This document shows positions 1 through 64,000 of a stretch of DNA of 64,000 bases, in pieces. The stretch lies in IMG/VR virus record IMGVR_UViG_3300027804_000001, positions 128,001-192,000 of that record, one strand, 5' to 3'. This DNA comes from a virus (Duplodnaviria; Caudoviricetes). The translations under genes were made by a program, and so were the position numbers. The notes under the pieces are model-generated. The model was not told where the DNA came from. It worked only from the letters and a program-made list of their open reading frames with translations, and ran no database searches. Within the stretch, counting starts at the first letter, position 1. Each line of letters begins with the position of its first letter.

Positions 1-949
1 TCCCAAGTGCTCTATCTTCAACATTTTCTAAACTATCAAATGAATAATCAAAAATTTCATCATACAATTCAAATCCATATTTTAAAAGTTCCTTATTTTG
101 ATTTTTTGCACCAAAACATAAAAATGGTTGTTCGATTAAAATAGGTCTGTATGTTTTTTCTGTCACAAAAGGAAGTTCTTTAGATGTTTCACAAACCAAA
201 TTCATAAAACAACCTGGATTTAAAATCATATCAGTATATTCATCAGCAAATCCTCTTTCTTTTATTTTATACCCATCAACATTTATTCTTTCTTCTTTCC
301 AATATTTAAAATCGTAACTTTGTTGATTTTCATATGCTATGATGTCAAAAACACCACTTTCACTAATCAACATGTTCCAAGAATTTATACCATCTTTAAA
401 TAAATCATGATGAATTAGTTCATCAATCATTATACATCTATGATATCTCGCTTTGTTATTGTAATTTAAATACAACTTATCAAAATTCTTATTAATACAT
501 AAATCTTGAACTTTCATTGCACCATCCAAACCTCTATGACCTAAATACAAATCCTTTAATGCTTGATATGTGTGTGTTATTAGGTAGGTTGGCCAATAAA
601 GAAGTTCAAAATTTTTAAAAAGATTATTATAAACACTATATAATTCAGGATAGTGACACCCCAAAATTAAATAAAATTTACAATTATATTCAACTAATAC
701 TTTGTCTAATTCTAATAGATGTGGATCTAAAATAAAATTTCCTTTATTATCATTCCAACTATGTGTAATCCATTCTGTTGCGGTCTCCAATGGATAGTGA
801 TAAATTACAACTTCGGGTTTTTTTTCTTTTACTAAATCGATTATCGGTTGAGGTGTTAAATCGTTTTTATTAATCCCCCTGTCAATTATGATACATTTTT
901 CATTATTGTGGGATTGTAAAAAATATCCTATGTACTCTCTTGGTGTCAT
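1..949 (-). CDS. Conserved phage hypothetical protein, 3' end truncated by the window edge (not in ORF track)
   Basis: Manual translation from the ATG at 949 (ATGA overlap with the epimerase stop) gives MTPREYIGYFLQSHNNEK...LVCETSKELPFVTEKTYRPILIEQPF..., open to position 1. Confidence 0.75.
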   Translation of the reverse strand, partial: MTPREYIGYFLQSHNNEKCIIIDRGINKNDLTPQPIIDLVKEKKPEVVIYHYPLETATEWITHSWNDNKGNFILDPHLLELDKVLVEYNCKFYLILGCHYPELYSVYNNLFKNFELLYWPTYLITHTYQALKDLYLGHRGLDGAMKVQDLCINKNFDKLYLNYNNKARYHRCIMIDELIHHDLFKDGINSWNMLISESGVFDIIAYENQQSYDFKYWKEERINVDGYKIKERGFADEYTDMILNPGCFMNLVCETSKELPFVTEKTYRPILIEQPFLCFGAKNQNKELLKYGFELYDEIFDYSFDSLENVEDRALG

Positions 950-1917
950 CTTTCTTTAATCCAATTAAATGTTTTAGTTATACCATCTACTAGTGGTTGT
1001 GTGGGTTCCCAATTAAGAACTTGTTTAATTAATCTGTTATCGCTGTTCCTACCTCTTACTCCTTGTGGACCTGGTATATTTTTTATTGAAATATTCTTAT
1101 TACTAATGCCTATAACCATTTTTGCCAAATCATTAATTGAAATCATTTCTTCACTACCAATGTTTATTGGTTTATCATAATCTGATTCCATTAATTTAAT
1201 AACTGCGTCAATACATTCATCAACATATAAGAATGACCTTGTTTGTTTCCCATCACCCCAAATTTCTATAACACCATTATCCTCAACATGTGCTACCTTT
1301 CTACATATTGCAGCTGGTGCCTTTTCTCTTCCACCATCATATGTTCCATAAGGACCAAACACATTATGAAATCTACCTATTCTCACATCAACACCATAGT
1401 TTCTTTTGAATGTTGAGTACAATCTTTCACTGAATAATTTTTCCCAACCATATTCACTATCAGGATATGCGGGATATGCTGAGGATTCTTCACATATTGG
1501 ACTGTCGGGATTTAATTGATTGTGTTCATTATAAACACAAGCCGATGATGCGAAGAAAAACTTTTTAACATTTGATTTCGTTCCGATGTTTAAAACATTA
1601 AGATTAATCATCATTGAGTTGTGAACGACTTCGGCGTCATTGTCACCGGTATTGATATATCCGGCACCACCCATGTCTGCGGCTAACTGATAAACCTCAT
1701 CAAACGAATCAGAATCGTCAGGTGAAATTAATACCCTTTCAACAAACTTTGAATCTCGTAAATCACCTAAAAAAAATTCATGACAGAATTCAGATTCATT
1801 AAAATATTCGTGTCTTTTTATATCGACTGAACGGACAAAACAACCGTTCTCTTTTAATCTTTTTGAAAGGTGACCACCTATGAAACCACCACCACCTAAA
1901 ACTAATACTTTTTTCAT
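946..1917 (-). CDS. NAD-dependent nucleotide-sugar epimerase, GDP-mannose 3,5-epimerase-like (extended SDR)
   Basis: GGGGFIG Rossmann motif, AADMGGAGYI, SSACVY, catalytic YGWEK, WGDGKQTRSF. Confidence 0.85.
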   Translation of the reverse strand: MKKVLVLGGGGFIGGHLSKRLKENGCFVRSVDIKRHEYFNESEFCHEFFLGDLRDSKFVERVLISPDDSDSFDEVYQLAADMGGAGYINTGDNDAEVVHNSMMINLNVLNIGTKSNVKKFFFASSACVYNEHNQLNPDSPICEESSAYPAYPDSEYGWEKLFSERLYSTFKRNYGVDVRIGRFHNVFGPYGTYDGGREKAPAAICRKVAHVEDNGVIEIWGDGKQTRSFLYVDECIDAVIKLMESDYDKPINIGSEEMISINDLAKMVIGISNKNISIKNIPGPQGVRGRNSDNRLIKQVLNWEPTQPLVDGITKTFNWIKER

Positions 1918-1933
1918 GTTGATAATATAAGTA

Positions 1934-3334
1934 TTAATTTTTGAAATATAAATCTCTAATTTTTAGACTAAAGTTATCGTATAAGAAATAATCTTTCGAT
2001 TCAAATTTACCACTATTTTTAACTAAAACTTTTTTATTGTAAACCATATTTTTTGAATTATCTTCTTTGGTGTTTGCATAAAAACTTAAAAATGATATAT
2101 CTTTTTTACCATCATTATTAACATCAGAATAGGTAAGTTTGGTATAAAACCACGGAGTCGTAAAATCAAAACATGAATTATCAATCTCAAAATTCATCTT
2201 ATCTTTTTGAATATAGGTGTTCATTGAATATTTGTCTCCCGTCATATAATTCAATAAAAACAAAATATCATACTTCCCATCATTATTAACATCATCAATT
2301 ATCAAGTCTTGTATTTCTCTTCTGTCTGTTGGGTGATTTAATGGTAGCTTTATGATGTCTTGGTTAACAAATTTTCCATTATTATTTTTATTTAAAAGAA
2401 TTCTTTGATAATACATATTTGATTTATCTGCACCAAATGCAATAATATCATTTTTTCCATCTTTGTTAATGTCAAATATTCTACCACCAAATGTGTGGTC
2501 TGCACAATCAGAACAAGGTGATAATCCTACTTGATTATTAAAAATTGAATTGTTGAAATCACTTGCAAAGAATACTCTATCTTCCCTTTTAAAATATGGA
2601 AATTCCATAATACCCCAAAATATGTAATTTATGGAATTACATGCTATGAATAAATCATCAATACCATCACCATTGAGGTCACCAATATCACCACCCATTT
2701 TTCTTTGGTTCATTACTTTAAAAAACTCATCATATTCTGTGGTTAATATTTCTTTAACATCATAACGACCATTGCCATCACTTAAAACAATTCTGACTGG
2801 TTCATCTTTTCCTGTATTGGTTTGTCCTTCATCTCCATTATCCAATATCAATAAATCAACATAGTTATCGTTATTAAAATCTTTTGGGATAACCGTGTGA
2901 GCATTACCACCAATCACTTTTATCAACTTGTCATTAAAGAGATTTTGTTCCTCAAAAGTTTGATTTTTAACACTCCAAATTAAAAAGGAAGCAGCGGCTC
3001 TAATGTAACCATCATAACTTGCACCAGGATTAAAAATGTCAAGATACCCGTCATTATTAAAATCACCCCAAGAAACTGAAGATGTTTGAACCTCTTGTGA
3101 AGGTAGTGTTGATTTTTGAAACACCGCACAATATAAATCTGCCGGATAGGGTATGTTTCTCCAATATTCTTTACCCAAAGATTTCTCATTTAAATTTATT
3201 TTAAATAAATTTAAATCGATTTTCGAAGTTGTTGATTCGGTACCAATAATTTCAACGGGTAGTATATCATCCTTCTCACAAGATGATAATAAACAAACTA
3301 ATAATAAAAAACCAAATAGTTTTTTAACCAACAT
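1934..3334 (-). CDS. Lipoprotein with FG-GAP/VCBS repeats (beta-propeller)
   Basis: Signal peptide with lipobox LLSSC followed by EKDD. Repeated D-x-N-x-D-G-x-x-D motifs (DFNNDGYLD, DFNNDNYVD, DLNGDGIDD, DINKDGKND, DVNNDGKYD, DVNNDGKKD). Confidence 0.8.
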   Translation of the reverse strand: MLVKKLFGFLLLVCLLSSCEKDDILPVEIIGTESTTSKIDLNLFKINLNEKSLGKEYWRNIPYPADLYCAVFQKSTLPSQEVQTSSVSWGDFNNDGYLDIFNPGASYDGYIRAAASFLIWSVKNQTFEEQNLFNDKLIKVIGGNAHTVIPKDFNNDNYVDLLILDNGDEGQTNTGKDEPVRIVLSDGNGRYDVKEILTTEYDEFFKVMNQRKMGGDIGDLNGDGIDDLFIACNSINYIFWGIMEFPYFKREDRVFFASDFNNSIFNNQVGLSPCSDCADHTFGGRIFDINKDGKNDIIAFGADKSNMYYQRILLNKNNNGKFVNQDIIKLPLNHPTDRREIQDLIIDDVNNDGKYDILFLLNYMTGDKYSMNTYIQKDKMNFEIDNSCFDFTTPWFYTKLTYSDVNNDGKKDISFLSFYANTKEDNSKNMVYNKKVLVKNSGKFESKDYFLYDNFSLKIRDLYFKN

Positions 3335-3503
3335 AGTATTCTTCTTTTAAATTATTGTTTTCAAACTCTTGTCTAACCATGTAACAATCCAATTCAGAAC
3401 TTCTCATGGACTTTAATTTTCTTTCTGCTTGTTCTAATGATTCACATTCGAAAATTTCATCACCAGTTCTAACTTCGTATTTATAAGTAATTTTTATTTT
3501 CAT
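3324..3503 (-). CDS. Small hypothetical protein, 59 aa (not in ORF track)
   Basis: Manual translation MKIKITYKYEVRTGDEIFECESLEQAERKLK...EEYYVG*. It fills the gap between coupled genes. Confidence 0.65.
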   Translation of the reverse strand: MKIKITYKYEVRTGDEIFECESLEQAERKLKSMRSSELDCYMVRQEFENNNLKEEYYVG

Positions 3504-3504
3504 A

Positions 3505-3759
3505 TTATTGATTTAAATAACAATTGTGTTTAGTTGCAACAATAAGTTTCAAATATTTCAAACACTCATTATCCGCTCGATTAATTGTTTGGTATAAGTC
3601 ATTATTAATAACAGATTGTACAAAACTACCACCCATCATAAACTTATCTCTTGTCATCATAACTGAGGCCATTACGTCAATTATGTGAATTGATGGTGTT
3701 TCGTTATACTCTCCAGCAAATTTTTTTACTCTTTCGTAATAATCTTCTCTTTTAATCAT
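3505..3759 (-). CDS. Hypothetical protein
   Basis: 84-aa ORF with ATGA coupling to the upstream gene. Confidence 0.7.
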   Translation of the reverse strand: MIKREDYYERVKKFAGEYNETPSIHIIDVMASVMMTRDKFMMGGSFVQSVINNDLYQTINRADNECLKYLKLIVATKHNCYLNQ

Positions 3760-4301
3760 GATTTATATAATCTTAAATTGTTATAATAAGCTACAGAATT
3801 TTCTTCCGCAAGAACACCATACTCTTTTTTTACGTTTTCATAAATGGCTTTAGTATTGTCGTTTATGTATTTTGCAATGATGTTACAAAACCCGTAATTA
3901 GACTCGTCAACCACTTCTTGTGGTGTACCGGGTAACCCACAATAATTTGCCTCACCAACTTCGCTGATGAACATGCCACTATAAAACCCCTTCAAATTAT
4001 ATTTTTGAACGAATTGGTCGGCGTTGCACCAAATAAAAACTGAGTTGTCTTTTTCTCGTAATAATGGAACTGTGGTTTGGTCTATTACAAACCCACCGGA
4101 ATTTCTAAATTTTCCAATTGAAAATAGTCCCCAAGGAGACCCATGACCCATCATCATTACTCTGTCGTGTTTCTCAATCAGTTTGTTTAATTCCGATTTA
4201 GTGACACCACCAGTTATGACTGTTTTGTTCTCAATTGGTTGATAAACAATATCCAAAAAGGATGTTGTTTTATCTTCTGGATGTATGATTAATGTTTTCA
4301 T
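3756..4301 (-). CDS. Hypothetical protein, possible clan CD (gingipain/caspase-like) cysteine peptidase fold
   Basis: Hydrophobic strand then GHGS, and a second strand then WC (FIWCNADQF), resembling a His-Gly/Cys dyad. Confidence 0.4.
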   Translation of the reverse strand: MKTLIIHPEDKTTSFLDIVYQPIENKTVITGGVTKSELNKLIEKHDRVMMMGHGSPWGLFSIGKFRNSGGFVIDQTTVPLLREKDNSVFIWCNADQFVQKYNLKGFYSGMFISEVGEANYCGLPGTPQEVVDESNYGFCNIIAKYINDNTKAIYENVKKEYGVLAEENSVAYYNNLRLYKS

Positions 4302-4305
4302 ACCC

Positions 4306-4336
4306 CAAAATTAAGGATATTTTTTAATATACCAAA
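4306..4336 (-). promoter_or_regulatory. Bacteroidota primary-sigma promoter (TTTG-N19-TAnnTTTG)
   Basis: On the minus strand, TTTG (4336-4333), a 19-nt spacer, then TAATTTTG (4313-4306), just upstream of the ATG at 4301. Confidence 0.6.
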
Positions 4337-4352
4337 AAAAATCTAGTATTTT

Positions 4353-4724
4353 TTAATATAAAGAATGTATCTTATTGATAATCAATTCGGTATGTTCTCT
4401 ATATCCCTCTTCGGTTTCACACCTATTTTGATGTGTTTTAATTGAATGGATGGCGGTAGTGTGATCACGACCACTAACCATTTTACCAACTGATTCATAT
4501 GAGTATCCGAACTCTTTCTTCATTATTGTACAAAAAATGTGACGAGCGTTTACAATGGTACCCTTTCTTGACCTGGATAAAATATCCTCAACAGATACCC
4601 CACATTGTTCAGAAACAATCTTAAGAATATCCTCGGGTTTAACTAAACTTCTTTTTTGAGTTTTGGATGGTTTTGGTAAGTATTTAGATTTGATACCAGG
4701 GAAAACATAAGGACTTATCTTCAT
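4353..4724 (-). CDS. Stand-alone DnaA domain IV (Bac_DnaA_C) DNA-binding protein
   Basis: ILKIVSEQCGVSVEDILSRSRKGTIVNARH and GRDHTTAIHS match the DnaA C-terminal signature. No AAA+ domain. Confidence 0.75.
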   Translation of the reverse strand: MKISPYVFPGIKSKYLPKPSKTQKRSLVKPEDILKIVSEQCGVSVEDILSRSRKGTIVNARHIFCTIMKKEFGYSYESVGKMVSGRDHTTAIHSIKTHQNRCETEEGYREHTELIINKIHSLY

Positions 4725-4756
4725 ACGTAATATTTTGAACGAAGATAAGTCTTTTA

Positions 4757-4990
4757 TTAATAATTTCCACTTAAAAAAACATAAATAACTTCAGGAATTT
4801 TGGTACAAGTTCTTTCATTTCCGTTAGAGTCAGAACATGGAATAGATGGTAAATTGTTAATATACTTTCTAAGTTCCTTTGGTCCTTTTTTTAATTTATC
4901 CACAACATAATCTCTACTATAAAGTTTATCTTCATCATAGTATTCTGACAGGAGGTTCTTGTATTGGGTTTCGGAAATAATAATCTTCAT
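4757..4990 (-). CDS. Hypothetical protein, candidate virion-internal protein
   Basis: N-terminus MKIIISE...LLSE with a TATTTATT motif immediately upstream. Confidence 0.65.
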   Translation of the reverse strand: MKIIISETQYKNLLSEYYDEDKLYSRDYVVDKLKKGPKELRKYINNLPSIPCSDSNGNERTCTKIPEVIYVFLSGNY

Positions 4991-5005
4991 ACCAATAAAT
5001 ATATA

Positions 5006-6016
5006 CTATGTCCTGTTTTCTGTTGACCCTGAATAATATATTGGTGTTTCAGTTGTTGTTAAGAAATAATTCTCACTAACGGTTTCTTCAGTTGGGGTTT
5101 CTAATTCTTCTACCGCCCTCTCCGCCGCTCTTCTGATATAGTCAACTCTTGGTTCCGCCTCGATTGGTACGGGTTCTATCAAATCACTAATCCTATTTTT
5201 AAGTTCATAACGTTTTAGAAGTTCGTCTTCTCTGATTCTCTCCTCGTCCGATAATAAGAACCTATTGGTCTTAGTTCCCTTGCCTCTTGACTCATTGAAT
5301 ATAACCGTTCTTAATTCATCAGTTAGTTCTGTTTCTAAAGAATCGACTCTTCTATCTTTTTGATCCCAAAAAGAAAACTCGGGGTCATTTTTTTCTAAAG
5401 AATAGAAAGACGCAACTTTGTAACCACTTTTTTTGTTAAGACAATATATTAATACTCCCTTTTTGGTATATCTCATAAAATGTTCAACATTACCTTCAGA
5501 TGTTGTGCACCATTTTGTATTAGAACCATATTTTTTAGATGATAGGTATGTTAGTGGTCTAATTAATAACCACTCATCATTTTCAAAAACAACCTTAACT
5601 TGTTTCTCCAATTCTTTATGGTCAATTATTATTTCGGCCATGTTTAAAGAATTGATGATTTCATCAAAATCACTATAACGACTTAAATCATTTTGTTTTA
5701 TTAAACCTCTTTCATTGTATTCACAAAACTTTATAAAAGACTTTAAATCTGTTCTATTAAACATATCTAAAATTCTATAGAACATCAAAATCTCCATTTG
5801 ATGTAACTCATTTAGATACTCAACATTAATATCAAACTCGTCTTTTAAAATTGTTTTTACTTCTTTAATGTGTGACTCTATTCCTGGTGTTTTCTTTATA
5901 ATTCTTAATAGAGTTTCTGTGTACTTTGATTTTCTTTCAGGTACAAGGATTGAAAAAATATTAAAAAGATTAATATTATTTTCGGGTAATGATTTTAATT
6001 CTTTGATTCTAGACAT
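5006..6016 (-). CDS. Phage hypothetical protein with YGxxTKWC motif (PcfJ-related)
   Basis: EWLLIRPLTYLSSKKYGSNTKWCTTS motif in a 336-aa ORF. Confidence 0.55.
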   Translation of the reverse strand: MSRIKELKSLPENNINLFNIFSILVPERKSKYTETLLRIIKKTPGIESHIKEVKTILKDEFDINVEYLNELHQMEILMFYRILDMFNRTDLKSFIKFCEYNERGLIKQNDLSRYSDFDEIINSLNMAEIIIDHKELEKQVKVVFENDEWLLIRPLTYLSSKKYGSNTKWCTTSEGNVEHFMRYTKKGVLIYCLNKKSGYKVASFYSLEKNDPEFSFWDQKDRRVDSLETELTDELRTVIFNESRGKGTKTNRFLLSDEERIREDELLKRYELKNRISDLIEPVPIEAEPRVDYIRRAAERAVEELETPTEETVSENYFLTTTETPIYYSGSTENRT

Positions 6017-6333
6017 TATCTTTTACGTTTATATTTGAATCCATAAAATTCATAATTTTTATGGACGGATTCCTCGTCATTAAAATGAATTGCATCCTCT
6101 TCATTTGGGTATATAGCATCTACCGGACATTCAGGTAAACAAGCACCACAATCAATACAAATATCAGGATTAATATACAATTGTTTATTTTCTAATTCCT
6201 CTTTGGTCATGTCGTCTAATTCTTTTCCCATACCATCCACTTTGATTGGTCCATTAATACAATCAACGGGACAGACTTTAACACAAGCCGCGTCACAAAT
6301 AGAAACACATTTATTACCAATGATATATGACAT
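6016..6333 (-). CDS. Dicluster ferredoxin (7Fe/8Fe, FdxA-like)
   Basis: CVSICDAACVKVCPVDC and CIDCGACLPECPVDAI cluster motifs. Confidence 0.9.
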   Translation of the reverse strand: MSYIIGNKCVSICDAACVKVCPVDCINGPIKVDGMGKELDDMTKEELENKQLYINPDICIDCGACLPECPVDAIYPNEEDAIHFNDEESVHKNYEFYGFKYKRKR

Positions 6334-6334
6334 A

Positions 6335-6805
6335 TTATAATTCTAAGACTTTTAATTGATCTATTGTGTGTTTTGTATTAAGATGAAGTATTCCGATACC
6401 ACCAGCCTCAATCCAATCATTTATATTTTCAGGTCTATCGTCAATCAAAATAGAGTTTGGTTCGGATAAATCTTTTTTGTTTTTTGCGTACTTTAAAATT
6501 AGTTCTACACCCGGTAATTCTCTTTCAACCCAACTGATTTTACCGATACGAGATTCAACATTTCTTGATGGTGCGGACAATATTTTTGGATTATGTTTTT
6601 GAATATATTTCCAAAGTCTTTTACCATCATTTTTCCAGTCCATATTAGTCCAGAACTCAACTCCTGCTTTGTTAATTGGTTCCCAAAATTTAGGACCATC
6701 GTGAAATTTATTTGATAAATCAATTCCCGTCAATTTAAGATATGCCCCATCAAAGTCCGTTAGGACACCATCCAAATCACAATATATTTTATACTTTGAT
6801 TCCAT
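6335..6805 (-). CDS. HAD-family 5'(3')-deoxyribonucleotidase (NT5C-like)
   Basis: DLDGVLTDF motif I, ILSAP, LIDDRPENI motif IV. Confidence 0.8.
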   Translation of the reverse strand: MESKYKIYCDLDGVLTDFDGAYLKLTGIDLSNKFHDGPKFWEPINKAGVEFWTNMDWKNDGKRLWKYIQKHNPKILSAPSRNVESRIGKISWVERELPGVELILKYAKNKKDLSEPNSILIDDRPENINDWIEAGGIGILHLNTKHTIDQLKVLEL

Positions 6806-6835
6806 ATTGAAAAGATATCATTTTTTTCTGATAAA

Positions 6836-6866
6836 AACAAAAAAACCCCAAAAAATTTGGGGTTTT
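6836..6866 (-). terminator. Intrinsic terminator
   Basis: Hairpin AAAACCCCAA/TTGGGGTTTT followed by a T-tract on the minus strand, downstream of 6888..7124. Confidence 0.7.
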
Positions 6867-6887
6867 GATATTAAAAAGGGTATTAAT

Positions 6888-7124
6888 TTATTTTGTTTTT
6901 ACAACAATTTCAGGGTTTTCTTGGTCACCATTTTTTATAACATAGAAGTTACCTTGGTCATCTTGTCCAAGAGCCAACTCAACCGAAGCCTCATGTTCGT
7001 CAGCACCAGGTCTTTCTTCTGGTTGTATTTGGGTATCAAAATCATCAAATCCTTCAGATTCTTTAAGGATGTTTTCAACGATTTTTTCGATATCAGATTG
7101 TTTTAATTTAATAATTTTAGCCAT
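6888..7124 (-). CDS. Small acidic protein, candidate virion-internal protein
   Basis: MAKIIKLKQSDIEKIVENILKESE N-terminus, with TATTTATA upstream at 7144-7151. Confidence 0.65.
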   Translation of the reverse strand: MAKIIKLKQSDIEKIVENILKESEGFDDFDTQIQPEERPGADEHEASVELALGQDDQGNFYVIKNGDQENPEIVVKTK

Positions 7125-7177
7125 ATCAATATTGTTATTTATATATAAATACTTTAAAAATATAAAAATTGTTGGAC

Positions 7178-7759
7178 TTAGATTAATTCATAATCTATGT
7201 CACCATAGTCATCAAAATCATCATTCTCGTCGTGCCCCTCACCTTCTTCGGCTTTTCTATATGCTTCACAAACACTTCTAGCCATTACTGTGTGTGTCCA
7301 TGATTGTACACAACTTCTTGAACATTGGATGGTGTATTCCTGTTCTTCATTATCTACCCAATTTTCATCTTCTTCCTCACATTCTTCAGTGTTAATAGTA
7401 ACAGAAGAATCTTCTCTTTTCATTTTATCAAACTCCTCGATAACATCGTTTCTAAATCGCTTTAATTGATCATATGATTTAAAATCAAAACTAAACATAC
7501 CTAGTTCAGATTTTAGGGTAACATTTACATGTTCTGGTTCACCTTCTTTGTATTGATTTTCCTTTGTGTAACTTACATAATACCCATCACACTCACCAAA
7601 TTCAATTTGTGTCTCATCTGGGTAAAGACTCATCCAAAAACTATCTGAATTGTCTTCTTGCATTTTTTTATATTCACTTTCTAATGATTGCAATTCTTTA
7701 ATTGCGTTAGAGTATCTTTTTTCAAAGTCTTTCTCCCATTTTTTAGTACGTTTAGGCAT
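7178..7759 (-). CDS. Acidic hypothetical protein
   Basis: 193-aa ORF, very rich in D/E. Confidence 0.7.
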   Translation of the reverse strand: MPKRTKKWEKDFEKRYSNAIKELQSLESEYKKMQEDNSDSFWMSLYPDETQIEFGECDGYYVSYTKENQYKEGEPEHVNVTLKSELGMFSFDFKSYDQLKRFRNDVIEEFDKMKREDSSVTINTEECEEEDENWVDNEEQEYTIQCSRSCVQSWTHTVMARSVCEAYRKAEEGEGHDENDDFDDYGDIDYELI

Positions 7760-7760
7760 A

Positions 7761-8114
7761 TTATTTTGTTTTTTTTCTGGTTTTTACAAAAGGTTCGTCA
7801 CTTTTAACACCATCAAATTGTTTTGGATTTCTTTTTTTCTTTTTCGGTTGAAGTTCTTCAGGATTAATATAATCCAATTCGGTCTCACCCGGTTCAATGT
7901 TTATAAATTGATTAACAAATTTATCCATGTTTATATAATAATAAACAAAGCAAATTGTAAACAATCCGAGAATTCCCGATAGTATATTAAGCATAGTATT
8001 TGCTGCAGTCAAACCGGGAAACACAATGAATGTTAGGATTGCGAATGTACCGAATCCAACAAAGATTGGTGATGATGTTTTCTGTGAGAAAACTTTTTTA
8101 AAGAGGTCTTTCAT
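7761..8114 (-). CDS. Membrane protein with two TM helices; start reassigned to the ATG at 8114
   Basis: The track start at 8156 is TTG. The ATG at 8114 gives MKDLFKK..., then two hydrophobic segments and a basic tail. Confidence 0.7.
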   Translation of the reverse strand: MKDLFKKVFSQKTSSPIFVGFGTFAILTFIVFPGLTAANTMLNILSGILGLFTICFVYYYINMDKFVNQFINIEPGETELDYINPEELQPKKKKRNPKQFDGVKSDEPFVKTRKKTK

Positions 8115-8337
8115 TTTTTTAGGTTTAGTAAGTTTGTTAAGGATGGTTGGGTTCAAAGTTCCGATTTAATAAATCTTAAAGGAGTTTTAAAGTTTGAGAG
8201 TTAACTTTTGATAATTTGAATGTTAATTTTTGAGTCCACTTAACTTCATCAATTTATCAGACTTTATAGATTTGTTAGCAAAGACTTGTAGTCTTCGACT
8301 TGATTTATAAATCTTCCCCTATTCCCCAACCAATATT
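8115..8337 (-). ncRNA. Candidate structured non-coding RNA or long 3' UTR
   Basis: About 220 nt with no convincing ORF in a gene-dense genome. It contains the hairpins AAGAC-TACAA-GTCTT and TTTG-CTAA-CAAA and the palindrome GATTTATAAATC. Confidence 0.3.
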
Positions 8338-8775
8338 TTAATCAATCAATGTGTTGTGATTCCATTGGTCAAGTTCATCTTGGAGAGATTCAATTCTCAA
8401 CTCAAGGTTCTTCACCATTTTATCTTTTTCAACCACATTAATTTCAGCGTGTTTAACGACAGGTTCACCTTCTCCCCATCTTCCACCGGCAACTTTACCT
8501 GAGGAACAATTGAGTCCTTTCAACTGTTTAACTTGATTTTTTAATTCTGACAATTCAAAAATCTTATCATAAACTGGAAGGTTTGCCTTATGGATTTGTG
8601 TTTTCAACACAATAAGATCATTAGATAACATCATCCAATTACCTATCGCCTCTGTTGCCGAGTATGGACGCGGATTACCTTCATCAACAACATTATATTG
8701 TGATGCCTTATAAAATTCTTGGTGAATTTCACCAACGAGTTTGTTTTTCTTTTTTAATGCTTGTTTGATGTTCAT
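8338..8775 (-). CDS. DIP1984/DUF6847-like coiled-coil protein
   Basis: MNIKQALKKKNKL N-terminus and RIESLQDELDQWNHNTLI C-terminus resemble this family. Called from recognition only. Confidence 0.5.
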   Translation of the reverse strand: MNIKQALKKKNKLVGEIHQEFYKASQYNVVDEGNPRPYSATEAIGNWMMLSNDLIVLKTQIHKANLPVYDKIFELSELKNQVKQLKGLNCSSGKVAGGRWGEGEPVVKHAEINVVEKDKMVKNLELRIESLQDELDQWNHNTLID

Positions 8776-8784
8776 GTTTCTATT

Positions 8785-8889
8785 TTAAAATTTACCCCAT
8801 TGAGATTTGTTACGGTTTTCTTCTGCAATTTTAAACCCTAACAAAATATCTTTGAGAATTATTTTTATTTTTTGAAATACTTTTTTCAT
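8785..8889 (-). CDS. Small hypothetical protein, 34 aa (not in ORF track)
   Basis: Manual translation MKKVFQKIKIILKDILLGFKIAEENRNKSQWGKF*. Confidence 0.5.
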   Translation of the reverse strand: MKKVFQKIKIILKDILLGFKIAEENRNKSQWGKF

Positions 8890-8926
8890 AATAGAATATA
8901 AATAAAATTTTTGAATAAAAAAAATA

Positions 8927-9580
8927 TTAACCAACAATTCCCACAATATCATCCAAGTGATGATCTAAAGGACCCATCTCACTACCAATTTCTTTCTTCT
9001 TTAACATCTTAATCACATCATGTAAATTGTATGGGCGGAAGTCGGGATTACCATCCATACCAATGTCCATTCTTCTACCGTTACTGATTTTCTGGTTGTG
9101 TGGTAAATGACAATGTCCATGTAGATGAATACGACCCTTACGAAGTCCGTTCCAACTTGAAATGGGATAGTGACACATCTCAATCGTTTCACCTTGATAT
9201 TCAAATTGTTCAAACCAATTAACTGATTTGAAAAGGTTTCGAACATTACCTCTGTTTCTGTCGATGTGATGGTCATGATTACCAAGAACTAAGTGAATAT
9301 TTTTACAAACTAATCTATTATAAAACTCTTCAATGTTTTCAAACCCACCGAACGACCAATCACCTAAATGAATTAATACATCATCTTGACCAACCACATC
9401 ATTGATGTTGTTAACAATTGCCGAATTCATCCTTTCGATAGTATCAAAAGGACGTGTTTGTGATTCAGGAACACCACCATTGGGTAATCTCCAATTGGTC
9501 ACACCACGACATATATTCCGATGTGAATAGTGTGTGTCGGAAGTAATCCATACCTTAATATCGTTATCTAATTTTATCAT
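8927..9580 (-). CDS. Calcineurin-like metallophosphoesterase
   Basis: SDTHYSH, HLGDWS, LGNHDHH, CHYP and HLHGHCH motifs. Confidence 0.9.
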   Translation of the reverse strand: MIKLDNDIKVWITSDTHYSHRNICRGVTNWRLPNGGVPESQTRPFDTIERMNSAIVNNINDVVGQDDVLIHLGDWSFGGFENIEEFYNRLVCKNIHLVLGNHDHHIDRNRGNVRNLFKSVNWFEQFEYQGETIEMCHYPISSWNGLRKGRIHLHGHCHLPHNQKISNGRRMDIGMDGNPDFRPYNLHDVIKMLKKKEIGSEMGPLDHHLDDIVGIVG

Positions 9581-9604
9581 TGTGAATAGTCAAATATTCT
9601 GAAA

Positions 9605-9635
9605 CAAAAATAAGTATTATTTTGTATATTCCAAA
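9605..9635 (-). promoter_or_regulatory. Bacteroidota primary-sigma promoter
   Basis: On the minus strand, TTTG (9635-9632), N19, TATTTTTG (9612-9605). Confidence 0.6.
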
Positions 9636-9671
9636 ATATTTCAAAAAAAATCCCCACATTAATGTGGGGAT
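9633..9671 (-). terminator. Intrinsic terminator, copy 1 of a ~40-bp direct repeat
   Basis: TCCCCACA-TTAA-TGTGGGGA hairpin, then T8 and GAAATATTTT on the minus strand. Confidence 0.8.
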
Positions 9672-9679
9672 TGTATCAT

Positions 9680-11257
9680 TTAGTTATTCATTATCTTCAT
9701 TAACTGAAGTGAGACATCACTCCAATATGTATCCCAAAAGAATTCATCATCTGAACTAACACCCATAGAATCGATTCTATATTGGGTTTGTGCCATTGAT
9801 GCTAGTAATTGTTGAAATCCTAATTTAGATTCTTTAGGAAGATTTGAATATATTCTTCTATAAAACTGATGTGAAGTGTTAATGTAAATTACAAACAAAC
9901 CATTCTCAAAAGTTAACTTCCAAAACACACTACCAGTTTCAAATGGTTCGAACTTGAATTCGTACAATTTTTTCTCAACAACTCTTGCTTTTGTCGGTTG
10001 TTTGTCTTTTGATTTATCTTTACTTGGCTTATTGGGGTCGACATCGAACTCAACTCTTCTTTTCTTTTTTTCTCCTGTTTCGGGTGCCTGAAAACCAGCG
10101 TTTACTGCCGATTTGTTTAATGCCTTTACAATATCAATATTCTCTTTTTCTTCTTCCACAGAAACTACGGTCTTTCTTGCCTTAAGCTCTTCGTTTCTTT
10201 TATTTCTACCCCATAACAACAACTCACCAATTTTCTTATATAAATCAGGATTTCTTTCTTTATTAATCTTTAAACCTGAAGTCTTATTAAAATTAATGTT
10301 GAAATATGATGTTAAAGTTTTTGGGATTGTGAATTCAATTCTACATCTTGAATACCAAGAATCAAATAATTTAGTACCTAAAGTTGTTCCACCAACTTCA
10401 ATGTATCTACCACCATAAATCACATAACAACCATATTTGTTGAATGACCATGTATCTGATGCGGTTTCTTGGTCTTCGGAACTACTTACTTTAAGATCCC
10501 AAGATTTTTTCTCTTCTAATCCATCAATTGCAACCGCCTCCAACTTAATTTTTTCACCTTTTACTTCTGTCTCAACAAAATTTGTTTGGGTTTTATCACT
10601 ATATCTATATAATGGGTCAACACCAATAACCTGTTCTTCATTTACAAAAAATCCAATGTTGTTATTTTTTAGTGTTGGATAAAAGACAACTCCTAAATTT
10701 TTCTTTAACACGCTAGCATGAAAATTAACACAATTATTAATGGTAATTGTTGTTCCTAATTCAGAGTCCAATGGTAATGTGTAAACATCTAAATTTCTTA
10801 CATTAGTTAATGGATTCCAAATCAATTTTGTTTTTTCAGTACCATTGTTTGTTATAATCTCAATTGCAGAATAAACATCGGTATTTTCTGAATTTAATAA
10901 ATTCAATGTTGATGTTTTCATTCCCATACCGAAATAACCAATTTCATTATCCTCATAAACTCTATTACAACCTAAATTCATGTTGTTACAAAGTTGATTT
11001 AAGGACATTCCACAACCATTATCCTTAATGATTAAGGTTGAGGTTTTTTTGTCATAAATTAATTCGATTTTTGTGGCTCCACCATCGACAGAGTTATCAA
11101 ATAACTCGTAAATTGCGGTGTAAGTGTCGTAGTTAACACTTGTTAAAGATTCAAGGAAGAATCTGTCTGTTGTTTCAATTTTTTTAGAACTGTGGTAAAC
11201 AGGTACCATTTCTCCGTTTTGAGACACAGCTTTAGTGTCTGTTACGTTTTCTTTCAT
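9680..11257 (-). CDS. MORC-like GHKL ATPase (HATPase_c_3)
   Basis: AIYELFDNSVDGGA (N box), KDNGCGM (G1) and GYFGMGMKTS (G2), followed by an S5-like region, a coiled-coil/basic linker and a C-terminal domain. Confidence 0.8.
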   Translation of the reverse strand: MKENVTDTKAVSQNGEMVPVYHSSKKIETTDRFFLESLTSVNYDTYTAIYELFDNSVDGGATKIELIYDKKTSTLIIKDNGCGMSLNQLCNNMNLGCNRVYEDNEIGYFGMGMKTSTLNLLNSENTDVYSAIEIITNNGTEKTKLIWNPLTNVRNLDVYTLPLDSELGTTITINNCVNFHASVLKKNLGVVFYPTLKNNNIGFFVNEEQVIGVDPLYRYSDKTQTNFVETEVKGEKIKLEAVAIDGLEEKKSWDLKVSSSEDQETASDTWSFNKYGCYVIYGGRYIEVGGTTLGTKLFDSWYSRCRIEFTIPKTLTSYFNINFNKTSGLKINKERNPDLYKKIGELLLWGRNKRNEELKARKTVVSVEEEKENIDIVKALNKSAVNAGFQAPETGEKKKRRVEFDVDPNKPSKDKSKDKQPTKARVVEKKLYEFKFEPFETGSVFWKLTFENGLFVIYINTSHQFYRRIYSNLPKESKLGFQQLLASMAQTQYRIDSMGVSSDDEFFWDTYWSDVSLQLMKIMNN

Positions 11258-11364
11258 AATGATTTTTTTTTAATGTTAAAATTTTATTAACATCACAAAT
11301 ATATGAAGAATATTTTGAATAAAAAAATAATATAGAAAAAAGTTTTCCACATTATTATATAATG

Positions 11365-12429
11365 TTATTTACATTTTACATAATGTAGATATTCAAATGT
11401 TTCGATTACCTTGTGGTTTCGAGCATCATCTTTATCGGATTTATATCTTTGGTATTTCTTTGTGAAGATTCCATATTCACCCTTCTTACTCATGATGTCC
11501 TCAATTTCTTTTAAAGATAATAAACCCTCATTATTATAACTAAGAAAAATAAATTTACAATTACAATTTTGTATTAAATCGCTAAACGCATCTTTGACTT
11601 CACGTTTTTTCGAATACTTAGACGAAGTCTTTTGTTTTCTATTACCAGTTTTTCCTACAATTTCAGGATTATCATATTTAGCAATTGTTTCAAGTACATG
11701 GTAATTGTCTCCATATACCCTATTGTTATATGGCGGGTCTAAATACATTATATCACATTCAATTTCTTTAACTAATTGATTAGAATCTTTATTATAAACC
11801 ACATTTGATTTATCACTTAATATAGTTTCAATTGGTTCGATAGTAACTTTATCTAATGCACTCTTCTTAAAACTTTTTAAATAGGCACCATAAACAGATG
11901 TTGTATTTGCTTTCTTGTCTACCGATTCAATTATGCTTGATAATAAAAAGAAATATTCATTTTCATTAATTAAATTATTTGATTTCCACTCCTCAATTTT
12001 AATTCTTGACGTGTCACATATTTTAGCATTCTCATCTGAGAAATATAATCTAACATGTTGTTCATTGACGGTACCACCTGATGCGTAATTGTTATAAACA
12101 AATCCTTCTACAAGAGGTAAATTATTTAGGTAATCACAAACAATTTTTGATTTCTTCTCAATCTCACAATTGATAAGTTCTGGAATAATTTGATATAAAT
12201 TTTCAAATTCAAAAAGATTATTATTAACAATTAAATGTCTATTCAACACATAACTATAATATTGTAAATCGTTTGAAATTATTTGATATCCTAATTTTTT
12301 AAAATGTGCACCAACTATTCCCGTTCCTGAAAATAAATCACAAAAGATATATTCTTTATCACCAACCACACTTTTAATTGATGTTTCTAAAAAATCCAAT
12401 AACCTAAATTTACTACCAATATAATTCAT
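11365..12429 (-). CDS. DNA adenine (N6) methyltransferase, D12/FokI-like class
   Basis: MNYIGSK, DLFSGTG (SAM-binding), YLDPPY (catalytic) and FLSYNNEG. Confidence 0.9.
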   Translation of the reverse strand: MNYIGSKFRLLDFLETSIKSVVGDKEYIFCDLFSGTGIVGAHFKKLGYQIISNDLQYYSYVLNRHLIVNNNLFEFENLYQIIPELINCEIEKKSKIVCDYLNNLPLVEGFVYNNYASGGTVNEQHVRLYFSDENAKICDTSRIKIEEWKSNNLINENEYFFLLSSIIESVDKKANTTSVYGAYLKSFKKSALDKVTIEPIETILSDKSNVVYNKDSNQLVKEIECDIMYLDPPYNNRVYGDNYHVLETIAKYDNPEIVGKTGNRKQKTSSKYSKKREVKDAFSDLIQNCNCKFIFLSYNNEGLLSLKEIEDIMSKKGEYGIFTKKYQRYKSDKDDARNHKVIETFEYLHYVKCK

Positions 12430-12430
12430 A

Positions 12431-13282
12431 TCATATAAAAACGACTAATGATTCTGTCGTAAAATTTTCTTTCTTACCATTTATAATGTAGTCGAAATCA
12501 ATCTTATGTGTTTCACCAAAATTTAAATCTCTACAATCTTTTTCTATTGCCGTTATGCTTTTAATTTTATTTTCCAATTCAACTATAAAAATTCTTGGAC
12601 TACTATCAAATCTATTTTCATTTTGGTTTTCATATAAATACCTTGCAACTGTTTGTGGATTATTTAATGCATCTCTCATCCATTGATTCCCAAAATCTAT
12701 TTTGAAATTATCCGTTACACTACTTGCATTTTTTAAATCAAAATTTTTACCATTATAAAAGAAATCAACACTCTTATTATTTGATAGTGTAGGTAGTATT
12801 TCTTCATGGTGTTTAATGAGATAATATTCATATAAAAACGACCTAAAAATTGTATGTGATTTAATAATATAATTTTTTTTAATATCTATCAAATGTTCAT
12901 CAAGACCAACTAAAAAATCATCGTTTTTTCTAATTGTTGATGTGAGTTTACTATCATATGCCATCACGTTAAAGGCCCAACTTTTTTGTCCGTTAAATTC
13001 TTCTTCTATTATTTTTTTGGTTTCTTCGTAATTTTTAATATTCTTTTTTAATTCAGATAAACTATATTTTTTTTGTTTGGCAATATGTCTAGTAAAAAAT
13101 TTAACATCCTCATAATTCCAACGATTAAAAATTTCGTTATATAAAAATTCGGGTGTTTGAATCTTAAGATTAGAATGTGTTAAATTGGTATAACTTAACA
13201 GATATTCAATTGCATTATCCTTATTACCAAATATTTTTTTTACATTCTCAATAGATATGTTGTCTCTAATATCATTTATCAT
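12431..13282 (-). CDS. Putative PD-(D/E)xK restriction endonuclease
   Basis: VDFFYNGKNFDLK matches a D...D-x-K motif. The gene is directly upstream of and coupled to the methylase. Confidence 0.55.
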   Translation of the reverse strand: MINDIRDNISIENVKKIFGNKDNAIEYLLSYTNLTHSNLKIQTPEFLYNEIFNRWNYEDVKFFTRHIAKQKKYSLSELKKNIKNYEETKKIIEEEFNGQKSWAFNVMAYDSKLTSTIRKNDDFLVGLDEHLIDIKKNYIIKSHTIFRSFLYEYYLIKHHEEILPTLSNNKSVDFFYNGKNFDLKNASSVTDNFKIDFGNQWMRDALNNPQTVARYLYENQNENRFDSSPRIFIVELENKIKSITAIEKDCRDLNFGETHKIDFDYIINGKKENFTTESLVVFI

Positions 13283-13298
13283 TATTAATAATATAATA

Positions 13299-13339
13299 AA
13301 AATATTTCAAAAAAAAAATCCCCACATTTCTGTGGGGAT
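13299..13339 (-). terminator. Intrinsic terminator, copy 2 of the ~40-bp direct repeat
   Basis: TCCCCACA-GAAA-TGTGGGGA, then T10 and GAAATATTTT on the minus strand. Nearly identical to 9633-9671. Confidence 0.8.
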
Positions 13340-13393
13340 ATACTTTAACCCGATTCAGGTCAGTCCACAAAACTTATTGTGGAAAGGTACTAC

Positions 13394-14659
13394 TTATTTT
13401 TTCATGTCTTTTATGACATCTTTAATCATTTGGTCAAACATACCTTCATTCATTCTTCTTCTACCACCATCTAATTCAGATCTTGTTGGTGCGGCTTTTC
13501 TAAGTACTGTTTCAGGACTTATACCTTCCATTTTAGTTTTAAATTCGTTGATTGCTTGAACCAATCCTTGAACAATCTGTGGATTATCCATAATTGTATT
13601 TTCGGGTGTAAATTGTGTACCTGGTTCAAGTTGAACATTTTTAATTACACCAACTTGTTTACCATCAACCAATGAACCTGGATTATATTCTACAGGTTCC
13701 AATCTACCATCAACACGAGATGATTCAGGTTTTCTTCTTGCGAATTTGTTTACTAAAACAATTGTCCAAGTAAATGAATTATCACCAATTTTTTCTCCTT
13801 GAACTTGTAAAGTCATCTCCATAAACACCTCATTCTCTCTACCCTCTACGTGACCGTATTTACGTAATCTATAAACATCTGTTACACCATAATCTTGTGT
13901 ACTTCCTTTCTTTTCTTCTGCATCCCAATTTGCATAATTTTGATTGAATTGTCTGGCTAAGTGCTGTGTATCCATCTCAGGAGTTTCTTCGCCGAAAATT
14001 CTATCAGCAACCATTTGGTTAAACTCTTCATTTGATTTATAAACATTATAACTTAATGTTGTAAATTTAACCATTTCATTATTCCATCGGTCGGTGTGTC
14101 TGTCAAAATATTTTCTATTATCAAGAGCAACAGCTGGTACACTTCTTTGATTCAATATTTTATTAAAATCTTCAGTGAATTCACTTCTTAAAACTTTTAA
14201 AAGTTTAGTTTTAATTTTAGTTGACCCCTCCAATTTTTGACCAGTTGCAACATCTTTGGATGTTTGTTTAACTGTACTAATTGGTTCTCCTTCTTCACCT
14301 GGTAATGGTTTACCAACTCTTACATCTCTGTGTGGTCTATCTGATGGACATTTTGTATCTGACCATCTAAATGAACCATAATCTTGTTTTAATTTTTCAA
14401 CAACATCGGGATGTTCTTCCATGAACTTTTGAATGTCACAAGTGAAAACTATTTGTACCCTTTCTGAATCAGGATCCTCGTTAAATGGGTCAACCATCAT
14501 ATCATATCCGATTAATTGACCGTCATTATCATATAGTTTACTTGATGCAACTTTTTTACCCGGTTGTTTCTTTGACCAATATCGAGCCATTTCGTCAATA
14601 TCAGCGATATAGTTGTTCTCTGATAACAGGGAAAGAAGTTTTTCTTTAGATATCTCCAT
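13394..14659 (-). CDS. Large hypothetical protein, candidate virion-internal protein; start reassigned to 14659
   Basis: The ATG at 14659 gives MEISKEKLLSLLSEN, with TATTTATA at 14680-14687. The longer track start overlaps the upstream gene. Confidence 0.7.
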   Translation of the reverse strand: MEISKEKLLSLLSENNYIADIDEMARYWSKKQPGKKVASSKLYDNDGQLIGYDMMVDPFNEDPDSERVQIVFTCDIQKFMEEHPDVVEKLKQDYGSFRWSDTKCPSDRPHRDVRVGKPLPGEEGEPISTVKQTSKDVATGQKLEGSTKIKTKLLKVLRSEFTEDFNKILNQRSVPAVALDNRKYFDRHTDRWNNEMVKFTTLSYNVYKSNEEFNQMVADRIFGEETPEMDTQHLARQFNQNYANWDAEEKKGSTQDYGVTDVYRLRKYGHVEGRENEVFMEMTLQVQGEKIGDNSFTWTIVLVNKFARRKPESSRVDGRLEPVEYNPGSLVDGKQVGVIKNVQLEPGTQFTPENTIMDNPQIVQGLVQAINEFKTKMEGISPETVLRKAAPTRSELDGGRRRMNEGMFDQMIKDVIKDMKK

Positions 14660-14687
14660 TATAATACGTATTTTATTTATATAAATA

Positions 14688-15149
14688 CTAGGAAAACCAA
14701 AGAGGCACCTTCCTATTTTTCCAATTGCAAAAATCTTTCTTTGCTCCAATATAATAATTCCTATATGACTGGGTCACATCTTCCACTTTAAAGACATCTG
14801 GCATAGCTTTAGGTGGGTTTTGAAAGGGTATATCGGGTATGTTTGGTTTATTTATCACACACCACTCTATTATTTGTTGGGACTTATGTTTTTTACCGTA
14901 TCTATATGAATATTCTTTACATAGTTCTAAACCTAACTCACACAACCAAAGATAATTTTCTAATGAAGTCCTAACCCAAATAGAACAAGGATGGTTCTTA
15001 TGAGATAATTTGTAAGGTGCTTCTCCACCTGTAACCCAATGAGACCCACACAAAAGTTGTGCGGTTTCTAATATCATTTTGACAACATGTTTATCATTAT
15101 GATATTGTGCACATTTTGTTGGGTCACTATCTAAGAAGAATATGTTCAA
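14688..15149 (-). CDS. Pyrimidine-dimer DNA glycosylase-like protein (DenV/Pyr_excise-related)
   Basis: MNIFFLD..P..CAQYHNDKHVVKMILETAQLL, HKNHPCSIW, YRNYYIGAK. Confidence 0.75.
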   Translation of the reverse strand: MNIFFLDSDPTKCAQYHNDKHVVKMILETAQLLCGSHWVTGGEAPYKLSHKNHPCSIWVRTSLENYLWLCELGLELCKEYSYRYGKKHKSQQIIEWCVINKPNIPDIPFQNPPKAMPDVFKVEDVTQSYRNYYIGAKKDFCNWKNRKVPLWFS

Positions 15150-15511
15150 TTTAATTCTTTTTTTAGTTCACATTCTAAATGATTAGTTCCAATTAAATAA
15201 TCATATTCTATTTCTGATGTATCTTTACCACAAATTTTACAAACCCATTGGTTTTCAACTGGTGGTTCTTTATCTTCATATTCTCTCCAATAATGTTGTC
15301 TAACTTTCTCTCCGAGTTCGGCATCATTTGGATATTGTTTAACCCAATATTTGGGTATTGTTATTTGTTCTCTACCTGAAGAACTTCCTTTTAAATAACA
15401 TTCGGTACATAACTGTCCTGCACCTTCTATGTATCCAATTCTAAAATCAATGTGTGTTGATACATCCACTGTGGTTTCTTTTCCACAGATAATACAAGTT
15501 TCATTTGGCAT
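15146..15511 (-). CDS. Hypothetical protein with zinc-ribbon CxxC motifs
   Basis: CIICGK, QLCTECY and CKICGK. Confidence 0.6.
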   Translation of the reverse strand: MPNETCIICGKETTVDVSTHIDFRIGYIEGAGQLCTECYLKGSSSGREQITIPKYWVKQYPNDAELGEKVRQHYWREYEDKEPPVENQWVCKICGKDTSEIEYDYLIGTNHLECELKKELN

Positions 15512-15574
15512 AGTGGTTAATTTTATACCAAAATATAAAAAATATTATAAAAAAACAAATAATATTAATATAAA

Positions 15575-16906
15575 TTATGCCAAATCTTTAATTTTAGGTG
15601 ATGCACCTGAATTATAAGAATTAACCACTTTAGCAACAAGGTCACCGGTTCCCCAAGTTTTTAAAGATTCACATTTAGCGATGTTTGCTGCCCCAATATC
15701 ATTTTTTAAACCGTCAACAATACAATTGTATCTACCGTTTTTAAGTGTCTTGATTGTTGCAACCATACCATCTTGTAAAGTTTGATAATTTTTAACTCCT
15801 ACACTATTAAAGTCTGTGGCATTTGGCATTTTGTATGTTGTGTTGAAAGGATTGAATTTACCAGCTTTACCTTCTGATTGTCTCCAAGCATATAAGAATT
15901 TTAAATTCTCTTCTGAAACAGGTGCACCTAAGTTTTCTAATAACTTCGCATAAAAATTTTGGTCTGCTAATCCTTCTAAATTAACAACATCAATATGTTT
16001 TTTCAAATCTTCAGAAGTTACACCTTTCTCTTTAAGTAATTCAATTAATTTCTTTAACATTTCAGGAGACGCTTTAACCATTGGTCCACCACTAGCCCCA
16101 CCTGTTGCATTTGTCATTCCGGTGGCCAAATCACTTAGATTGCCCGAAGATACCCCAACATGAACATGAGGTGGAATACCACCAGCTTGCATTATTCTAC
16201 CTATTACATCACCTTCCTTAACTGAATCGCCTTTATTTAAAGAAGATTCAATATGAGTATAGAAAACATCAGGTTTCCCGTCTGTACTCTTAATAGAAAC
16301 TTGGTCACCATATATTTTTTTAACTCCACTCTTAATTACACCACCACTACTATCTTTCTTTATTTTATCTACAACACCATTTGTTATAGAATAAACTTCA
16401 GTTCCAACAGGACCTGAAATATCCCATGCATTTCTACTTGGCCAATCTGATGCACTATGTGTACCTTGACCCGGTCTACCTATAATTCCCCCACCACTTG
16501 ATACCAACTTAACATCTTCGTTTAATTTGGTTTTATCTTCAAGTTTCTCTGAAGTAAATTTCTGAACGGCGGCGGCAGTTTCAGGACCAAATAATCCATC
16601 TACACCATATTTTGGTAATTCATATCCTAAAAGAATTAAACCTATTTGCATAGACTCGGCTCCTTTTTGAAAGGACATAGATCCCTTTTCTTGTTGGGAA
16701 AGACCTCCCGAGTTTGCTGAATCCTCTAAAGTTTTGAAAAATTGGTCAACATCATCGGATACCAAATCGGCTTTCTTAGGGTCGTCAGTCTTTTTGATAC
16801 CAACCTTTTGTAATAATTTATTGAGAAACCCCTCTTCATTAATAACCTCTTTACGATAGGTTATACTATGTATTCTTTCTAATTCTTCTGATAATGTCCT
16901 TTTCAT
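15575..16906 (-). CDS. Multi-domain cell-wall hydrolase: PG-binding, M23 peptidase and C-terminal lysozyme-like domain
   Basis: YGVDGLFGPETAAAVQKF (PG-binding). H...AWD, FYTH and PHVHVG (M23). AWRQSEG...FNPFNTT (C-terminal domain). N-terminus MKRTLSEE. Confidence 0.75.
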   Translation of the reverse strand: MKRTLSEELERIHSITYRKEVINEEGFLNKLLQKVGIKKTDDPKKADLVSDDVDQFFKTLEDSANSGGLSQQEKGSMSFQKGAESMQIGLILLGYELPKYGVDGLFGPETAAAVQKFTSEKLEDKTKLNEDVKLVSSGGGIIGRPGQGTHSASDWPSRNAWDISGPVGTEVYSITNGVVDKIKKDSSGGVIKSGVKKIYGDQVSIKSTDGKPDVFYTHIESSLNKGDSVKEGDVIGRIMQAGGIPPHVHVGVSSGNLSDLATGMTNATGGASGGPMVKASPEMLKKLIELLKEKGVTSEDLKKHIDVVNLEGLADQNFYAKLLENLGAPVSEENLKFLYAWRQSEGKAGKFNPFNTTYKMPNATDFNSVGVKNYQTLQDGMVATIKTLKNGRYNCIVDGLKNDIGAANIAKCESLKTWGTGDLVAKVVNSYNSGASPKIKDLA

Positions 16907-16921
16907 ATTTTAATAAATATT

Positions 16922-17323
16922 TCAAATCTCGACTTTTATCCATTTTTGTGTGGAGTCTAATTTAAAAGAACCAATATATTTTTGTTTCCATTGATTTGGG
17001 TGAATTAATGATAGAAACATTGTTTCATCCTCCCTTATATATAAATGGTAAATCTCGTTCATAACAGGAATAAAAGAATAAGATGATGTATATACAAGAT
17101 CATTCCAATTAACTTCATCAATAAGTTTACGAAACTCTTCTTTAAGTTCCTCATATTTGGTTTTAAACTGTTTATTTGCAACATTGGCTTGCATTTGTTT
17201 CCAACCACCGACATCTTCCATTTTAATTGCGGGCGCACCCACATTACTACCATAAGTTAACTCCTTTGAGTAGTATCCTTTTTCTTCGTCCCAAACAACT
17301 AAATCTGGTTTCTTTTTTTTCAT
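16922..17323 (-). CDS. DUF2452-like protein
   Basis: NDLVYTSSYSFIPVMNEIYHLY...FLSLIHPNQW resembles this Bacteroidota family. Confidence 0.6.
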   Translation of the reverse strand: MKKKKPDLVVWDEEKGYYSKELTYGSNVGAPAIKMEDVGGWKQMQANVANKQFKTKYEELKEEFRKLIDEVNWNDLVYTSSYSFIPVMNEIYHLYIREDETMFLSLIHPNQWKQKYIGSFKLDSTQKWIKVEI

Positions 17324-17326
17324 TAT

Positions 17327-17500
17327 TTATTTTTTCTCATCCTCCCAAGGTGTGGTTTCTTCTCCCCAATTCAAAAAATCCTCCCCTTTATAATCTGGAT
17401 GGTTTTTGTGCATATAATCAATGCCTCTAACCCAAAAGAATGAAATAATTCCAGCAAATAAAAAGCTGATACCAATTGCAATTAAGTAACTTGTCATCAT
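17327..17500 (-). CDS. Small membrane protein, 57 aa (not in ORF track)
   Basis: Manual translation MMTSYLIAIGISFLFAGIISFFWVRGIDYMHKNHPDYKGEDF...EDEKK*. Confidence 0.65.
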   Translation of the reverse strand: MMTSYLIAIGISFLFAGIISFFWVRGIDYMHKNHPDYKGEDFLNWGEETTPWEDEKK

Positions 17501-18078
17501 TTTAGTAAGTTTAATATTTTTTCTTTAATTCCTGTTTGTTTAATTCCTTCAGTACTCTTAGGTGTTAACACAAAGTTAGTTAATCCCCATTCCATTTCCA
17601 TTTCACCCCACGTTTCATGTGTTTGTGGAATACCCATATTAAGGTCATCCACCGAAACCCAATTGGTTATTTGTGGATTATCTTTAAGATATTGTTTAAT
17701 CTCCAGTGAACGAGATTGTTCTAAATCATATTGTCTAGACCAAGGAAAGTTTTGAGGGACTTCACACTCACCTAAATTCTTAGTAAACCCTATGGGTTTC
17801 TTTTTGATACCCTGTGACTCATAATATTCACCCATCTCCTCAACAGTTGCCCATCTTTTCCAATCAGATGAGACAACAATATCAGCGTTAGTTTTTTCCA
17901 ATATCTCATTTAATATAACAACAGCCTTCTTATTAAAATTATCGAACCTACATTCAACTGGTAGTGAAGCAATAGACTGCGACAATTTTCTACCTATCTT
18001 TCTTTGTTTTTTATGTCTACCACCCCATTCAGTTGATAAACAAATCACACCATCGTGATCAAGAAATATTACTTTCAT
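17497..18078 (-). CDS. HAD-domain protein (Swiss-army-knife RNA-repair-like HAD)
   Basis: FLDHDGVI, IVVSSDWK and WVSVDDL. Confidence 0.75.
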   Translation of the reverse strand: MKVIFLDHDGVICLSTEWGGRHKKQRKIGRKLSQSIASLPVECRFDNFNKKAVVILNEILEKTNADIVVSSDWKRWATVEEMGEYYESQGIKKKPIGFTKNLGECEVPQNFPWSRQYDLEQSRSLEIKQYLKDNPQITNWVSVDDLNMGIPQTHETWGEMEMEWGLTNFVLTPKSTEGIKQTGIKEKILNLLK

Positions 18079-18403
18079 CTTTTCTTCTTTTAACTATCAA
18101 TCTAATAGTATTAAAAATTCCTAAGAACATAAAGATTTGTATGGGCCAAAATGGTAAATTTTGTAGTTCGTGTAACATCCAAAAGATGTTCATAAAAACC
18201 CACGAAAACAATGTTATGTTTGCATCTCTATTTTCTTTTTCAGTTAAAAGAATATAAATCGTTAAAATAGATGTTGGGATTATCATAAATGTTGCCATCC
18301 ATGTAAACTTTAAACACCAGAATATATCTTTTAATAACCACGAAGTTATATGTATTTCTTGAATATTCCTAATTTTTTTAAGAATTTTCATCGATATATT
18401 CAT
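18059..18403 (-). CDS. Small multi-pass membrane protein
   Basis: Three to four hydrophobic segments; WLLKDIFW and WVFMNIFWM repeats. Confidence 0.65.
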   Translation of the reverse strand: MNISMKILKKIRNIQEIHITSWLLKDIFWCLKFTWMATFMIIPTSILTIYILLTEKENRDANITLFSWVFMNIFWMLHELQNLPFWPIQIFMFLGIFNTIRLIVKRRKDESNIS

Positions 18404-18803
18404 GTTGTGGGCTCCAAAACCCCTCTGAAATTATTTTAGGTGATTCGTTTCTATCTATCATTACCCATTCATATTTCACGATTCCCCAAGGTTCAAACTG
18501 TTCTAATACATCTTCTAAAGTAAAACACTTACAACTATAGATATCAAATTGAGCCATTGCTGGACTTAAATGGTCCCAAATGTGTATTGATGAGTGGGAA
18601 GTTGCTAATGTTACTGTACCTGTTAATCCCTCATTACCTGGATAATCCACGTAGACACTCGTCGGTCCACCAACCACTTCCATTTTAACTTTATGAACTA
18701 AATCAACAAACCATTTGTTGAGAACCTCCACCTCTTTCGGTGGGTTTGTAATCCAAATCTTCATCAAAAGATGTTGGTGATACGGTACGAATTCTTCTTG
18801 CAT
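18378..18803 (-). CDS. speD: Pyruvoyl-dependent S-adenosylmethionine decarboxylase-family proenzyme
   Basis: GLTGTVTLATSHSSIHIW and FDIYSCK. The self-cleavage site reads T-SH rather than the canonical E-SH. Confidence 0.7.
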   Translation of the reverse strand: MQEEFVPYHQHLLMKIWITNPPKEVEVLNKWFVDLVHKVKMEVVGGPTSVYVDYPGNEGLTGTVTLATSHSSIHIWDHLSPAMAQFDIYSCKCFTLEDVLEQFEPWGIVKYEWVMIDRNESPKIISEGFWSPQHEYIDENS

Positions 18804-18861
18804 TAATATGTTTTTACTATAACATATATATCACAAAAATTGTATTTTTCTACGTTAGATT

Positions 18862-19275
18862 TTATTTAATTAACCAAGATGAAGATTGTATTTTATCTCC
18901 CAAACCGTCAATTAATTTTATACCTAACCAATCACATACTTGTCTCTCGGGAATTGTATCGTTTACTTGGTCACCACCATTTGCAAAGAATAGTTCGTCC
19001 GATGGGTCCTCCAAAGAATGAATCATACCAATTGTTTGACAAACAGTTCTATCCGTATCAATAGATAAAAATACTCGGTCAACCATTTTTAGATTTTGAA
19101 TTATGAAAATTCTCTCATTTTCATCTTGGAACTCTTTACTACCCTTTAATTCCCTCTGTTTGTCATTATTAACAATCACGTATAGTTTGTCACCGTACTC
19201 CTTGGACTTATTGAAATACTCGATGTGCCCCTTATGAAGAGGGTTAAAATATCCACTTACAATAACAATTTTCAT
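18862..19275 (-). CDS. Cytidylyltransferase-like nucleotidyltransferase (HldE-II/TagD-like)
   Basis: SGYFNPLHKGH (HxGH), VIVNND and FANGGD. Confidence 0.8.
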   Translation of the reverse strand: MKIVIVSGYFNPLHKGHIEYFNKSKEYGDKLYVIVNNDKQRELKGSKEFQDENERIFIIQNLKMVDRVFLSIDTDRTVCQTIGMIHSLEDPSDELFFANGGDQVNDTIPERQVCDWLGIKLIDGLGDKIQSSSWLIK

Positions 19276-19952
19276 TTATTAAACTTTTTAAAGTTCTTGA
19301 TAAATTCTTTTTCGTACTTCTTAAGTTCCTTAGTATCTAACCCATTATATAAACCAGTTGACATAAAGGCCTGAATCTCATCATCAATAATTTTTTTGTC
19401 ATCTATATATCCCATCTTAACAATCTTACTTCTTAATTTTTCGTAATGATTTGGTTTTATTTGTGAAGTAATAATTTTACAGTTGGTTTGATATTCTTTA
19501 TTGGTGTAATATAAACCGTGTGCAATTTCATGATTCATTGTACTAGATTTAAAACTATCTGCACCAATCAAATACCATTTTGTTCTGGGTTTATCAAATC
19601 GAAGTGGATAATTTTCACAACTATAATATATGTCATTCATTATCTCATCGTATGGTCCTTTATCTTTACTAAAAACACCTAAACCTTTATATACAATGTT
19701 TGATGGGATATTGAACCCACTCCAATCTTCAGGATATGTGAACGTTCTTTTCTTCCATTTATTTTTGTATGTTAACATGTATTTTTCCCAAGTAAAGAAT
19801 TTACCTCTAATATCTTTAAATGGTGATTCATAAAATTCTTGGTATCTACAAAACAACATTGTTCTTTGATAGTTGTCTTTTATTGATACCGCAAATATTT
19901 GTGGTTTTATTTGTTTGAGTTCCCCAACAACATAATCATTCTTAATTTTCAT
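19272..19952 (-). CDS. Conserved phage hypothetical protein (HExxH-like motif)
   Basis: FCRYQEFYES, NHEIAHG and DEIQAF. Confidence 0.6.
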   Translation of the reverse strand: MKIKNDYVVGELKQIKPQIFAVSIKDNYQRTMLFCRYQEFYESPFKDIRGKFFTWEKYMLTYKNKWKKRTFTYPEDWSGFNIPSNIVYKGLGVFSKDKGPYDEIMNDIYYSCENYPLRFDKPRTKWYLIGADSFKSSTMNHEIAHGLYYTNKEYQTNCKIITSQIKPNHYEKLRSKIVKMGYIDDKKIIDDEIQAFMSTGLYNGLDTKELKKYEKEFIKNFKKFNK

Positions 19953-20164
19953 ATATTTCTATTTTTATAGAACCAATAAAGGTGTATTAATAGAACCAAA
20001 GAATTAACACCAATCAATGGTAAATCATTTTTTATTATTCCATATACTAACCATAATGTTGTTCCCATTACATTTATTAATCTAAGTAAGAACATATCTT
20101 CCTTTATTGTGAAAGATATTAGAATCAATATTGTGGCTAACCAACCAATTAAATTAGTAATCAC
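19949..20164 (-). CDS. Small membrane protein (YgjV/PQ-loop-like)
   Basis: Three short TM helices; LRLINVMG..LWLVYGI. Confidence 0.55.
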   Translation of the reverse strand: MITNLIGWLATILILISFTIKEDMFLLRLINVMGTTLWLVYGIIKNDLPLIGVNSLVLLIHLYWFYKNRNI

Positions 20165-20778
20165 TTAATACAACTTTTTAATATCTCCTGACAAAGCTCA
20201 TCAGGTATTTTACTTCTTTCATATGCATTTGATCTTCCTTGTGTTCCTGTTCTACTACCTCTTGGTGCGGCAACATGACAAGGGTCTCCATTCTTACACA
20301 TTGGTCTTGGTGTCCAAACATTACTATTGGTCCATATGTCCGTTGGTTTCATTCTTTCGTCACCATATTGACAATATGTGACAGTATTTCTTTTCAATCC
20401 TTGTACAACTGGTAGTTTACGAAGTACTCCTCTTGGGTTCTCCATAAACCAATACGTTGGTTGAAAATGATTAATTATTTCTAATGTTTTTTTAACTAAC
20501 TCCAAACCCAATCTTGCACCATCTGTCTTAGGAATATATGCACCTTTTCCACCAGTCCAATGATGTCCAATTGATGCAACACTAAAACTTGTACATGGTG
20601 GAGAAGCCCAAATAATATCTGGTTGGAATGGTACTTTAGTTACATCGAAATCAAGGATACTAACAGCATAATCTATCCCTTCAAATTCAATTAAATCTGA
20701 TGAAAAAACATTCATACCTAATTTCTCGGCTTGTTTACCAATTGATTTACTACCAGCAAATAATTCTAATACATTCAT
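20161..20778 (-). CDS. DNA cytosine methyltransferase-like protein (compact phage type)
   Basis: LELFAGS, WASPPC and FMENP motifs. Confidence 0.8.
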   Translation of the reverse strand: MNVLELFAGSKSIGKQAEKLGMNVFSSDLIEFEGIDYAVSILDFDVTKVPFQPDIIWASPPCTSFSVASIGHHWTGGKGAYIPKTDGARLGLELVKKTLEIINHFQPTYWFMENPRGVLRKLPVVQGLKRNTVTYCQYGDERMKPTDIWTNSNVWTPRPMCKNGDPCHVAAPRGSRTGTQGRSNAYERSKIPDELCQEILKSCIK

Positions 20779-21059
20779 TATCTTAAGTGCTCAAATTTCT
20801 TTGCTAATTTATTGATGAACTCCTCTTCTTCAAGAGTTAATAAATCTCTACATTTTGATAGTTTATCTAAACTTCCCCAAAATATCTGGTCGTTGATATT
20901 TGGTCTACGAACTCCTTTATTATCATTCTTAGTTTCTTGGTCTGGTTGAATGTAACCATCCTCAATTAGAATTTCAACCAATCTGTCTTTTTCTCTCTTA
21001 CTACAAGAGTCAACAAATTCACTTGGGTCGATGTCTACTTCTGCTGTAAATTCAGGCAT
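20778..21059 (-). CDS. Hypothetical protein
   Basis: 93-aa ORF coupled to its neighbours. Confidence 0.65.
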   Translation of the reverse strand: MPEFTAEVDIDPSEFVDSCSKREKDRLVEILIEDGYIQPDQETKNDNKGVRRPNINDQIFWGSLDKLSKCRDLLTLEEEEFINKLAKKFEHLR

Positions 21060-21063
21060 AACT

Positions 21064-21396
21064 TTAAATTAAATTTTTTATGATTATTGTTAATGATATG
21101 ATTAACCAAATTGTATTGAACACAATTAATGTGGGTAAAGATTTTTTCATACTTGCCCAAATCAACAACGATGATGTTGTAAGTGTAAGAAAATGAAAGT
21201 ACCATAATTCTATTCCAAATATTAAACCCGGAACAATGATGATAGCCTTAGCCATCCAGGCCGAAAATTCAATGATATTATAATCAGTCCAATAGGTTTT
21301 ATCGGAGAACATCTTAATCCTATTCCATATCTTTTTGAAACCTATGAAATAGAATAATGTTGTTATGAAAATCAAATATGTTAAAAAATAAACCAT
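21064..21396 (-). CDS. Membrane protein
   Basis: Four hydrophobic segments. Confidence 0.65.
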   Translation of the reverse strand: MVYFLTYLIFITTLFYFIGFKKIWNRIKMFSDKTYWTDYNIIEFSAWMAKAIIIVPGLIFGIELWYFHFLTLTTSSLLIWASMKKSLPTLIVFNTIWLIISLTIIIKNLI

Positions 21397-21432
21397 ATTT
21401 GAAATATAATAAAAACTTTTGAAATAAAAAAA

Positions 21433-22125
21433 TTAGAGGATTGTTTTGTTGGTTTTTGTTTTCCTTATTTCATTAAGAGTCCCAACATTTAAAATGTTAT
21501 TAAAAAAATCACTACTAGGTCTTTCAATTTTAATGTTTAATTTATTACAAACCGCATAAATAATTAACCCCTCTAAAGATCCGTCATAACCATTATTAGG
21601 TTGGGTTTTTAATGTTATATTATTAAGGTTGTCCCATGTTTGTGTAAATAGTTTTCTTCTATCTATGTTATCAATTCTAAGGACCATTAAAAACTCATTT
21701 ATAAATTTAATGTCTTTATCGTTTATTGCTTTACCGTATTCAGTTTCAAGGACATCTTGTATAGTTATTTCTTCATCCTTGTATTTTGTATTTTCGGATA
21801 TCCATCTTACATACATTCCCTCTTCTAAAGTTGTTATGTAATCGAAATCTGGTTTTCCCCTGAATAAAATGTCGGTATCCAAAAACAATACAACATTATG
21901 ATACTCAAACGCAAATTCAATTGATTTTCTTTTTAAATTATAGTTGAATGGTTCGTTTATTTCTCTAATATGAATGTCTTTGTTCTCAATTAATTCTTGA
22001 TTATCCGTAATAACAAAAATGTCTAAGTGATTATCAAAATCAAATAGACATCTTACCGTTGTATTAAATTCGTTGATGTGTTCTTCTCCGAATGCTAAAA
22101 ATGTTATTCCATATTTTTTTATCAT
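21433..22125 (-). CDS. GT-A fold glycosyltransferase-like protein
   Basis: FLDTD (DxD) after the LKRKSI segment. The protein ends KTIL. Confidence 0.5.
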
Positions 22126-22451
22126 AAAGAAAACGATTCACCACATCCACATGTTCTTGATGCATTTGGATTTACCCACTGAAAACCCTTTCCATTTAAA
22201 CCACTTGAGTATTGTAATTCGGTCCCATAAAGGTATAAAACAGATTTTTTATCTATAACCACTTTTAAATCACCCAAATCAACGATCTCATCTGTTTCAT
22301 TTATTTCATCATCAAAATCCATTACATAAGACAACCCACTACAACCACCACCTTTAACACCTACCCTCAAATTAAATTTGTCTACCGGTAGGTTTTCTTC
22401 CTTCATTATATCGAATATGTGTTCTTTTGCCGTCTCATTAATTGTAATCAT
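22122..22451 (-). CDS. iscA: A-type Fe-S carrier (HesB/IscA/SufA)
   Basis: [14 protein letters not shown] and [14 protein letters not shown], with three conserved Cys. Confidence 0.92.
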
Positions 22452-22654
22452 TTCAAATCAGCCTTTTTCAAAAGTGAGTCTAAACTCTTATTATCCGTTT
22501 TTATTTCTTTTTGAACCTGAACTTCATTTCTAAGTTTTGAAAGTTCTTTCTGTTGGAAATAACACAAAACGAGAACTGAAATTGCTAACCCCATTCCGAT
22601 TTGATTTTGATATTTTTTTATAAATTGTATCATATTAATGTAATTTTTCTTCAA
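22448..22654 (-). CDS. Small single-TM coiled-coil protein
   Basis: One TM segment followed by a short coiled coil. Confidence 0.55.
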
Positions 22655-23045
22655 ATATTATTTCTTCCAACCCTTGTTTTTTTCTGTAATCATTTATAGC
22701 AGACTTAATAGCATCCTCAGCCAAAACACTACAGTGTATTTTAACTGGTGGTAAATTCAATTCCTCAACCAAATCCATATTATCAATTGTTACTGCCTCA
22801 TCCAACGATTTACCTTTTAACCATTCAGTTGCAACTGATGATGATGCAATTGCAGAACCACATCCAAAAGTTTTGAATTTTGCATCAACAATTATATTAT
22901 CTATAACTTCAATTTGTAATCTCATTACATCACCACACTCGGGTGCCCCTACCAATCCTGTGCCGACACTCGATTTACTTTTATCTAATGTTCCTACGTT
23001 TTTAGGGTTAGAATAATGGTCTAAAACCTTTTCAGAATATGCCAT
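22635..23045 (-). CDS. iscU: Fe-S cluster scaffold IscU
   Basis: YSEKVLDHYSNPKNVG, GAPECGDVM, FKTFGCGSAIASSS and LPPVKIHCS. Confidence 0.95.
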   Translation of the reverse strand: MAYSEKVLDHYSNPKNVGTLDKSKSSVGTGLVGAPECGDVMRLQIEVIDNIIVDAKFKTFGCGSAIASSSVATEWLKGKSLDEAVTIDNMDLVEELNLPPVKIHCSVLAEDAIKSAINDYRKKQGLEEIIFEEKLH

Positions 23046-23074
23046 AAATTTATCATTTTATTATAAATAGTTAA

Positions 23075-23317
23075 TTAGTATAATTCATCAGTATTAATAT
23101 TATGTTCTTGAAGAATTTCATATATCTTATCGTACACTAAATCTAAAACTTCATATTTGTCCATTTCTTTACCCTCCAATGTCCATTCTAATCCTTTCTT
23201 AGTGTTGTGAGTAATATCCCATAATGCACCAGCCATATCCAACGATTTAACAGCACGAAAATGTGCCATCTTATCATCGGGGTCATTTAAGTCAAATTCT
23301 ATTTTCGCTTTCGCCAT
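23075..23317 (-). CDS. Conserved phage hypothetical protein
   Basis: MAKAKIEFDLNDPDD start; 80 aa. Confidence 0.65.
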   Translation of the reverse strand: MAKAKIEFDLNDPDDKMAHFRAVKSLDMAGALWDITHNTKKGLEWTLEGKEMDKYEVLDLVYDKIYEILQEHNINTDELY

Positions 23318-23451
23318 AAATCACTTAATTTTTTAGTGGGTCTTCTGGTTATTAATTTTCCATCTTCGGTTTCCTCCATTAAGGGTGCTCTCCAAATTTC
23401 GTATCCCATCCATACGGTTACAACAAACAGAAATAAAAGAAAAAATTTCAT
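23299..23451 (-). CDS. Small membrane protein, 50 aa (not in ORF track)
   Basis: Manual translation MKFFLLFLFVVTVWMGYEIWRAPLMEE...WRKRK*. Confidence 0.55.
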   Translation of the reverse strand: MKFFLLFLFVVTVWMGYEIWRAPLMEETEDGKLITRRPTKKLSDLWRKRK

Positions 23452-23460
23452 AATTAATTT

Positions 23461-23793
23461 TTATGTTGTGAAATATTTCGTTTTCCAAAACTGCCACCAT
23501 TTTCTTTTTTTGACTGGTTTACATTCCGAGAATGGATTTGTACCAAAAGAAACTTTATTGAGATATTTTGCAGTCAAAACATTTAAAAATATCTCATGAT
23601 ATTTTCTTGGTATCTCATCAAAATCGGCCGTAATCTTAACTGATAGTGATTGTGGTCCATCCTCAGAATAAACAATTAATTGTTCATAAAGAGTAACAAG
23701 TGTACTTGTTTTAATATCGGCATATTGATTTTGGTTAAAACCACCAAAATTTAATTCACCATTTATGTGTTCTTTTAATTCATCATCTGACAT
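23461..23793 (-). CDS. Hypothetical protein
   Basis: 110-aa ORF ending in a KRKWWQFWK motif. Confidence 0.65.
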   Translation of the reverse strand: MSDDELKEHINGELNFGGFNQNQYADIKTSTLVTLYEQLIVYSEDGPQSLSVKITADFDEIPRKYHEIFLNVLTAKYLNKVSFGTNPFSECKPVKKRKWWQFWKTKYFTT

Positions 23794-23802
23794 AATAGTA
23801 TT

Positions 23803-24093
23803 TTATTCAACTTGTAAATTTATTGAATCCGCAAGCGGTTTATTAACTTCTTCCAATATTCCCCACATTACTTCATAAGAACCTATTTGAATTTCTTTTA
23901 CAAACATTTCACTTTGTAAACTATCTATTCTCGATTCTAGTTCTGCCTTTTGAATATCTCCTCCTGGTAAAAAACCATTATCGGTTTGACATTTCATCAA
24001 GTCATCTTTTAATTTTAGATAACTCACTAAAAGTGCTAAAAAAGCAATCGTAACTACCACCAAATAAAATTTAATCTGTGTTATAATTTTCAT
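23803..24093 (-). CDS. N-terminal TM plus coiled-coil protein
   Basis: Hydrophobic N-terminus and heptad pattern. Confidence 0.6.
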   Translation of the reverse strand: MKIITQIKFYLVVVTIAFLALLVSYLKLKDDLMKCQTDNGFLPGGDIQKAELESRIDSLQSEMFVKEIQIGSYEVMWGILEEVNKPLADSINLQVE

Positions 24094-24103
24094 AACTTTT
24101 ATT

Positions 24104-24244
24104 TTACTTGTTTAACCACCCATCAATAAACCCACTCTTTATATCTGACCATTCAATTACAAAGTATGAGACAACTATAACACATAAGATTGTCCATTTG
24201 TGTTTAACAATGAGTGTTTTTAAATCTTTTACTAATTCTTTCAT
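24104..24244 (-). CDS. Small membrane protein, 46 aa (not in ORF track)
   Basis: Manual translation MKELVKDLKTLIVKHKWTILCVIVVSYFVIEWSDIKSGFIDGWLNK*. Confidence 0.6.
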   Translation of the reverse strand: MKELVKDLKTLIVKHKWTILCVIVVSYFVIEWSDIKSGFIDGWLNK

Positions 24245-24507
24245 AAATTTTGTATTTCAATTAATAATTCTGATACTTCCTCCTCAGATAGGTACCCCCT
24301 AACATCTCCAGCCGCAACCGGATTATCATAATGAATCTCATCATCAAATAATACCGCAAGTTCATATAAACCACTTTTACCACCGTAAGAAAAATCATGT
24401 TTAACTACTGATGCTCCGAATCCATTTTCAAAATGAATTCGTGTTTTGACACCATTGTAAAATGTGTCGGACATTGATTCAAACTGTAAATCTTTAAAGG
24501 TTTTCAT
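24241..24507 (-). CDS. Conserved phage hypothetical protein
   Basis: FENGFGASVV...SYGG..GLYELAVL motif. Confidence 0.7.
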   Translation of the reverse strand: MKTFKDLQFESMSDTFYNGVKTRIHFENGFGASVVKHDFSYGGKSGLYELAVLFDDEIHYDNPVAAGDVRGYLSEEEVSELLIEIQNL

Positions 24508-24517
24508 TTTAATTTTT

Positions 24518-24679
24518 TTAAAGTTCTTCGACTATTCCTAATATTTCAGCAAGTCCTAAAAGGATTGCACTACTACCGAATTGCTCGTTAAATAAAAAGT
24601 AACAAGCCCCAATTCTTAAAACACTTTTGAATAGACTCACCCAAAAATGTCTACTTGTTTTTGATTCTTTTGGTTGCAT
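24518..24679 (-). CDS. Small membrane protein, 53 aa (not in ORF track)
   Basis: Manual translation MQPKESKTSRHFWVSLFKSVLRIGAC...LAEILGIVEEL*. Confidence 0.6.
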   Translation of the reverse strand: MQPKESKTSRHFWVSLFKSVLRIGACYFLFNEQFGSSAILLGLAEILGIVEEL

Positions 24680-24684
24680 AATGA

Positions 24685-25653
24685 TTAATATACTAAATTT
24701 TTTTGAGATTCCAAATAATCATCCACAAATTGTATCCTTTCTCCGAGATAACGGAAAAGAGGTACTGACCATGAATTACCAATACCACCTTTAACACTTG
24801 AATATGATGGTTTCTTACCATTTATTTCAAAATCAAAATAATCATCAGGAAAACCTTGTAACCTACATAGTTCTTTTTCTGTAAATTGTCTAATTCCCAA
24901 ATCATCTACCCAATAATTCGAAGTCGAGATTTTACCAAATCCATCCGTCAAAGTTTTCGAATAAGATTTAGTTACCGTACCAGCGAGTTTAATTTCTCCG
25001 AGAATATTTTTGGTGAGTTCATCCCTCTTTTTTTTATTCTCTCCTTTAACGCTACCAAATCCTCCTTCGTTAAATAATATGGCAACAGGGACTCTCCAGT
25101 TGGTTCCACGATATCCGACAACGACGATTCTACGACGACGCTGGGGTACTCCAAAATATCTTGAGTCGAAAATCCTGTAAGCGATTGAGTATTTTTTTCC
25201 AATAAAGATTCCTCCTCCTTCTTGGAGATCTTCAGGCCTGATGTCAGTACCCGTAAAGTTTGATAAGACTTGTGAGAGGTCTTCTTTGAGTTCTTCTTTG
25301 AAAACACCAGGGACATTTTCCCAGATGAAATAGGTTGGACGTTTTGAGTCAAGAATGTTTCCAAATGTGATGGCAAGTTGAGCACGTTCATCATCCATTC
25401 CATTTCCGAGTCCGGCATCTGACCAAGCTTGGCAGGGTGTACCTGCTGCAATAACTTTCGCTTTGAGTTTTTTAAATTTTTCATCTTCTAAAATGTTTAA
25501 CATGTTTGGAAATAAAGGAACATCAGGATAGTGATGTTTAAGTACTTGTTGTGGGAATGAGGCGAAATCACATACACCTACACACTCCCAACCGAGTGGT
25601 TTCCACGCAACGGACGCGGCTTCGATACCACTACAAAGAGTAATGAATTTCAT
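24685..25653 (-). CDS. DNA (cytosine-5)-methyltransferase
   Basis: LCSGIEAAS (motif I), AGTPCQ (IV), WENVPG (VI), QRRRR (VIII) and GNSWSV (X). Confidence 0.9.
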   Translation of the reverse strand: MKFITLCSGIEAASVAWKPLGWECVGVCDFASFPQQVLKHHYPDVPLFPNMLNILEDEKFKKLKAKVIAAGTPCQAWSDAGLGNGMDDERAQLAITFGNILDSKRPTYFIWENVPGVFKEELKEDLSQVLSNFTGTDIRPEDLQEGGGIFIGKKYSIAYRIFDSRYFGVPQRRRRIVVVGYRGTNWRVPVAILFNEGGFGSVKGENKKKRDELTKNILGEIKLAGTVTKSYSKTLTDGFGKISTSNYWVDDLGIRQFTEKELCRLQGFPDDYFDFEINGKKPSYSSVKGGIGNSWSVPLFRYLGERIQFVDDYLESQKNLVY

Positions 25654-25678
25654 GCTAGTAAGTTTTGTTTTGTTAGAA

Positions 25679-25708
25679 CAAATTTACTAATATTTTTTAA
25701 AATCCAAA
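25679..25708 (-). promoter_or_regulatory. Bacteroidota primary-sigma promoter
   Basis: TTTG (25708-25705), N18, TAAATTTG (25686-25679). Confidence 0.55.
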
Positions 25709-25741
25709 AACATTTTTAAAAAAATTATTATTAATTAATAA

Positions 25742-27136
25742 TCAATTATTTAAGAAATCATATTTTTCTTTTGTCCACTTAAGTTCTTTATAATCTTTAA
25801 ATTTTTCATTTAATATATCAATAAGTGGTTGGAATATACTAGGTGTGGGTGTGTTTGACTTACCATAAGACTGTACAAGTTGTCCTTTTCTATATTGTAA
25901 ATTGATTTTTTTGGTATTGAATTGTGCGGAAAGGTACACATAGAGAACCCCATTAGTAAATTGTTTAGACATACAATTTTTCATGTTATATCCTTCGTAT
26001 ATAAAATCTTCTTCTGTTGATAATACTTTGATATTATACGTCATTCCATCAATTTGAATGTTCGTTTCTATGTCATTTAAAAATTCAACTGGATGTGTGT
26101 ATTTTAATTTATATCCTCTCTTATAGTAAAGTTTTAAATTATTTAATGTTTCAATTAAATTATTGAATTGGTTATCATTTTTTGGTGTTAATTTTATTTC
26201 GATTCCATTTAACTCAACTTCTTTTCTGTACTTCAATAGTTTATTGATTGATATAAAAATAGGATCAAGGTTGATATTGGTTTTGTTCCAACTATTAATC
26301 AACTTTACAAAACTACTCTTCTCAAATTCATTTCTTAATTCATCAATTTTTAAATTGGGTGGGTATATATCTGAACAATGTTGTTTCCAATCTATTCTTT
26401 TTATATAATCTAAATGATTCTTACCAAACAATTTACACAAATAGTTTATTGCGTTTATGTTTAAAGGTATATCAGATGTGTTTAATTCTTTTATTAAAAA
26501 TTTAGATTTAATACCTAAAGAGTCTAAAACCGCCGGTAGAAATTTATTATCATTCCTAATCAAAAACTTTTTACTTGGGTAGACATCTTGAATATCGTAG
26601 TAAACATTATTGTGGCCCTTTATATTTTTTTGTGAGAGATGAAAATCAACAATCATATCAAACAATTCATTGACTGCTGGTTTCTCTTTATATGATTTAT
26701 TTAAATAAAAATCATATTTAAATTTAGATTTTAATTTGTTAGTCATAATTAAACTTATTTCTGTGATTGCTCTTTCATACTTGACTCCCCAATAGTTTAA
26801 TCTTTTTTCTCCCCTATAAAACCCATTATCAATCATTTCATATAACAACCTAAAATTGTTTCTTTTTGATTTTTGTGATGACTTAAGATATTTGTCTTCT
26901 GTTAAATTGTCATTTACAATTTTATATGAAACAATTATATCACCATTGATTAAATTAATTGTAAGTTGGTGGGAAAATGTTACATGTTTTCTTGCTCCAT
27001 ATCTATGATAATCCAACTCGAAATCATTTGACATTATAAGTGTGTTATCATCACCAAATAATTTTAATTCACATATTGATTCGGCCGGTCCTTTTTTGTC
27101 TTTCTTATTTTGAAAGTGTCTAAATAATAAATCCAC
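25742..27136 (-). CDS. PcfJ-like domain protein
   Basis: C-terminal LSTEEDFIYEGYNMKNCM...QSYGKSN. Confidence 0.7.
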   Translation of the reverse strand: MDLLFRHFQNKKDKKGPAESICELKLFGDDNTLIMSNDFELDYHRYGARKHVTFSHQLTINLINGDIIVSYKIVNDNLTEDKYLKSSQKSKRNNFRLLYEMIDNGFYRGEKRLNYWGVKYERAITEISLIMTNKLKSKFKYDFYLNKSYKEKPAVNELFDMIVDFHLSQKNIKGHNNVYYDIQDVYPSKKFLIRNDNKFLPAVLDSLGIKSKFLIKELNTSDIPLNINAINYLCKLFGKNHLDYIKRIDWKQHCSDIYPPNLKIDELRNEFEKSSFVKLINSWNKTNINLDPIFISINKLLKYRKEVELNGIEIKLTPKNDNQFNNLIETLNNLKLYYKRGYKLKYTHPVEFLNDIETNIQIDGMTYNIKVLSTEEDFIYEGYNMKNCMSKQFTNGVLYVYLSAQFNTKKINLQYRKGQLVQSYGKSNTPTPSIFQPLIDILNEKFKDYKELKWTKEKYDFLNN

Positions 27137-27182
27137 ATATAAAATATATGTGGATTAATTTACAATGTATATGGTTTTTTAT

Positions 27183-29039
27183 TTAGACTAAATCCATAAA
27201 ATCTATTCCAAATAATTTAGTGGGCTCTTTTTTTGTAATCTCGACACCGTTTATTTTTACCGGTACTTTAAGTTTTTCAGATGCATGTAATAATCCAAGT
27301 CGTGCGTATTTTTTTACTTTTTGTGACAATTCATTATCTATCACATATTCCATATCCACAGGTGGTTGTTTATTACAAAAATGTCTTGCTTGTAATAGTT
27401 GACCGTTTTGACAATCAAACTCACACGTTACTCTATCCATAGAATCTTCTGTTCTTAAAGAAATAATAATAGACTTTTCTTTATCGGCATAAGTTGCAAC
27501 ACAATGATGCATAAATTTACCCTCCTCAACATATTCTTCCTCTCTTTTCAATATCATAGGATAAAAAGAAACACCGGTATCACCATAGTTTGGTAAATTT
27601 ATTTTCAATGGTATTGGTTTTTCAATATCCTCAATCATCTTCTCACTAAACTTATATTCAATCACCCAACCTTTATTGATGGCGGTTATAATCTTTGATA
27701 AATCTGTATGTTCAACAGAAAATTCATCGAATGTTTTTGCTTTCATATAAACGTCAGCATCATATTCTCTAACGGTGTTTATCATTCTAAAATGGTCATC
27801 AAATAACTGAATAAATCTATCAGATAATATTCCATCTGACCTATAATTTTGTGAATTTGCAATCTTAATTAAATTCTCCTTTTCAATATCTAATAACAGT
27901 GGGTTATTATTTGTATTATGGATTAATTGGAATTTATTGGTGTTGTAATCCACATTACTATTTTTTTTAAGATATGAATTTTCAAAAACAACGGGGTTCA
28001 AATTTGCAATATATTTTGTGTAATCATTACCAAAATACTTACAAAATCTAACCAAACCAATCAAATCAATATTTGGATATTCATGTAAAATTTTAATTGT
28101 GTATTTGGATTTAATTCCAAACATATCCAAAATAGATGCTATTAATTTCCTATCGTTCTTTTTGAGAAATTTTTCTGTTGGGTAAAAGTTATTAATCCAA
28201 AACACCACATCTCCGTTTGGTACCTTTATTTTTTTAAGTTCTATAAACTTTTGTGTGAAATCATTTAAGAATACATCGGTATTAGATGAGTATGATGCAC
28301 ACCCAATCATTCCTAATGACTTTTGTATATTCTTTGTAAACTCATAGTCGTCGAATACTTTTTTAAATTCGTTGTACACTCTTGAATTTGTATTAACATA
28401 GTTCTTAGGTTCAAAAAATGAACGACCGGTCGTAATCATTTTCAACATTCTGAACGAATTGGTCCTGAATTGTGTGGCGTTGGTTTTACTGGTTTTACCT
28501 ATAATACACGTGGTAAAGTTTCCCGTTTTCAAGTTTATTGTTAACGATTGAACATCGTATCTTTTTCTGAAATAGATGCAATTAAACCCTCTGGTTTTTG
28601 TTTGAACATAAAGTTTTATGGTTAGTTTATCTCCATGTAATCGTATTGATCTTTCAAGTGTATATAGAACAATCTCAGAAAGTGGTTTACCATAATGATT
28701 TTTAATGTGTCTATCTTTAGTTGTTTCAAAAGTATTTCCACCGTTCTTTTCACGATATAGATATTCAAAAGACATTCTTTCCTGTACATCTTCATTACTG
28801 GTTAGATAATGTACTTTCTTTTTCTTTTTTTTAGGTAACGTAAAAATTTTCCCTTTTTTGTTAATGTTGAGGTCTCTCGTAATTGATTTGATTGAAAATA
28901 CATCGGTATCCTCTTCATCCAATAAATCCAAAGAATCGTTAAACTGTCTCCGTAATCTTTTCTCATCTGAAATTAGACAATAATCCTTAAAAGGGGTTAT
29001 AAGTGCATAGGAAAATTTTTGAGTTAATATGTCTACCAT
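27183..29039 (-). CDS. PcfJ-like domain protein (tandem paralog)
   Basis: C-terminal EEEYVEEGKFMHHCVATY...QARHFCN. Shares KNDxKxxxxxLDxxGIKSK with its neighbour. Confidence 0.75.
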   Translation of the reverse strand: MVDILTQKFSYALITPFKDYCLISDEKRLRRQFNDSLDLLDEEDTDVFSIKSITRDLNINKKGKIFTLPKKKKKKVHYLTSNEDVQERMSFEYLYREKNGGNTFETTKDRHIKNHYGKPLSEIVLYTLERSIRLHGDKLTIKLYVQTKTRGFNCIYFRKRYDVQSLTINLKTGNFTTCIIGKTSKTNATQFRTNSFRMLKMITTGRSFFEPKNYVNTNSRVYNEFKKVFDDYEFTKNIQKSLGMIGCASYSSNTDVFLNDFTQKFIELKKIKVPNGDVVFWINNFYPTEKFLKKNDRKLIASILDMFGIKSKYTIKILHEYPNIDLIGLVRFCKYFGNDYTKYIANLNPVVFENSYLKKNSNVDYNTNKFQLIHNTNNNPLLLDIEKENLIKIANSQNYRSDGILSDRFIQLFDDHFRMINTVREYDADVYMKAKTFDEFSVEHTDLSKIITAINKGWVIEYKFSEKMIEDIEKPIPLKINLPNYGDTGVSFYPMILKREEEYVEEGKFMHHCVATYADKEKSIIISLRTEDSMDRVTCEFDCQNGQLLQARHFCNKQPPVDMEYVIDNELSQKVKKYARLGLLHASEKLKVPVKINGVEITKKEPTKLFGIDFMDLV

Positions 29040-29061
29040 TTTAGAATAAGTTTTGTTATTA

Positions 29062-29069
29062 CAAAAATA
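29062..29069 (-). promoter_or_regulatory. Bacteroidota -7 element (TAnnTTTG)
   Basis: TATTTTTG upstream of the ATG at 29039. The leader shares AACAAAACTTA with the leader of the 25653 gene. Confidence 0.5.
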
Positions 29070-29113
29070 ATAAAAAAAGTTAAGATATATGTATTTATAA
29101 AAAAATATATATT

Positions 29114-29245
29114 ATGGCTAAAGGTAAAAGCACGGGTGACTCAAGAAAAATAACTTTCGGTAAGAAAAGTGGTAAAGGTAAATCAAGAAAATCTTTCGGA
29201 CCTAAAGACCAAAAACCGAAAAAATACAGAGGTCAGGGTCGCTAA
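29114..29245 (+). CDS. Small highly basic protein ending YRGQGR, 43 aa (not in ORF track)
   Basis: Manual translation MAKGKSTGDSRKITFGKKSGKGKSRKSFGPKDQKPKKYRGQGR*, with TATTTATA at 29092-29099. Confidence 0.8.
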   Translation: MAKGKSTGDSRKITFGKKSGKGKSRKSFGPKDQKPKKYRGQGR

Positions 29246-29706
29246 TTTATTCTTCCTCCACCCTTAAAATTTTTAATATACCGGGGTTCAATAAGACTAC
29301 TTACTTTGACTCCCTCGTATCTGTTTGCTGAATGGACAAAATAGGTATTTCCTATGTAACAGCCACAATGCCAACCAGATGGTGACACTTTACTACGAAA
29401 GAAAACCAAATCACCAACCTGTAAACTATCTTTTTTAATTCTTTCTGTTTGATTCCATTGTTTATAACAAACATTTTCAAGTTCAATCTTATAAACATCT
29501 AAGTATAATCTCTTATTAAATTGGGAACAGTCAATACCTTTTTCTGTTTTACCACCTAATTTATACGGTTTCCCCAACCATTTTATTATAAATTGATTTA
29601 GAATTGTGTCTTCGGTAAAAACCCCTTCTTCAAATTTTAATGTAGTTTGTCCATTGGTTATTAATGAAATAAAAACCAATGGAATTATAATTAATATATT
29701 TTTCAT
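29242..29706 (-). CDS. NlpC/P60 (C40) peptidoglycan peptidase with signal peptide
   Basis: WLGKPYKLGG..GIDCS, GDLVFF, HCGCYIG and FVHS. Confidence 0.88.
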   Translation of the reverse strand: MKNILIIIPLVFISLITNGQTTLKFEEGVFTEDTILNQFIIKWLGKPYKLGGKTEKGIDCSQFNKRLYLDVYKIELENVCYKQWNQTERIKKDSLQVGDLVFFRSKVSPSGWHCGCYIGNTYFVHSANRYEGVKVSSLIEPRYIKNFKGGGRIN

Positions 29707-30722
29707 TAGTTACTTAATGGTGCTTTAATTTTAGGATGTGATTCATACCCCACCAATTCAAAACAATCGGGTCTATAACTTTTTAATTTTTCATCTAAAG
29801 TTTTTTCACCTAAATGTTCTTTCACTTTTTCATGCATATACCAATTTCTTTCTGTTATTTCAACTTTTGGTAATTCATATGGGGTTCTATATATTTGTTC
29901 TTTAGCTTGTTCAATATGATTAAGGTAAAGATGTGTGTCACCTAAATTACCAATCAATTCATCAGGTATCATGTCTACTTCTTTTGCAATAATTTCAAGT
30001 AACAATGCATATGATGCAATATTAAATGGTAATCCTAAAAATGTATCAACTGAACGTTGATTCCACATTAAAGAAATTGCTCTATATTTTCCAGGATTAA
30101 CTATTTTTTCTTCTCTTGTTGTTGGTCTTGTATAAACTTGAAATCCATAATGACAAGGTGGTAAAACCATTTTATCTAATTCACCCACATTCCAAGCATT
30201 AACCATCAATCTTCTACTATCTGGATTTGTTTTTAAATCGTTGATTAGGTCTTGGATTTGGTCTATATAATTTAAATCTATGTCTGTTTTGTTCCAATCA
30301 ATTTTCTCCCATTTCCTCCATTGTTTACCATAAATTGGTCCTAAATCTCCAAAATCTTTTGCAAATTCTTTGTTTGTTTTTATCAACTGAATAAACTGTT
30401 CTTTCGTATATCTAGGTCCATGAAAATCATCCGTAAACAGTTTTGAATAATTCTTATATGCATCACCATCCCAAATATGACAATCATAATCCAATAAGAA
30501 TTTGATGTTAGTTTCACCTCTTAAAAACCATAGTAATTCGGTTACTATTGACTTCCAATGCATTTTCTTTGTAGTTAATAACGGAAACCCTTCACTCATT
30601 TTATGACGAATTTGTCTACCGAATACTGAAGTTGTTCCCGTGCCAGTCCTATCTGATTTTTCTATACCATTATCTAAAATGTCTTGTAATAAATTTTGAT
30701 ATTGTTTATCAATATTATTCAT
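29706..30722 (-). CDS. thyA: Thymidylate synthase
   Basis: DRTGTGT, FPLLTTK, ELLWFLRG, LPPCHYGFQ, NQRSVDTFLGLPFNIASY and DTHLYLNH. Confidence 0.97.
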   Translation of the reverse strand: MNNIDKQYQNLLQDILDNGIEKSDRTGTGTTSVFGRQIRHKMSEGFPLLTTKKMHWKSIVTELLWFLRGETNIKFLLDYDCHIWDGDAYKNYSKLFTDDFHGPRYTKEQFIQLIKTNKEFAKDFGDLGPIYGKQWRKWEKIDWNKTDIDLNYIDQIQDLINDLKTNPDSRRLMVNAWNVGELDKMVLPPCHYGFQVYTRPTTREEKIVNPGKYRAISLMWNQRSVDTFLGLPFNIASYALLLEIIAKEVDMIPDELIGNLGDTHLYLNHIEQAKEQIYRTPYELPKVEITERNWYMHEKVKEHLGEKTLDEKLKSYRPDCFELVGYESHPKIKAPLSN

Positions 30723-31354
30723 ATTAATTTACCGTTTAGGTTTTGAATTATTAATTCCGCCAATTTTTTTTGTCCGTTTTCACTGTAGTGTGTGTCGTTA
30801 ATTAAACCGTTTGTTTCTGTTTTTATTGTTTCAATTTCACCAAAATTTAAAACTTTAAGTTTACCTGTTGGTTTAAAAGGACTCCAAAATACACATCTTC
30901 TTGGTTTCATAACATGTTCAATCATGTATATCCACCAGTTTACTTCATCCACATATAACTCGTGGTCTCTGTTTAATATTATTTCTTTAATCGTATTATA
31001 TGAATAATCAATATTTTCTAACTTTATTTCTTCTTCACTCAATGTGTTTATTAAAACAGTGAACCATTCTCTATTTTTATTTGGTAATCTAAATCTATGT
31101 AATCCCGACCAACCAAATACTAAAATATCATTTTCTTTTATTTGTTTGACGTTTTTACAAAATGATTCAAAGATTGTATAATTGTCTATTCCACCAACTG
31201 CAACATTTTTAACATCCATATTTAAAAATTCACCGATGAAATCTGCATGTACCTTTGGTTGATAACCTTTCCAATTTATGTATTTATTTGACCAAATATA
31301 TTTTGGGTTATAAGATGCTGTATAGCTATCCCCGAAAGTCCACACTGTACTCAT
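30719..31354 (-). CDS. SGNH/GDSL-like protein
   Basis: TFGDSYT, NVAVGG and DTHYSENG. The protein ends GKLI. Confidence 0.6.
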   Translation of the reverse strand: MSTVWTFGDSYTASYNPKYIWSNKYINWKGYQPKVHADFIGEFLNMDVKNVAVGGIDNYTIFESFCKNVKQIKENDILVFGWSGLHRFRLPNKNREWFTVLINTLSEEEIKLENIDYSYNTIKEIILNRDHELYVDEVNWWIYMIEHVMKPRRCVFWSPFKPTGKLKVLNFGEIETIKTETNGLINDTHYSENGQKKLAELIIQNLNGKLI

Positions 31355-31560
31355 TTTTTATAATATGCATTTCTTTGAAATTGTATACCCGCAAAAAATG
31401 TTAACCATCTAATTGAAAATCCAATTGCGGGTGTGCATAGTCCTGTTTCAAAAAATACATCTTTTCTATAAAAAAATATAATCGTTGGTATAATAAACCA
31501 GTGGTATTTCTTTTTATAAAGAAAAAAATCGGTTAAATATTTTGGTTCTTTATTCGTCAT
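31351..31560 (-). CDS. Hypothetical protein
   Basis: 69-aa coupled ORF. Confidence 0.6.
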   Translation of the reverse strand: MTNKEPKYLTDFFLYKKKYHWFIIPTIIFFYRKDVFFETGLCTPAIGFSIRWLTFFAGIQFQRNAYYKK

Positions 31561-31840
31561 AATTTCCTGTTGTTCTACGAAGTAATCTATCTACCTCATC
31601 TTCTTTTTCTTTCATTTCAACAATTCTAATGTAATATGATTCCTTATCCGCATTTGAATCTTTGGCTTTGATGTTCTTATCAAACCATTTACTAAACCAC
31701 TTACCCTTATAACAAAGAACTTGGCATCTATCACTAAATTCATCCGCATCACTTTGGTCCAATAAATTTTCCTGAACTAACTTAGATAGGATTATGTCCT
31801 TAACTTTGTTGAAGTTCTGTATTTCCGCTGTTAAATCCAT
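31550..31840 (-). CDS. Hypothetical protein
   Basis: 96-aa coupled ORF. Confidence 0.6.
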   Translation of the reverse strand: MDLTAEIQNFNKVKDIILSKLVQENLLDQSDADEFSDRCQVLCYKGKWFSKWFDKNIKAKDSNADKESYYIRIVEMKEKEDEVDRLLRRTTGNYDE

Positions 31841-32027
31841 CTTTTAATTTTTTTAAACTTTTGTAAATAAAATATGTTTCTTGAACAGTATAAATGTTCT
31901 GATTGTGTGAATATTCCAAAGCCCTTTCAATAATTGAAAGTGCGTCTGATTCATCCATTTTTTGAACGAACTCATCAAAATCTTTTTCTGTAGGAAATTC
32001 TATTAATCCACCGAATATACTATCCAT
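31800..32027 (-). CDS. Hypothetical protein
   Basis: 75-aa ORF with TATATTTG at 32032-32039 upstream. Confidence 0.6.
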   Translation of the reverse strand: MDSIFGGLIEFPTEKDFDEFVQKMDESDALSIIERALEYSHNQNIYTVQETYFIYKSLKKLKDGFNSGNTELQQS

Positions 32028-32057
32028 AATTCAAATATAATAAATTATTTTGAATAT

Positions 32058-32705
32058 TCAAAATCCGGCATTGTGTATAAACAATGTATCATTATATTGT
32101 AAATTATTATCTTTCATTGAATAATAACCATACTTTTCTGTTAATATTTTAAGAACATCTTCTTCTTCGTGTCGATACCATGCACTTTCATAAAGTATAA
32201 TTGGTCTATTTCCCGTTGTTTCTAACCATTCATACATACCCATTATTATGTTCGTATCGTGTCCTTCAGCATCTATTTTAATAAAATCTACTTTTGGGAT
32301 ATTTTTATCTTTAATCCAATTACTAAATGTGTCACATTTAATTGTTATTTTATCATGTGGATGAATCTCCATTCCCTCCTTATAGATTTTATTATAACCA
32401 TAATTTAAATGAGAAGCAAATAATGTTTTATTCAGATTATCATCACTTAAACCCAAATTTTCAATTATAAATCTTTTATCATCACCAAACTTATTTACAC
32501 ATTCATTATAATATTTTTCTATTGGTTCAAAGAGTATTATTTTATCCAAATCAAAATCAATCCTACTTAGTACTTCTTTAGTGAATATACCAGTATTCGC
32601 ACCAATATCTACATAAACATCATTCTTTTTAAGATACTTACAAACTAAATTAATATCATGATTAACCCAATCAACCAGTTCTTTTTCCCATTCTTCTATT
32701 GTCAT
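32058..32705 (-). CDS. FkbM-family methyltransferase
   Basis: YVDIGANTG, ILFEP and DFIKIDAEG. Confidence 0.85.
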   Translation of the reverse strand: MTIEEWEKELVDWVNHDINLVCKYLKKNDVYVDIGANTGIFTKEVLSRIDFDLDKIILFEPIEKYYNECVNKFGDDKRFIIENLGLSDDNLNKTLFASHLNYGYNKIYKEGMEIHPHDKITIKCDTFSNWIKDKNIPKVDFIKIDAEGHDTNIIMGMYEWLETTGNRPIILYESAWYRHEEEDVLKILTEKYGYYSMKDNNLQYNDTLFIHNAGF

Positions 32706-33847
32706 ATTACGGTTGTTGATTTTTCAAATTTAAATCCTGTTATTTCTTCGTATAGTTTTTCACCATCGGATAAAGTTTTCAAATTATACTTTGGGTACAT
32801 TTTTTTATAATGATTGTGGACTCTATACAACCATTCTTCCCCAAAATGTTTATGTATATAACCAATACAAATGCATTGAAATAATTTAGACCATTTATTA
32901 TACGTTAAATGTTGTATCCCATAGAAATCAAAGTCAAACATTTCTTTTACAAAATCTATTGATGGGATTGAAAGTTCTCTTGTTTCAAATGTGATGATTT
33001 TTGAGTCAATGTTCTCCCCAAATTTATAATCATTTTTAGGATTGTTTTTAGGTAAACTCATTTTAAATCTAATTGGGAAAGTATAGTCATTCATATTGAA
33101 CGGTTCACCATTTCTTTCCTGCATTATGAACATGAATTCATTATTAGATAAAAAATTTCCACCATATTTCATCGAATTTCTATATTCTTTACTAATCTCC
33201 ATTAAATTTAGATGAATCATTAATTGTTCAATATAACAAGCACCATAACCCATTTCGTCAATCAACTCCCTATTTTTTTCATAGTGTTCTAACGAGTACT
33301 TTGTTGCTAAATTAAATGTTTCAAAATCTTTAACATAAACAACGGACATGTTTGGTATTTCACAAATTTTGAAATTATCTATTTTAAATTTGCTGTGTTG
33401 TTTTTCTAAAATAAAAAATAAACCAGAATAACTCTTTGTAAGTAATTTTAAATGTTCTTCATTAATAATTTTAGTTGATGGTTGATCGGGGTGTGCAAAA
33501 AGAAAATCACCACCGATATTTTTAAAATCAAAATGTTTAAATAAAATAGTATCGGTGTCTATATGTAAAAATTCTTCTTTGACATTTTCAAAAACTTTTA
33601 ATTTATAATAACTAAATGTTTTACTTTTTTCATTCTTTAATAACTCAGTATCAACAATATCATAAGGCATTCCAATGTCCTCAATTTGTTTTTTAACAAC
33701 TTCATTTGTATAAATTGAAATGTTATTATATATTTTTTTTGCTGTTAAGGTGCTCAAAAGTTGTGGGTACATTTGTTCCTTCCATATAATATTTTCAATA
33801 TTATTATCTGATATTGGTGGTATAAAACTATGTAATATTTTCAACAT
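32702..33847 (-). CDS. GT-A-like hypothetical protein (DUF6734-like)
   Basis: FLHIDTD, PNMSVV and ACYIEQ. The protein ends TTVI. Confidence 0.5.
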   Translation of the reverse strand: MLKILHSFIPPISDNNIENIIWKEQMYPQLLSTLTAKKIYNNISIYTNEVVKKQIEDIGMPYDIVDTELLKNEKSKTFSYYKLKVFENVKEEFLHIDTDTILFKHFDFKNIGGDFLFAHPDQPSTKIINEEHLKLLTKSYSGLFFILEKQHSKFKIDNFKICEIPNMSVVYVKDFETFNLATKYSLEHYEKNRELIDEMGYGACYIEQLMIHLNLMEISKEYRNSMKYGGNFLSNNEFMFIMQERNGEPFNMNDYTFPIRFKMSLPKNNPKNDYKFGENIDSKIITFETRELSIPSIDFVKEMFDFDFYGIQHLTYNKWSKLFQCICIGYIHKHFGEEWLYRVHNHYKKMYPKYNLKTLSDGEKLYEEITGFKFEKSTTVI

Positions 33848-34631
33848 GATATATCTTTTCGTAGTGTTCTTTTAATATTGCAATTTTTTTATACTGATGA
33901 ATGACATAATATTCTTCACCAATATCATTATAAACTTTTGAACCTATTATTGTGGGTAGTTTTTCGGTGAAAAAATATGGTTCTTTGTATTTGTCCTTTA
34001 ATGTTAAATGACAAACAAACCCTTCTTGTTGTTTTATAAACTGTGTATTATATTTTGAATCATACACTTGAATATTAAATGTTATCTGGTCAAAAGGGTA
34101 ATTATTTTTATTTATTCCTATACCCATAAAAAACATTGAATTAAGCAGATTAGATACAACCAACCTTTCTCCAACAATTACACCACAATTTTGAATTTCA
34201 TTATCCTTTATCCAATCCCATTCATTTGGAAAAAAAGAACCGATAAATGTAGACCAATCATCATCCTTAAATTTCAATGATTCTGATGTGGATAAGACTC
34301 CACCTTTAAAATTTTTTTCAATCCATTCGATAGGATTCTTGTTAAAAACAATATCAAAAACATCTAAAAACAAGACGATATCGGTATCAATATTTTTCAC
34401 TATCTTACTTGCATCAATTAATCTTTGATTATAAATCACTGTGGAATTATAAAAAATCCTTTGTTCTATTTCCCAACCATATTTTTTTAAAATGGTTTCT
34501 ATATTTTTATCGTTCTCATACACAATCATGATTTTACGTCCAATAAACCCACTTTCTTCTATGGATTTTATAAACGGAAGGATATCATTTACTTGATAAC
34601 CATGAATAGTACCTATAATTGTGTAGTTCAT
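33828..34631 (-). CDS. Glycosyltransferase-like protein
   Basis: FLDVFDIVFNKNP, NCGVIVG, DQITFN and VIHQY. Confidence 0.6.
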   Translation of the reverse strand: MNYTIIGTIHGYQVNDILPFIKSIEESGFIGRKIMIVYENDKNIETILKKYGWEIEQRIFYNSTVIYNQRLIDASKIVKNIDTDIVLFLDVFDIVFNKNPIEWIEKNFKGGVLSTSESLKFKDDDWSTFIGSFFPNEWDWIKDNEIQNCGVIVGERLVVSNLLNSMFFMGIGINKNNYPFDQITFNIQVYDSKYNTQFIKQQEGFVCHLTLKDKYKEPYFFTEKLPTIIGSKVYNDIGEEYYVIHQYKKIAILKEHYEKIYHVENIT

Positions 34632-34679
34632 TGAAATAATATACGAAAATTATTATTATTTTTCAAATAATTATATATA

Positions 34680-35042
34680 ATGGTAAGAATTGGAGACAAA
34701 TCGTTTAATGCTGAATACCTATCAAATCCTGATGAAATTCAAAGAGGGATGATGGGTAGAGAATCCCTTGATGGGTGTATGGTTTTCAAAATGGGTATGG
34801 GACACCATTCTTTTTGGATGAAGAATTGTCTTATTCCTCTTGATATTGTATTCATAAACAAGGGAATTATATCAAGAATCCATCATAATTGTCCTCCAGT
34901 ACAATCCGGTGTTTTAAATCCACCAAAATATACTGGAATTGGCGACCACGTTGTTGAGTTTCCTGGTGGAACCTGTTCAAAGTTTAAAGTGGGCGATAGG
35001 GTTAACCTATATCTTGGGACACCTCAAAATCCTGTGGCATAA
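34680..35042 (+). CDS. DUF192-family protein
   Basis: RGMMGRE, FWMKNCLIPLDIVF and VVEFPGG. Confidence 0.8.
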   Translation: MVRIGDKSFNAEYLSNPDEIQRGMMGRESLDGCMVFKMGMGHHSFWMKNCLIPLDIVFINKGIISRIHHNCPPVQSGVLNPPKYTGIGDHVVEFPGGTCSKFKVGDRVNLYLGTPQNPVA

Positions 35043-35691
35043 AGTCATATACTACTTTAGGTTTTACTTTCTCAAATACCCAAAAATACGAATGATATTT
35101 CCTTGCGTGATATTGTTTACTCCATTTTGTACCATTGAAGGCATTTACTCTCACATTTGAAGTAAGTACAAACATATCTCTCGGATAGAACCCAATTTTA
35201 TATGCCATATTCATAACCATAACATGACTAAAATGTTGTTTACCACCCGAAACAGTATCTTGACACTTCATAACAAGAAATCCACCTTTATCCAATAAAC
35301 GATACATTTCCTTTAAAGTGTGGTAATAATTTGATTTCAAATCTTCATATGTACCATAACCCTCAAACCTTTTTGCTATAATTGAACTTCCTTCTTTGTT
35401 GTTTCTATGACCCATACCACTTCCAACAATAACAAACGGTGGATCATACATTATACTTTTCATTGAATTATCATCAAAGGGTAGACTTTCAGAACTAGCC
35501 TCAATAACGGTATCATTTACAGGATAAATGTCACTCTTATATTTTGGTTGTGGTAAGTCCTTCCAAAAATTTCCTTTCGAATATGTACAATCCAAATCGA
35601 ATTGCTCAATTTCATATAAGTGCATTATGTTTTTAATTGCATCAAAATTTGAATTATAAACACTTTTTACCATTTTGAAGTCCTTGTCCAT
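35002..35691 (-). CDS. Phage DNA amino-methyltransferase (N6A/N4C)-like protein
   Basis: LDCTYSKGNFW, MYDPPF and HARKYHSYF. Confidence 0.7.
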   Translation of the reverse strand: MDKDFKMVKSVYNSNFDAIKNIMHLYEIEQFDLDCTYSKGNFWKDLPQPKYKSDIYPVNDTVIEASSESLPFDDNSMKSIMYDPPFVIVGSGMGHRNNKEGSSIIAKRFEGYGTYEDLKSNYYHTLKEMYRLLDKGGFLVMKCQDTVSGGKQHFSHVMVMNMAYKIGFYPRDMFVLTSNVRVNAFNGTKWSKQYHARKYHSYFWVFEKVKPKVVYDFMPQDFEVSQDIG

Positions 35692-35752
35692 TGATTTTCT
35701 TTTAAATAAATTTTATATTTTAAAATATAGAATAAAAAAATCATAAAAAAAA

Positions 35753-37015
35753 ATGATTAAAGATTTTTCCGATTATAAGTTTGTTATTTCATCCGGCTGT
35801 AGTTACGGTAGGCTTGCGGACTATACATTTAAACCTTTTAGATATCTTGATTATCCTGGTTTATATGAACAATATGGTAAAGACCATTTAGAAACGGGTA
35901 ATAGTAAGGTTATATCTTTGAATTTATCATTAGGTAGTCAAGGTTCAAATTGGCAAGCGGATTCTCTAATATACGTTGTTGATAAAATACTTGAGTTAGG
36001 TATCAAAAAAGAAAACATATACTGTTTAGTTGAATGGTCTCAATGGCATCGTTTTTCATTACATCCGTTGCACCATTATGGATTGGATTTAGATTTATTT
36101 GATTTTCAACAAAATAAAATTACTCACTCAGAAAATTTCATTTATGAAATTGTTGAGCCTATGAACATGAAAAATAGGGATAATGATGATTTATTATTTT
36201 TTTCTGATTATTTAAAAGTTTTCACTTCAAAAAAGATTTATAACATACCAAAGTTAGAAGAAAGAATTTATATATGTCCACAACATACTAATCCTGAAAT
36301 TTATAAACAAATGGGTGTGAACTATAAATTATTTTATGATGATTCTGTTTTATTAGAACACACATACCCACTAGAAAATAAATTAAAAACATATTTTGAT
36401 AATATTTTAAGGACACAATATTTTTTAGAAAAACATGAATTAAAATATAATTTTCTATTTATGCAATCAACCTTATCCGAATGGAGTAAAGATTATGATA
36501 GTATAATAAGACATCCACTTTTCAATATGGGTACTCGTGTTTGGAATATTGAACCGGAAGATAAGGCGGTTTATAATAAAGATTATAATCCAAAAAATGA
36601 CATTAATTCAGACATCGAAAATATAATGCCCGAACTTAAAACAACAATTAATAAAATTAATTTTGATAATTTTTGGTTGTATGATAATGAAAAGTATAGA
36701 AAAGGTGGAATTGATGAATGGGCTATTGATAATTTAAAAGAAACGGGTTATATTACTGTAAATGAAGCACATTTAAAACGTGGTTACACTGTTGGTAATG
36801 TTTTATCAACATATAACCAACACCCAAACATGATAGCGTATATAATGTTATGGAATAAGGTAACCACAAATTGTGACTTTGTAAAAATAAAACCAGATTT
36901 TGAACAATTCATTTGGGACAAATATTGGGAGGATTATAATTATGATGGAGTAACAAAAAATAACATTACACTATCTAAAAAAGAGTGGAATAGAATAACC
37001 AAATTTAACACATAA
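35753..37015 (+). CDS. SGNH-like hypothetical protein
   Basis: SGCSY, GSQGSN, VEWSQWHR and C-terminal QHPN. Confidence 0.55.
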   Translation: MIKDFSDYKFVISSGCSYGRLADYTFKPFRYLDYPGLYEQYGKDHLETGNSKVISLNLSLGSQGSNWQADSLIYVVDKILELGIKKENIYCLVEWSQWHRFSLHPLHHYGLDLDLFDFQQNKITHSENFIYEIVEPMNMKNRDNDDLLFFSDYLKVFTSKKIYNIPKLEERIYICPQHTNPEIYKQMGVNYKLFYDDSVLLEHTYPLENKLKTYFDNILRTQYFLEKHELKYNFLFMQSTLSEWSKDYDSIIRHPLFNMGTRVWNIEPEDKAVYNKDYNPKNDINSDIENIMPELKTTINKINFDNFWLYDNEKYRKGGIDEWAIDNLKETGYITVNEAHLKRGYTVGNVLSTYNQHPNMIAYIMLWNKVTTNCDFVKIKPDFEQFIWDKYWEDYNYDGVTKNNITLSKKEWNRITKFNT

Positions 37016-37041
37016 ACTATATTTATATTAAAAGCACTATT

Positions 37042-37212
37042 ATGGGATGCGGATGTAAAAAGAAACAAGAACAGTCACAACCAACTGTGACACCTCAAGC
37101 AATCAATATCAGTTTTGCTGAACAAACAAGTACAAATCTAACTAAAACACAGGAAAATTTAGTTAATCAAATTGTAGAAAACCTAAATAAAATAGGGGAA
37201 AAATCAGAATAA
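37042..37212 (+). CDS. Small protein starting MGCGCKK, 56 aa (not in ORF track)
   Basis: Manual translation MGCGCKKKQEQSQPTVTPQ...NLNKIGEKSE*, with TATTTATA at 37020-37027. Confidence 0.75.
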   Translation: MGCGCKKKQEQSQPTVTPQAINISFAEQTSTNLTKTQENLVNQIVENLNKIGEKSE

Positions 37213-37244
37213 TTTAACGGAAAAAATAATATTTCCGTTAAATT
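37211..37244 (+). terminator. 13-bp inverted repeat (terminator and/or operator)
   Basis: AATTTAACGGAAA-N8-TTTCCGTTAAATT, followed by TTT. Confidence 0.6.
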
Positions 37245-37280
37245 TTTATAAAAAAAATATATAAGAATATATATACTAAT

Positions 37281-37478
37281 ATGAAAGCAGAAACAAAATT
37301 AACGAGCGTAAACATTATAGATGATGTTTACAAAAAATTCAAAATAAGATCAATTGAAGGTTCGATAAACCTACAAAAATTGGTTAATAGGTCATTAGAT
37401 TTATATAACAAGGATGAGAAATTTAGAGATGTGATTAATAATCATAATGGTTTAGCTTCAAGTGGTTCTAAGTTTTAA
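37281..37478 (+). CDS. Ribbon-helix-helix-like small DNA-binding protein
   Basis: TKLTSVNI strand followed by two helices (DDVYKKFKI, LQKLVNRSLDLY). First gene of the GT operon. Confidence 0.5.
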   Translation: MKAETKLTSVNIIDDVYKKFKIRSIEGSINLQKLVNRSLDLYNKDEKFRDVINNHNGLASSGSKF

Positions 37479-38836
37479 TGAAAAAGAAAATACTATTACT
37501 TTCAGATGATTTAAGAATGACATCTGGTATATCCACAATGTCTAAAGAAATTGTTTTAGGAACTGTTCATAAGTATGATTGGGTTCAATTAGGTGCAGCA
37601 ATTAAACATCCTGAGTTAGGTAAAATTGTTGATGTAAATGATGATACTCGTAAAAGAACGGGGGTTCAAGATGCAAATTTAAAAATCATACCAAACAATG
37701 GTTATGGTGATATTAACATTTTACGTAAGTTAATAAATGATGAGAAACCTGATGCAATTTTACATTTTACTGATCCTCATTATTGGCAGTGGTTATATGA
37801 TAATGAACATGAAATAAGACAACAAGTTCCTATATTATATTATCACATATGGGATAATCTTCCTGACCCATTATATAATAGAAATTATTATGAATCATGT
37901 GATTGGTTAGGTTGTATATCAAAGTTAACATATGGTATTGTTAATAGAGTTGGTAAATTAACCACACAATCCACTTGGAAACCATTAGAGGATTGGCAGA
38001 TTAGTTATGTTCCACACGGTGTAAATGAAAATACATTTAAACCAATTGATTCAGTTGGTTCAGATATTCGTGATATGATACACGGAAATAAAAAATATGA
38101 ATTTGTTTTATTTTATAATAGTAGAAACATAAGAAGAAAACAAACATCAGATGTAATTCTTTCATATAGATTATTTTGTGATATGTTACCAAAAGAAGAG
38201 TCTGATAAATGTTTATTACTAATGCACACAACATCTGTAGATCAAAATGGTACAGATTTACGGGCGGTTATAGAAAGTGTTTGTTCTGACTATGATGTCA
38301 AGATTACAGATAAAAAATTAGAACAAGAAAAATTAAATGAAATATATAACTCCGTTGATTGTACAATCAATATTGCAAATAACGAAGGATTTGGTCTAAC
38401 TACTGCAGAAAGTCTTATGGCTGGAACACCAATAATAGTAAATGTTACCGGTGGTCTACAAGACCAATGTGGTTTTGACTTTACTGAAAAAGATTATATT
38501 GATATTAAATCTTTACATAATAAAAGTGAAAGGTCTCAAACAAAACATGGAGAATGGGTTATACCTGTTTGGTCGTCTGTTAATAGTATAAATGGTTCCC
38601 CAGCAACACCGTATATTTTTGATGATAGAGTTAATAATACGGATGTTGCAGAGGCAATTTATAAGATGTATAAAATGGGTGAAACCGAAAGAAAGAGAAT
38701 TGGGTTACTTGGTAGGGATTATGTAAAAGAAAACTTCTCAAGTAAAGTTATGTGTAATAAAATGATTGAAGGAATTGAAACATTATTTTCAAATTGGAAA
38801 CCCAAAAATCGATTCTCTTTAAATAAAATTGTATAA
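37478..38836 (+). CDS. GT4-family (GT-B) glycosyltransferase
   Basis: HFTDP, VPHG, RNIRRK and EGFGLTTAESLMAGTP. Confidence 0.85.
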   Translation: MKKKILLLSDDLRMTSGISTMSKEIVLGTVHKYDWVQLGAAIKHPELGKIVDVNDDTRKRTGVQDANLKIIPNNGYGDINILRKLINDEKPDAILHFTDPHYWQWLYDNEHEIRQQVPILYYHIWDNLPDPLYNRNYYESCDWLGCISKLTYGIVNRVGKLTTQSTWKPLEDWQISYVPHGVNENTFKPIDSVGSDIRDMIHGNKKYEFVLFYNSRNIRRKQTSDVILSYRLFCDMLPKEESDKCLLLMHTTSVDQNGTDLRAVIESVCSDYDVKITDKKLEQEKLNEIYNSVDCTINIANNEGFGLTTAESLMAGTPIIVNVTGGLQDQCGFDFTEKDYIDIKSLHNKSERSQTKHGEWVIPVWSSVNSINGSPATPYIFDDRVNNTDVAEAIYKMYKMGETERKRIGLLGRDYVKENFSSKVMCNKMIEGIETLFSNWKPKNRFSLNKIV

Positions 38837-39584
38837 TGAAATGATAAATAGAATTTTCATCATAGGTGATAGTTTTTGTGATGGAATATTACACCCTAAA
38901 TCAAAGAATTTACCAATTGAAAATATGCATTGGGTAAATTATGTAGATTATCATTACGAAGATACTGAAATAATCAATGATGCTCTTGGTAGTAGGGATA
39001 TACAATCAATAATAGATTATTGGATTAAATTGTTACCTCTTTTAACTGAAAATGATAGACTAATAATTGGTTTTCCTTATCTATCAAGACAAAGAATTCC
39101 AATAGAAAATGAAAAAAATTATAGATTAATACCTTGGAGTGGGGGTGTTTGTAGAAACATGTTTCTAACAAGACAATGGTGGACAGCGTTTAATGTTTTT
39201 AAAACAACCGCAGCCCACAATTATTCAGATAGAACACAAAAAATATGGACAGAAGAAAAAATTGATGATATAATCGAATTTTTAGAAATAATGAATTCAA
39301 CTACAACTGTTGCAATAAATTATAAAGAGGTGATAGAATCATTACACAAGATTACACCATGTAAATCATATCTATTTAGTTGGTTTGACTATTCATTACA
39401 TAACATACCAAAAGCAAACCAAATAGAAGATAAAAACGATATAACCAATAACATTGGTATTTGGACCACAAACGAAATGTTATATGAAGAAACAAATGGT
39501 GAAAAAGGAAATAAAAATGACTTTCATTGGGACTACAGAACAATGAAAGAATTCGGAAATTATGTAATTAACAAAATAAAATGA
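38829..39584 (+). CDS. SGNH-like hypothetical protein
   Basis: IIGDSF, NDALGS and DFHW. Confidence 0.55.
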   Translation: MYNEMINRIFIIGDSFCDGILHPKSKNLPIENMHWVNYVDYHYEDTEIINDALGSRDIQSIIDYWIKLLPLLTENDRLIIGFPYLSRQRIPIENEKNYRLIPWSGGVCRNMFLTRQWWTAFNVFKTTAAHNYSDRTQKIWTEEKIDDIIEFLEIMNSTTTVAINYKEVIESLHKITPCKSYLFSWFDYSLHNIPKANQIEDKNDITNNIGIWTTNEMLYEETNGEKGNKNDFHWDYRTMKEFGNYVINKIK

Positions 39585-40831
39585 ATAAACCTACATTATT
39601 ATTTAGAGGACCAGTAGAAACAAGAAGTGGATATGGTGGTCATTCAAGAGATTTATTAGAGTCATTATATCAAATGGATTTATTTGATATTAAAATCGAT
39701 AGTTGTGCTTGGGGATACACTCCTAGAACCGCTTTAGGTGACAATAAATTTCACAATTGGATTAAACAAAACATAGTAAATTCATTTAATGGTGTACCTG
39801 ATTTTTATATTCAAGTAACTGTACCGAATGAATTTCAAAGACTTGGTAAATTTAATATTGGGATTACTGCAGGAATAGAAACCACAATCGCACCAAAAAA
39901 TTGGGTTGATGGTTGTAACAGAATGGATTTAATAATAACAACATCAAATTTTTCAAGAGATGTTTTGATTCAAACTGTTTATAATGAAACAGAAAAGTTA
40001 ACAGGTAAGATTGTTAAACAACACAAAATTGAAAAACCAATAGAGGTTTTATTTGAGGGTGTTAATACCGATATTTTTAATAACAAAGAGGGGGATTTAG
40101 AATTGGACATTAAAGAAGACTTTGCTTATCTATTTGTTGGTCATTGGTTAAAAGGTGAATTAGGACGCGATAGAAAAGATGTAGGTATGCTGATAAGGTG
40201 TTTCTTAGAGGCGTTTAACAATGCCGATGATAAACCCGCATTAATACTTAAAACGTCAAGTGCCACATTCTCAGTAAAAGAAAGAGAATCATTAAGAAGT
40301 AAAATTGAAGAAATTAGTATGGGTTTTGGTAATCCACCATCTATATACCTATTATTTGGGGATTTAACTGATAATGAAATGAATTCTTTATATAACCATC
40401 CTAAAGTAAAATCAATGGTGTCAATTACTAAAGGGGAGGGTTTTGGTAGACCGCTATTAGAATTTTCTATGACAGGTAAACCAATAATAGCTTCTAATTG
40501 GTCGGGACACAAAGATTTTTTACCAATGAATAGGGCCATTATGATTGGTGGTAAATTAGTCGAAGTTCATGATAGTGTAATAGATGATTTTATCATTAAA
40601 GGTTCTAAATGGTTTAATGCAAATTATAATGAATTTATTGAAGTATTGAAAATAGTAAAAAAAGATTACGATACATTCAAAACAAATTCTGAAGATTTGG
40701 GAAAAGAAAATAGTGAAAAATTTAGTTTATCTAAAATGACCGAAAAGTTTAAACAAATCATATCTCCTTATTTAATTGAAAAACCGAAAGAACATAAATT
40801 AGTTTTACCAAAATTGACAAGAGTTAAATAA
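39581..40831 (+). CDS. GT4-family glycosyltransferase
   Basis: GPVETRSGYG, FVGHW, RKDVG and GEGFGRPLLEF. Confidence 0.85.
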   Translation: MNKPTLLFRGPVETRSGYGGHSRDLLESLYQMDLFDIKIDSCAWGYTPRTALGDNKFHNWIKQNIVNSFNGVPDFYIQVTVPNEFQRLGKFNIGITAGIETTIAPKNWVDGCNRMDLIITTSNFSRDVLIQTVYNETEKLTGKIVKQHKIEKPIEVLFEGVNTDIFNNKEGDLELDIKEDFAYLFVGHWLKGELGRDRKDVGMLIRCFLEAFNNADDKPALILKTSSATFSVKERESLRSKIEEISMGFGNPPSIYLLFGDLTDNEMNSLYNHPKVKSMVSITKGEGFGRPLLEFSMTGKPIIASNWSGHKDFLPMNRAIMIGGKLVEVHDSVIDDFIIKGSKWFNANYNEFIEVLKIVKKDYDTFKTNSEDLGKENSEKFSLSKMTEKFKQIISPYLIEKPKEHKLVLPKLTRVK

Positions 40832-41064
40832 TGAATTTTAAATTTTTAAGAGGTGGTGAAGAATCTATGGGTAATATATTAACATTTCATCAACCAAGAT
40901 TCCAAAATAATGTTGAGTTTTGTTTTCAATTTGATGACGGAGAACCTACAGTATTTGGTAATGGTCCGAATGATTTACACATCCATATAACACCAAATGG
41001 AAACATTACTTTCACGAGTAATAATGGTCAAACATTTAAAATATTTGCAAGAGAAAGACAATGA
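40831..41064 (+). CDS. Hypothetical protein
   Basis: 77-aa coupled ORF. Confidence 0.6.
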   Translation: MNFKFLRGGEESMGNILTFHQPRFQNNVEFCFQFDDGEPTVFGNGPNDLHIHITPNGNITFTSNNGQTFKIFARERQ

Positions 41065-41681
41065 AAATAAGTTTTGCAATTACAGTTTGTAATGAATTAA
41101 ATGAAATAAAGAAATTAATTCCATTCTTATTAGAACATAAAAGAATTGAAGACGAAATTGTTATTTTATATGATGAAAAAAATGGTAGTGAAGATGTTTT
41201 AAATTTTTTATTGGAGTATAATAAATTACCTAATGTGCAAGTGTGGAGAAGTTTTGAATGGAAAAATGATTTTGCTGAATGGAAGAATAAATTGAATCAA
41301 TATTGTACGGGTGATTATATTTTTCAACTAGATGCTGATGAAATGATTAGTGAGTACATGATTAAAAACACTTCTGTTATATTGGAAATGAATCCAAATG
41401 TAGATTTGATTTTTGTTCCAAGAATTAATACTGTAGATGGTATAACAGAAGAACACATAAAAGTTTGGAATTGGAGAATAGACGAAAATCAACGAATAAA
41501 CTTTCCCGATTTTCAAGGTAGAATTTATAAGAAAAACATGTCTTGGTATGGTAGAGTTCACGAAAGAATCGTAGGTGGTAAATATTTTTCATCGTTACCT
41601 ACGGAAGAAACATACTGTCTATTACACCATAAAACAATAAAAAGACAAGAAAATCAAAACGATTTTTATAGTAAAATTTAA
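41061..41681 (+). CDS. GT2-family glycosyltransferase
   Basis: ISFAITVCNE, FQLDADE, FPDFQGR and VHE. Confidence 0.85.
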   Translation: MKISFAITVCNELNEIKKLIPFLLEHKRIEDEIVILYDEKNGSEDVLNFLLEYNKLPNVQVWRSFEWKNDFAEWKNKLNQYCTGDYIFQLDADEMISEYMIKNTSVILEMNPNVDLIFVPRINTVDGITEEHIKVWNWRIDENQRINFPDFQGRIYKKNMSWYGRVHERIVGGKYFSSLPTEETYCLLHHKTIKRQENQNDFYSKI

Positions 41682-41682
41682 T

Positions 41683-42225
41683 ATGAATAACTTAAACGAA
41701 ATTTATAAAAAATATCAATCAAATGAGGGTCACGGTGACAAAGGTACCTCCCATAGTTACATAGATGAATATGATAGAATATTAAATCCTTATAGGTATA
41801 ACTCAACAATTTTAGAAATTGGTTTATGTATGGGTGAATCTTTAAGAATGTGGGAAGAATATTTTATAGATTCTGAAGTGATTGGTATCGATATAAATCA
41901 ACATTTATTAAAAGATTTAATTGATGAAAACACACATAATATAATAATTGGGGACGCAACAAAAGAGGAAATATTAGAATCGTTTCCAAATAAAATGTTT
42001 GATGTTTTAATTGATGATGGTAGTCACAGACTAATTGATCAAATAAAAACGTTTGATATTTTTAAAAAAAGAATTAATAATGGTGGGATATACATAATTG
42101 AGGACGTATTAAATATTGATGGAGTAAAAGATATTTTTTTACAATTACATAATAACATTCAAATAATAGACAATAGACATATCAAAAATAGACACGATGA
42201 TGTCTTAATTATTTATAAATTTTAA
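41683..42225 (+). CDS. Class I SAM-dependent O-methyltransferase
   Basis: GDKGTSHSY, LEIG, IDDGSH and YIIED. Confidence 0.8.
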   Translation: MNNLNEIYKKYQSNEGHGDKGTSHSYIDEYDRILNPYRYNSTILEIGLCMGESLRMWEEYFIDSEVIGIDINQHLLKDLIDENTHNIIIGDATKEEILESFPNKMFDVLIDDGSHRLIDQIKTFDIFKKRINNGGIYIIEDVLNIDGVKDIFLQLHNNIQIIDNRHIKNRHDDVLIIYKF

Positions 42226-42228
42226 AAT

Positions 42229-43221
42229 ATGAAAATTTTAATAACAGGTGTAGCGGGTCTACTTGGATCGAGATTGGCTGATTATATAATAGAAAATCAT
42301 CCTGATATGTACGTTGTTGGTATGGATGATTTGAGTGGTGGTTATAGAGAAAATGTACATCCAAAGGTTGAGTTTTGGCAAATGAATTTGGTTACTCATC
42401 CAATTGAAAATTGTTTTGAAGTACATAAATTTGATTATGTTTATCATTTTGCAGCATACGCCGCTGAAGGTTTATCACCATTTATTAGACAATACAATTA
42501 TGAAAATAATCTTGTTGCAACTGCAAGAATAATTAATCAATGTATTAAGAATGATGTAAAACGTTTAGTGTTTACATCAACGATGGCCGTTTATGGACAC
42601 GGTAATGGTAATATTTTTGATGAATCACAGATACCGTGTCCTGTAGATCCATATGGTATTGCAAAATATGCTTGTGAGATGGATATTAAAGTTGCAGGTG
42701 AACAACATGATTTAGATTGGTGTATTATTCGTCCACACAATGTATATGGAATCAAACAAAACATATGGGACAAATATAGAAATGTTTTAGGTATTTGGAT
42801 GTATCAATATATGAATAATGAACCTATGACAATCTTTGGTGATGGTGAACAAAAAAGGGCATTTAGTTTTATTGATGATTGTTTAGAACCACTATGGAAA
42901 GCATCTCAACAAGAAAATTGTTCAAAAGAAATTATAAATCTAGGAGGTACTAAACATTACACAATTAATGAAGCAAATAATATTTTAAGAGAGGTTATTA
43001 AAGATGGTCAAACCGTTTATAAAGAACAAAGACACGAAGTAAAAATTGCTGTTCCTACTTGGCAAAAATCAGTTGAGTTATTGGGATATGAGGATAAAAC
43101 ATCCTTATATGATGGATTATCACAAATGTGGGAATGGTCACAGAAACAACCCAACAGAGAAAGATTTATGTGGGATAACTACGAATTAGATAAAGGAATT
43201 TATAGTTTTTGGAAAAAATAA
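42229..43221 (+). CDS. NAD-dependent epimerase/dehydratase
   Basis: TGVAGLLG, FTSTMAVYG, YGIAK and RPHNVYG. Confidence 0.88.
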   Translation: MKILITGVAGLLGSRLADYIIENHPDMYVVGMDDLSGGYRENVHPKVEFWQMNLVTHPIENCFEVHKFDYVYHFAAYAAEGLSPFIRQYNYENNLVATARIINQCIKNDVKRLVFTSTMAVYGHGNGNIFDESQIPCPVDPYGIAKYACEMDIKVAGEQHDLDWCIIRPHNVYGIKQNIWDKYRNVLGIWMYQYMNNEPMTIFGDGEQKRAFSFIDDCLEPLWKASQQENCSKEIINLGGTKHYTINEANNILREVIKDGQTVYKEQRHEVKIAVPTWQKSVELLGYEDKTSLYDGLSQMWEWSQKQPNRERFMWDNYELDKGIYSFWKK

Positions 43222-43224
43222 AAT

Positions 43225-43806
43225 ATGAAAAAGATTGAATTTATAATACCAACTTATAATAGACCTGATAAATTAATGGTTATATTAATGTCAATAAAAG
43301 TACAGACAGTTAATAAATGGAAAGTACATGTTGTTGCAGATGCACCATATGAAGGGTATGAAGAAGTGAAATCGTATTTTAAAAATGATGATAGATTTAG
43401 ATTTTCCGAATTAAATGGTCCACATAAAGATTGGGGTCACACTGCAAGAAACTATGGTTTAGAAAATTTAGAAGAAGAGTGGGTTGTAATGTCTGGTGAT
43501 GATAATTATTATGTTCCTGTTTTTGTTGAGACATTTTTAGACTCAATTAATTTTAGAAATGATGCCAATTTTGTACATTGTAATTTGATACATAATTGGG
43601 TTAATAGTGATTACATACCTTTAATATCTGTACCAAGAGTTAATCGAATTGACATTGGTAATTTTATGACAAAATCAGAATATGCAAAACAAATAAGATT
43701 AGATGTGACTAAAGGAAACGCTGATGGATTGTTTGTTGAAGAATACATTAATAAATTTAAAGGGAATATTGTACACATAGAAAAGTTTTTATATGTCCAT
43801 AACTAA
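43225..43806 (+). CDS. GT2-family glycosyltransferase
   Basis: FIIPTYNR, GHTARNYG, SGDDNYY and ADGLF. Confidence 0.85.
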   Translation: MKKIEFIIPTYNRPDKLMVILMSIKVQTVNKWKVHVVADAPYEGYEEVKSYFKNDDRFRFSELNGPHKDWGHTARNYGLENLEEEWVVMSGDDNYYVPVFVETFLDSINFRNDANFVHCNLIHNWVNSDYIPLISVPRVNRIDIGNFMTKSEYAKQIRLDVTKGNADGLFVEEYINKFKGNIVHIEKFLYVHN

Positions 43807-44914
43807 TATAACGTTTGTACTAGCTGTATATAATAAATTAGATTTAACAAAAAATTGTTATGATAGGATTAGAAATATCTACCCCGAAGCACCATTAATT
43901 ATTAGCAGTGGTGGTTCAAACGATGGTACAAAAGAATGGTTGGAAGAAATTTCAAATATAGATGATTATTTATCGATATTTCATGATGACGATAGATTAA
44001 CATTTTCTGATACATATAACACAGGTATTAAATTAGTTGATACGGATAAATTAGTTTTGATTCACAATGATATGGTAATAGGTGAGGGTTTTTTAGAGGC
44101 AATAGAAAGAATTTTAACACCCGATACATTATTATCATACACAACAATTGAACCTCCTATATTCAAAGGACATCAAAGACCCGGTAAGGTTATATTAGAT
44201 TTGGGTTCGGGGTTCCACGACTTCAATTATCAACAATTCAATAACTACGTTCAACAATGGAAAGATAGTGATAATGTATACGATGGTGCCGTTTTCTTTA
44301 TGAGTGGATATAAAGACATGTTCGTTGATGTTGGTGGTTTCGATGGATTTAGTTTTAATCCATGTTTTTGTGAAGATGATGATTTTCTTATTCGTGCGAA
44401 ACTAAAAGGATATAAATTAAAAACTTGTGATTCAGCAATAACCTATCATTTTGTTTCGCAGACATCAAGATTTAGTGATGAGATGAAAAATGATAGACAA
44501 AAAATTGAAATATGTTCAAATAGAAACTTTGTAAGAAAATGGGGTATTCCAATTTATGCATTTAATGAACTTAGATATTGGGAAGATAATGTCTTTACAT
44601 TTAATACATTCTCTATGGGTTTAATTACGAGAAATAAGAATAGACTATTTGAAATTGAACCATTCTTCGATAAAATAGATTTAGGTGAAATTCCTAATGA
44701 TTATATTGACAATGAACAGAAGAATACTCAATATGATTTAAGATCTAAATTTGCTCTCACAGATACGGTAGATGTTGTTATAATAGAAGTAGAACCTTTT
44801 ACAAATGAAGATATAATAAATCTTCAGAAGCTTCGTTTGTCTATTCCCTATTATGAACCTGGTGAATATCATATCGGTAACATGTTAATAGAAATAAAAA
44901 AGGGACTTAATTAA
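43793..44914 (+). CDS. GT2-family glycosyltransferase
   Basis: IHNDM, GGFD, FCEDDD and HFVSQTSR. Confidence 0.85.
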   Translation: MSITNITFVLAVYNKLDLTKNCYDRIRNIYPEAPLIISSGGSNDGTKEWLEEISNIDDYLSIFHDDDRLTFSDTYNTGIKLVDTDKLVLIHNDMVIGEGFLEAIERILTPDTLLSYTTIEPPIFKGHQRPGKVILDLGSGFHDFNYQQFNNYVQQWKDSDNVYDGAVFFMSGYKDMFVDVGGFDGFSFNPCFCEDDDFLIRAKLKGYKLKTCDSAITYHFVSQTSRFSDEMKNDRQKIEICSNRNFVRKWGIPIYAFNELRYWEDNVFTFNTFSMGLITRNKNRLFEIEPFFDKIDLGEIPNDYIDNEQKNTQYDLRSKFALTDTVDVVIIEVEPFTNEDIINLQKLRLSIPYYEPGEYHIGNMLIEIKKGLN

Positions 44915-44923
44915 GTCCCTTTT
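44898..44923. terminator. Bidirectional terminator between convergent genes
   Basis: Perfect palindrome AAAAGGGACTTAATTAAGTCCCTTTT. Confidence 0.8.
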
Positions 44924-44926
44924 ATT

Positions 44927-47900
44927 TTATTGTAATTTAGATTTTATTTCGTCTATTTGTTTTTGTTGTTCTTTTATTGCTTCGATTAATACTGCAATCA
45001 TCTTTTCGTATTTAACAGCCATATAACCGTTGTCTCGAGTTGTTACTATTTCAGGTAACACCTTTTGAACTTCTTGTGCAATCACACCGATGTCGTGACC
45101 TGAATTATCATGTATACCTTCCATTGGAATCCAATCAAACTCATAACCACCTATTGACATTATTTTATCTAATGAACCAACAATCGGTTCGATGTTAGTT
45201 TTTAATCTTTCATCAGAACTTGCGAATGCAATGATATCATTTGACGCCCTAATTAAACCGACAGTTGTTGATGTGGTCGCTCCACCCACAATCAATGCAC
45301 CTGTTACAGCGGTTGTTGATGAGTTCAATGTTGTACCACCATTAATAGTTAATCCTCCAAACGTTGGTGTTGCAGTTGTGTGAATATTTTGAGGAGTTGA
45401 TAACGTTACGCCACCTGTGTTAGCACTTACTGATACTTGGTTTGTTGTACCAGATATTGATGTTACACCCGCGTTGGTTAATGTTACTGAACTACCTAAT
45501 GCTACCGCACCTCCACCACTCATACCTGTTCCGGCTGTTACAGTTACAGATGAATTTGTTAATGAAGAATTACCAATGTTAGTTATTGTATTAGACGCTC
45601 CACTAATAGTTTTATTAGTTAATGTTTGAGCTGCACTAATTAAACCAATTTCAATCTCACTACCTAAAGGTCCTGCTATCCATCTGTCAGTTGTGGTATT
45701 CCATAATAACGAACCTGATACTAACGTTGATGCTGTCGCATCTCTTACAACCAAACCTGCGTTTGTTGCACCTGTACCATTAAGTTGTATAATGTTGTCA
45801 GCAATATTAACAGTTGTTGAGTTTACGGTTGTTTGTGTACCTGATACCACCAAGTTACCACCGATAGTTACTGTTGTACCATCATCGGTTATTGTTGAGT
45901 TACCTACTGTTGTTGCAGATGTGAATTTAACTAAAGTATTGTTTGTTCCTGATACTGAAACTGATGTACCTGATGTACCCGCGGTTCCACTACTACCTGA
46001 AGTTCCTGAACTACCAGAAGAACCTGAACTACCTGATGTTCCAGATGAACCACTAGAACCTGAACTACCAGAAGAACCTGAACTACCTGAAGTACCAGAT
46101 GTTCCTGAAGAACCGTTACTTCCTGATGAACCACTTGTTCCTGAACTACCAGAAGAACCTGAACTACCTGACGTTCCTGAACTACCAGAAGAACCTGAAC
46201 TACCTGAGGTACCCGAAGAACCGTTACTTCCTGATGAACCACTTGTTCCTGAACTACCAGAAGAACCTGAACTACCTGATGTTCCAGATGAACCGTTTGA
46301 ACCTGAACTACCTGATGTTCCAGATGAACCGTTTGAACCTGAACTACCTGATGTTCCAGATGAACCGCTAGAACCTGAACTACCTGAGGTACCAGATGAA
46401 CCACTAGAACCTGAACTACCTGAGGTACCACTTGATCCATTTGAACCTGAAGTACCACTTGATCCACTTGAACCCGATGTTCCTGAAGAACCGCTAGAAC
46501 CAGATGTACCACTAGTTCCTGATGAACCATTACTACCACTTGTTCCTGATGAACCCGATGAACCAGATGTTCCTGAAGAACCGGATGTTCCTGAAGAACC
46601 AGAGCTACCTGAGGTACCTGAAGTACCTGAACTACCAGATGTTCCTGAAGAACCCGATGAACCCGAACTACCAGATGAACCACTAGAACCCGATGTACCA
46701 GATGTTCCTGAAGAACCTGAAGTTCCTGAAGAACCTGAAGTTCCTGATGTACCACTACTACCATTTAAACCCGAAGTACCAGATGTACCCGATGAACCAG
46801 ATGGTGTAGATGCAATTATTAATAATATATTTTGATTATTCGAAAAACTTGAAGATCCACCATTACTTAATAACGTAACAGGTAATGTCCAATATGTTGT
46901 GTTATCAACCGGTGTACCAATTCTCCATCTTTGATAGTTAGTGTGACTTGTTTTGTCTTGTATAATAATTGTTGAACCTGATTGTAGAAATCCAACCAAT
47001 GAATCAATATTGTTATTTAAACCATCAATATCACTAACGTTAATTGAGGTTGATCCTGATTGTGTTACGTTATTCCATGAAATAAATCCACTACCTGGGT
47101 CACTACCATTTTGTGCGTTAGTCTTGGCTTGATAATTGAAGAATGAGTTTGATTGTCCTGAAGTACCACTAGAACCTGATGAACCAGAACTTCCTGAACT
47201 TCCTGATGTACCAGAACTACCTGATGTACCTGCGGTGCCACTAGAACCTGAGGTACCAGAAGTTCCACTACTTCCTGACGAACCTGATGTCCCCGAACTT
47301 CCTGAACTTCCTGATGTACCAGAACTACCTGATGTACCTGAAGTACCTGATGTTCCACTTGTACCTGAGGAACCAGACGTTCCTGATGATCCACTTGTAC
47401 CGGCCGTTCCTGATGTACCAGACGAACCAGAACTTCCCGATGAACCCGAAGTACCAGATGTACCGGATGATCCGCTCGAACCTGAAGTTCCTGAACTTCC
47501 CGATGAACCTGATGTACCAGATGTACCACTAGAACCCGATGTACCAGATGAACCACTTGAACCAGATGAACCACTTGAACCTGATGAACCACTTGAACCT
47601 GATGAACCTGATGTACCAGAAGTTCCTGATGAACCTGATGTACCAGAAGTTCCTGATGAACCTGATGTACCCGAACTACCACTTGTACCGGAAGTACCTG
47701 AACTACCTGAAGTACCAGATGTACCAGAAGTGGCGGCACTATATGAAGTACCATTTATTATTAAACTACCTGTAATATCAACAGAACCACTTACTTGTTG
47801 ATTTCCCCTAAAAAGGTTACTACCAGTAATTGCAAATTCAGTTGAATCTTTGCCGTCTAATAAATTCGAATTATCCGCGAATGATGCCGTTACTGCTCTT

Positions 47901-48034
47901 GATGCACTGACCGCGTTCGATGTTGTACCACTAATCGTTGCATTTATGGTTCCTAATACGGTAAGATCCTGTCTTACCTCCATTGAGCCGGATACTGACA
48001 GGGATCCCGTTATAAATGGTTCAAATATTTTCAT
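44927..48034 (-). CDS. Tail fibre/spike protein with two Gly-X-Ser collagen-like tracts and a C-terminal Peptidase_S74-type chaperone
   Basis: C-terminal SSDERLKTNI...GYEFDW...GVIAQEVQKVLPEIV...VKYEKMIAVLIEAIKEQQ. Long (GTS/GSS/GSN)n tracts. TATTTATT upstream. Confidence 0.88.
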   Translation of the reverse strand: MKIFEPFITGSLSVSGSMEVRQDLTVLGTINATISGTTSNAVSASRAVTASFADNSNLLDGKDSTEFAITGSNLFRGNQQVSGSVDITGSLIINGTSYSAATSGTSGTSGSSGTSGTSGSSGTSGSSGTSGTSGSSGTSGTSGSSGSSGSSGSSGSSGSSGSSGTSGSSGTSGTSGSSGSSGTSGSSGSSGTSGTSGSSGSSGSSGTSGTAGTSGSSGTSGSSGTSGTSGTSGTSGSSGTSGSSGSSGTSGSSGSSGTSGTSGSSGTAGTSGSSGTSGSSGSSGSSGSSGTSGQSNSFFNYQAKTNAQNGSDPGSGFISWNNVTQSGSTSINVSDIDGLNNNIDSLVGFLQSGSTIIIQDKTSHTNYQRWRIGTPVDNTTYWTLPVTLLSNGGSSSFSNNQNILLIIASTPSGSSGTSGTSGLNGSSGTSGTSGSSGTSGSSGTSGTSGSSGSSGSSGSSGSSGTSGSSGTSGTSGSSGSSGTSGSSGTSGSSGSSGTSGSNGSSGTSGTSGSSGSSGTSGSSGSSGTSGSNGSSGTSGSSGSSGSSGTSGSSGSSGSSGTSGSSGSNGSSGTSGSSGSNGSSGTSGSSGSSGSSGTSGSSGSNGSSGTSGSSGSSGSSGTSGSSGSSGSSGTSGSSGSNGSSGTSGTSGSSGSSGSSGSSGSSGTSGSSGSSGSSGTSGSSGTAGTSGTSVSVSGTNNTLVKFTSATTVGNSTITDDGTTVTIGGNLVVSGTQTTVNSTTVNIADNIIQLNGTGATNAGLVVRDATASTLVSGSLLWNTTTDRWIAGPLGSEIEIGLISAAQTLTNKTISGASNTITNIGNSSLTNSSVTVTAGTGMSGGGAVALGSSVTLTNAGVTSISGTTNQVSVSANTGGVTLSTPQNIHTTATPTFGGLTINGGTTLNSSTTAVTGALIVGGATTSTTVGLIRASNDIIAFASSDERLKTNIEPIVGSLDKIMSIGGYEFDWIPMEGIHDNSGHDIGVIAQEVQKVLPEIVTTRDNGYMAVKYEKMIAVLIEAIKEQQKQIDEIKSKLQ
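45962..46801 (-). repeat. Gly-X-Ser repeat tract 2 (~280 aa)
   Basis: Gly at every third residue, degenerate codons, no long exact DNA unit. Confidence 0.9.
47156..47728 (-). repeat. Gly-X-Ser repeat tract 1 (~190 aa)
   Basis: Same pattern as tract 2 (GTS/GSS/GTA). Confidence 0.9.
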
Positions 48035-48101
48035 CTAGATAAATTATTTTATATCTAATAAATACTTGCTATTTGTATTCAAGTATTAAATATTTGAAAC
48101 T

Positions 48102-50219
48102 TTAGAATAAATTTTCTATTTCATCTATAACTTGTTCGGGTGTAATCTCTTTTGAACATTCAAATTGTCTATCAGTATTCTCATGAATTGGACACCAATT
48201 CCAATTACCGGGATCAAATTTATGATTGTGCCAACAACCATTACATACATCTTTATTTATAATTCTTTGAATGTTTTTAAATGGTTCTAAATAAACATCA
48301 GTAAAACCTGATATTAAAACAACAGGAATACCCGAAGACCACGCTAACCAACTCAAACCACTACTAATTCCGATAAAGAATTGGGATTCTTGTAAAACTT
48401 TTAAAATTTCTTTTGTACTACTTGGTGGTTGTTTCTTTACACCTTTAGGATGTTTGTTTCCCATGTATCCATCTTCCTCACTTGAAAGTAGTCTTACTTC
48501 ATATCCTTTTGATTTTATGTAATCGACAACTTTTTGCCATCCTTCAGGATTGTTCCAGTACTTACATTGAGAGGTTGAGTGAATAGCAATACAAACTCTT
48601 TTCTTTTTGTGTCCACCCAATGAAGGTACTTTTGGTAAAATTTCTTTGTAGTCTAACCCCAAAATATCCGATGCGATTTTCTGTAACGGTTCTTTTAGTG
48701 GATTATATGGGTGTTTATCATAGTCAACTTCGTTACCATTATAAAATAAACCTAATCTATATAGACCCAATATACCATTTACAGATGAACCAGGAGTAAC
48801 AAATTCAATATCGGGATATTGTTCTTTTAATAAATCATTGTGAAATGTTGAACAAATAACATTACACTTTTTCTGAATCCTAAATTCTTCAACATAAGGA
48901 ATAAACGCCAAGGTGTCCCCCAACGATTTTGATTCGAAACAAATGTAGAACTTGTTATTTTGTGGGTTAAATTCATGGTAACTATCGTAGTCATTATCTA
49001 CACCCTTAATTCGAATCAACCAATCAACATAGTATTTTGTTGAGGGTTTACACCACTGATTATTACTCAATATAGTTTGATAAACAATCTGATTATTTTT
49101 CTTATTTATAAATTGGATATTATATTTGTATGGAACGGTATCCAATATCTCAACAAATGGACCATCGACAAAGTGAATATTAAATTTTCTATTAGATTCT
49201 TTATTCTTCCAATCTAATATATTCTTTCTTTTAAACTCAGATAACTCCTCTTTTAATAGTTGGGTGAATACCTCAATTCCTTGGTAAAAAACTCTAACGG
49301 TTTCATTTTTAACATAGTCACCCAATAATTCTAAATGATATTCACCCCTTTTTACTGTATAAAAGAATTTTCTATCTCCATAGTTTACTTCACATAGATA
49401 ATCCTTGTCAGCGGGTTTTTCAGAAAACCCCGATACGAAATGAATATATAGTTTATTGTTATGGTCTACAGCCAAATAAGTTTGGAAAATTGCACCGTTT
49501 TTAAGAATACCATTTCTATTCCATGCTGCATATATATTTAATTCATTATCATTAGGAATATACTTACTTACAAAAACACTATTTGTAATTTTTCTTAATG
49601 TTTGATAGAATACTCTTTCTAACTGCCAACCATTTGGTCTGTTCTTAAAATATTCTTCTTTTGAATTAACTTGATTGATGACAGATAATGCAACATCGGT
49701 TTTTATGGAGAATATAAAAGTTGATGAATATGGTGGGTTTTCATTTGTTGAATTTTTTTGGTATTCGTATACAACCGCATCATGACTTCTGACATATTCC
49801 ATAAACGCTTGTCTATATTGTACCTCATCAGGAATATTATCATATTCTAAAAAGTGAATATATTTCTTGTTAAGTTGTTTTGCCAAATTAAAAGCGTTCT
49901 TCATCGTCAACCAAATGGCATAGTCATGGTGAAAGTCTAGTTTATTGAATACTTTATAGTCATTCATTATGGTCCACCTATCACTTACGACACCATATTC
50001 TTCAAAATCTTTTTCTAACAATAAATCATTATTCTTATCGAAAATAAAATAATCTACTTGTTTTTGTATTTCAGGTTTTACGGGATAGTGTCCACACAGA
50101 ATTATTGGAACATTAAATGTTTTTATTCTTTCTAATAAATTAAGTAATGTTCTTTCTTTTTCTTCGGTATCTAACCAACAGTCAACTACAAATATATCTT
50201 CATTAAAACTATAACCCAT
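48102..50219 (-). CDS. Aah/TibC-type (BAHT) protein O-glycosyltransferase fused to an N-terminal GT-A-like domain
   Basis: WCKPSTKYYV, FESKSLGDT, HSTSQCKYWNN, FIGISSGLSWLAW and four Fe-binding-type Cys (CNGC...WCP...EC). The N-terminal ~340 aa contain FLEYD. Confidence 0.8.
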   Translation of the reverse strand: MGYSFNEDIFVVDCWLDTEEKERTLLNLLERIKTFNVPIILCGHYPVKPEIQKQVDYFIFDKNNDLLLEKDFEEYGVVSDRWTIMNDYKVFNKLDFHHDYAIWLTMKNAFNLAKQLNKKYIHFLEYDNIPDEVQYRQAFMEYVRSHDAVVYEYQKNSTNENPPYSSTFIFSIKTDVALSVINQVNSKEEYFKNRPNGWQLERVFYQTLRKITNSVFVSKYIPNDNELNIYAAWNRNGILKNGAIFQTYLAVDHNNKLYIHFVSGFSEKPADKDYLCEVNYGDRKFFYTVKRGEYHLELLGDYVKNETVRVFYQGIEVFTQLLKEELSEFKRKNILDWKNKESNRKFNIHFVDGPFVEILDTVPYKYNIQFINKKNNQIVYQTILSNNQWCKPSTKYYVDWLIRIKGVDNDYDSYHEFNPQNNKFYICFESKSLGDTLAFIPYVEEFRIQKKCNVICSTFHNDLLKEQYPDIEFVTPGSSVNGILGLYRLGLFYNGNEVDYDKHPYNPLKEPLQKIASDILGLDYKEILPKVPSLGGHKKKRVCIAIHSTSQCKYWNNPEGWQKVVDYIKSKGYEVRLLSSEEDGYMGNKHPKGVKKQPPSSTKEILKVLQESQFFIGISSGLSWLAWSSGIPVVLISGFTDVYLEPFKNIQRIINKDVCNGCWHNHKFDPGNWNWCPIHENTDRQFECSKEITPEQVIDEIENLF

Positions 50220-50878
50220 TATCTTTTTGTTAATATAATAATTCCATTTAGGAAGTTTATTGATTCAATGTCTACTAAACATCCTGGTTGTGTTTTCATC
50301 GATAAAGATGTTAACCAATCCTCTCTTCTGGCATGTACATTAGGTGCCTCAAAATTCATTAATCCTCTAAAATTAACATCATCAACCAAGGATTTGAATG
50401 TTTCGATGCTTGTAGTTGGTTTTAAATAACCACCTTCGTAATCCTCCCAATACGCAGTACCACAATCTTCAATGATATAAACTCCACCAGGTTTTACGTT
50501 ATTCCACAAATATTGGAAGGAATAAACAACATGTGAATTCATATGTGACCCATCATCCAAAATCATATCAAATGGTCCATATTTTAATTTAATTTCTTTT
50601 AAAAATTCACTATCTGCTTGTGATCCGATTTCAACTGAAACTCTTTCTTCCACATATTGTTTACAATCAGGATTGATGTCGATTCCTATTATTTTGGAAC
50701 GGTAAAAATATTCTTTCCACGATTTTAACGATTTACCATTAAGAACTCCAATTTCTAAAATGTTTAATTCATCATATCTATTAAATGGTAGATATTTTTC
50801 ATACTTAACACAATAATTGTGTATATCGGAACTTTTATCTGTTCCGTGTGATTGTGCAATTTTATTTAGTGTACTCAT
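50219..50878 (-). CDS. Class I SAM-dependent O-methyltransferase
   Basis: GTDKSS..HNY, LEIGV, LDDGSH and GGVYIIED. Confidence 0.8.
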   Translation of the reverse strand: MSTLNKIAQSHGTDKSSDIHNYCVKYEKYLPFNRYDELNILEIGVLNGKSLKSWKEYFYRSKIIGIDINPDCKQYVEERVSVEIGSQADSEFLKEIKLKYGPFDMILDDGSHMNSHVVYSFQYLWNNVKPGGVYIIEDCGTAYWEDYEGGYLKPTTSIETFKSLVDDVNFRGLMNFEAPNVHARREDWLTSLSMKTQPGCLVDIESINFLNGIIILTKR

Positions 50879-53601
50879 CTTGTAAAATATATCATTTGTA
50901 AAGCATTATTTGAACCCATAAACATAAGATATGAATTGAATCCAAGTATAGTCATTCTGTTTATTAATTTCTGTCTTAAATTATCATCATAATTGAAATG
51001 TGAATGATGGTATTCCATTGATATGGTTTTAACTTTCATTAAATTTTCATCACTAATACCTGCAAGTGCATGATGTTCGGCACCTTCAATGTCAACTTTA
51101 AGAAAATCAATCCTATCTATTAAACCCGTTTCAAATAGATAATTTAATGTATATGTTCTTACATTATATGTTTTTGCATTTTCTTGTGTACCAAATAAAT
51201 TTGATCCACCTAAATGTGTACTTTCATATAATGTCATTTCACCAATTTCATTACTTGCTGCACCGTTAAATAAAATAGAACGTGGATCCGCGTTTAATGA
51301 AAGTAATTTAAAATATCTTCTATCAGGTTCAAATGAAATTACTTTACTTGCACCTTGATTATATGCCCATCTATTAAACACACCGATATTCCCACCTAAA
51401 TCCACAACAATATCTCCCTCATTAATTCTTTTTTCTCTTTCTTTATAATAATCTCTTAAGTTAAAAATTTCATGAAATATCGCGGGTGCCCATCCAAATT
51501 TTTCAGCTACTTGAATGGTGCTAGCTTCGTATTCAAATAAATTCTCAAAGTTTTCTAATTTATAAACATCCGTATAAAAACACATTGATTTATAAAATGA
51601 TTTGTCTCTTTGCATTTTAATGAATTCAATCATTCTATCTGATATCTCCGCATTTTTGTTTCCGTGAAAATAAATTATGTCAGATTTATCTTTAGGGATA
51701 TATTGATACCCGAATATTCTATTAAAATTTTGTGGACCTTCTTCATTCCAAAATTTATAAAACTGATGTAAAGTTCTGTCGATAAATCCTTCATCCCCAT
51801 CATAAGAAGATGTGTCAAAGTTTGAAAGTGGTAAATGATTGGTATAACCGTACTTCCATCTCATTGCATTATCAATACCTTCATCATTCCACAAATAAAG
51901 TCTTTTATAATCTTTGGGGTTATTTTTCATTATTGTTTCATAATGATTTATAATTTCTTCGAACCAAGATTTGGAGTTATTGTTATAAATGTAAAAACAA
52001 ACGTGTGCGTATGGATTACCTTTTTTGATTTCCCACTCATTACTTAATTGTTCATTAAATAATTGTGATTTGTTACCATTATCATACATTCCAAAAAATT
52101 CTTCTTGTACGTGAATATCAGATAATGGATAATGACCGACTTTATTAAAATATTTTCTAACAGTATCAATATTATGATTAACAACAACATCACCATCAAT
52201 CCATATAAAGTATTCAAAATCTTCTTTCAAAGATTCAGTACAAGCATGTTGTTTCCAATACCATTTATCGTGTTCAGATATTTTTGGTGGATTTATGGTT
52301 CTCTTTATAATATTCGGATAATCAAATGGAACGTCACAATCCACACCATACACAATAATTTTTTGTTCTGAAAACTCTAATAATGATTGAACTAACTTTT
52401 CAATTACCGGCATATACCCAAGATTACCCGTTGTTACAAAGGCAAATGGTTTCTTATTTCTTGTTAATATATCAGATGCACCTTTTGCAATGGTGTCCCA
52501 ATTAAAGTTTTTATGTATATCTTTTGCGTCACTAACTGATTTAACCCACATTGCGGTATTATAATCATATGACTGTCTCATCTTAAATTTTAAATCCTCC
52601 CAATCTGGCTCACAATACTCACCAGGCCATTCCTTATGTTCAATATTTGCGGGTCTTAATCCTTTAATTGCAACTGGTACACCCTTACCTTCCGCAAATT
52701 GTAATTGTCCCCCCCAATCTGAATATATTGACGGTGTTCCACACGCCATTGCCTCAATTAAAGGTAAATTCCATCCTTCACTTCTTGCGCACGATACGAA
52801 TACATGTGCGGTTTGTAAATAATTTACATATTGTTCTCTCGACGGAAAATTTAAAAACTTAATATTCTTAGTGTCAATACCATAATGTTTAACTCTTTCT
52901 TCCGTTGAATTCATACCGTCATATGGATATGGATTTTCAACAGATGCTAAAAGTTCAACATCGTCAACATCTTTAAATTCTTCCGCAAAGGCTTGTAAAA
53001 TTTCAGTAGTACCTTTTCTATAATCCCATCTACCAAAATGAACAAACCTAACCTTTTCTCTTTTTGGAAATTTTTTAATTGGTTTAAATACATCAACATC
53101 AACACCTTCGGGTACAATAAAAATTCTTTCTTTTGGATACCCTTGTTCCACCAAACAATCAAATTGCCATTGAGTAGGAACCCATACCTCATCAAAGTAA
53201 AAAAGTCTCTTAAAAAATTCATCAGGATATCTAGTTGATTCCCAAACATTATATGCAATCTTATATCCAACATAATCTTCATAGAAATAATGATTATTAG
53301 TTTCCATTAAAACTATGTGTACATCCGGAACAAAATCACCTTTGTAATCATACATCGGTTCATCTACTCTTCCATTACCATCGGATCTATGTAATGTTTG
53401 TAGAATTAACATGTCCTCCATATCTTTGGTAAAATATGATTCACCATCGTGAGGACGATTATTCATTCCCTTCCAACTATTTCCAATTGTAAGGTTTCGT
53501 ATTTTTACTGTATGGTACTTATTGAGAGCACGGAAAAATGATCTTGAATGATTCGCATATCCCGTTGTACCTATAAATGGGGCGTGTCCTAATATCTTCA
53601 T
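50875..53601 (-). CDS. Three-domain fusion: GT4, GT-A (DxD) and FkbM methyltransferase
   Basis: GTTGYANH / FGRWDYRKG / EGWNLPLIEAMACGTP (GT4); WIDGD / NDEG / FHGNK (GT-A); VDLGGNIG / FLKVDIEG (FkbM). Confidence 0.8.
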   Translation of the reverse strand: MKILGHAPFIGTTGYANHSRSFFRALNKYHTVKIRNLTIGNSWKGMNNRPHDGESYFTKDMEDMLILQTLHRSDGNGRVDEPMYDYKGDFVPDVHIVLMETNNHYFYEDYVGYKIAYNVWESTRYPDEFFKRLFYFDEVWVPTQWQFDCLVEQGYPKERIFIVPEGVDVDVFKPIKKFPKREKVRFVHFGRWDYRKGTTEILQAFAEEFKDVDDVELLASVENPYPYDGMNSTEERVKHYGIDTKNIKFLNFPSREQYVNYLQTAHVFVSCARSEGWNLPLIEAMACGTPSIYSDWGGQLQFAEGKGVPVAIKGLRPANIEHKEWPGEYCEPDWEDLKFKMRQSYDYNTAMWVKSVSDAKDIHKNFNWDTIAKGASDILTRNKKPFAFVTTGNLGYMPVIEKLVQSLLEFSEQKIIVYGVDCDVPFDYPNIIKRTINPPKISEHDKWYWKQHACTESLKEDFEYFIWIDGDVVVNHNIDTVRKYFNKVGHYPLSDIHVQEEFFGMYDNGNKSQLFNEQLSNEWEIKKGNPYAHVCFYIYNNNSKSWFEEIINHYETIMKNNPKDYKRLYLWNDEGIDNAMRWKYGYTNHLPLSNFDTSSYDGDEGFIDRTLHQFYKFWNEEGPQNFNRIFGYQYIPKDKSDIIYFHGNKNAEISDRMIEFIKMQRDKSFYKSMCFYTDVYKLENFENLFEYEASTIQVAEKFGWAPAIFHEIFNLRDYYKEREKRINEGDIVVDLGGNIGVFNRWAYNQGASKVISFEPDRRYFKLLSLNADPRSILFNGAASNEIGEMTLYESTHLGGSNLFGTQENAKTYNVRTYTLNYLFETGLIDRIDFLKVDIEGAEHHALAGISDENLMKVKTISMEYHHSHFNYDDNLRQKLINRMTILGFNSYLMFMGSNNALQMIYFTR

Positions 53602-53634
53602 TAAAACATAATATAATGAAAAATACTATGAAAA

Positions 53635-54207
53635 TCAAATCAATTTCTTATCTTTTGTGAAATATTTTGAACCATATGGAAAGGGGATATCACTTTGCAA
53701 TTCGAATATATTCTTCAATTTCTCTATTCCATTTTCATAATACAAATGTTCATATGAAATGGTTGGCAAATCGTTTTGATTTGCAAAATCAATGAGGGTC
53801 TTTTTATTAAATTCTACCTCCTCTTTGAATTTATCATAATCTTCCTTAACAAACACTCTGTCCACATCTTTTTGTGTATAGTTATGATGATATCGATTCT
53901 CTTTACTTGAATACATGTGTGAGATGGTTTGTTCGTGTGTGTTTTCCCTATAAAGACAAAGAATCTTTGTACTTAATTTTAAAATCATACTGTAATTTTG
54001 TTCGGGATACCATAACTCTTTAATGAAATATTTTTTGTTTTCTAACCAGTCAAAGTCCTGTAAGGTTGTATCATTTGTGTAAATGTTAAAATCTGAATTA
54101 AATGGTTCATGAATTACAATGAATTCATTATTAAGTGATTGTTTTATCCAGTTCATTAGATTTTGACCACCAGTTCTATATTGTGCTATAATGGTATATA
54201 ATGTCAT
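53635..54207 (-). CDS. Sulfotransferase-like protein
   Basis: QYRTGGQNL (PAPS loop-like), HEPF, LYRE and ISYEHL. The protein ends KKLI. Confidence 0.55.
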   Translation of the reverse strand: MTLYTIIAQYRTGGQNLMNWIKQSLNNEFIVIHEPFNSDFNIYTNDTTLQDFDWLENKKYFIKELWYPEQNYSMILKLSTKILCLYRENTHEQTISHMYSSKENRYHHNYTQKDVDRVFVKEDYDKFKEEVEFNKKTLIDFANQNDLPTISYEHLYYENGIEKLKNIFELQSDIPFPYGSKYFTKDKKLI

Positions 54208-55274
54208 TATATCATAGTTTTTTTCATATCTAAAAACTCGTGTAGATTATGAAACACAAATGGGTCCTTGGCAACTTTATTAAATTCAATAAGAAAATCA
54301 TTATGATTAGGATGATTAACATCCCATACTTTTAAAAACTCAAATTGTTCATGTGTAAAAGTGCCCCAATTATTTATCTTACCATAAAAAACTTTTGTTT
54401 TCATACCAAAGATACTTTTCATTTGTTCTAAAAAAATACCCATTTCTTTATAGTTAGATTGTTGAACCACAAATGATGTTTTAACTTTTTTCATTTTAGG
54501 TATTGTGGCAATAAATTTAAGATTGGAAATTAAATTTTCCCATTCCCCATTTAATCTAGTTACATTCTCATATGTTTCTTTTGTACCCGCATCTATACTG
54601 ATTTCACATGTTAACACATAAGGATGAATATTTATCATTGATTCCCACATTTCTTTATTCCATAAACTTGCATTAGTATGTAGGTGTATATTTTTAAGTT
54701 TTGGGTACTTCTTAGGATTAAAGTTTCTAAGATAGTTTCTGTATGATACCGATGCAAATGGATCCGCGGTACCCGAACAATAAATTGTTTCTATTGAATT
54801 TGAGAAGGCTTCCTCCATTTCTTCGATTGTGGAATTAATTCTATTAATACCTTCCGAATTTGCAACAATCATTTTAACTCTACAAGATGGACATTTATAA
54901 TTACAAGTTCTATCAAAAGACATTTGTAATATTGTGGGACCATGTTCCATATGTGATTCCTTTTTTTCATAATGTTCTTTAATATAATCAGGTAAATTTT
55001 CAATTTTTTGTATGGGACCTGATGAGTCCATGTTGTAATTTAATAATTGAGCCAAAAATGGACATTGGGTTTTATCACAAAATCTATAGGAACCATCCAT
55101 CACCGATTCTCTAATTTCTATTGCCTCTTTACTATTCCATAAGTCTTTCAATGGAATTTTGTTTGGTAATTCCTTAGTCAACCAACTTGCACAACACATA
55201 AAATTTTTATTTTCATGTATTTCAACTGCTTGAAATGGAACAGTACAAACGTAATTCTTTAAATCAATATCCAT
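54207..55274 (-). CDS. Radical SAM protein with N-terminal SPASM/twitch-like domain
   Basis: CNYKCPSC (CxxxCxxC), CTVPF..CC..DLWNS, SGTADPF and HTNA. The protein ends KTMI. Confidence 0.85.
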   Translation of the reverse strand: MDIDLKNYVCTVPFQAVEIHENKNFMCCASWLTKELPNKIPLKDLWNSKEAIEIRESVMDGSYRFCDKTQCPFLAQLLNYNMDSSGPIQKIENLPDYIKEHYEKKESHMEHGPTILQMSFDRTCNYKCPSCRVKMIVANSEGINRINSTIEEMEEAFSNSIETIYCSGTADPFASVSYRNYLRNFNPKKYPKLKNIHLHTNASLWNKEMWESMINIHPYVLTCEISIDAGTKETYENVTRLNGEWENLISNLKFIATIPKMKKVKTSFVVQQSNYKEMGIFLEQMKSIFGMKTKVFYGKINNWGTFTHEQFEFLKVWDVNHPNHNDFLIEFNKVAKDPFVFHNLHEFLDMKKTMI

Positions 55275-55277
55275 ATT

Positions 55278-55766
55278 TTATAATATAGTTCTTTTTTTAT
55301 TTAATCTCAATCTATTTTCTCCTTTGGGATTAAACAAATCTTCATAATATGTTATAGATATTCCTGTAATATTAGACAATTCTCTTAATTGTATGTCCCA
55401 ATTGATAATATCATTTTTACATTCTTCAAAAACGTTTATTGGGACTTCTTCATATACATATGGATTATTTGAATTGTATTTTTTTGTTTTAGAATAAAAA
55501 GTTTGATATGAGTGTGACTCTATACATTCCCCAATATTTTTTCTTGTTAAAAGAATTACCTCATCAAAATTTTTTAATAATTCTAAATTGTTTGGGTGGT
55601 GGGATACTATTGTTTTTACTACAATATTATCTTCGTCCTTTTTATATTGGATTCTATTTGTACCATCAAAGGGTTCAAACAAAGGTTTTAGATTTTTTTC
55701 CTTCGAAATTTTTTTTAGTAATGACGTAGATCCCGTTCTTGGTAAAGAAATTATGAGGATTCTCAT
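55278..55766 (-). CDS. Sulfotransferase-like protein
   Basis: SLPRTGSTSL, FEPF, LTRKN and TYYEDL. The protein ends KRTIL. Confidence 0.6.
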   Translation of the reverse strand: MRILIISLPRTGSTSLLKKISKEKNLKPLFEPFDGTNRIQYKKDEDNIVVKTIVSHHPNNLELLKNFDEVILLTRKNIGECIESHSYQTFYSKTKKYNSNNPYVYEEVPINVFEECKNDIINWDIQLRELSNITGISITYYEDLFNPKGENRLRLNKKRTIL

Positions 55767-56317
55767 AATAATTTTTTCGTTTTATCTATTTTATAATATA
55801 CAAAGTTAGTATCATTCATCCATATGTTTAAAGCACATCTTAATCCAAAATTAACAGGCATAACACCATGATAAGTTTTGTTACCTTCGAAAGTTATACC
55901 CTCACCAATATTTAAATGTTGAATAACTTCTGAATCCTTTAGATTCACAAATTTGGGGGACAAACAAAAATCCCCATCCTCATAACCATCAGTCAACGAA
56001 ATAACAGTAGTATAGTTCGATGTTGAGTCTAAATGTAAATCCAAAAACCTACCCTCATAGTATCTTGTTAAACTAACATTTATGTTTGTTAAATTAAAAG
56101 AATTAAAATCAAACCAAAAGGAAATTGAACCCTGTTTATATAAACTATTTATATTATTTAATATCTTTTTTTTGAAGTCCTCATCATAAATCCTTCTACA
56201 ATCCCATGTTGTTTGTTCAAAATCATAATATGAAAAAGTTTCACCTTTTTCCATTGCAAAATCTATTATTGATTTACATTCTTCACGAGTAAAAAATTTA
56301 TTTATGGAATAATTCAT
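55763..56317 (-). CDS. 2OG-Fe(II) oxygenase (prolyl-4-hydroxylase-like)
   Basis: LHLD, YHGV and R-x-A. The protein ends KKLL. Confidence 0.8.
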   Translation of the reverse strand: MNYSINKFFTREECKSIIDFAMEKGETFSYYDFEQTTWDCRRIYDEDFKKKILNNINSLYKQGSISFWFDFNSFNLTNINVSLTRYYEGRFLDLHLDSTSNYTTVISLTDGYEDGDFCLSPKFVNLKDSEVIQHLNIGEGITFEGNKTYHGVMPVNFGLRCALNIWMNDTNFVYYKIDKTKKLL

Positions 56318-57135
56318 AATAATAATGAATAAGGTTCTTTTAAATTATAACCCAATAAATTGTTTTTTTGAATAAAATCGTAAATTTCTTCTGCAATTAA
56401 TTTATAACCATTTTTATTAGGATGTTTACCTAATTGAGATTCTGTAAAATGTGAGTTATCTTCCCATACATTTTTTCTGTTCGTTTCAATTAATAAATCT
56501 CTAAATGTTCTATTCTCAAATCCCCAATAATGTTTTCTATTTATTAGATTTGTTTTATCTATTTCTTGATTGATTGGATTTTTTATTAATGAATCAAAAG
56601 CATCACAAAACATATACCTTATTCCCATCTCATTGAACATATGTTGTAGGTAAAAAATATAATTTTGATTTATAATATTGTAATATGTGTCACAATAAAG
56701 ATTTGTTAGGTAGAATTCTTTGTAACTTAAACTCGCCCTATCAAATATTACGTTATTTTCTATTGTTTTATTAAAAATTGGTGTATAAATGTGTTTCTTA
56801 CTTTTATATCTTTCTCCCCAAAAATGCCACTCCCCCTTTGGGAAAAATGGAACATCATCCCTTAAAAAGGATGTCCACATTATTACAATAAAATCTCCTC
56901 GATTTATTTGATTGGATTTTAAACAATGTGAAACGGTCTCAAATATAATGTTATTTGATGCTCCTCCAATACCATTGTTAATGAATTCAACATTTAAAAT
57001 TTCTGAAAGATATCTTGGCCAACAAAACTCTTGTCTTATTTTAGTTCTTTCTTCTGGTGTATCATATTCGAGTTCTTTATTTGAATCCCCGCCAACACCT
57101 TCAGTCCAACTATCTCCAAATGTAAATAATCTCAT
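56314..57135 (-). CDS. SGNH-like protein
   Basis: TFGDSWTEG, NNGIGGASN and KHPNKNG. The protein ends YSLLL. Confidence 0.6.
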   Translation of the reverse strand: MRLFTFGDSWTEGVGGDSNKELEYDTPEERTKIRQEFCWPRYLSEILNVEFINNGIGGASNNIIFETVSHCLKSNQINRGDFIVIMWTSFLRDDVPFFPKGEWHFWGERYKSKKHIYTPIFNKTIENNVIFDRASLSYKEFYLTNLYCDTYYNIINQNYIFYLQHMFNEMGIRYMFCDAFDSLIKNPINQEIDKTNLINRKHYWGFENRTFRDLLIETNRKNVWEDNSHFTESQLGKHPNKNGYKLIAEEIYDFIQKNNLLGYNLKEPYSLLL

Positions 57136-57141
57136 TATGCA

Positions 57142-57279
57142 TTATTGCAAGTGTTTTGCTTTTATTGCATTAATTACCGATTGTACCGCAGTTGATATTT
57201 TTGTTTTAACACCATTTGAAATTGGTGCAATTGTTGGTTTTATAACTTGAGCGGGTCTTTCTGTTCTGATTGTTGACAT
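57142..57279 (-). CDS. Small basic protein, 45 aa (not in ORF track)
   Basis: Manual translation MSTIRTERPAQVIKPTIAPISNGVKTKISTAVQSVINAIKAKHLQ*. Confidence 0.65.
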   Translation of the reverse strand: MSTIRTERPAQVIKPTIAPISNGVKTKISTAVQSVINAIKAKHLQ

Positions 57280-57306
57280 AACTTAAATATTTTTATAATT
57301 TTGATT

Positions 57307-58800
57307 TTATAATTTTGGTGGTAAACCTTGGTTACAACCCGAACAGCTGCTATCATAACAATAGTATCCACATGAATACCATGGACACCAACAACTATTA
57401 TGCATTACACTAAAAATACCATCACCTAAATCAACAAGAAATAAATCCGATGGCTCAAAGTCTAATCCATAAATCATCATACTTGAATGTTCCATTTCTA
57501 AATTGGTTATTTCAATAGTGGTTAACTCTTGTGTATTAGAGTCTGTTACTACTAATTTATCACCAATGTACATGTTATTTAATTTTTCAAATCTTGTCGA
57601 TAGTGATCCTGATTCTTCAATATAATACACACATGATGGAGAATCAACCCAAGTTTTACCATCTGAAGTAGTAATCCTAATAAAAATAGTATCAATTGAT
57701 GATGAAACAATCCCTTCTAATGAGGATGACATTTGTGTTAACGTTTCGTTACTTTGTGCTAAACTACCACTCCATCCCAACACGTCTAACTTACCTTGCT
57801 CAAAATAAGCAGCATGATTATCATTATAATCGATAAAGTCAATTGTTCTAATTAAACTTCCTAATTGTATGTTTGAAACATTTACTAATGACCCCGTATA
57901 ATCAATGATATTTGAATCAATATCAGTGTGGTAACTGTCCATTTTTTGGTTTATACCAACCTCTTTTGTGATATATTTTTGTCTAGTTTTTTGTGTTAAT
58001 TTTGTTGTATCATTTACAAATTCATTAAGACCAAAATTTAAAGGTACGACGGTTGATTGTCTGTATCCACCCAAATTTATAACGTCTAAATTACTACCAT
58101 AAACAATATCAATACTTCTAATTATTGAATATTTTCCATCCACCAAATTGTCTGTTGAAAATAAAAACTCCTGTAATAGGTAATTTTCAGATAAATTACC
58201 CTTCAACGAAGTTAATTGGGTTGCATCGTTTAATATATGTAATTCAGGGTATAGTGCTGTGTCATAATTAGGTATACGAGCTTTAATAACTATATTCGGG
58301 TTACTGAGATTTGAAAAGTCAACAGAATCTAAAGTGTCCATACCTAAATTATTTGAAACAAAGTAGGTCTTTGGAACGTAGGTACTACCACTCATTAAAT
58401 TAAAAAATCCAAATTTATCGGCACAGTATGAATCATCAATTAAGGCCGTTGTGTCAAAAGATTGTCTTAATATAAACTTATTAGGTGCGTCTTCAATATA
58501 AGGTACCGTTATAGAATTAGTTGGTACGGTATATTCAGAAAATTGTATGTTATTTTCTGAACATTTTTGTTGTAATTTTTGTTTAAAAACATAGGGTGAG
58601 TTTGAGGGAGAGTGTGAGTCATTCTCGGTGAAAATAAAATGAAATTCACTTATATTATTGTCCACTAACATCCCAAATAACGAATCGTAATCTAATAACT
58701 CTGCACCACTATTGTATATGGTTGTATTGGTATTTGTTTCTAATATTTTTACATCATCATTGTGTTCTAACAAATCAGTACCAAGAATAATTCCTTTCAT
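57307..58800 (-). CDS. Circularly permuted ATP-grasp-like domain, Hint domain and Cys/Trp/Tyr-rich C-terminal peptide
   Basis: N-terminal D-x11-E-x-N (GTD...ILETN), VIKAR and LLQEF. Hint-like TGSLVNVSNIQLGSLIRT...IGDKL...YGLDFEPSDLFLV...VMHN. Then SCWCPWYSCGYYCYDSSCSGCNQGLPPKL. Confidence 0.6.
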   Translation of the reverse strand: MKGIILGTDLLEHNDDVKILETNTNTTIYNSGAELLDYDSLFGMLVDNNISEFHFIFTENDSHSPSNSPYVFKQKLQQKCSENNIQFSEYTVPTNSITVPYIEDAPNKFILRQSFDTTALIDDSYCADKFGFFNLMSGSTYVPKTYFVSNNLGMDTLDSVDFSNLSNPNIVIKARIPNYDTALYPELHILNDATQLTSLKGNLSENYLLQEFLFSTDNLVDGKYSIIRSIDIVYGSNLDVINLGGYRQSTVVPLNFGLNEFVNDTTKLTQKTRQKYITKEVGINQKMDSYHTDIDSNIIDYTGSLVNVSNIQLGSLIRTIDFIDYNDNHAAYFEQGKLDVLGWSGSLAQSNETLTQMSSSLEGIVSSSIDTIFIRITTSDGKTWVDSPSCVYYIEESGSLSTRFEKLNNMYIGDKLVVTDSNTQELTTIEITNLEMEHSSMMIYGLDFEPSDLFLVDLGDGIFSVMHNSCWCPWYSCGYYCYDSSCSGCNQGLPPKL

Positions 58801-58896
58801 TTTTTTGTGTTAAGTTTTATATTAATAAATATACAATTTATTAAAAAGATAATCAATGTTTATCTTAAAATAATATATATACGTATATACGTATGT

Positions 58897-59202
58897 TTAA
58901 ATTATTGTTTTATTATTTTTTTCAATTTGGGGTTCTAAAAGACCGTTGTCAGAATCGCCCCATTTTTTAAGTGGACAGGAATTGTAAATGTTAGAAAATA
59001 TTTTTTTATTTAATGGACACCCACATCTTAAACAAATTTCTGACCACCTATTATTTTTAATTAATGGTTTCTTATACTCACATGTTGAACAAATTGAATA
59101 CCTTTTTTCTGCTAGTTCTTTTTGTTCCTTAGTAGGATTTTTGGCACTTAACCAAGAGTTAAAGATTTCCTTATAGTTATATTCTATTCCGTTAATTTTC
59201 AT
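58897..59202 (-). CDS. Small Cys-rich zinc-binding protein (DUF6171-like)
   Basis: RYSICSTCE...CLRCGCPL...SCPLKKW. The protein ends KTII. Confidence 0.6.
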   Translation of the reverse strand: MKINGIEYNYKEIFNSWLSAKNPTKEQKELAEKRYSICSTCEYKKPLIKNNRWSEICLRCGCPLNKKIFSNIYNSCPLKKWGDSDNGLLEPQIEKNNKTII

Positions 59203-59990
59203 AATAAAGTCTTTGTTTCTTTAACAATATCGTAATAATCATAAATACCATCATAGGTATTTTTAAACTCTTCATTTAATTTTATGAAACAGTCCACATT
59301 TTTACTAGAATTGGTTTTTTCCAATTTAAAAGGTTTATTTATTTTAATACTAACCCATTTTTCTAATTCTTTTATATTGTCAAAATCAAACCAAATTATA
59401 TCTTTATTATGATGATGATAATTCGAGGTCGGCGTTAATAATATTTCAAAAATATTAAGAATATAGGAATCTATTTTTTTTTCTTTATCAAAAATAGATT
59501 CACCCACATCTATTCTCGTATCATTTAGTTGAACTCTTTTTTTTATAAAATTGTTTTTAATTAAAAAATCGTTTATCACATTTACTCTGCTTTCCTTACT
59601 CATTAAATCGTCGGTTGAGAAAAAAAATAATTCTTTTATATCGATATTTTTTAAATGTTCACTTACATAATGTGCTCCAATTCTTTGGGTATCGAAAATA
59701 ATTTGTTTAAATAATGAAAAAAACCTATCGTATTTATTTCTTTTTACACATAAAATTGGATAATTGTCCCCAAATTTTTTTTGTAAATCAAATAAACTTT
59801 CGTGTCCATGTTTTATTAAATCCATTAAGTTACTCTTTTCTATATTTTTTAAATCAATTTTATTATTGTTTTCATTTATAGAATTAGTTACAAATTTAAC
59901 ATTTAAATTATTTAATATACATGAATAATGAAAAGATGTGGATGCACATCTAGGTATTGATATATAAAAAAATTTATTGTCTACTAACAT
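59199..59990 (-). CDS. Sulfotransferase family 2-like protein
   Basis: FFYISIPRCASTS, HGH, RNKYDRFFS and KTNSS. The protein ends KTLL. Confidence 0.6.
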   Translation of the reverse strand: MLVDNKFFYISIPRCASTSFHYSCILNNLNVKFVTNSINENNNKIDLKNIEKSNLMDLIKHGHESLFDLQKKFGDNYPILCVKRNKYDRFFSLFKQIIFDTQRIGAHYVSEHLKNIDIKELFFFSTDDLMSKESRVNVINDFLIKNNFIKKRVQLNDTRIDVGESIFDKEKKIDSYILNIFEILLTPTSNYHHHNKDIIWFDFDNIKELEKWVSIKINKPFKLEKTNSSKNVDCFIKLNEEFKNTYDGIYDYYDIVKETKTLL

Positions 59991-60610
59991 TATAGTAAAT
60001 TTTTGGGGCTTTTACTTTTGGCTGCAAAGTTGAAATTTATGATAAACCTATCACCATCCAATGGATAATTGGCGTGATGAGCTAGTCTACCGTCAAAAAC
60101 AAAACATCTTCCCATTTTTGGGGACACTCTTTTTAGTAGAGAATAAGAATCATAATTAACGTTATTAAAGTTTTCTTGGAAGGATTGAACGTTATCTCCA
60201 TTTACGTTTGTATAAAGACAGGTGTCACCTGTCGAATCGTTAACATAATAGACCACCGCAATGTGTTCATTTATCCTATCGTAATGTAATAAATGCATCG
60301 GATTGTGTTCAAAACTAATAGGTTGGGTCCAGTTAATTTTCCATCTATAATTTTGAACAAATTCTAAGTTTATTTTTTCCGAAATTCTAATTTGGAAATC
60401 ACTGATTAAATCTTTAATCTTATCATCCTTACAGTTATTTTGAGGGTGGACTTTGGCGGGGAATTTATGTGTACTTAATTTACCACCATAATATCCCGTA
60501 ACATTTTCCATGAATTCCCATTTTATGTTTTGATTTTTAACATATTCATATAAAATCTCTTGATTTTCTTTTGAAATTATATCGTCAAATATGTAATAAT
60601 TTTTAATCAT
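59990..60610 (-). CDS. 2OG-Fe(II) oxygenase
   Basis: LHYD, YYVNDSTGDT, LAHHA and R-F-I-I-N. The protein ends KNLL. Confidence 0.75.
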   Translation of the reverse strand: MIKNYYIFDDIISKENQEILYEYVKNQNIKWEFMENVTGYYGGKLSTHKFPAKVHPQNNCKDDKIKDLISDFQIRISEKINLEFVQNYRWKINWTQPISFEHNPMHLLHYDRINEHIAVVYYVNDSTGDTCLYTNVNGDNVQSFQENFNNVNYDSYSLLKRVSPKMGRCFVFDGRLAHHANYPLDGDRFIINFNFAAKSKSPKNLL

Positions 60611-61260
60611 AATAAACTTTTCTCTTTTTTAATATAATCAAACCCAACATTACCGGCCACAACAATTCTATCAATAGTTGAATTCGGAGCATTATTTGGT
60701 GAGTGTGGCATATCGGCCTCCATTATTATTAAATCATCATTCTCAGGTCTAATCCAATATTCTTTTTTATTTTTTCCTCTAAAATATAACACACCATCTT
60801 CTCCATTCATTACATCCGGCATTTGAATGTAATAGACATAAGTATAATGAGGGGTAAATGATTTCATTTCTTTATTTATATCAGTATGAACGTGAAATTT
60901 GTCAACCCCTTTTAACTCTTCATGTTTGAATTGAATTTGAACCGGATTCGTTGATCTCACAACATTAACCCAAACCTCCGTATTGATTTTATTATACGTG
61001 GTATTTGTTTCTTCGTAAAGTTTTTTACAAGAATCTATCCCAATTTGTATTATTTCATCTAATTTTGTTTCAATTTTAACCTCACCTAAATAATTCAAAT
61101 TTTTATTCCATTCTTTTTTATACCCAAATCCATCTGTTTTAGTATCTGGTTGTGATTCAATAACGGAGTTTGCCAATTTTAATAATTCGGATTTGTCAGA
61201 TACTCGGTTTAATTTAGTTTTCCAAATATATGTGGTCTCGTCAAAATATAATTTTTCCAT
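60607..61260 (-). CDS. 2OG-Fe(II) oxygenase (TIGR02466-like)
   Basis: VHTD, YVYYIQMP, MPHSP and RIVVAGN. The protein ends KSLL. Confidence 0.7.
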   Translation of the reverse strand: MEKLYFDETTYIWKTKLNRVSDKSELLKLANSVIESQPDTKTDGFGYKKEWNKNLNYLGEVKIETKLDEIIQIGIDSCKKLYEETNTTYNKINTEVWVNVVRSTNPVQIQFKHEELKGVDKFHVHTDINKEMKSFTPHYTYVYYIQMPDVMNGEDGVLYFRGKNKKEYWIRPENDDLIIMEADMPHSPNNAPNSTIDRIVVAGNVGFDYIKKEKSLL

Positions 61261-62510
61261 TAAATTATGTTTTTAAACTTACCTTTTTTATTTTTTTTGT
61301 AGACCATATCATAATTGTAAATCAGAAATGGTAATTTGTCTTCTGTCCAATATTCAAATTCAAAAGATTTCAATAAATCAGTGTCGTTTTTTAACGTTAA
61401 TTTATTATCATTATCCAAGATGGATTTAAGTTTTGTTGGTATGGGGGCATTATACGCATCTTTCCAAAATTCGGTATCTAATCTTTCATTAAGATAATGA
61501 TACCTAACAAACATCATATTTTGTTCATTTGTTTCGGCACAAATTTTATTAAACATGTCTCTATAGGAAGTATCAAATTCGAAATCAATTAGTCTTTTTA
61601 ATTGTATAATAGTAGACATTAATGATGTTGCTTCCAACGGTTCTAAAAAACCATAAGACAATCCGATTGAAATACTATTACCTATCCAACTCCTTTTAAA
61701 TGTACCAGCTTTGAAGTCAAAAACTTTTTGTATTGTTATTTCATGTCCTAAATGTTCTTCTACTTCTTTTTTTGCGTCCTCAACGGAGACGTATTTATCA
61801 TTAAATGCATATCCACACCCCAATCTATGTTGTAGTGGTATTTGAAACATCCATCCACAATTCATTGCACACAAGTATGTGTGAGTCAAATCTTTGTAAG
61901 AAATGGATTTCATCTGAGGTAAAAAGAAACCAAATGCTTTATTAACTAAAAGATATTCTGAATAATCAATCCAACTTTCTTTATGGACACCACTAATAAT
62001 CAATCTAGCAAAACCACTACAATCGAATACAAAATCTAAATTAATAATTTCTCCGTTTGAAAGTTCAATATTATTTATGATTTCATTTGTATTATTTATT
62101 TTAATAACTTCTCCGTCTATCCAATTTACTCCCCTTCCTAATGCAATATTTTTAAAATATTCTGAGACTTTCCTAGCATCAAAGTGAAATGCAGAATAAC
62201 TTCTTACATCGTTTGTTTGTTTATTGTTTTGATGAAATAAGTGTTCTGATTCACTTCCTTTGTGTGTCCAATTAATTAATTGAAGTCCATTTTTGGTTGT
62301 TGATCCCGTTTTTTCTAAAAATTCTTTTACGTTTATATCTAATAATTTAAGAAATAAACCGAAATTAGATGTACCACCTTCACCAGCACCTAATATCCCA
62401 ATTTTAGAACTTTCAATTAGAGTAACTTTTGTGTCTTTCCAAAACTTTTGTACACTTAACGCAGTTGCCCATCCCGCAGTCCCTCCTCCAATTATCACAA
62501 CATTTTTCAT
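61260..62510 (-). CDS. Flavin-dependent halogenase-family (tryptophan halogenase-like) protein
   Basis: GGGTAGW, GAGEG, TTKNG (catalytic Lys position), DCSGF, GWMFQIP (WxWxIP variant) and GFLEPLEATS. The protein ends KNII. Confidence 0.8.
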   Translation of the reverse strand: MKNVVIIGGGTAGWATALSVQKFWKDTKVTLIESSKIGILGAGEGGTSNFGLFLKLLDINVKEFLEKTGSTTKNGLQLINWTHKGSESEHLFHQNNKQTNDVRSYSAFHFDARKVSEYFKNIALGRGVNWIDGEVIKINNTNEIINNIELSNGEIINLDFVFDCSGFARLIISGVHKESWIDYSEYLLVNKAFGFFLPQMKSISYKDLTHTYLCAMNCGWMFQIPLQHRLGCGYAFNDKYVSVEDAKKEVEEHLGHEITIQKVFDFKAGTFKRSWIGNSISIGLSYGFLEPLEATSLMSTIIQLKRLIDFEFDTSYRDMFNKICAETNEQNMMFVRYHYLNERLDTEFWKDAYNAPIPTKLKSILDNDNKLTLKNDTDLLKSFEFEYWTEDKLPFLIYNYDMVYKKNKKGKFKNII

Positions 62511-63076
62511 AATAAATTAATTTTTTTTATTGACGAAGGCCACACATTTATTGAATATCTTTTACCACTTACAATTGGTTCTACCGAATGTGTAATGTTG
62601 GATTCAAATATAAAAACACTTCCTTTTATTTTTGGTACGTTATATTCGGTTCCATCTAATATATATTTCACAAAACCACCATCATATTCGTCATTTAATT
62701 GAATAATAAAAGTTAATGTGGCACCATTTATTATCTCATGATTATCTTCGTGCCACTCTAAAAAATCATCTTTGTTATAACGATTAAATGAATATTTTAA
62801 AACTTTGACATATTCAATAGAATTAAGTGGTTTTAATCTATTACATGTGTTTATTATTTTTTTTGTTTGGTGTTCTAATATTGGGTCTAATAAAACCTCA
62901 TTGACAAAATAACAACCCATTCTTTTATTACCTTTATATTCCAAATTAGAATCGATTAGTTTACCTTTTACTATTTTAGATGACTTCATTTCTTTCAATG
63001 ACATCGACTCACCCAAATTTATTAGATAATCACACTCATCGTTGGTTAAAAAATTCTCAATCAATTTAGTGTACAT
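62507..63076 (-). CDS. 2OG-Fe(II) oxygenase (P4H-like)
   Basis: WHED, YDGG, THSVEP and RYS. The protein ends KINLL. Confidence 0.82.
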   Translation of the reverse strand: MYTKLIENFLTNDECDYLINLGESMSLKEMKSSKIVKGKLIDSNLEYKGNKRMGCYFVNEVLLDPILEHQTKKIINTCNRLKPLNSIEYVKVLKYSFNRYNKDDFLEWHEDNHEIINGATLTFIIQLNDEYDGGFVKYILDGTEYNVPKIKGSVFIFESNITHSVEPIVSGKRYSINVWPSSIKKINLL

Positions 63077-63078
63077 AA

Positions 63079-63627
63079 TTAGATTAAACTTTTAATTTTA
63101 TTTTCAATTTTTTGCAATCCAACCCAATTAACTATTGAATATCTGGTACCACTAATTATAGGTGTTATTCTATGTAATTTGTTTGATGGGAATAAAAATA
63201 AATTTCCAGCACCCTCTTCTAATTTTAAGTTTTCTTTATCTCCAACAATTTCAAAATTTCCACCGGTGTATTCGTCGTTTAATTGGATGACGGCTGAGTA
63301 GAACCTTTCGGGTCGGATTTCAATTGTTGAATCAACATGCCAATCATAATAACCACCAATTTCATATTGAGTGAATTGAAATTTACTTAAGTTGGTTACT
63401 GTATGTCCATTTATGGGCAATTTATCTCTAAGAACTTCTTTTAATTTTTCGTTTAAAAAACCTAAATTATCAATTCCTGCCACATTAGATTTTCTACCGT
63501 CTTTTGAATCTCCATAAACATCTGCCGGTTTTAATTCCAATTCGACTAAACATTTATTTAGAATGAAATTACATTCTTCTTTTGATAAAAAATTTTTTAT
63601 GGTAAAAATATTATTCATTTTTTCCAA
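63079..63627 (-). CDS. 2OG-Fe(II) oxygenase (PKHD/P4H-like)
   Basis: WHVD, YTGG, LHRITP and RYSIVNW. The protein ends KSLI. Confidence 0.85.
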   Translation of the reverse strand: MEKMNNIFTIKNFLSKEECNFILNKCLVELELKPADVYGDSKDGRKSNVAGIDNLGFLNEKLKEVLRDKLPINGHTVTNLSKFQFTQYEIGGYYDWHVDSTIEIRPERFYSAVIQLNDEYTGGNFEIVGDKENLKLEEGAGNLFLFPSNKLHRITPIISGTRYSIVNWVGLQKIENKIKSLI

Positions 63628-63823
63628 TTCCGTATTTACTAAATTTATACCACACCCTTTCGTGTAGAAAATAAATAATTGGTTTTAAAATTATTTCACC
63701 TAAACCGACCATACTAGCCCATTTAAGTGGTAAACCAGCTGAAACTGTTAATAAAATTGTTGTAATAGTACCAACAATTCTGTAGGTTATACTTTTTGCA
63801 ATGTGTCTTTTAATTAGTGGCAT
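63611..63823 (-). CDS. DUF2061-family small membrane protein
   Basis: RHIAKSITYR and YFLHERVW. Confidence 0.75.
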   Translation of the reverse strand: MPLIKRHIAKSITYRIVGTITTILLTVSAGLPLKWASMVGLGEIILKPIIYFLHERVWYKFSKYGIGKNE

Positions 63824-64000
63824 TATATCAACGTTAACTCTTTTTTCTTACCTATTTCAAAAAACATTATTAAACTAAATCTTACTCCTTTTATTACAGG
63901 TAAGACTCTGTGTGGTAATTTATTGTTAGATATTATAGATAAGTTATTTTTTGGTTTTATTTTTATTTTTTCTTTCTTTTCGTCTATGTATTCAAATTCC
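63823..64000 (-). CDS. C-terminal end of a sixth 2OG-Fe(II) oxygenase (starts beyond the window; not in ORF track)
   Basis: Manual translation ...NKLPHRVLPVIKGVRFSLIMFFEIGKKKELTLI*. Confidence 0.75.
   Translation of the reverse strand, partial: EFEYIDEKKEKIKIKPKNNLSIISNNKLPHRVLPVIKGVRFSLIMFFEIGKKKELTLI

Follow-up and report, generated by a model that had tools for sequence, protein, structure and literature searches.

TibC and Aah hyper-heptosylate the adhesin that is encoded beside them (TibA and AIDA-I, respectively). Both enzymes belong to the bacterial autotransporter heptosyltransferase (BAHT) family (TIGR04414; PDB ids: 4RAP, 4RB4), the enzymes of which are known to modify serines located in the strand-loop-strand turns of a β-helix (PMC4358343). 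Glycosylated collagen-like sequences have been described in other settings. BclA of the Bacillus anthracis exosporium forms a trimeric collagen-like filament, in which G-X-Thr repeats of polymorphic number are densely O-glycosylated (PMC10050317) and bear a glycan whose terminal sugar is methylated and tailored, the product of a dedicated operon. LH3 and COLGALT1 (animal, giant virus) also put sugar on collagen triple-helix sequence, and in the cuticle collagen of Riftia, according to work listed in PMC11923368 (Mann 1996, pmid 8757292; Bann 2000, pmid 10812082), glycosylated Thr stabilizes the protein, with galactosyl-threonine taking the stabilizing role of hydroxyproline. Finally, mycobacteriophage virions are O-glycosylated by phage glycosyltransferases that act on the phage's own structural proteins (Freeman 2023, as cited in PMC12619734).

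The locus described here lies in a 64,000-nucleotide window from a large uncultured freshwater phage and contains two minus-strand ORFs, a BAHT enzyme (P0001) and a collagen-like tail fiber (P0002). A literature search returned no publication describing such a pairing of a BAHT with a collagen-like phage fiber. As with TibC and Aah, the gene directly after that of the enzyme encodes a long, repetitive surface protein rich in Ser, and the cytoplasm would be where the enzyme encounters its substrate. Unlike in these systems, the neighbor is a collagen-like S74 phage tail fiber and not an AIDA-type β-helical autotransporter, the enzyme carries a fused N-terminal GT-A domain and a β-sandwich, and the genes are viral instead of belonging to a pathogen adhesin locus. 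BclA differs from P0002 in its proline-rich (GPT) repeats, in its glycosyltransferases, which are unrelated to BAHT, and in its location on a spore surface instead of a virion. In the mycobacteriophage case cited above, the sugars are placed on the C-terminal tails of capsid and tail-tube subunits, no collagen-like acceptor is involved and the enzymes are non-BAHT. The LH3/COLGALT1 and Riftia modifications fall on hydroxylysine, or on Thr at the Y position, which sets them apart from what is proposed for P0001.

Architecture of the enzyme, the fiber and their locus

The P0001 gene (48102..50219, minus strand), defined by its ORF, its translation and its match to TIGR04414, encodes a predicted bifunctional glycosyltransferase of 705 residues. 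The protein consists of an N-terminal GT-A-fold nucleotide-sugar transferase domain (residues 7–218; 49566..50201), a β-sandwich linker domain (residues 245–337; 49209..49487), which is delineated by the secondary structure of its AF2 model and has no family assignment, and a C-terminal TibC/Aah-type BAHT domain (residues 348–703; 48111..49178), delineated by HMMER alignment to TibC (PDB id: 4rap). The BAHT domain scores 283.4 bits on TIGR04414 hepto_Aah_TibC (model positions 14–373 of 374), the curated trusted cut-off of which is 200 bits, and 285 bits in a six-frame search. In a phmmer search of the PDB, TibC (4rap/4rb4) is the sole match of P0001 (E 3e-54). By sequence, this domain genuinely belongs with the bacterial protein heptosyltransferases TibC and Aah, as an earlier note on this DNA had claimed; the protein passes the curated model which that note had named, and the motifs it had quoted are all present (KYYV at residue 395, SLGD at 432, KYWNN at 553, FIGISSGLSWLA at 615 and Cys 659/662/676/688). 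The same architecture is common to more than 120 homologues (60–85% identity) on contigs of up to 339 kb.

Residues 1–347, which the earlier note did not mention, constitute an extra N-terminal half bearing the second glycosyltransferase. A single-sequence model of the entire P0001 is unusable (pLDDT 37.5), and the GT-A domain was modeled by AF2 from a 28-sequence alignment (pLDDT 86.6, pTM 0.81). In Foldseek searches, this model matches the GT-A enzymes GfsA (8yrl), LH3 (6fxr), alpha3GalT (1g93) and COLGALT1 (9evj) with E-values of 5e-7 to 1e-5, as well as AFDB GT-A clusters. Judged by the modeled fold, a Rossmann-like α/β/α sandwich, residues 7–218 are a second transferase of the GT-A type. 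Its candidate DXD-like motif is E125-Y-D127, and H122 and D127 are invariant in the 28 sequences. The resemblance to LH3 and COLGALT1 is that of the general fold only (TM-score 0.14 to 0.57, ~10% identity). Neither Pfam nor PHROG has a family that matches the domain, which therefore cannot be placed in a particular GT family.

P0002, the proposed acceptor, is a 1035-residue tail fiber (44927..48034, minus strand) and the sole collagen-type ORF in the 180.8-kb record. It matches Pfam Collagen (217 bits) and Peptidase_S74 and several PHROG tail-fiber families, the latter including its non-repeat C-terminal part. The fiber contains two collagen-like blocks devoid of Pro and Lys, one of 64 G-[T/S]-S triplets (residues 104–295; 47150..47725) and one of 93 G-[S/T]-[S/N] triplets (residues 413–691; 45962..46798). 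Both are uninterrupted and together comprise 157 triplets, or 471 residues, in line with the "about 470" reported previously. Of the 157 triplets, 155 have Ser or Thr at X and 147 have Ser at Y; this Pro-free G-S/T-S sequence is predicted to form a triple helix. Residues 701–935 make up a β-rich, Thr/Ser-rich region with AIDA-like V-T-x-G-S turns, and residues 940–997 an S74 intramolecular chaperone domain (45044..45217; Pfam PF13884, 66 bits, full length), the Ser-Lys dyad of which (S940-x4-K945, SDERLK) is predicted to mediate self-cleavage.

On the same strand, 67 bp separate the enzyme gene from the fiber gene that follows it; the enzyme is indeed encoded directly upstream of a Ser-rich tail fiber. 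There is no terminator-like site between the two genes; the only one, a bidirectional hairpin (44898..44923), follows the fiber gene and separates it from a convergent GT2 gene. Immediately upstream of the BAHT gene is a SAM methyltransferase gene (219 residues; 50219..50878, minus strand; Pfam Methyltransf_24, phrog_21658), which some relatives have fused with the BAHT gene (895-residue products). It is preceded by a gene for a GT4 glycosyltransferase and FkbM methyltransferase (908 residues; 50875..53601, minus strand), which is syntenic in the relatives L011 and L012, and by co-directional genes (53635..57135, minus strand) for an unknown protein, a radical-SAM protein (twitch type), another unknown protein, a 2OG-Fe(II) oxygenase and an SGNH/GDSL-like protein. 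On the plus strand, a convergent sugar block (37478..44914), also syntenic in relatives, encodes a GT4, an unknown protein, a GT4, a GT2, a methyltransferase, an SDR epimerase/dehydratase (42229–43221) and two further GT2 proteins. The order GT4/FkbM, methyltransferase, BAHT, S74 fiber is retained in relatives with 64–67% identity on complete contigs of ~335 kb. With respect to the further decoration genes postulated earlier, those for GT4/FkbM, methyltransferase and GT2 proteins are real and have syntenic counterparts in relatives, and the candidate for acetylation is the weak SGNH/GDSL match. In different phage lineages, fusions join the BAHT domain to GT4, GT2, GT25 and methyltransferase domains, in the manner of an assembly line.

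Active site and donor sugar

Residue columns were checked over 153 homologues, with the roles of TibC residues taken from PMC4358343. The catalytic base, D110 in TibC, is D435 of the SLGD motif in P0001. Of the 153 aligned homologues, 148 have this Asp; the remainder are three rows truncated at this position, one with Asn and one without a BAHT ORF. T549 and K553 correspond to T226 and K230 of TibC (β-phosphate contacts) and W624 to W305 (sugar contact). The four cysteines of the 1Fe-0S iron finger (C659, C662, C676 and C688) match TibC C339, C342, C358 and C370 in a similar spacing pattern, and iron binding is predicted. The tip of the predicted β-hairpin thumb, Y585/M586 within a conserved DGYMGN motif, is still hydrophobic (F265/V266 in TibC, which assembles as a dodecamer). 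P0001 shares with TibC and Aah the catalytic Asp, the T/K pair, the Trp and the four cysteines of the finger, and S619, in the place of TibC P300, is a Ser as in Aah.

Unlike TibC, P0001 has an isoleucine (I605) in place of Arg286, on which an ungapped HMMER alignment and two MAFFT alignments concur. In TibC, Arg286 contacts adenine N1, which is the basis of ADP-sugar specificity, and the R286A mutation abolished or largely diminished activity (PMC4358343). This column is I/V/L/A/M/T throughout the subclade of P0001 (~60 rows), and Arg is retained elsewhere. P0001 retains the TibC sugar pocket but not the adenine-N1 contact, and its donor may hence be a heptose carried by another nucleotide, or some other sugar. 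The donor-pathway search found no NTP_transferase, and gmhA is absent from the phage record and from five related ones (three of them 95–100% complete). Two small HldE-domain-II-like ORFs both score well below the cut-off; in the window, a cytidylyl/adenylyl-transferase-like ORF (137 residues; 18862..19275, minus strand) has HldE domain II as its best NCBIfam match at such a level. The replacement of Arg286 and the lack of gmhA in the phage and its near-complete relatives, in which the locus again differs from TibC/Aah, lend weight to an earlier caveat that the donor may not be the classical one.

Recurrent pairing of BAHT with collagen-like repeats

Across 79 viral loci, the first three positions downstream of the BAHT gene (+1 to +3) hold a collagen-like Ser/Thr ORF in 37 of 189 cases (22/73 at +1, 9/63 at +2 and 6/53 at +3), versus 4 of 448 for all upstream positions pooled. 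Fisher's exact test of near versus far gives p = 3e-7, a value uncorrected for the relatedness of the loci. In a tree built from 153 BAHT domains, a single well-supported branch splits a TibC-like group from the phage and environmental-bacterial group that includes P0001. A G-S/T-S/T repeat neighbor is found in 51 of 102 rows of the latter versus 1 of 51 in the former; when only complete neighborhoods are counted, the fractions are 23/40 (viral) and 11/19 (bacterial) versus 0/5 and 1/12. AIDA-type autotransporters are confined to the TibC-like branch, where they are the neighbors in 4 of 5 loci checked. The partners encoded on bacterial chromosomes are secreted proteins or lipoproteins, which share with the fiber only a (GTS)n, (GSS)n or (GTT)n run. 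The association of BAHT with Ser-repeat proteins, which the earlier note had named as its refutation test, is thus positive, across several deep clades and in bacterial chromosomes. About 40% of the complete-neighborhood loci in the branch of P0001, including those of its close relatives L033/L041, L037 and L040, have no collagen-like neighbor, and in the cultured Microcystis phage Mel-JY01 the BAHT neighbor is Ser-rich but not G-X-Y.

The contrast between the two branches suggests that the fiber is very likely the acceptor of P0001, and since the pairing recurs in many phages and bacteria, the fiber is probably sugar-coated. The sugar is proposed to reside on the collagen-like blocks and not on other parts of the fiber. 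It is unlikely, if conceivable, that P0001 is a protein O-glycosyltransferase with its acceptor elsewhere, in fiber residues 701–935 or in other virion proteins. The β-helix turns in which known BAHT acceptors sit (PMC4358343) are unlike a collagen-like chain, the Thr/Ser-rich β-type region of the fiber is conserved in L011, and the Mel-JY01 neighbor also fits such a role. However, the fiber of L012 keeps the G-X-Y block without the AIDA-like V-T-x-G-S turn segment, and the repeat run is the sole feature common to the bacterial partners and the fiber.

There is a somewhat slimmer chance that the island acts on the host envelope during infection, remodeling LPS core, O-chain or capsule (e.g. 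to exclude other phages), and that the adjacency of the fiber reflects a shared hypervariable region. A match to Pfam PF01075 puts the BAHT domain in the GT9 superfamily of LPS heptosyltransferases. Fiber genes and glycosyltransferases both cluster in the hypervariable host-recognition islands of large aquatic phages, and fiber-proximal glycosyltransferases in the hypervariable region of pelagimyophages have been read as host-LPS modifiers (PMC7029224). Nevertheless, LPS heptosyltransferase models score P0001 at about 21–25 bits versus 283 for the protein-acting BAHT model, the BAHT-specific predicted iron finger and thumb are retained, the enrichment is directional (immediately downstream), and the pairing of enzyme and repeat is also found in bacterial chromosomes, outside phage fiber islands. 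Loss of transferase activity on the classical donor, with the BAHT domain serving as a fiber folding or assembly factor, would accord with the replaced Arg286, the effect of R286A in TibC, the missing gmhA and the BAHT homologue BimC, which is reported to serve BimA localization and not glycosylation, but is highly improbable, given that the catalytic Asp, T/K and Trp are conserved subclade-wide, as expected under selection for catalysis, and that fusions link the BAHT domain with other transferases and with methyltransferases.

Proposed mechanism and implications

The overall explanation favored here, which has a better than even chance of being correct, is that P0001 glycosylates the collagen-like blocks of the fiber, and that its GT-A domain and the neighboring gene products elaborate the glycan. 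Produced in the infected cell, P0001 would be a two-headed protein glycosyltransferase. Its C-terminal BAHT domain, with a predicted GT9-like GT-B fold, iron finger and thumb, would O-glycosylate Ser/Thr hydroxyls in the (Gly-Ser/Thr-Ser)n blocks of the fiber encoded downstream, and its N-terminal GT-A domain, together with the GT4/FkbM, methyltransferase and GT2 products, would extend and methylate the glycan. The fiber would trimerize with the aid of the S74 chaperone, which would cleave itself off. The dense glycan would stabilize and shield a triple helix that contains no proline or hydroxyproline, and may also act in host recognition.

A more tentative possibility, which we regard as doubtful, is that half of the BAHT family, that of phages and free-living Gram-negatives, does not modify autotransporters but is a dedicated "collagen glycosylase" of Pro-free (Gly-Ser/Thr-Ser/Thr)n sequences, in which the dense O-glycan would replace hydroxyproline in stabilizing the triple helix, and that the subclade of P0001 switched its nucleotide donor after the loss of the Arg.

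If P0001 does glycosylate the fiber, this phage would be among the uncommon tailed phages that glycosylate their own virions, with the first receptor-binding fiber to be modified in this way and the first use of a BAHT outside pathogen adhesins. Such a system would provide glyco-engineers with a compact pair of enzyme and repeat tag. It would explain how stable triple helices form in fibers composed nearly exclusively of Gly, Ser and Thr, a fiber type common in aquatic phage metagenomes, and would supply a role for hundreds of phage and environmental-bacterial genes that are annotated as "autotransporter heptosyltransferase" but lie near no autotransporter. Glycan coats on fibers would bear on host range, protease resistance and the recognition of phage particles.

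A candidate fibre-modifying enzyme and its neighbouring fibre

P0001, a 705-residue enzyme encoded at 48102–50219, and P0002, the 1035-residue tail fibre encoded at 44927–48034 and its proposed acceptor, both lie on the minus strand at the positions claimed in the earlier note, and all enzyme motifs listed there are found in P0001. The C-terminal domain of P0001 (residues 348–703) scores 283 bits on TIGR04414, a curated NCBI equivalog entitled 'autotransporter strand-loop-strand O-heptosyltransferase' (cut-off 200), which agrees with the earlier assignment to bacterial autotransporter heptosyltransferases (BAHT) of the TibC/Aah type. Models of LPS heptosyltransferases reach only ~21–25 bits on P0001, and no PHROGs family matches it. 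Its sole match among all PDB sequences is TibC (4rap/4rb4; E 3e-54, TibC residues 40–383). When residue roles are taken from the TibC structure paper (PMC4358343), D435 corresponds to the catalytic base Asp110, T549 and K553 to the β-phosphate contacts Thr226 and Lys230, W624 to Trp305, which contacts heptose-O4, Y585/M586 to the thumb tip Phe265/Val266, and C659, C662, C676 and C688 to the four iron-finger cysteines. The stereoselectivity position, Pro300 in TibC, is S619 here and likewise Ser in Aah. The fold and oligomer interfaces of the BAHT domain were assessed by sequence alignment; a single-sequence AF2 model of the whole 705 residues has a pLDDT of 37.5, too low to be of use.

The N-terminal half of P0001 has no Pfam or PHROG match. 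Its AF2 model, computed from a 28-sequence alignment (pLDDT 86.6, pTM 0.81), predicts a GT-A nucleotide-sugar transferase fold for residues 7–218 and a β-sandwich for residues 245–337. Foldseek aligns residues 7–218 with many GT-A enzymes (E 5e-7 to 1e-5), AlphaFold DB clusters concur, and an invariant acidic E125-Y-D127 motif follows the central strand. A C-terminal domain that passes TIGR04414 and an N-terminal domain of predicted GT-A fold make P0001 a putative double glycosyltransferase.

The fibre P0002, the sole collagen-type ORF across the entire record, contains two unbroken Gly-X-Y blocks (residues 104–295 and 413–691) with 157 triplets in total, of which 155 have Ser or Thr at X and 147 have Ser at Y. 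Neither block contains Pro or Lys; Asn occurs at Y (G-S-N), as does Asp in relatives (G-S-D). The C-terminus is a Peptidase_S74 intramolecular chaperone with a Ser-x4-Lys motif, and P0002 matches several PHROG tail-fibre families, also via its C-terminal non-repeat part. The G+C of the repeat region is 43% vs ~29% elsewhere, as expected from its Gly, Ser and Thr codons. When 44927–48034 is compared with the orthologous fibre genes of related loci (L012:12751–14067, L014, L020–L036), the number of triplets per fibre ranges from ~20 to 157 among relatives with 60–85% identical enzymes, so the repeat blocks appear to grow and shrink fast.

A terminator-like hairpin (44898–44923), the sole one in the region, directly follows the fibre gene, and none lies between the enzyme and fibre genes. 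Upstream of P0001, also on the minus strand, are genes for a methyltransferase (50219–50878) and a GT4 + FkbM methyltransferase protein (50875–53601), and further upstream on the same strand for a protein of the radical-SAM family, for 2OG-Fe(II) oxygenases and for one SGNH-like product. On the plus strand, convergent with the fibre gene, lie glycosyltransferase genes (two of GT4, three of GT2) along with genes for a methyltransferase and an SDR epimerase/dehydratase. The order GT4/FkbM, methyltransferase, BAHT, S74 fibre and the convergent GT2/epimerase block are the same in 64–67% identical relatives, whose fibres retain a G-S/T-S block of very different lengths. The radical-SAM protein (54207–55274) is of the twitch type, and the oxygenases (55763–56317, 59990–60610 and 60607–61260) form a cluster, to which the upstream genes of the related loci L011 and L012 add Asp_Arg_Hydrox (aspartyl/asparaginyl β-hydroxylase-like). 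A role of these oxygenases as collagen prolyl or lysyl hydroxylases of the repeat blocks was rejected, because the blocks lack both substrate residues.

The virus record (linear, 180,831 bases, G+C ~29%, CheckV completeness estimate 54%) is a piece of a jumbo tailed phage, since close relatives of the P0001 gene sit on contigs of 320–340 kb, including one with a completeness rating of 100%. Known phages resemble the record at the DNA level in two places only, in the repeat region and, for Microcystis phage Mel-JY01, in the BAHT gene. The closest bacterial homologues of the BAHT domain come from MAGs of Pseudobdellovibrionaceae, Methylococcales and Burkholderiales, and some of these MAG contigs are probably phage. 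A tie to the published 'moraphages' (200–307 kb, Bacteroidota hosts predicted; PMC12619734) was sought and none was established. The window also encodes three ordinary phage functions, a DNA methyltransferase (phrog_27806; 11365–12429), a metallo-endopeptidase/endolysin-like protein (15575–16906) and a thymidylate synthase (phrog_160; 29706–30722).

Enzyme–repeat pairs in phages and bacteria

The association of BAHT genes with G-X-S fibres suspected in the earlier note is apparent in a survey of 80 viral loci with BAHT-domain relatives (33–84% identity; ORFs called mechanically). A collagen-like Ser/Thr ORF, counted as such if it had 14 or more G-X-Y triplets and if Ser and Thr made up 40% or more of its richest 100-residue stretch, occupies the +1 position downstream of the BAHT gene at 22 of 73 loci, the +2 position at 9 of 63 and the +3 position at 6 of 53, against 4 of 448 for all upstream positions pooled. 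Near and far positions differ with p = 3e-7 (Fisher's exact test, relatedness of loci ignored). The pairing is seen in 8 of 24 clusters at 70% identity and in 3 of 11 at 55% identity, and is therefore recurrent but not universal.

The loci vary in layout. In a marine or aquatic phage clade (L064–L080), the +1 position after the BAHT gene is taken by a conserved ORF of 129–130 residues with no known function, which always lies between the BAHT fusion and a collagen-like S74 fibre. The BAHT domain occurs twice on some phage contigs (L053:7980–10451, L064:8828–9712, L088), either in tandem within one 824-residue protein or with a separate second copy of ~294 residues, which lacks the N-terminal β-barrel and directly follows the fusion protein. 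In Mel-JY01 (L002, PP395634.1), the product of 4750–8430, deposited as 'methyltransferase FkbM', is actually a 1226-residue fusion of a GT4, a GT-A-like N-domain, a methyltransferase and a BAHT domain. Because this fusion adjoins a Ser-rich 'structural protein', Mel-JY01 offers a cultured system for testing the fibre-glycosylation idea. Its 'cytidylyltransferase like protein' and the neighbours of that gene yielded nothing informative, and no paper on Mel-JY01 was found in the literature.

A scan of prokaryotes (one genome per species) contributed 80 further BAHT loci. The nearest bacterial homologues (35–53% identity) belong to Methylococcales, Burkholderiales, Arenicellales, other Gammaproteobacteria, a Pseudobdellovibrionaceae MAG and Bordetella sputigena. 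These homologues adjoin small secreted proteins or lipoproteins, which resemble the phage fibre in nothing but a run of (GTS)n, (GSS)n or (GTT)n. Repeat proteins with a signal peptide or lipobox lie by stand-alone BAHT genes at L111:9160–10041, L123:9163–10577, L097:6826–7776 and L120:9252–9878, and such (GTS)n/(GSS)n/(GTT)n proteins, some with poly-Asp ends, are encoded on Methylococcales and Arenicellales chromosomes. Such bacterial repeat proteins, probably surface glycoproteins, would form a class not yet studied.

The tree built from 153 BAHT domains (FastTree; a quick tree with several long branches and a root that is not known) contains one branch, with a support of 100, that separates 51 from 102 rows, and AIDA-type and collagen-like neighbours sort to its opposite sides. 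The 51-row side includes an annotated Salmonella Aah/AIDA-I pair; of 5 neighbours checked there with Pfam, 4 are AIDA-type autotransporters, and a collagen-like neighbour occurs once in 51 rows. On the 102-row side, which includes P0001, there are 51 rows with a collagen-like neighbour. When loci are required to have three or more ORFs both before and after the BAHT gene, the counts are 23/40 viral and 11/19 bacterial on the side of P0001 and 0/5 viral and 1/12 bacterial on the Aah side.

The donor sugar

Arg286 of TibC hydrogen-bonds adenine N1 and is the proposed source of ADP specificity; the R286A mutation abolishes or largely diminishes activity (PMC4358343). P0001 has Ile605 at this position, as two multiple alignments agree, and the stretch from Ile605 to the GLSWLAW motif is gap-free in the TibC alignment. 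The tree places the loss of Arg286 in a single ~60-row subclade and shows five changes. This subclade comprises the jumbo-phage clade, Mel-JY01 and the Methylococcales and Burkholderiales homologues; the other collagen-associated clades keep Arg286. The donor nucleotide of P0001 may thus be other than ADP.

A search for heptose genes in the rest of the genome, which the earlier note had proposed, found no gmhA in the phage record (180,831 bases, 54% complete); five related records lack it too, including three that are 95–100% complete, so the host would have to supply any heptose. The phage record also has no NTP_transferase. For two stand-alone CTP_transf_like ORFs of 124–137 residues (18862–19275, minus strand, and G000:C1:132544–132915), the top NCBIfam hit is HldE domain II, and scores of 60 and 81 bits vs a cut-off of 181.5 are too weak for a heptose-1-phosphate adenylyltransferase; these ORFs might make a nucleotide-sugar. 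The SDR at 42229–43221 was rejected as a specific HldD (77 bits vs a cut-off of 275 for the heptose epimerase), its best matches being GalE and dTDP-glucose dehydratase. The caution about the donor voiced in the earlier note is reasonable given the lost Arg286 and the missing gmhA, but the Bacteroidota host offered as its reason is only presumed.

A proposed route to a glycosylated fibre

Judged by family, anatomy and co-occurrence, the most likely mechanism is one in which P0001 would meet the nascent fibre chain in the cytoplasm and load sugars on ~300 Ser/Thr hydroxyls of both repeat blocks. Extension and methylation of the glycan would fall to the GT-A domain of P0001 and to the enzymes encoded nearby (GT4/FkbM, methyltransferase, GT2), after which the S74 domain would drive trimerisation and cleave itself off. 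Elsewhere among phage lineages, single proteins of 700–1,600 residues combine these activities with a BAHT domain, which fits an assembly line. The glycan would stabilise and shield the proline-free triple helix, a role suggested by analogy with BclA, which is densely glycosylated (PMC10050317), and with Riftia collagen, which according to references in PMC11923368 carries glycosyl-threonine.

Alternative acceptors would be other virion proteins or the fibre's own β-rich C-terminal part; or else host LPS could be what the island remodels, as was proposed for glycosyltransferases of pelagimyophage fibre regions (PMC7029224). These readings, and that of the BAHT domain as a non-catalytic assembly factor, are made less likely by the bacterial enzyme–repeat pairs, the directional adjacency of enzyme and repeat genes, the conservation of catalytic residues and a score that is far higher on the model of the protein-acting family.

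The literature yielded no paper in which BAHT enzymes are connected with phages or with collagen-like acceptors. Public protein collections hold the BAHT domain in 732 clusters at 50% identity (E ≤1e-30), many of them multi-domain fusions, and its source-given name, where there is any, is autotransporter heptosyltransferase. What is new here is the split of the tree by neighbour type, the secreted repeat partners in bacteria, the clade-wide loss of Arg286 and the near-complete relatives without gmhA. Glycosylation of the fibre repeats by P0001 would give a known enzyme family a new class of acceptor and a new biological context, with a donor that has probably changed relative to the known family.

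Follow-up and report, generated by a model that had tools for sequence, protein, structure and literature searches.

Why should most proteins of one phage gene block end in the same few residues? The window analysed here, a 64,000-nucleotide stretch of phage DNA, carries a modification block of 16 consecutive genes in which the initial annotation saw a shared C-terminal tag. All 13 endings that it listed are present in the sequence, and its three exceptions are likewise as it described them. The genes of the block, with one promoter-like element among them, are as follows.

53635..54207, minus strand: sulfotransferase-like protein, 190 aa, no Pfam match, ends KKLI; last gene of the block, with a 33-nt gap after it
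54207..55274, minus strand: radical SAM enzyme, 355 aa, ends KTMI
55278..55766, minus strand: sulfotransferase-like protein, 162 aa, P-loop LPRTGST, ends RTIL
55763..56317, minus strand: 2OG-Fe(II) oxygenase, 184 aa, PF13640, ends KKLL
56314..57135, minus strand: SGNH/GDSL-like hydrolase, 273 aa, ends SLLL
57142..57279, minus strand: conserved 45-aa ORF, untagged, ends KHLQ
57307..58800, minus strand: central untagged protein, 497 aa, no Pfam match, ends PPKL
58824..58832, minus strand: promoter-like element ATATTTATT, matches RTATTTATW
58897..59202, minus strand: Cys-rich Zn-ribbon-like protein, 101 aa, CxxC...CxxCGCP, ends KTII
59199..59990, minus strand: sulfotransferase-like protein, 263 aa, weak PF03567 match (E 0.049), IPRCASTS motif, ends KTLL
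59990..60610, minus strand: 2OG oxygenase, 206 aa, ends KNLL
60607..61260, minus strand: 2OG oxygenase-like protein, 217 aa, ends KSLL
61260..62510, minus strand: flavin-dependent (Trp-type) halogenase, 416 aa, PF04820 (E 4e-81), ends KNII
62507..63076, minus strand: 2OG oxygenase, 189 aa, ends INLL
63079..63627, minus strand: 2OG oxygenase, 179/182 aa, ends KSLI
63611..63823, minus strand: DUF2061 membrane protein, 70 aa, untagged, ends GKNE
63823..64000 (ORF 63823-63999; to 64032 in the genome), minus strand: 2OG ORF, 69 aa, ends LTLI; has just the C-terminal half of the 2OG domain and is probably a 2OG oxygenase remnant

When genes were called crudely on the 180,831-bp record (a 181-kb phage fragment), the ending [LIM][LI]-COOH appeared on 13 of the 16 block genes compared with 13 of 246 genes elsewhere (Fisher p = 1.5e-12), and K/R stands at -4 in 10 of the 16. 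Composition predicts this ending in 3.0% of genes, and out-of-frame stop-terminated segments, which served as a control for AT-rich codon bias, carry it in 5.8% of cases, or in 0.5% if K/R at -4 is required. Outside the block it is found in 1 of 42 genes that overlap the next start through ATGA or TAATG. The initial annotation had allowed that the ending might be no more frequent than codon bias or such overlaps would make it; the block lies far above the 3-6% predicted, and the overlapping junctions outside the block do not produce it. The description of the tagged proteins as unrelated stands in part: the window contains tagged proteins of at least six folds, but its 2OG genes are paralogous to one another and a common origin is probable for the sulfotransferase-like ones.

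Among the tagged families of the related loci, the last residue is I (72%) or L (26%) and the second-last is L (76%) or I (21%), whereas F, M, V, W and Y combined do not exceed 3%. Position -3 is S/T in 60% of tagged proteins and -4 is K in 57%, which gives the consensus K-[ST]-L-I-COOH on a Lys-rich linker. Codons for the tail L and I follow the usage of the genome at large, tail Ser is encoded by AGT as well as TCN, and 27 of 78 tagged genes (35%) have a gap exceeding 5 nt after them; with synonymous codons varying and so many genes followed by gaps, the constraint acts on the amino acids. The tail of the Zn-ribbon-like protein, whose gene has a 96-nt intergenic gap after it, is therefore no part of a gene overlap. 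In the predicted structure of the 2OG oxygenase at 63079..63627 (pLDDT 89.7), the final strand spans residues 159-170 and the last 9 residues are a low-confidence coil (pLDDT 55), so modelled, the tail is a disordered, floppy extension. The predicted fold is prolyl-4-hydroxylase-like and comes structurally closest to protein prolyl hydroxylases (TM 0.7-0.79), a resemblance suggestive of a protein or peptide substrate.

We compared 80-82 loci of related viruses, among them complete genomes of ~288 kb, from a clade of uncultured, very large water-borne phages. Thirteen families (8-159 members each) representing at least eight folds are tagged at 95-100% in these loci: prolyl-hydroxylase-like 2OG oxygenases, flavin halogenase, radical SAM, sulfotransferase-like, SGNH, methyltransferase, DUF6734 and Zn proteins. 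The families of the sulfotransferase-like proteins at 59199..59990 (n=84) and 55278..55766 (n=63) are both 100% tagged, that of the 2OG oxygenase-like protein at 60607..61260 99%, that of the SGNH/GDSL-like protein 98%, usually as S-Y-L-[LI], and that of the Zn-ribbon-like protein 97%. Conserved neighbours are tagged at 0%, namely the central protein, the 45-46-aa ORF, DUF2061, an HxGH protein, the glycosyltransferase/methyltransferase and sugar enzymes. All 120 halogenase homologues with at least 59% identity end [LIFV][IL], most commonly KELI and in many cases ...KKVLKKELI, and orthologues in related phages do retain the ending, a point on which the initial annotation had staked its claim.

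The radical SAM tail consists of 7 residues beyond the domain end ...FHNLHEFL, and 13 of the 20 top homologue representatives are tagged, whereas distant homologues stop at the domain boundary (HNFHHLL); a cyanophage 2OG cluster also lacks the tail. By these comparisons the tail is lineage-specific and an addition to the domains. The tail is most likely a selected, protein-level recognition motif acquired separately by several enzyme families, and we found no published description of it in the literature.

We propose, with a probability of about 0.5, that the tail is a linear recognition motif that recruits the pathway's protein-tailoring enzymes to one common partner. A flexible Lys-rich linker of ~6-9 residues would present K-[ST]-L-I and its free carboxylate, the two final aliphatic side chains and the carboxylate would enter a pocket of the partner while the Lys at -4 touched the acidic rim of that pocket, and the partner would gather all tagged enzymes at the same place. 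The tail would have been acquired separately by at least eight unrelated enzyme folds and kept by selection, marking the set of one pathway (2OG oxygenases, Trp-type halogenase, sulfotransferase-like, radical SAM, SGNH, methyltransferase and Zn proteins). The likeliest gathering place would be a shared macromolecular substrate or scaffold, with the assembling virion, the procapsid or another hub as alternatives. Recruitment to a macromolecule predicts that enzymes of diffusible cofactors are mostly untagged, as is seen for the sugar-nucleotide enzymes (0%), the HxGH protein (0%) and APS kinase (32% tagged); glycosyltransferases and most PAPS-synthesis genes also lack the label. Of the address label put forward in the initial annotation, a selected, family-independent, protein-level label on the tailoring set stands, but no reader was found in the searched genomes.

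Several known systems resemble a tag of this kind. Peroxisomal targeting signal 1, [SAC]-[KRH]-[LM]-COOH, is read by the TPR domain of PEX5. Like the phage tail it comprises three to four residues (small polar, basic and aliphatic) at the exact C-terminus of many unrelated metabolic enzymes, and its reader recognises the free carboxylate; it is, however, eukaryotic and has the order S-K-L rather than K-S-L-I, and neither a TPR or PEX5-like reader nor a compartment is known for the phage tail. Hub-binding tails, such as clamp-binding motifs (QL[SD]LF-COOH) and the SSB tail, are short, often C-terminal hydrophobic motifs that dock many unrelated proteins on one hub. The S-L-Phi ending of the clamp motif is similar to the phage tail, but its Gln and first Leu are absent from the latter and the tagged phage proteins are not DNA enzymes. 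In RiPP biosynthesis one recognition element directs many tailoring enzymes to one ribosomal precursor, and the phage cluster is composed like a peptide-tailoring pathway; there the tag (leader) lies on the substrate and the reader domain (RRE) on the enzymes, whereas the phage tag lies on the enzymes, an inverted logic, and no RRE domain was found.

For the shared substrate or scaffold of the recruited enzymes, the leading candidate, though at a low probability, is the central untagged protein (57307..58800). It is 59-73% identical across the clade (alignment A1), and the 45-46-aa ORF sits after it in 76 of 82 loci. A conserved N-domain (D9...E21-x-N23) precedes a Hint-like region ending His-Asn, and after this comes a conserved six-Cys, Trp- and Pro-containing peptide, x-CWCPW-xx-CG-xx-C-xxxx-C-xx-C...K-[LIV]. 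Its structure prediction is poor (pLDDT 49); residues 364-440 give weak intein matches (Z 4-5.2), and a language model places the protein near viral clusters with PT-HINT/Vint (0.94) and ATP-grasp/TTL (0.77), results that weakly support the Hint and ATP-grasp assignments. Some homologues bear a tail-fibre-type S74 chaperone domain (weak Pfam match, E 0.065). The element ATATTTATT lies 24 nt upstream of the central gene start, and the position of RTATTTATW is retained although the relatives' upstream regions otherwise diverge. In the relative G003, RTATTTATW stands before genes for baseplate/tail-fibre, head-tail adaptor and virion structural proteins, and also before the first enzyme gene of the cluster. 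We consider it a candidate late-type promoter element, and its presence at both cluster and tail/baseplate genes suggests late expression.

The main rival to a recruitment tag is a degron or unfoldase signal, read by a host AAA+ machine such as ClpX, that sets the lifetime of the tailoring enzymes or remodels their complexes. The basic residues and terminal Ile recall C-motif-2 of the phage Mu transposase MuA (...NRRKKAI), a phage protein tail that is transferable and recognised by the host's ClpX (PMC12723719), and the LPF motif of S. mutans illustrates that three C-terminal residues can suffice for ClpXP-dependent degradation (PMC5143411). The phage encodes a tmRNA, which engages the host C-terminal tagging system, and a host reader would fit our searches, which found no PDZ_2, PDZ_6, Peptidase_S41 (Tsp) or ClpP encoded in the 181-kb record and two complete relatives. 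Yet the MuA motif has a small Ala before its Ile and lacks the S/T at -3 and L at -2 strongly preferred here, and it concerns a single protein rather than a regulon of 10-16 enzymes. The nucleotide, sugar and glycosyltransferase enzyme sets of the same genome have no tail, the ~100% retention in 13 families exceeds the apparent need of a convenience degron, and the late-type motif before the central gene, and before the first enzyme gene in G003, suggests expression at a stage when programmed turnover would be of little obvious use. The turnover reading is weakened by these points, and we consider it rather unlikely.

Ligands of class I PDZ domains, x-[ST]-x-[VIL]-COOH, and Tsp ligands resemble the tail in that the C-terminus must be free, the final residue aliphatic and the residue two before it S/T. 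The strong second-last Leu and the -4 Lys of the phage tail are not class I features, however, and no gene for a PDZ or S41 protein was found in the searched phage genomes. Tsp/Prc is periplasmic, as bacterial PDZ proteases mostly are, and is an unlikely reader because the tagged enzymes need cytoplasmic cofactors.

Less probable again is a cargo-loading signal into the procapsid or onto the virion. Family 1 encapsulin targeting peptides (GSLxIGSLK, GGDLGIRK) are short and C-terminal on a flexible linker, combine two or three Leu/Ile with a cation, occur on system-linked cargo and are missing from homologues elsewhere, and they dock on the inner surface of a shell with the HK97 fold (PMC10960027), which phage capsids share. 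The late-type promoter candidate and the S74 domain on some central-protein homologues would agree with such a role. However, encapsulin peptides need not end at a hydrophobic pair, whereas here the cation precedes such a pair at the extreme end; neither a shell gene nor head genes adjoin the cluster, and enzymes dependent on 2OG, FADH2, SAM and PAPS would be inactive in a capsid.

There is a slim chance that the tail serves as a minimal membrane-targeting sequence that, Lys-rich and amphipathic like the end of MinD, holds the enzymes at the inner membrane, perhaps close to the DUF2061 membrane protein, which belongs to many clusters. Its lysines and hydrophobic pairs, sometimes about one helical turn apart as in the halogenases, would suit this, but the pair invariably stands at the exact C-terminus beside the negative carboxylate, the best membrane-inserting residues F, W and M are nearly absent from it, the tail is predicted to be coil, and in G003, a complete relative, ~200 kb separate the DUF2061 gene and the tagged cluster. 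Least of all do we credit a by-product of AT-rich codon bias, stop/start translational coupling or junction recombination: the genome is 31% G+C and densely packed, 9 of the 13 tagged block genes overlap the next start, and an ATGA overlap forces the final codon to end in A (e.g., TTA or ATA), but the out-of-frame, overlap-junction, gap and codon tests do not support it, nor do the 13 families that keep the pattern at 59% protein identity beside conserved same-array neighbours at 0%.

Further genes of the window touch on the block, and the dispersed endings reported in the initial annotation were confirmed.

21433..22125, minus strand: dispersed protein, 230 aa, ends KTIL
30719..31354, minus strand: dispersed SGNH-like protein, 211 aa, ends GKLI
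32702..33847, minus strand: dispersed DUF6734 protein, 381 aa, ends TTVI
44927..48034, minus strand: collagen-repeat fibre, 1035 aa, Peptidase_S74 chaperone domain
50875..53601, minus strand: glycosyltransferase + FkbM methyltransferase, 908 aa, directly after the block, untagged (YFTR)

The glycosyltransferase + FkbM methyltransferase is untagged in 10 of 10 relatives that possess it. DUF2061 in relatives accompanies APS kinase and a small HxGH nucleotidyltransferase-like gene (a PAPS module). The collagen-repeat fibre adjoins the cluster in this genome only, and we rejected it as a universal substrate. A few tagged proteins sit far away from the cluster, which counts against the recruitment reading, and isolated tagged paralogues are found elsewhere in the genomes, outside clusters. 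The DUF6734-like family is 100% tagged within the relatives' clusters, and the dispersed SGNH-like protein is paralogous both to the cluster SGNH and to a further tagged copy (INLL) that lies elsewhere in the genome.

The block at window 53635-64000 on the minus strand carries 16 co-directional ORFs: six 2OG-Fe(II) oxygenase genes (including a 69-aa remnant), three genes for sulfotransferase-like proteins, and one each for a Trp-type flavin halogenase, a radical SAM enzyme, an SGNH hydrolase, a 101-aa Cys-rich protein, the untagged 497-aa central protein, a 45-aa ORF, and a DUF2061 membrane protein. The features of the window discussed here are listed below; genome coordinates refer to the 180,831-bp viral record, in which the window corresponds to bases 32,178-96,177 read on the minus strand.

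44927-48034 (-): 1035-aa collagen-repeat protein with a Peptidase_S74 intramolecular chaperone domain, at a local G+C peak of 43%
~48065 (-): RTATTTATW site
53635-64000 (-): block of 16 ORFs
57142-57279 (-): 45-aa ORF, member of the family called the 46-aa ORF in relatives
57307-58800 (-): central protein
58824-58832 (-): RTATTTATW site
58847-58896 (-): AT-rich palindrome ACATACGTATATACGTATATAT directly after the Zn-protein stop, then an inverted repeat AGATAA...TTATCT
63823-64000 (-): 69-aa remnant ORF at the window edge, the C-terminal half of a 2OG domain, with the ending LTLI kept

On rereading the block ORFs, we found the 13 tagged endings and the three untagged exceptions listed in the initial annotation to be right as given. 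Using a crude gene call of our own (262 genes in the record), the ending [LIM][LI]-COOH is present in 13/16 block genes and 13/246 others (Fisher p = 1.5e-12), and 10 of the 16 block genes combine it with K/R at the fourth-last position. AT-rich codon bias and TAATG/ATGA overlaps, which the initial annotation had named as possible trivial sources, do not account for this frequency. The ending is expected in 3.0% of proteins from amino-acid composition and terminates 5.8% of out-of-frame stop-terminated segments, our gauge of AT-rich codon bias alone (0.5% when K/R at -4 is also demanded), levels far below that of the block. Outside the block only 1 of 42 genes with a stop/start overlap (ATGA or TAATG) has it, and within the block true gaps separate two tagged genes from the next gene (96 nt after KTII and 33 nt after KKLI). 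As an internal control, the ~30-kb run of co-directional sugar-nucleotide and glycosyltransferase genes at genome 284-30492, with many ATGA overlaps, contains a hydrophobic-pair ending in one of ~30 genes (LKIL).

The shared ending is real and much wider than the window. Searches of viral contigs returned 12 loci with the halogenase as query and then 80 with the central protein, whose identity across loci is 59-73%. We called genes in 82 loci and clustered the 1,632 proteins, and found tagging to be bimodal by family: orthologs in related phages retain the ending in 13 families (95-100% tagged), while conserved neighbors lack it entirely. Among the matches listed, all 120 halogenase homologs (at least 59% identity) end in [LIFV][IL], mostly KELI.

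Tagging by protein family in 82 related loci (family; number of members; percentage tagged)
2OG oxygenases; 159; 100%
Sulfotransferase-like, 253 aa; 84; 100%
Zn protein; 78; 97%
2OG-like, 217 aa; 69; 99%
Sulfotransferase-like, 174 aa; 63; 100%
Halogenase; 59; 100%
SGNH; 49; 98%
Family without assigned function, 414 aa; 21; 95%
2OG, 207 aa; 17; 100%
Radical SAM; 15; 100%
DUF6734-like; 15; 100%
Methyltransferase-like; 9; 100%
Another 2OG family; 8; 100%
Central protein; 81; 0%
46-aa ORF; 76; 0%
DUF2061; 42; 0%
HxGH nucleotidyltransferase-like protein; 34; 0%
908-aa glycosyltransferase/methyltransferase and sugar enzymes; number not listed; 0%
APS kinase family; number not listed; mixed, 32%

The order of the cluster is conserved, with the PAPS module first in many relatives, followed by 2OG, halogenase, 2OG-like, sulfotransferase-like, and Zn-protein genes (all tagged), the untagged central protein and 46-aa ORF in the middle, and SGNH, 2OG, sulfotransferase-like, and further tagged enzymes last. 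The central protein and the 46-aa ORF are the sole universal untagged partners within the cluster. In the present record, APS-kinase-like and small HxGH nucleotidyltransferase-like genes lie within genome 31331-32355, upstream of the 69-aa remnant, and together with DUF2061 form a PAPS-supply module; in other relatives this module is ~200 kb from the tagged cluster.

Residue counts from 368 nonredundant tails place a narrow motif exactly at the stop codon. The last residue is I (72%) or L (26%) and the second-last L (76%) or I (21%), with F, M, V, W, and Y nearly absent from both positions. The third-last residue is S/T in ~60% of tails and otherwise K, N, E, or Y (E in most halogenases), the fourth-last is K in 57% and N in 14%, and more lysines occur at -5 to -7, with K at -7 in 51%. 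The share of I at the last position ranges continuously from 36 to 100% per genome with no clear groups, which leaves no covariation handle on the reader. Codon choice for Leu and Ile in the tail is much the same as across the remainder of the genes, apart from a modest surplus of A-ending codons in the last position, which ATGA overlaps demand; at -3, Ser codons of both types, AGT and TCN, occur, and a spacer of more than 5 nt follows 27 of 78 tagged genes (35%). Lone tagged paralogs also occur elsewhere in the genomes: the present genome has such SGNH copies, for example, and one complete relative has a second radical SAM gene at a distance of ~25 kb from the cluster. The constraint on the ending is thus at the level of protein, not DNA.

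Comparison with homologous domains shows the tail to be an addition to the domains. Of the 20 closest among 150 radical SAM family representatives, 13 carry the tag, and most homologs below ~38% identity end at a conserved HNFHHLL domain end, past which the window protein extends by a tail of 7 residues. The structure of a KSLI-tagged 2OG oxygenase was predicted with 54 family members at pLDDT 89.7; in this model the last strand extends to residue 170, and the final nine residues form a coil (pLDDT 55). Its best fold matches are Pseudomonas PPHD, algal and chlorovirus collagen P4H, and PHD2 (TM 0.7-0.79), and on this modeling the 2OG members look like protein prolyl hydroxylases. A homologous run of 2OG oxygenases in Synechococcus phage S-CAM8 (NC_021530 33153-37978) lacks such endings. 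That run directly adjoins a tail-fiber gene, and cyanomyophages share the arrangement without the tail. The addition of the tag to this 2OG/tail-fiber arrangement, common to both, is confined to the jumbo-phage clade.

The record itself has a G+C content of 30.8% and a CheckV completeness of 54%. Complete relatives are ~288 kb, one with terminal repeats, and their PHROG matches to baseplate, tail-fiber, head-tail adaptor, and virion proteins identify a tailed jumbo phage. Queries with the cluster DNA, the radical SAM enzyme, and the central protein found no cultured relative among GenBank phages, where the sole homologs are distant, untagged cyanophage 2OG genes. In nearly all relatives the motif RTATTTATW stands 20-35 nt before the central gene start, within otherwise divergent intergenic sequence. 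In a complete relative it is found as well ahead of the cluster's first 2OG gene and of baseplate/tail-fiber, adaptor, and virion genes, and in this genome ahead of the collagen-like fiber gene, lying 18-40 nt before gene starts with a strong coding-strand bias. Since its overall count is not above shuffle, we only infer that it is a candidate late-type promoter element of the clade. Sites in the complete relative G003 include 46152, 50780, and ~30 others. The palindrome ahead of this promoter-like motif could be a terminator or operator, and a similar one, TATATAC[AG]TATATA, occupies the equivalent spot in many relatives.

The tail is a short linear motif that at least eight folds gained separately and that selection has kept at the exact C-terminus. 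This exact position, the narrow choice of residues, and the flexible basic linker together are the signature of a peptide read by a carboxylate-sensing pocket. The tagged proteins are enzymes that have a macromolecule to act on, and makers of diffusible cofactors are mostly untagged (32% for APS kinase). Given these two observations, the resemblance of the 2OG members to prolyl hydroxylases, and the central protein and 46-aa ORF as sole universal untagged partners, we favor a recruitment tag (probability about 0.5): the tail would dock on a protein pocket that senses the free carboxylate, and the tagged enzymes would thereby be recruited to a common macromolecule.

The leading candidate for the docking site, an assignment we make tentatively and at rather long odds, is the central protein. 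Its N-domain contains many invariant charged residues, including D9 and E21-x-N23, and is followed by a region ending in an invariant His-Asn and then, directly, by an invariant peptide, x-CWCPW-xx-CG-xx-C-xxxx-C-xx-C...K-[LIV], with its six Cys, Trp, and Pro. An AlphaFold2 model is too poor to fix the fold (pLDDT 49). Its top fold matches are inteins (Z 4-5.2), and language-model neighbors are viral clusters with PT-HINT and Vint domains (0.94), which point consistently, if weakly, to a Hint domain. Pfam searches of the protein and 30 homologs gave no domain match beyond weak S74, CP_ATPgrasp_2 was likewise not found, and a PDB profile search gave no match. Several homologs (~563 aa) extend past the Cys-rich peptide with a region that by motif is like the S74 tail-fiber-type chaperone (Pfam weak; 2 members, E 0.065). 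If Hint-like cleavage took place at His-Asn, it would free a ~29-residue peptide rich in Cys, Trp, and Tyr, and with a putative, active-looking ligase-like N-domain in the same chain, peptide ligation or cyclization is conceivable.

RiPP clusters combine a precursor carrying a core peptide with several tailoring enzymes in one operon; the counterpart here would be the six-Cys/Trp/Pro peptide after the Hint-like His-Asn, the Hint assignment being weak. In RiPP systems the substrate carries a leader read by enzyme domains, whereas here the enzymes carry the C-terminal tail. We hypothesize, as a doubtful but specific possibility, an inverted pathway in which 10-16 tailoring enzymes share a four-residue tail that docks on a self-cleaving, protein-sized precursor (N-domain, Hint-like domain, and peptide) or on a hub around it. 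Pfam searches of the cluster and the central protein homologs found no RRE or known RiPP enzyme family. A co-fold of the central protein with a KSLI-tagged 2OG oxygenase scored 0.01 against a mark of 0.32, a score that we count neither in favor of docking nor against it. The collagen fiber was also considered as shared substrate; it is beside the cluster in this genome only (of 82 loci), the complete relative G003 has none, and it therefore cannot be a common one.

The initial annotation had proposed an address label, a reasonable reading that is partly supported: what stands of it is a selected, protein-level label on tailoring enzymes, and a phage-encoded PDZ, S41, or ClpP reader was not found in the genomes searched. 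The tail is like a class I PDZ or Tsp-type tail in its free C-terminus and aliphatic last residue, and the Ser/Thr that the class I motif needs two before the end is present in ~60%. No phage-encoded reader was seen beside it: PDZ_2 and PDZ_6 have no match in this record or in the complete relatives G002 and G003, Peptidase_S41 none in the record, and CLP_protease none in the phage genomes searched. Classical AAA domains turned up only in proteins of 315-412 aa, a size that would suit clamp loaders. DUF2061 is an unlikely reader, being ~200 kb from the cluster in G003.

The main rival is a degron read by the host, of the type of the ClpX C-motif-2 of MuA, whose tail ends ...NRRKKAI (PMC12723719). 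Basic residues ahead of a hydrophobic terminus are common to both (K at -4 in 57% and at -7 in 51%, I/L last). The apparent late expression of the cluster and the lack of the tail on other enzyme sets speak against a degron, which we consider improbable. Loading into the capsid in the manner of encapsulin targeting peptides seems more unlikely still. As with encapsulin cargo, the tail is on system-linked proteins only, being absent from distant radical SAM homologs and cyanophage 2OG genes, but encapsulin motifs are of the type GSLxIGSLK or LTVGSLRR rather than K-[ST]-L-I, and an HK97-fold shell gene is adjacent there, whereas this cluster has no shell or head gene. By the same analogy, in a variant of the inverted pathway the tail might load the enzymes into the procapsid. 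Membrane targeting is a poor prospect: MinD-type targeting uses an amphipathic helix of ~8-12 residues that tolerates large hydrophobics including F and whose distance from the very end is not critical, whereas here the pair is fixed at the last two positions and limited to L/I, in a tail predicted with low confidence as coil. A passive by-product of gene overlap or AT bias is hardly credible, given 1/42 overlaps outside the block, 5.8% out of frame, and gaps after 35% of tagged genes.

Sorting of unrelated enzymes by short terminal tags has precedents in peroxisomes, encapsulins, microcompartments, and proteases; to our knowledge no such tag has been described in a phage-encoded tailoring pathway, or with the sequence K-[ST]-L-I. 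Literature searches on jumbo and boreal jumbophages, viral halogenases, and phage Hint, ATP-grasp, and RiPP proteins yielded no published account of the tail or cluster. C-terminal sorting and recognition tags as a kind are established, and what appears new is the sequence and its setting in a phage tailoring pathway of an unstudied clade of abundant but uncultured, roughly 290-kb freshwater and marine phages. Four residues predict nearly without error which of ~400 phage proteins share one pathway, and a K-[ST]-L-I ending on an uncharacterized protein of these phages makes it a likely pathway member. The inverted pathway, if true, would represent a novel viral means of organizing a multienzyme modification line, and the tag, if transferable, a very small candidate for co-localizing enzymes. 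Identifying the reader would tell apart an enzyme assembly line, particle loading, and hijacking of a host protease.

Outside the window, the record also encodes a 394-nt tmRNA with the tag peptide ATSNVAVA and an array of 25 tRNA genes at genome 162,223-169,809 (6223-13809 of locus L018). A further tRNA-Ile(TAT) at 5439-5512 of locus L015 brings the total in the record to 26 tRNA genes.

Follow-up and report, generated by a model that had tools for sequence, protein, structure and literature searches.

A jumbo phage protein joining an ATP-grasp amide ligase, a Hint domain and a six-cysteine tail that may be self-released

An uncultured freshwater jumbo phage encodes a single protein in which an ATP-grasp amide ligase is followed by a Hint domain and by a short tail containing six cysteines. 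The best reading of this fusion protein, which we consider evenly poised between right and wrong, is that it releases a polymorphic C-terminal peptide from itself by asparagine cyclisation. The gene lies in a 64,000-nucleotide stretch of DNA, the whole of which was analysed and is called the window here. It is a genuine ORF (497 aa plus stop), it occurs once in the virus record of 180,831 bases, and its layout is present in about 270 phage proteins. The parts of the protein are as follows.

57307..58800, minus strand: whole fusion ORF, 497 aa (ORF, translation, homologues, RNA contig)
57955..58800, minus strand: minimal, circularly permuted ATP-grasp domain of the GspS/YgiC type, residues 1-282 (VIA-align, conservation)
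57397..57939, minus strand: Hint domain without Cys1 or the block-B TxxH, residues 288-468, ending in His467-Asn468 (VIA-align, Foldseek, profile, conservation)
57310..57396, minus strand: six-Cys, Trp/Tyr-rich 29-aa tail, residues 469-497, a putative released peptide (conservation, Cys parity)

The layout had been proposed in a sequence-only reading of the window; the observation is confirmed, and its interpretation is partly supported. The sequence details given there are all correct, these being D9, E21 and N23, VIKAR (170-174), LLQEF (208-212), the His467-Asn468 pair at 57402-57397 followed by Ser-Cys, and the composition of the 29-aa tail (6 Cys, 2 Trp and 4 Tyr). The AlphaFold2 model of the fusion protein has a pLDDT of 90.3 and a pTM of 0.86, and the two folds that had been proposed, ATP-grasp and Hint, are both recovered using AlphaFold2, VIA-align and Foldseek. 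Searches of Pfam, PHROGs and PDB sequences with the single fusion protein gave no matches.

For residues 288-468, the best VIA-align match is the C. thermocellum BIL domain (2lwy; Z 14.9, rmsd 1.9 Å, 136/138 residues), with BIL2 (6tmm) at Z 14.8 and hedgehog (1at0) at Z 14.1. About 30 of the 50 PDB matches listed are Hint domains at a Z of at least 10, Foldseek gives the Hint match a probability of 1.00, and in a sequence comparison a family profile picks up the MjaKlbA intein (E 2e-8). In the VIA-align superposition, hedgehog Cys258 aligns to His291, and the final residue of the Hint domain aligns to Asn468. The sequence-only reading had remarked that the N-terminal Cys nucleophile appears to be missing, and it is indeed absent from the whole family, while His-Asn is kept. 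The family alignment comprises 126 sequences, down to about 20% identity. In these, position 291 (the equivalent of Cys1) is H, K, G, S or I and never Cys, being His in the window's protein, and the block-B positions read D-x-P-S, with no conserved His and no TxxH anywhere. Asn468 is kept in 124/126 members and His467 in 119/126, and the His-Asn pair (blocks G:6 and G:7) is found in 233 of the 239 sequences that reach that column. At position 452, equivalent to the block-F His, there is Asp in 86 and His in 22 of the 126, and position 445, equivalent to the block F:4 Asp, is not conserved (T/S/E/N/G, and never a conserved Cys). The residue following Asn468 also varies (A/P/S/Y/V/I) and is Pro in 15/126; Pro at this +1 position disfavours intein cleavage.

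This is not a class-1 self-splicing intein, there being no Cys or Ser kept at position 1 and no block-B TxxH, and a class-3 mechanism was rejected for want of a Cys at position 445. Given that the +1 nucleophile is not conserved, cleavage is expected rather than splicing. The catalysts of C-terminal cleavage are the terminal Asn, the penultimate His and a block-F residue, and this cleavage can go off-pathway without the N-terminal steps, Asn cyclisation being in many inteins slow or coupled to earlier steps (PMC4031507). Since the residues for the N-terminal acyl shift have been lost and His-Asn has been kept, Asn cyclisation would be the sole Hint reaction remaining; selection on the C-terminal reaction alone would be expected to leave such a pattern, with Cys1 and TxxH lost and His-Asn retained. 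We infer that the chain is cut after Asn468.

The tail has an average mass of 3271.7 Da (residues 469-497). In the AlphaFold2 model it is disordered, with low confidence at 475-492, and the geometry therefore neither supports nor refutes a contact with the ligase. Among 58 close homologues, C470, W471, C472, P473, W474, C477, G478, C481, C486, C489 and K496 are each kept in at least 93%, and most other tail positions have an entropy of 1.1-2.8 bits; the tail of the close clade thus has a fixed framework, C-W-C-P-W..C-G..C....C..C. The suggestion that the tail might be hypervariable holds at the scale of the family, where the Cys-rich tails span 21-175 aa and cannot be aligned, but not in the close clade, with its fixed Cys/Trp/Pro/Gly framework. 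Similarly, the statement that the protein has no C-terminal tag like that of its neighbours needs to be qualified in part, because the penultimate residue, Lys496, is kept in 98% of the same 58 homologues. In distant Cys-rich tails the number of cysteines is even, from 4 to 16, in 97/98 cases, which points to disulfides and not to radical SAM thioethers. This count weakens the earlier proposal that a radical SAM enzyme modifies the cysteines. A metal-cluster tail is also disfavoured, because 6, 10 and 14 cysteines are not multiples of four, as Cys4 sites need.

The fusion protein has 658 close homologues, the family has 267 representatives at 50% clustering, and there are hundreds of close copies in freshwater metagenomes. 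The family is seen only in phage-like contigs. What follows His-Asn differs widely among the 126 aligned members: a Cys-rich tail alone in 86, a Cys-rich tail and then an S74-like self-cleaving module with an S-D-x3-K dyad motif in 13 (the Pfam match of this module to PF13884 is weak, E 0.007), a tail and then a canonical Hint domain in 6, four of these tails ending in Gly, canonical Hint domains directly after His-Asn in 12, and stubs of 3-7 residues in 9. In relatives such as P0130-P0133 the order is Hint(HN), a small domain ending in Gly, and (Cys)Hint, and some of the relatives' domains are scored as PT-HINT by Pfam. A tblastn search of 50,697 deposited phage genomes gave no match, and a scan of 185,579 prokaryote species, each represented by one genome, with patterns of the close clade likewise found no relative. 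Scans for related loci returned nothing with P0178 and just an unrelated Hint fragment with P0260. No T4-type capsid protein (Pfam Gp23) was matched in the phage's own record, which is uninformative, as the control genomes likewise had none. Literature searches found no description of an ATP-grasp and Hint fusion, nor of Hint-released RiPPs.

For the ligase domain, residues 1-282, the closest fold is that of YgiC (7uka; Z 10.1 with 202 residues aligned, model 1-280 against chain 94-378), and VIA-align also matches GspS (2io7; Z 9.3, model 2-281 against GspS 311-608) and eukaryotic glutathione synthetases (Z 8.6-8.9). RimK scores Z 5.9, against Z 10.1 for YgiC. The alignment shows an ATP-grasp fold with the metal-binding strands first, and the alignment ranges, which are not a residue-level superposition, put D9, E21 and N23 at about GspS 318, 330 and 332, which we take to be Mg ligands. 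Together with R112, D122, K173 and R228, these three residues are each kept in 124-125 of the 126 family members. The neighbours of the domain in a protein atlas carry ATP-grasp_3, TTL, GshA and GSP_synth; in Pfam there was no match to GSP_synth, and up to E 10 nothing except a chance DUF. On these structure predictions, residues 1-282 are a stripped-down amide ligase of the GspS/YgiC/glutathione-synthetase type, with an apparently intact active-site signature. YgiC and YjfC link spermidine to the carboxylates of peptides (Pederick et al. 2023, as cited in PMC12568646). It had been suggested that the ATP-grasp domain could ligate or cyclise the tail. This is weakened by the relatives that have no Cys-rich peptide (those with stub tails or canonical Hint domains only), in which the ligase signature is fully retained; since they keep the ligase site, the ligase is probably not there only to act on the tail.

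A small gene lies directly downstream of the fusion gene.

57142..57279, minus strand: 45-aa partner protein with a conserved C-terminal K-x-K-H-L motif (synteny, predicted complex)

Synteny was counted in 87 homologous loci, to which loci of distant relatives were added. The small gene is directly downstream in 82/87 loci (84/86 by ORF call) and also adjoins relatives of 26-45% identity; across the family these downstream proteins have 30-50 aa. Their mean column identity is 57%, with motifs ERP, IK and KHL, and their last residues vary, KHL being followed by S, G, GE, N, Q or nothing, and one sub-branch ending IKDDI..S. The sequence-only reading had overlooked this gene, as it had the zinc-ribbon-like gene listed below and the S74-capped and Hint-capped relatives. 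In a predicted complex of the 45-aa protein with the fusion protein the ipSAE is 0.79, against 0.00 for the best of three controls; that mark is reached by 58/80 solved complexes and 2/110 mismatched pairs, figures that are a rough guide here as our own alignments were used. The predicted interface takes in residues 6, 8, 10, 12 and 22 as well as the odd-numbered ones of 223-233. These lie on one face of the sheet and the catalytic residues on the other, with D9, E21, N23 and R228 pointing away from the small protein. The small protein thus reads, in the predicted complex, as a subunit of the ligase and not a substrate. It was rejected as an immunity protein, because it is conserved while the tails change, the opposite of what an immunity gene does, and for the same conservation it was rejected as a RiPP core. 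A role as the carboxylate substrate of the ligase is unsupported, the interface being on the back of the sheet and the last residues variable. If the predictions are right, a minimal ATP-grasp domain with a detachable 45-aa subunit is an uncharacterised type of ligase.

The other neighbouring genes include candidates for tailoring enzymes.

54207..55274, minus strand: radical SAM protein, 355 aa (PF04055 E 1e-4, below cut-off)
55278..55766, minus strand: protein with a sulfotransferase-type P-loop start, 162 aa (Sulfotransfer_3 E 0.17 only; 51/87 loci)
55763..56317, minus strand: 2OG-Fe(II) oxygenase, 184 aa (PF13640 E 3.9e-5, just below cut-off; 68/87 loci)
56314..57135, minus strand: SGNH/GDSL-like hydrolase (DUF6071), 273 aa (Pfam; 53/87 loci)
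58897..59202, minus strand: zinc-ribbon-like Cys-rich protein, 101 aa (83/87 loci; phrog_13558 E 2.7e-8)
59199..59990, minus strand: sulfotransferase-like protein, 263 aa (81/87 loci and distant loci; AlphaFold2 pLDDT 85.9)
59990..61260, minus strand: two 2OG-Fe(II) oxygenase paralogues, 206 and 217 aa (Pfam; 17 and 71 of 87 loci)
61260..62510, minus strand: flavin-dependent tryptophan halogenase, 416 aa (PF04820 E 4.2e-81; 63/87 loci)
62507..63627, minus strand: two more 2OG-Fe(II) oxygenases, 189 and 182 aa (Pfam)

The halogenase, the 2OG oxygenases, the sulfotransferase-like proteins and the radical SAM protein, which had been put forward as enzymes that may modify the tail, are conserved next to the fusion gene, and relatives at 25-45% identity have them as neighbours too. 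The radical SAM protein has 56% identical copies at L091 and L093, where the fusion protein is only 35-41% identical, and the 162-aa P-loop protein has 47% identical copies at the same two loci. A zinc-ribbon-like neighbour (~95 aa) stands beside distant relatives at L003, L005, L006, L090, L091, L092, L094 and L095. The 12 top VIA matches of the 263-aa protein are all sulfotransferases, the best being NDST1 at a middling Z of 7.9; Pfam matches it to Sulfotransfer_2 at E 0.049, and Foldseek found nothing for it at E 0.001 or better. Sulfation of the tail tyrosines, as earlier proposed, is weakened: sulfotransferase-like neighbours are conserved, but the best conserved of them is nearer in fold to the carbohydrate sulfotransferases (Z 7.9-6.2) than to the tyrosylprotein sulfotransferases (Z 4.4). 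Homologues without neighbouring tailoring enzymes would refute the earlier interpretation, and this is partly the case: at one locus (L095) the 10 kb on each side are free of oxygenase, halogenase and radical SAM genes. We also asked whether Trp in the tail predicts a nearby halogenase. Among loci with enough context, a halogenase is found beside 5/6 Trp-containing tails and 0/3 Trp-free tails, a weak association that is confounded by relatedness and has a counter-example in L090. The tailoring enzymes may modify the tail, or they could instead serve nearby fibre or glycan genes; fibre genes with S74 are close by, and a collagen-like fibre in the window has a clear S74 copy (E 2.7e-18). The neighbours share a conserved C-terminal tag, enzymes of the cluster ending basic-x-Leu-Leu, and an overlap of stop and start codons (TTATGA) may account for it.

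One further feature lies upstream of the fusion ORF, in an intergenic region of 96 nt.

58824..58831, minus strand: promoter-like motif TATTTATT, 23 nt before the ATG

The sequence-only reading had called TATTTATT a late-type motif. It is present before the ATG as described, but it is not enriched in the window, where 12 copies were found against 25 expected, and as an over-represented motif it was rejected. TATTTAT, mostly 25-29 nt before the start codon, is found at 48 of 53 distinct homologous loci, compared to 2.8% of background 80-nt windows. An alignment of four upstream regions of the window revealed nothing shared. The fusion gene is present in RNA libraries: one contig from metatranscriptome run X3, 2106 nt long, matches 56688-58793 with 100% identity, and in two freshwater metatranscriptomes from two studies contigs span the fusion gene and its partner, several neighbouring genes being without any. 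The RNA contigs stop at 58793 and 58784, near the ATG. DNA carry-over may be their source.

On the best reading, the fusion protein would fold and bind the 45-aa protein encoded immediately downstream, which is predicted to pack against the Hint domain and the rear face of the ligase sheet. Asn468 would cyclise, the bond after it would be cut, and a 3.27-kDa peptide with a new N-terminus would be freed, to form three disulfides in oxidising surroundings such as those after lysis. The Trp halogenase, the prolyl-hydroxylase-like 2OG oxygenases, the sulfotransferase-like proteins and the radical SAM protein may decorate the peptide first. The ligase and its small subunit would make an ATP-dependent amide bond, with a substrate that is probably not only the tail. 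The logic would be that of a pretoxin-Hint system with polymorphic cargo, namely a conserved N-terminal machine, a releasing Hint domain and a polymorphic C-terminal cargo. Peptide release is not the whole function, however, because 21/126 members (with stubs or canonical Hint domains only) have no peptide and keep both His-Asn and the ligase. Also counting against the best reading are the coupling of Asn cyclisation, in many inteins, to earlier steps of which this Hint domain is incapable, the unconserved equivalent of the block-F Asp, the members with Pro at +1, and L095 with no tailoring enzymes around it.

It is unlikely, in our view, that there is no cleavage, and that the tail stays attached as a disulfide-bonded or metal-binding knob, anchoring the ligase to a partner or to the virion for example, with His-Asn having a structural role. 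This Hint domain lacks the N-terminal steps on which Asn cyclisation often depends, the S74-like module that follows the tail in the 13 S74-capped relatives is a chaperone of the kind found in phage fibres, with S74 fibre genes nearby, and a fixed framework in the close clade would suit an attached tail. A purely structural His-Asn would hardly be retained at ~20% identity while Cys1 and TxxH are lost; moreover the cysteine numbers do not fit simple Cys4 metal sites, and tails that vary so much in length and cannot be aligned across the family are unlike a fixed structural element. A more elaborate possibility, which we rate as distinctly improbable, is that the ligase couples an amino acid or a polyamine to the C-terminal end of either the tail or the partner; this appended group would then be tailored by the neighbouring enzymes, and the product set free by the Hint domain or the SGNH hydrolase, much as in the PEARL/ammosamide or LysW-type carrier pathways. 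The closest folds, YgiC, GspS and the glutathione synthetases, do act on C-terminal carboxylates of peptides, by extending or amidating them, and self-removing caps (S74-like or Hint) in relatives would expose a free or activated tail C-terminus. Besides the Trp halogenase, the cluster has oxygenases and a hydrolase; the small protein is conserved and forms a predicted complex with the fusion protein; and a relative without the Cys tail (L004) keeps the ligase and the small protein. Variable last residues in the small protein are nevertheless not what one expects of a C-terminal acceptor site, its predicted contacts are on the wrong face of the sheet for catalysis, and one locus has no tailoring enzymes.

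Improbable to a greater degree is protein conjugation, in which the released or activated peptide would be joined to other proteins (the basic-x-Leu-Leu enzymes of the cluster, or virion fibres) in the manner of the Tetrahymena BUBL (BIL-ubiquitin-like) loci. Here some relatives run from Hint(HN) through a peptide with a Gly end to (Cys)Hint, as BIL-Ubl-BIL does, an amide ligase is fused, the neighbours share a tag, and BIL2, which is among the best structural matches, forms an isopeptide bond without ATP (PMC8616854). The layout with flanking Hint domains is found in just 6/126 members, however, the window's protein has no second Hint domain, and the shared tag may stem from the overlapping stop and start codons. 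We give very little credence to the idea that the protein is a zymogen, the ligase being blocked by a C-terminal extension of any sequence until the Hint domain removes it, with the tail itself functionless. It would explain why tails, Hint domains, S74-like modules and stubs are interchangeable beside a constant ligase and His-Asn, but a functionless plug would hold neither an even number of cysteines in 97/98 lineages nor the Cys/Trp/Pro/Gly framework of the close clade, and stubs of 3-7 residues could hardly block a ligase.

If the cut after Asn468 is real, this is a large, phage-only, self-processing family that delivers polymorphic disulfide-rich peptides without a protease. It would provide a new route to peptide natural products, in which an enzyme acts as the "leader" and removes itself, and a new job for the Hint domain; the products would be a new class of phage-made extracellular peptides, for which host receptors, competitors and grazers are speculative targets. 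The Hint-peptide-Hint relatives could serve as natural cassettes for peptide release or cyclisation. It is a bolder and improbable proposal that freshwater jumbo phages make conotoxin-like modified peptides (halogenated, hydroxylated, sulfated and rich in disulfides) with a self-cutting 468-residue ligase-Hint leader, the two-Hint relatives being natural counterparts of the engineered split-intein SICLOPPS cassettes that yield head-to-tail cyclic peptides, and the ATP-grasp domain doing the same with ATP in the uncapped forms.

Of the known systems, the BIL and PT-HINT proteins share with this family the Hint fold (Z 14.9 to the C. thermocellum BIL domain) and a terminal His-Asn with no conserved nucleophile after it. 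PT-HINT proteins also have the same order of a conserved N-terminal part, a Hint domain and a highly variable C-terminal cargo, and five C-terminal architectures after a constant 468-residue core represent the same kind of polymorphism. They differ in that the Hint domain of the present family has neither Cys1 nor TxxH throughout, the N-terminal part is an enzyme and not a secretion or trafficking domain, and the cargo is a 21-175-aa disulfide-type peptide and not a toxin enzyme; nor is a cognate immunity gene evident downstream, the small gene there being conserved while the tails change. YgiC/YjfC, GspS and glutathione synthetase have the same order of motifs as the fusion protein, with the D...E-x-N metal-binding strands first, but their roughly 90-300 residues before the core are absent from it, and it has instead a fused Hint domain and a separate 45-aa protein predicted to pack on the sheet. 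A likeness to RiPPs (graspetides/microviridins, conotoxin-like peptides) would lie in a variable core that adjoins a conserved part for recognition and a row of genes for tailoring, although one relative lacks the latter; the modifications known from conotoxins are halogenation of Trp, hydroxylation of Pro and sulfation. Unlike theirs, the "leader" here is a 468-residue, putatively self-removing enzyme, and its ATP-grasp domain is of the GspS type and not the RimK type of graspetides. The S-D-x3-K module that ends 13/126 relatives, and is absent from the window's protein, resembles the Peptidase_S74 chaperone of phage fibres and endosialidases, but in these relatives it comes after a Cys-rich peptide and not a fibre shaft. 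Finally, Tetrahymena BUBL has the same order of two Hint domains around a small domain ending in Gly as P0130-P0133, whereas the window's protein has the first Hint domain only, the enclosed module of the relatives is a Cys-rich peptide and not a ubiquitin fold, and the fusion protein carries a ligase of the ATP-dependent type, BUBL conjugation taking place without ATP (PMC8616854).

The gene under study lies on the minus strand with two small neighbours, as follows.

57307-58800, minus strand: fusion gene, 497 residues (open reading frame and translation)
57142-57279, minus strand: small protein, 45 aa, an ORF 27 nt downstream of the fusion gene
58897-59202, minus strand: zinc-ribbon-like protein, 101 aa, Cys-rich, in 83 of 87 loci

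The translation agrees with the sequence-only reading in its details: D9, E21 and N23 are present, VIKAR is at 170-174 and LLQEF at 208-212, His467-Asn468 is encoded at 57402-57397, and the tail that follows has 29 residues with six Cys, two Trp and four Tyr (mass 3271.7 Da). The gene is single copy in the IMG/VR record of 180,831 bases, estimated to be about 54% complete. For a neighbouring protein, an identical sequence is recorded on a 333,612-base contig, and the window DNA is present in freshwater metagenomes; the source is therefore an uncultured freshwater jumbo phage. Elsewhere, the window encodes adjacent large proteins of 464 and 618 aa with PcfJ-like domains (25742-29039, minus), and a D12 adenine methyltransferase and a GHKL-ATPase protein at 9680-12429.

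The single fusion-protein sequence gave no match in Pfam, PHROGs or PDB sequences. AlphaFold2, supplied with an alignment of 126 family members, gave a model with pLDDT 90.3 and pTM 0.86, in which only residues 475-492 are disordered. Both domain guesses made from the sequence, an ATP-grasp ligase followed by a Hint domain, turned out to be right. Residues 288-468 superimpose on the bacterial intein-like (BIL) domain of C. thermocellum (Z 14.9, rmsd 1.9 Å, 136/138 residues), on Tetrahymena BIL2 (Z 14.8) and on hedgehog (Z 14.1), with His291 aligned to hedgehog Cys258 and Asn468 as the last Hint residue. Foldseek likewise pairs this region with Hint domains, and the family profile matches the MjaKlbA intein by sequence alone (E 2e-8). 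Residues 1-282 resemble E. coli YgiC (Z 10.1) and residues 311-608 of GspS (Z 9.3), as well as eukaryotic glutathione synthetases and the E-64 ligase Cp1B, with weaker matches (Z about 6) to RimK-type ATP-grasps. YgiC and YjfC are described as peptide-spermidine ligases (Pederick et al. 2023, as cited in PMC12568646).

Close homologues, each about 495 aa long, number 658, and clustering of the family at 50% gives 267 representatives, full length down to about 22% identity, none of which carries a name. No relative was found in the deposited phage genomes searched, nor in one genome from each of 185,579 prokaryote species. Of the 126 aligned members, 124-125 keep the ligase signature (D9, E21, N23, R112, D122, K173, R228). 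At the end of the Hint domain, Asn468 is kept in 124/126 and His467 in 119/126. Cys is never seen at position 1 of the Hint (H 49, K 18, G 12, others), block-B TxxH is absent from the 126 sequences, and no class-3 intein Cys is conserved at F:4. Position 452, equivalent to the block-F His, is Asp in 86/126 and His in 22/126. C-terminal cleavage is catalysed by the last Asn, the His before it and a block-F residue (PMC4031507), and this pattern thus suggests that selection has retained only those parts of the Hint domain that serve this reaction.

What follows His-Asn is polymorphic across the family, with five architectures.

Architectures after His-Asn among 126 members
Cys-rich tail only: 86
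Cys-rich tail, then an S74-like module (resembling the Peptidase_S74 chaperone of phage fibres) with an S-D-x3-K motif: 13
Cys-rich tail followed by a canonical Hint (Cys1, TxxHP and His-Asn all present): 6 (four of the six tails end in Gly)
One or two canonical Hints immediately after His-Asn: 12
Stub of 3-7 residues: 9

For the canonical Hints the Pfam match is clear, for the S74-like module weak (PF13884, E 0.007). The Cys-rich parts are 21 to 175 residues long and unalignable across the family, and the number of Cys (4 to 16) is even in 97/98 distant tails, the lone exception being a different, Cys-poor domain. Such even counts, frequently not divisible by four, suggest disulfide pairing and hence a role in an oxidising environment. 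The hypervariability considered in the sequence-only reading is seen across the family, but not within the close clade, where a fixed scaffold carries variable loops: among 58 distinct sequences, C470, W471, C472, P473, W474, C477, G478, C481, C486, C489 and K496 are each conserved in at least 93% (Lys496 in 98% of close homologues), while the remaining positions mostly have entropies of 1.1-2.8 bits.

The small protein and the zinc-ribbon-like protein were both overlooked in the sequence-only reading. An ORF equivalent to the former follows the fusion gene in 82-84 of 86-87 loci and is also found downstream of relatives at 26-45% identity, usually ending K-x-K-H-L (IKDDI..S in one sub-branch); the latter also lies beside eight distant relatives. 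These two proteins and the fusion protein therefore make up the system's constant core. Since the small protein is conserved (mean column identity 57%) while the adjoining tails change, it is ruled out both as a RiPP core and as an immunity protein. Its predicted complex with the fusion protein has an ipSAE of 0.79, with three runs in agreement, while the highest value among three controls is 0.00; the former mark is reached by 58/80 solved complexes and 2/110 mismatched pairs, counts that are rough here because our own alignments were used. The predicted contacts are with ligase residues 6, 8, 10, 12, 22, the odd residues of 223-233, 237-251 and 120-141, and Hint residues 372, 374, 388, 407-410, 434 and 436. 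On the ligase strands they alternate with the catalytic residues, and the small protein is thus predicted to lie over the rear face of the ligase sheet and to reach across to the Hint domain. This placement suits a subunit better than a substrate, and the small protein may replace an N-terminal region that is present in YgiC and GspS and missing here. Terminator-like hairpins lie within the partner gene (57249-57266, plus) and the tail-coding end of the fusion gene (57362-57390, minus); a simple scan found 5 in 4 kb, against 0.7 expected.

The fusion gene has its own upstream region of 96 nt. TATTTAT is found, mostly 25-29 nt ahead of the ATG, in 48/53 distinct loci, compared with 2.8% of background windows; the 8-mer promoter-like motif shows no enrichment across the window. 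The stretch is present in two freshwater metatranscriptomes from two studies. One RNA-library contig of 2106 nt covers 56688-58793 at 100% identity, running from 7 nt inside the start of the fusion gene through the small gene to the beginning of the hydrolase gene, and in the second run a contig ends at 58784. RNA-library contigs are missing for several of the flanking genes, whereas DNA runs cover the whole stretch evenly. This fits a transcript beginning just upstream of the fusion gene, though such contigs neither prove transcription nor map transcript ends.

The proposal that neighbouring enzymes modify the tail is supported by their recurrence near relatives.

Neighbours of the fusion gene in 87 loci, many of them incomplete
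Sulfotransferase-like protein, 263 aa: 81
2OG oxygenases: 68-71
Trp halogenase: 63
SGNH hydrolase: 53
P-loop protein, 162 aa: 51

Among loci of distant relatives, 2OG oxygenases are found at L003, L004, L090, L091 and L094, sulfotransferase-like proteins at L003, L006, L090, L091 and L093, and halogenases at L003, L093 and the locus of family member P0152. Copies 56% identical to the window's radical SAM enzyme are at L091 14598-15638 and L093 14462-15400. This protein (54207-55274, minus), whose Pfam score of 22.9 bits is under the curated cut-off of 29.5, evolves more slowly than the fusion protein, which is only 35-41% identical at those two loci. Small SET-domain proteins, of the protein lysine methyltransferase family, occur at L004 3753-4139 and L091 13128-13502, and L093 has an APS kinase at 7856-8299; these hint at a protein lysine among the cluster's substrates and at local synthesis of the sulfate donor.

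Three observations weaken the proposal. L095 (51-kb contig, 1-21602) has the Cys-rich tail, a 46-aa partner ending KHLI and the zinc-ribbon-like gene, and within 10 kb no oxygenase, halogenase or radical SAM gene, with sugar-modifying genes in their place. In loci with enough context, a halogenase adjoins 5/6 Trp-containing tails and 0/3 Trp-free tails, a count confounded by relatedness and to which L090 is a counter-example. Finally, the 263-aa neighbour (pLDDT 85.9) resembles carbohydrate sulfotransferases (Z 7.9-6.2) more than tyrosylprotein sulfotransferases (Z 4.4), all middling scores. Instead of the tail, the prolyl-hydroxylase-like oxygenases could serve the window's many glycosyltransferase genes or the following likely fibre.

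44927-48034, minus strand: likely fibre, 1035 aa, collagen triple-helix repeats (Pfam E 1.9e-65) plus a Peptidase_S74 chaperone domain at the C-terminus (E 2.7e-18)

Its gene lies in a local maximum of G+C, 43% compared with about 29%. It is worth adding that twelve unrelated proteins of the cluster at 53635-63627 (minus) end in a basic residue, any residue and two aliphatic residues (KKLL, KTLL, KNLL, KSLL, KTMI, KTII, KNII and similar). In most of these genes the final codons are TTA TTA TGA or ATA ATT TAA TG, and the stop codon overlaps the ATG of the gene that follows. The shared ending may act in the protein, as a tag, or as a signal for translational coupling; it is kept in the 263-aa family despite a different downstream gene at L006, L091 and L093.

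The best-supported reading of the fusion protein, which we consider to have an even chance of being correct, is a self-releasing polymorphic peptide. The Hint domain, limited to cyclising Asn468, would free the tail, which would then oxidise to a disulfide-bonded peptide. In relatives, the S74-like and canonical-Hint caps would also remove themselves, leaving both peptide ends free or activated. Rival readings are that the tail stays attached, that the protein carries out scaffold-peptide chemistry, that it functions in conjugation, or that it involves a zymogen plug. The ligase is the weakest link of the self-release reading. Action on the exposed C-terminus of the tail would fit, by analogy with its nearest relatives, which act on peptide C-terminal carboxylates. 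The 21/126 members that have no Cys-rich peptide retain the whole ligase signature and His-Asn, and one of them, at L004, also retains the small protein, suggesting that ligase and small subunit have a function independent of the tail.

In the literature we found neither a fusion of ATP-grasp and Hint domains nor a peptide precursor released by a Hint described. Every part of the system is of a known kind; what is new is the combination, the small subunit and the polymorphic disulfide cargo. The kind represented is Hint-released polymorphic C-terminal cargo, with cleavage being putative. Pretoxin-Hint systems share this grammar of self-releasing polymorphic C-terminal cargo, and the BIL-ubiquitin-like (BUBL) loci of Tetrahymena share that of the Hint-peptide-Hint relatives (PMC8616854).
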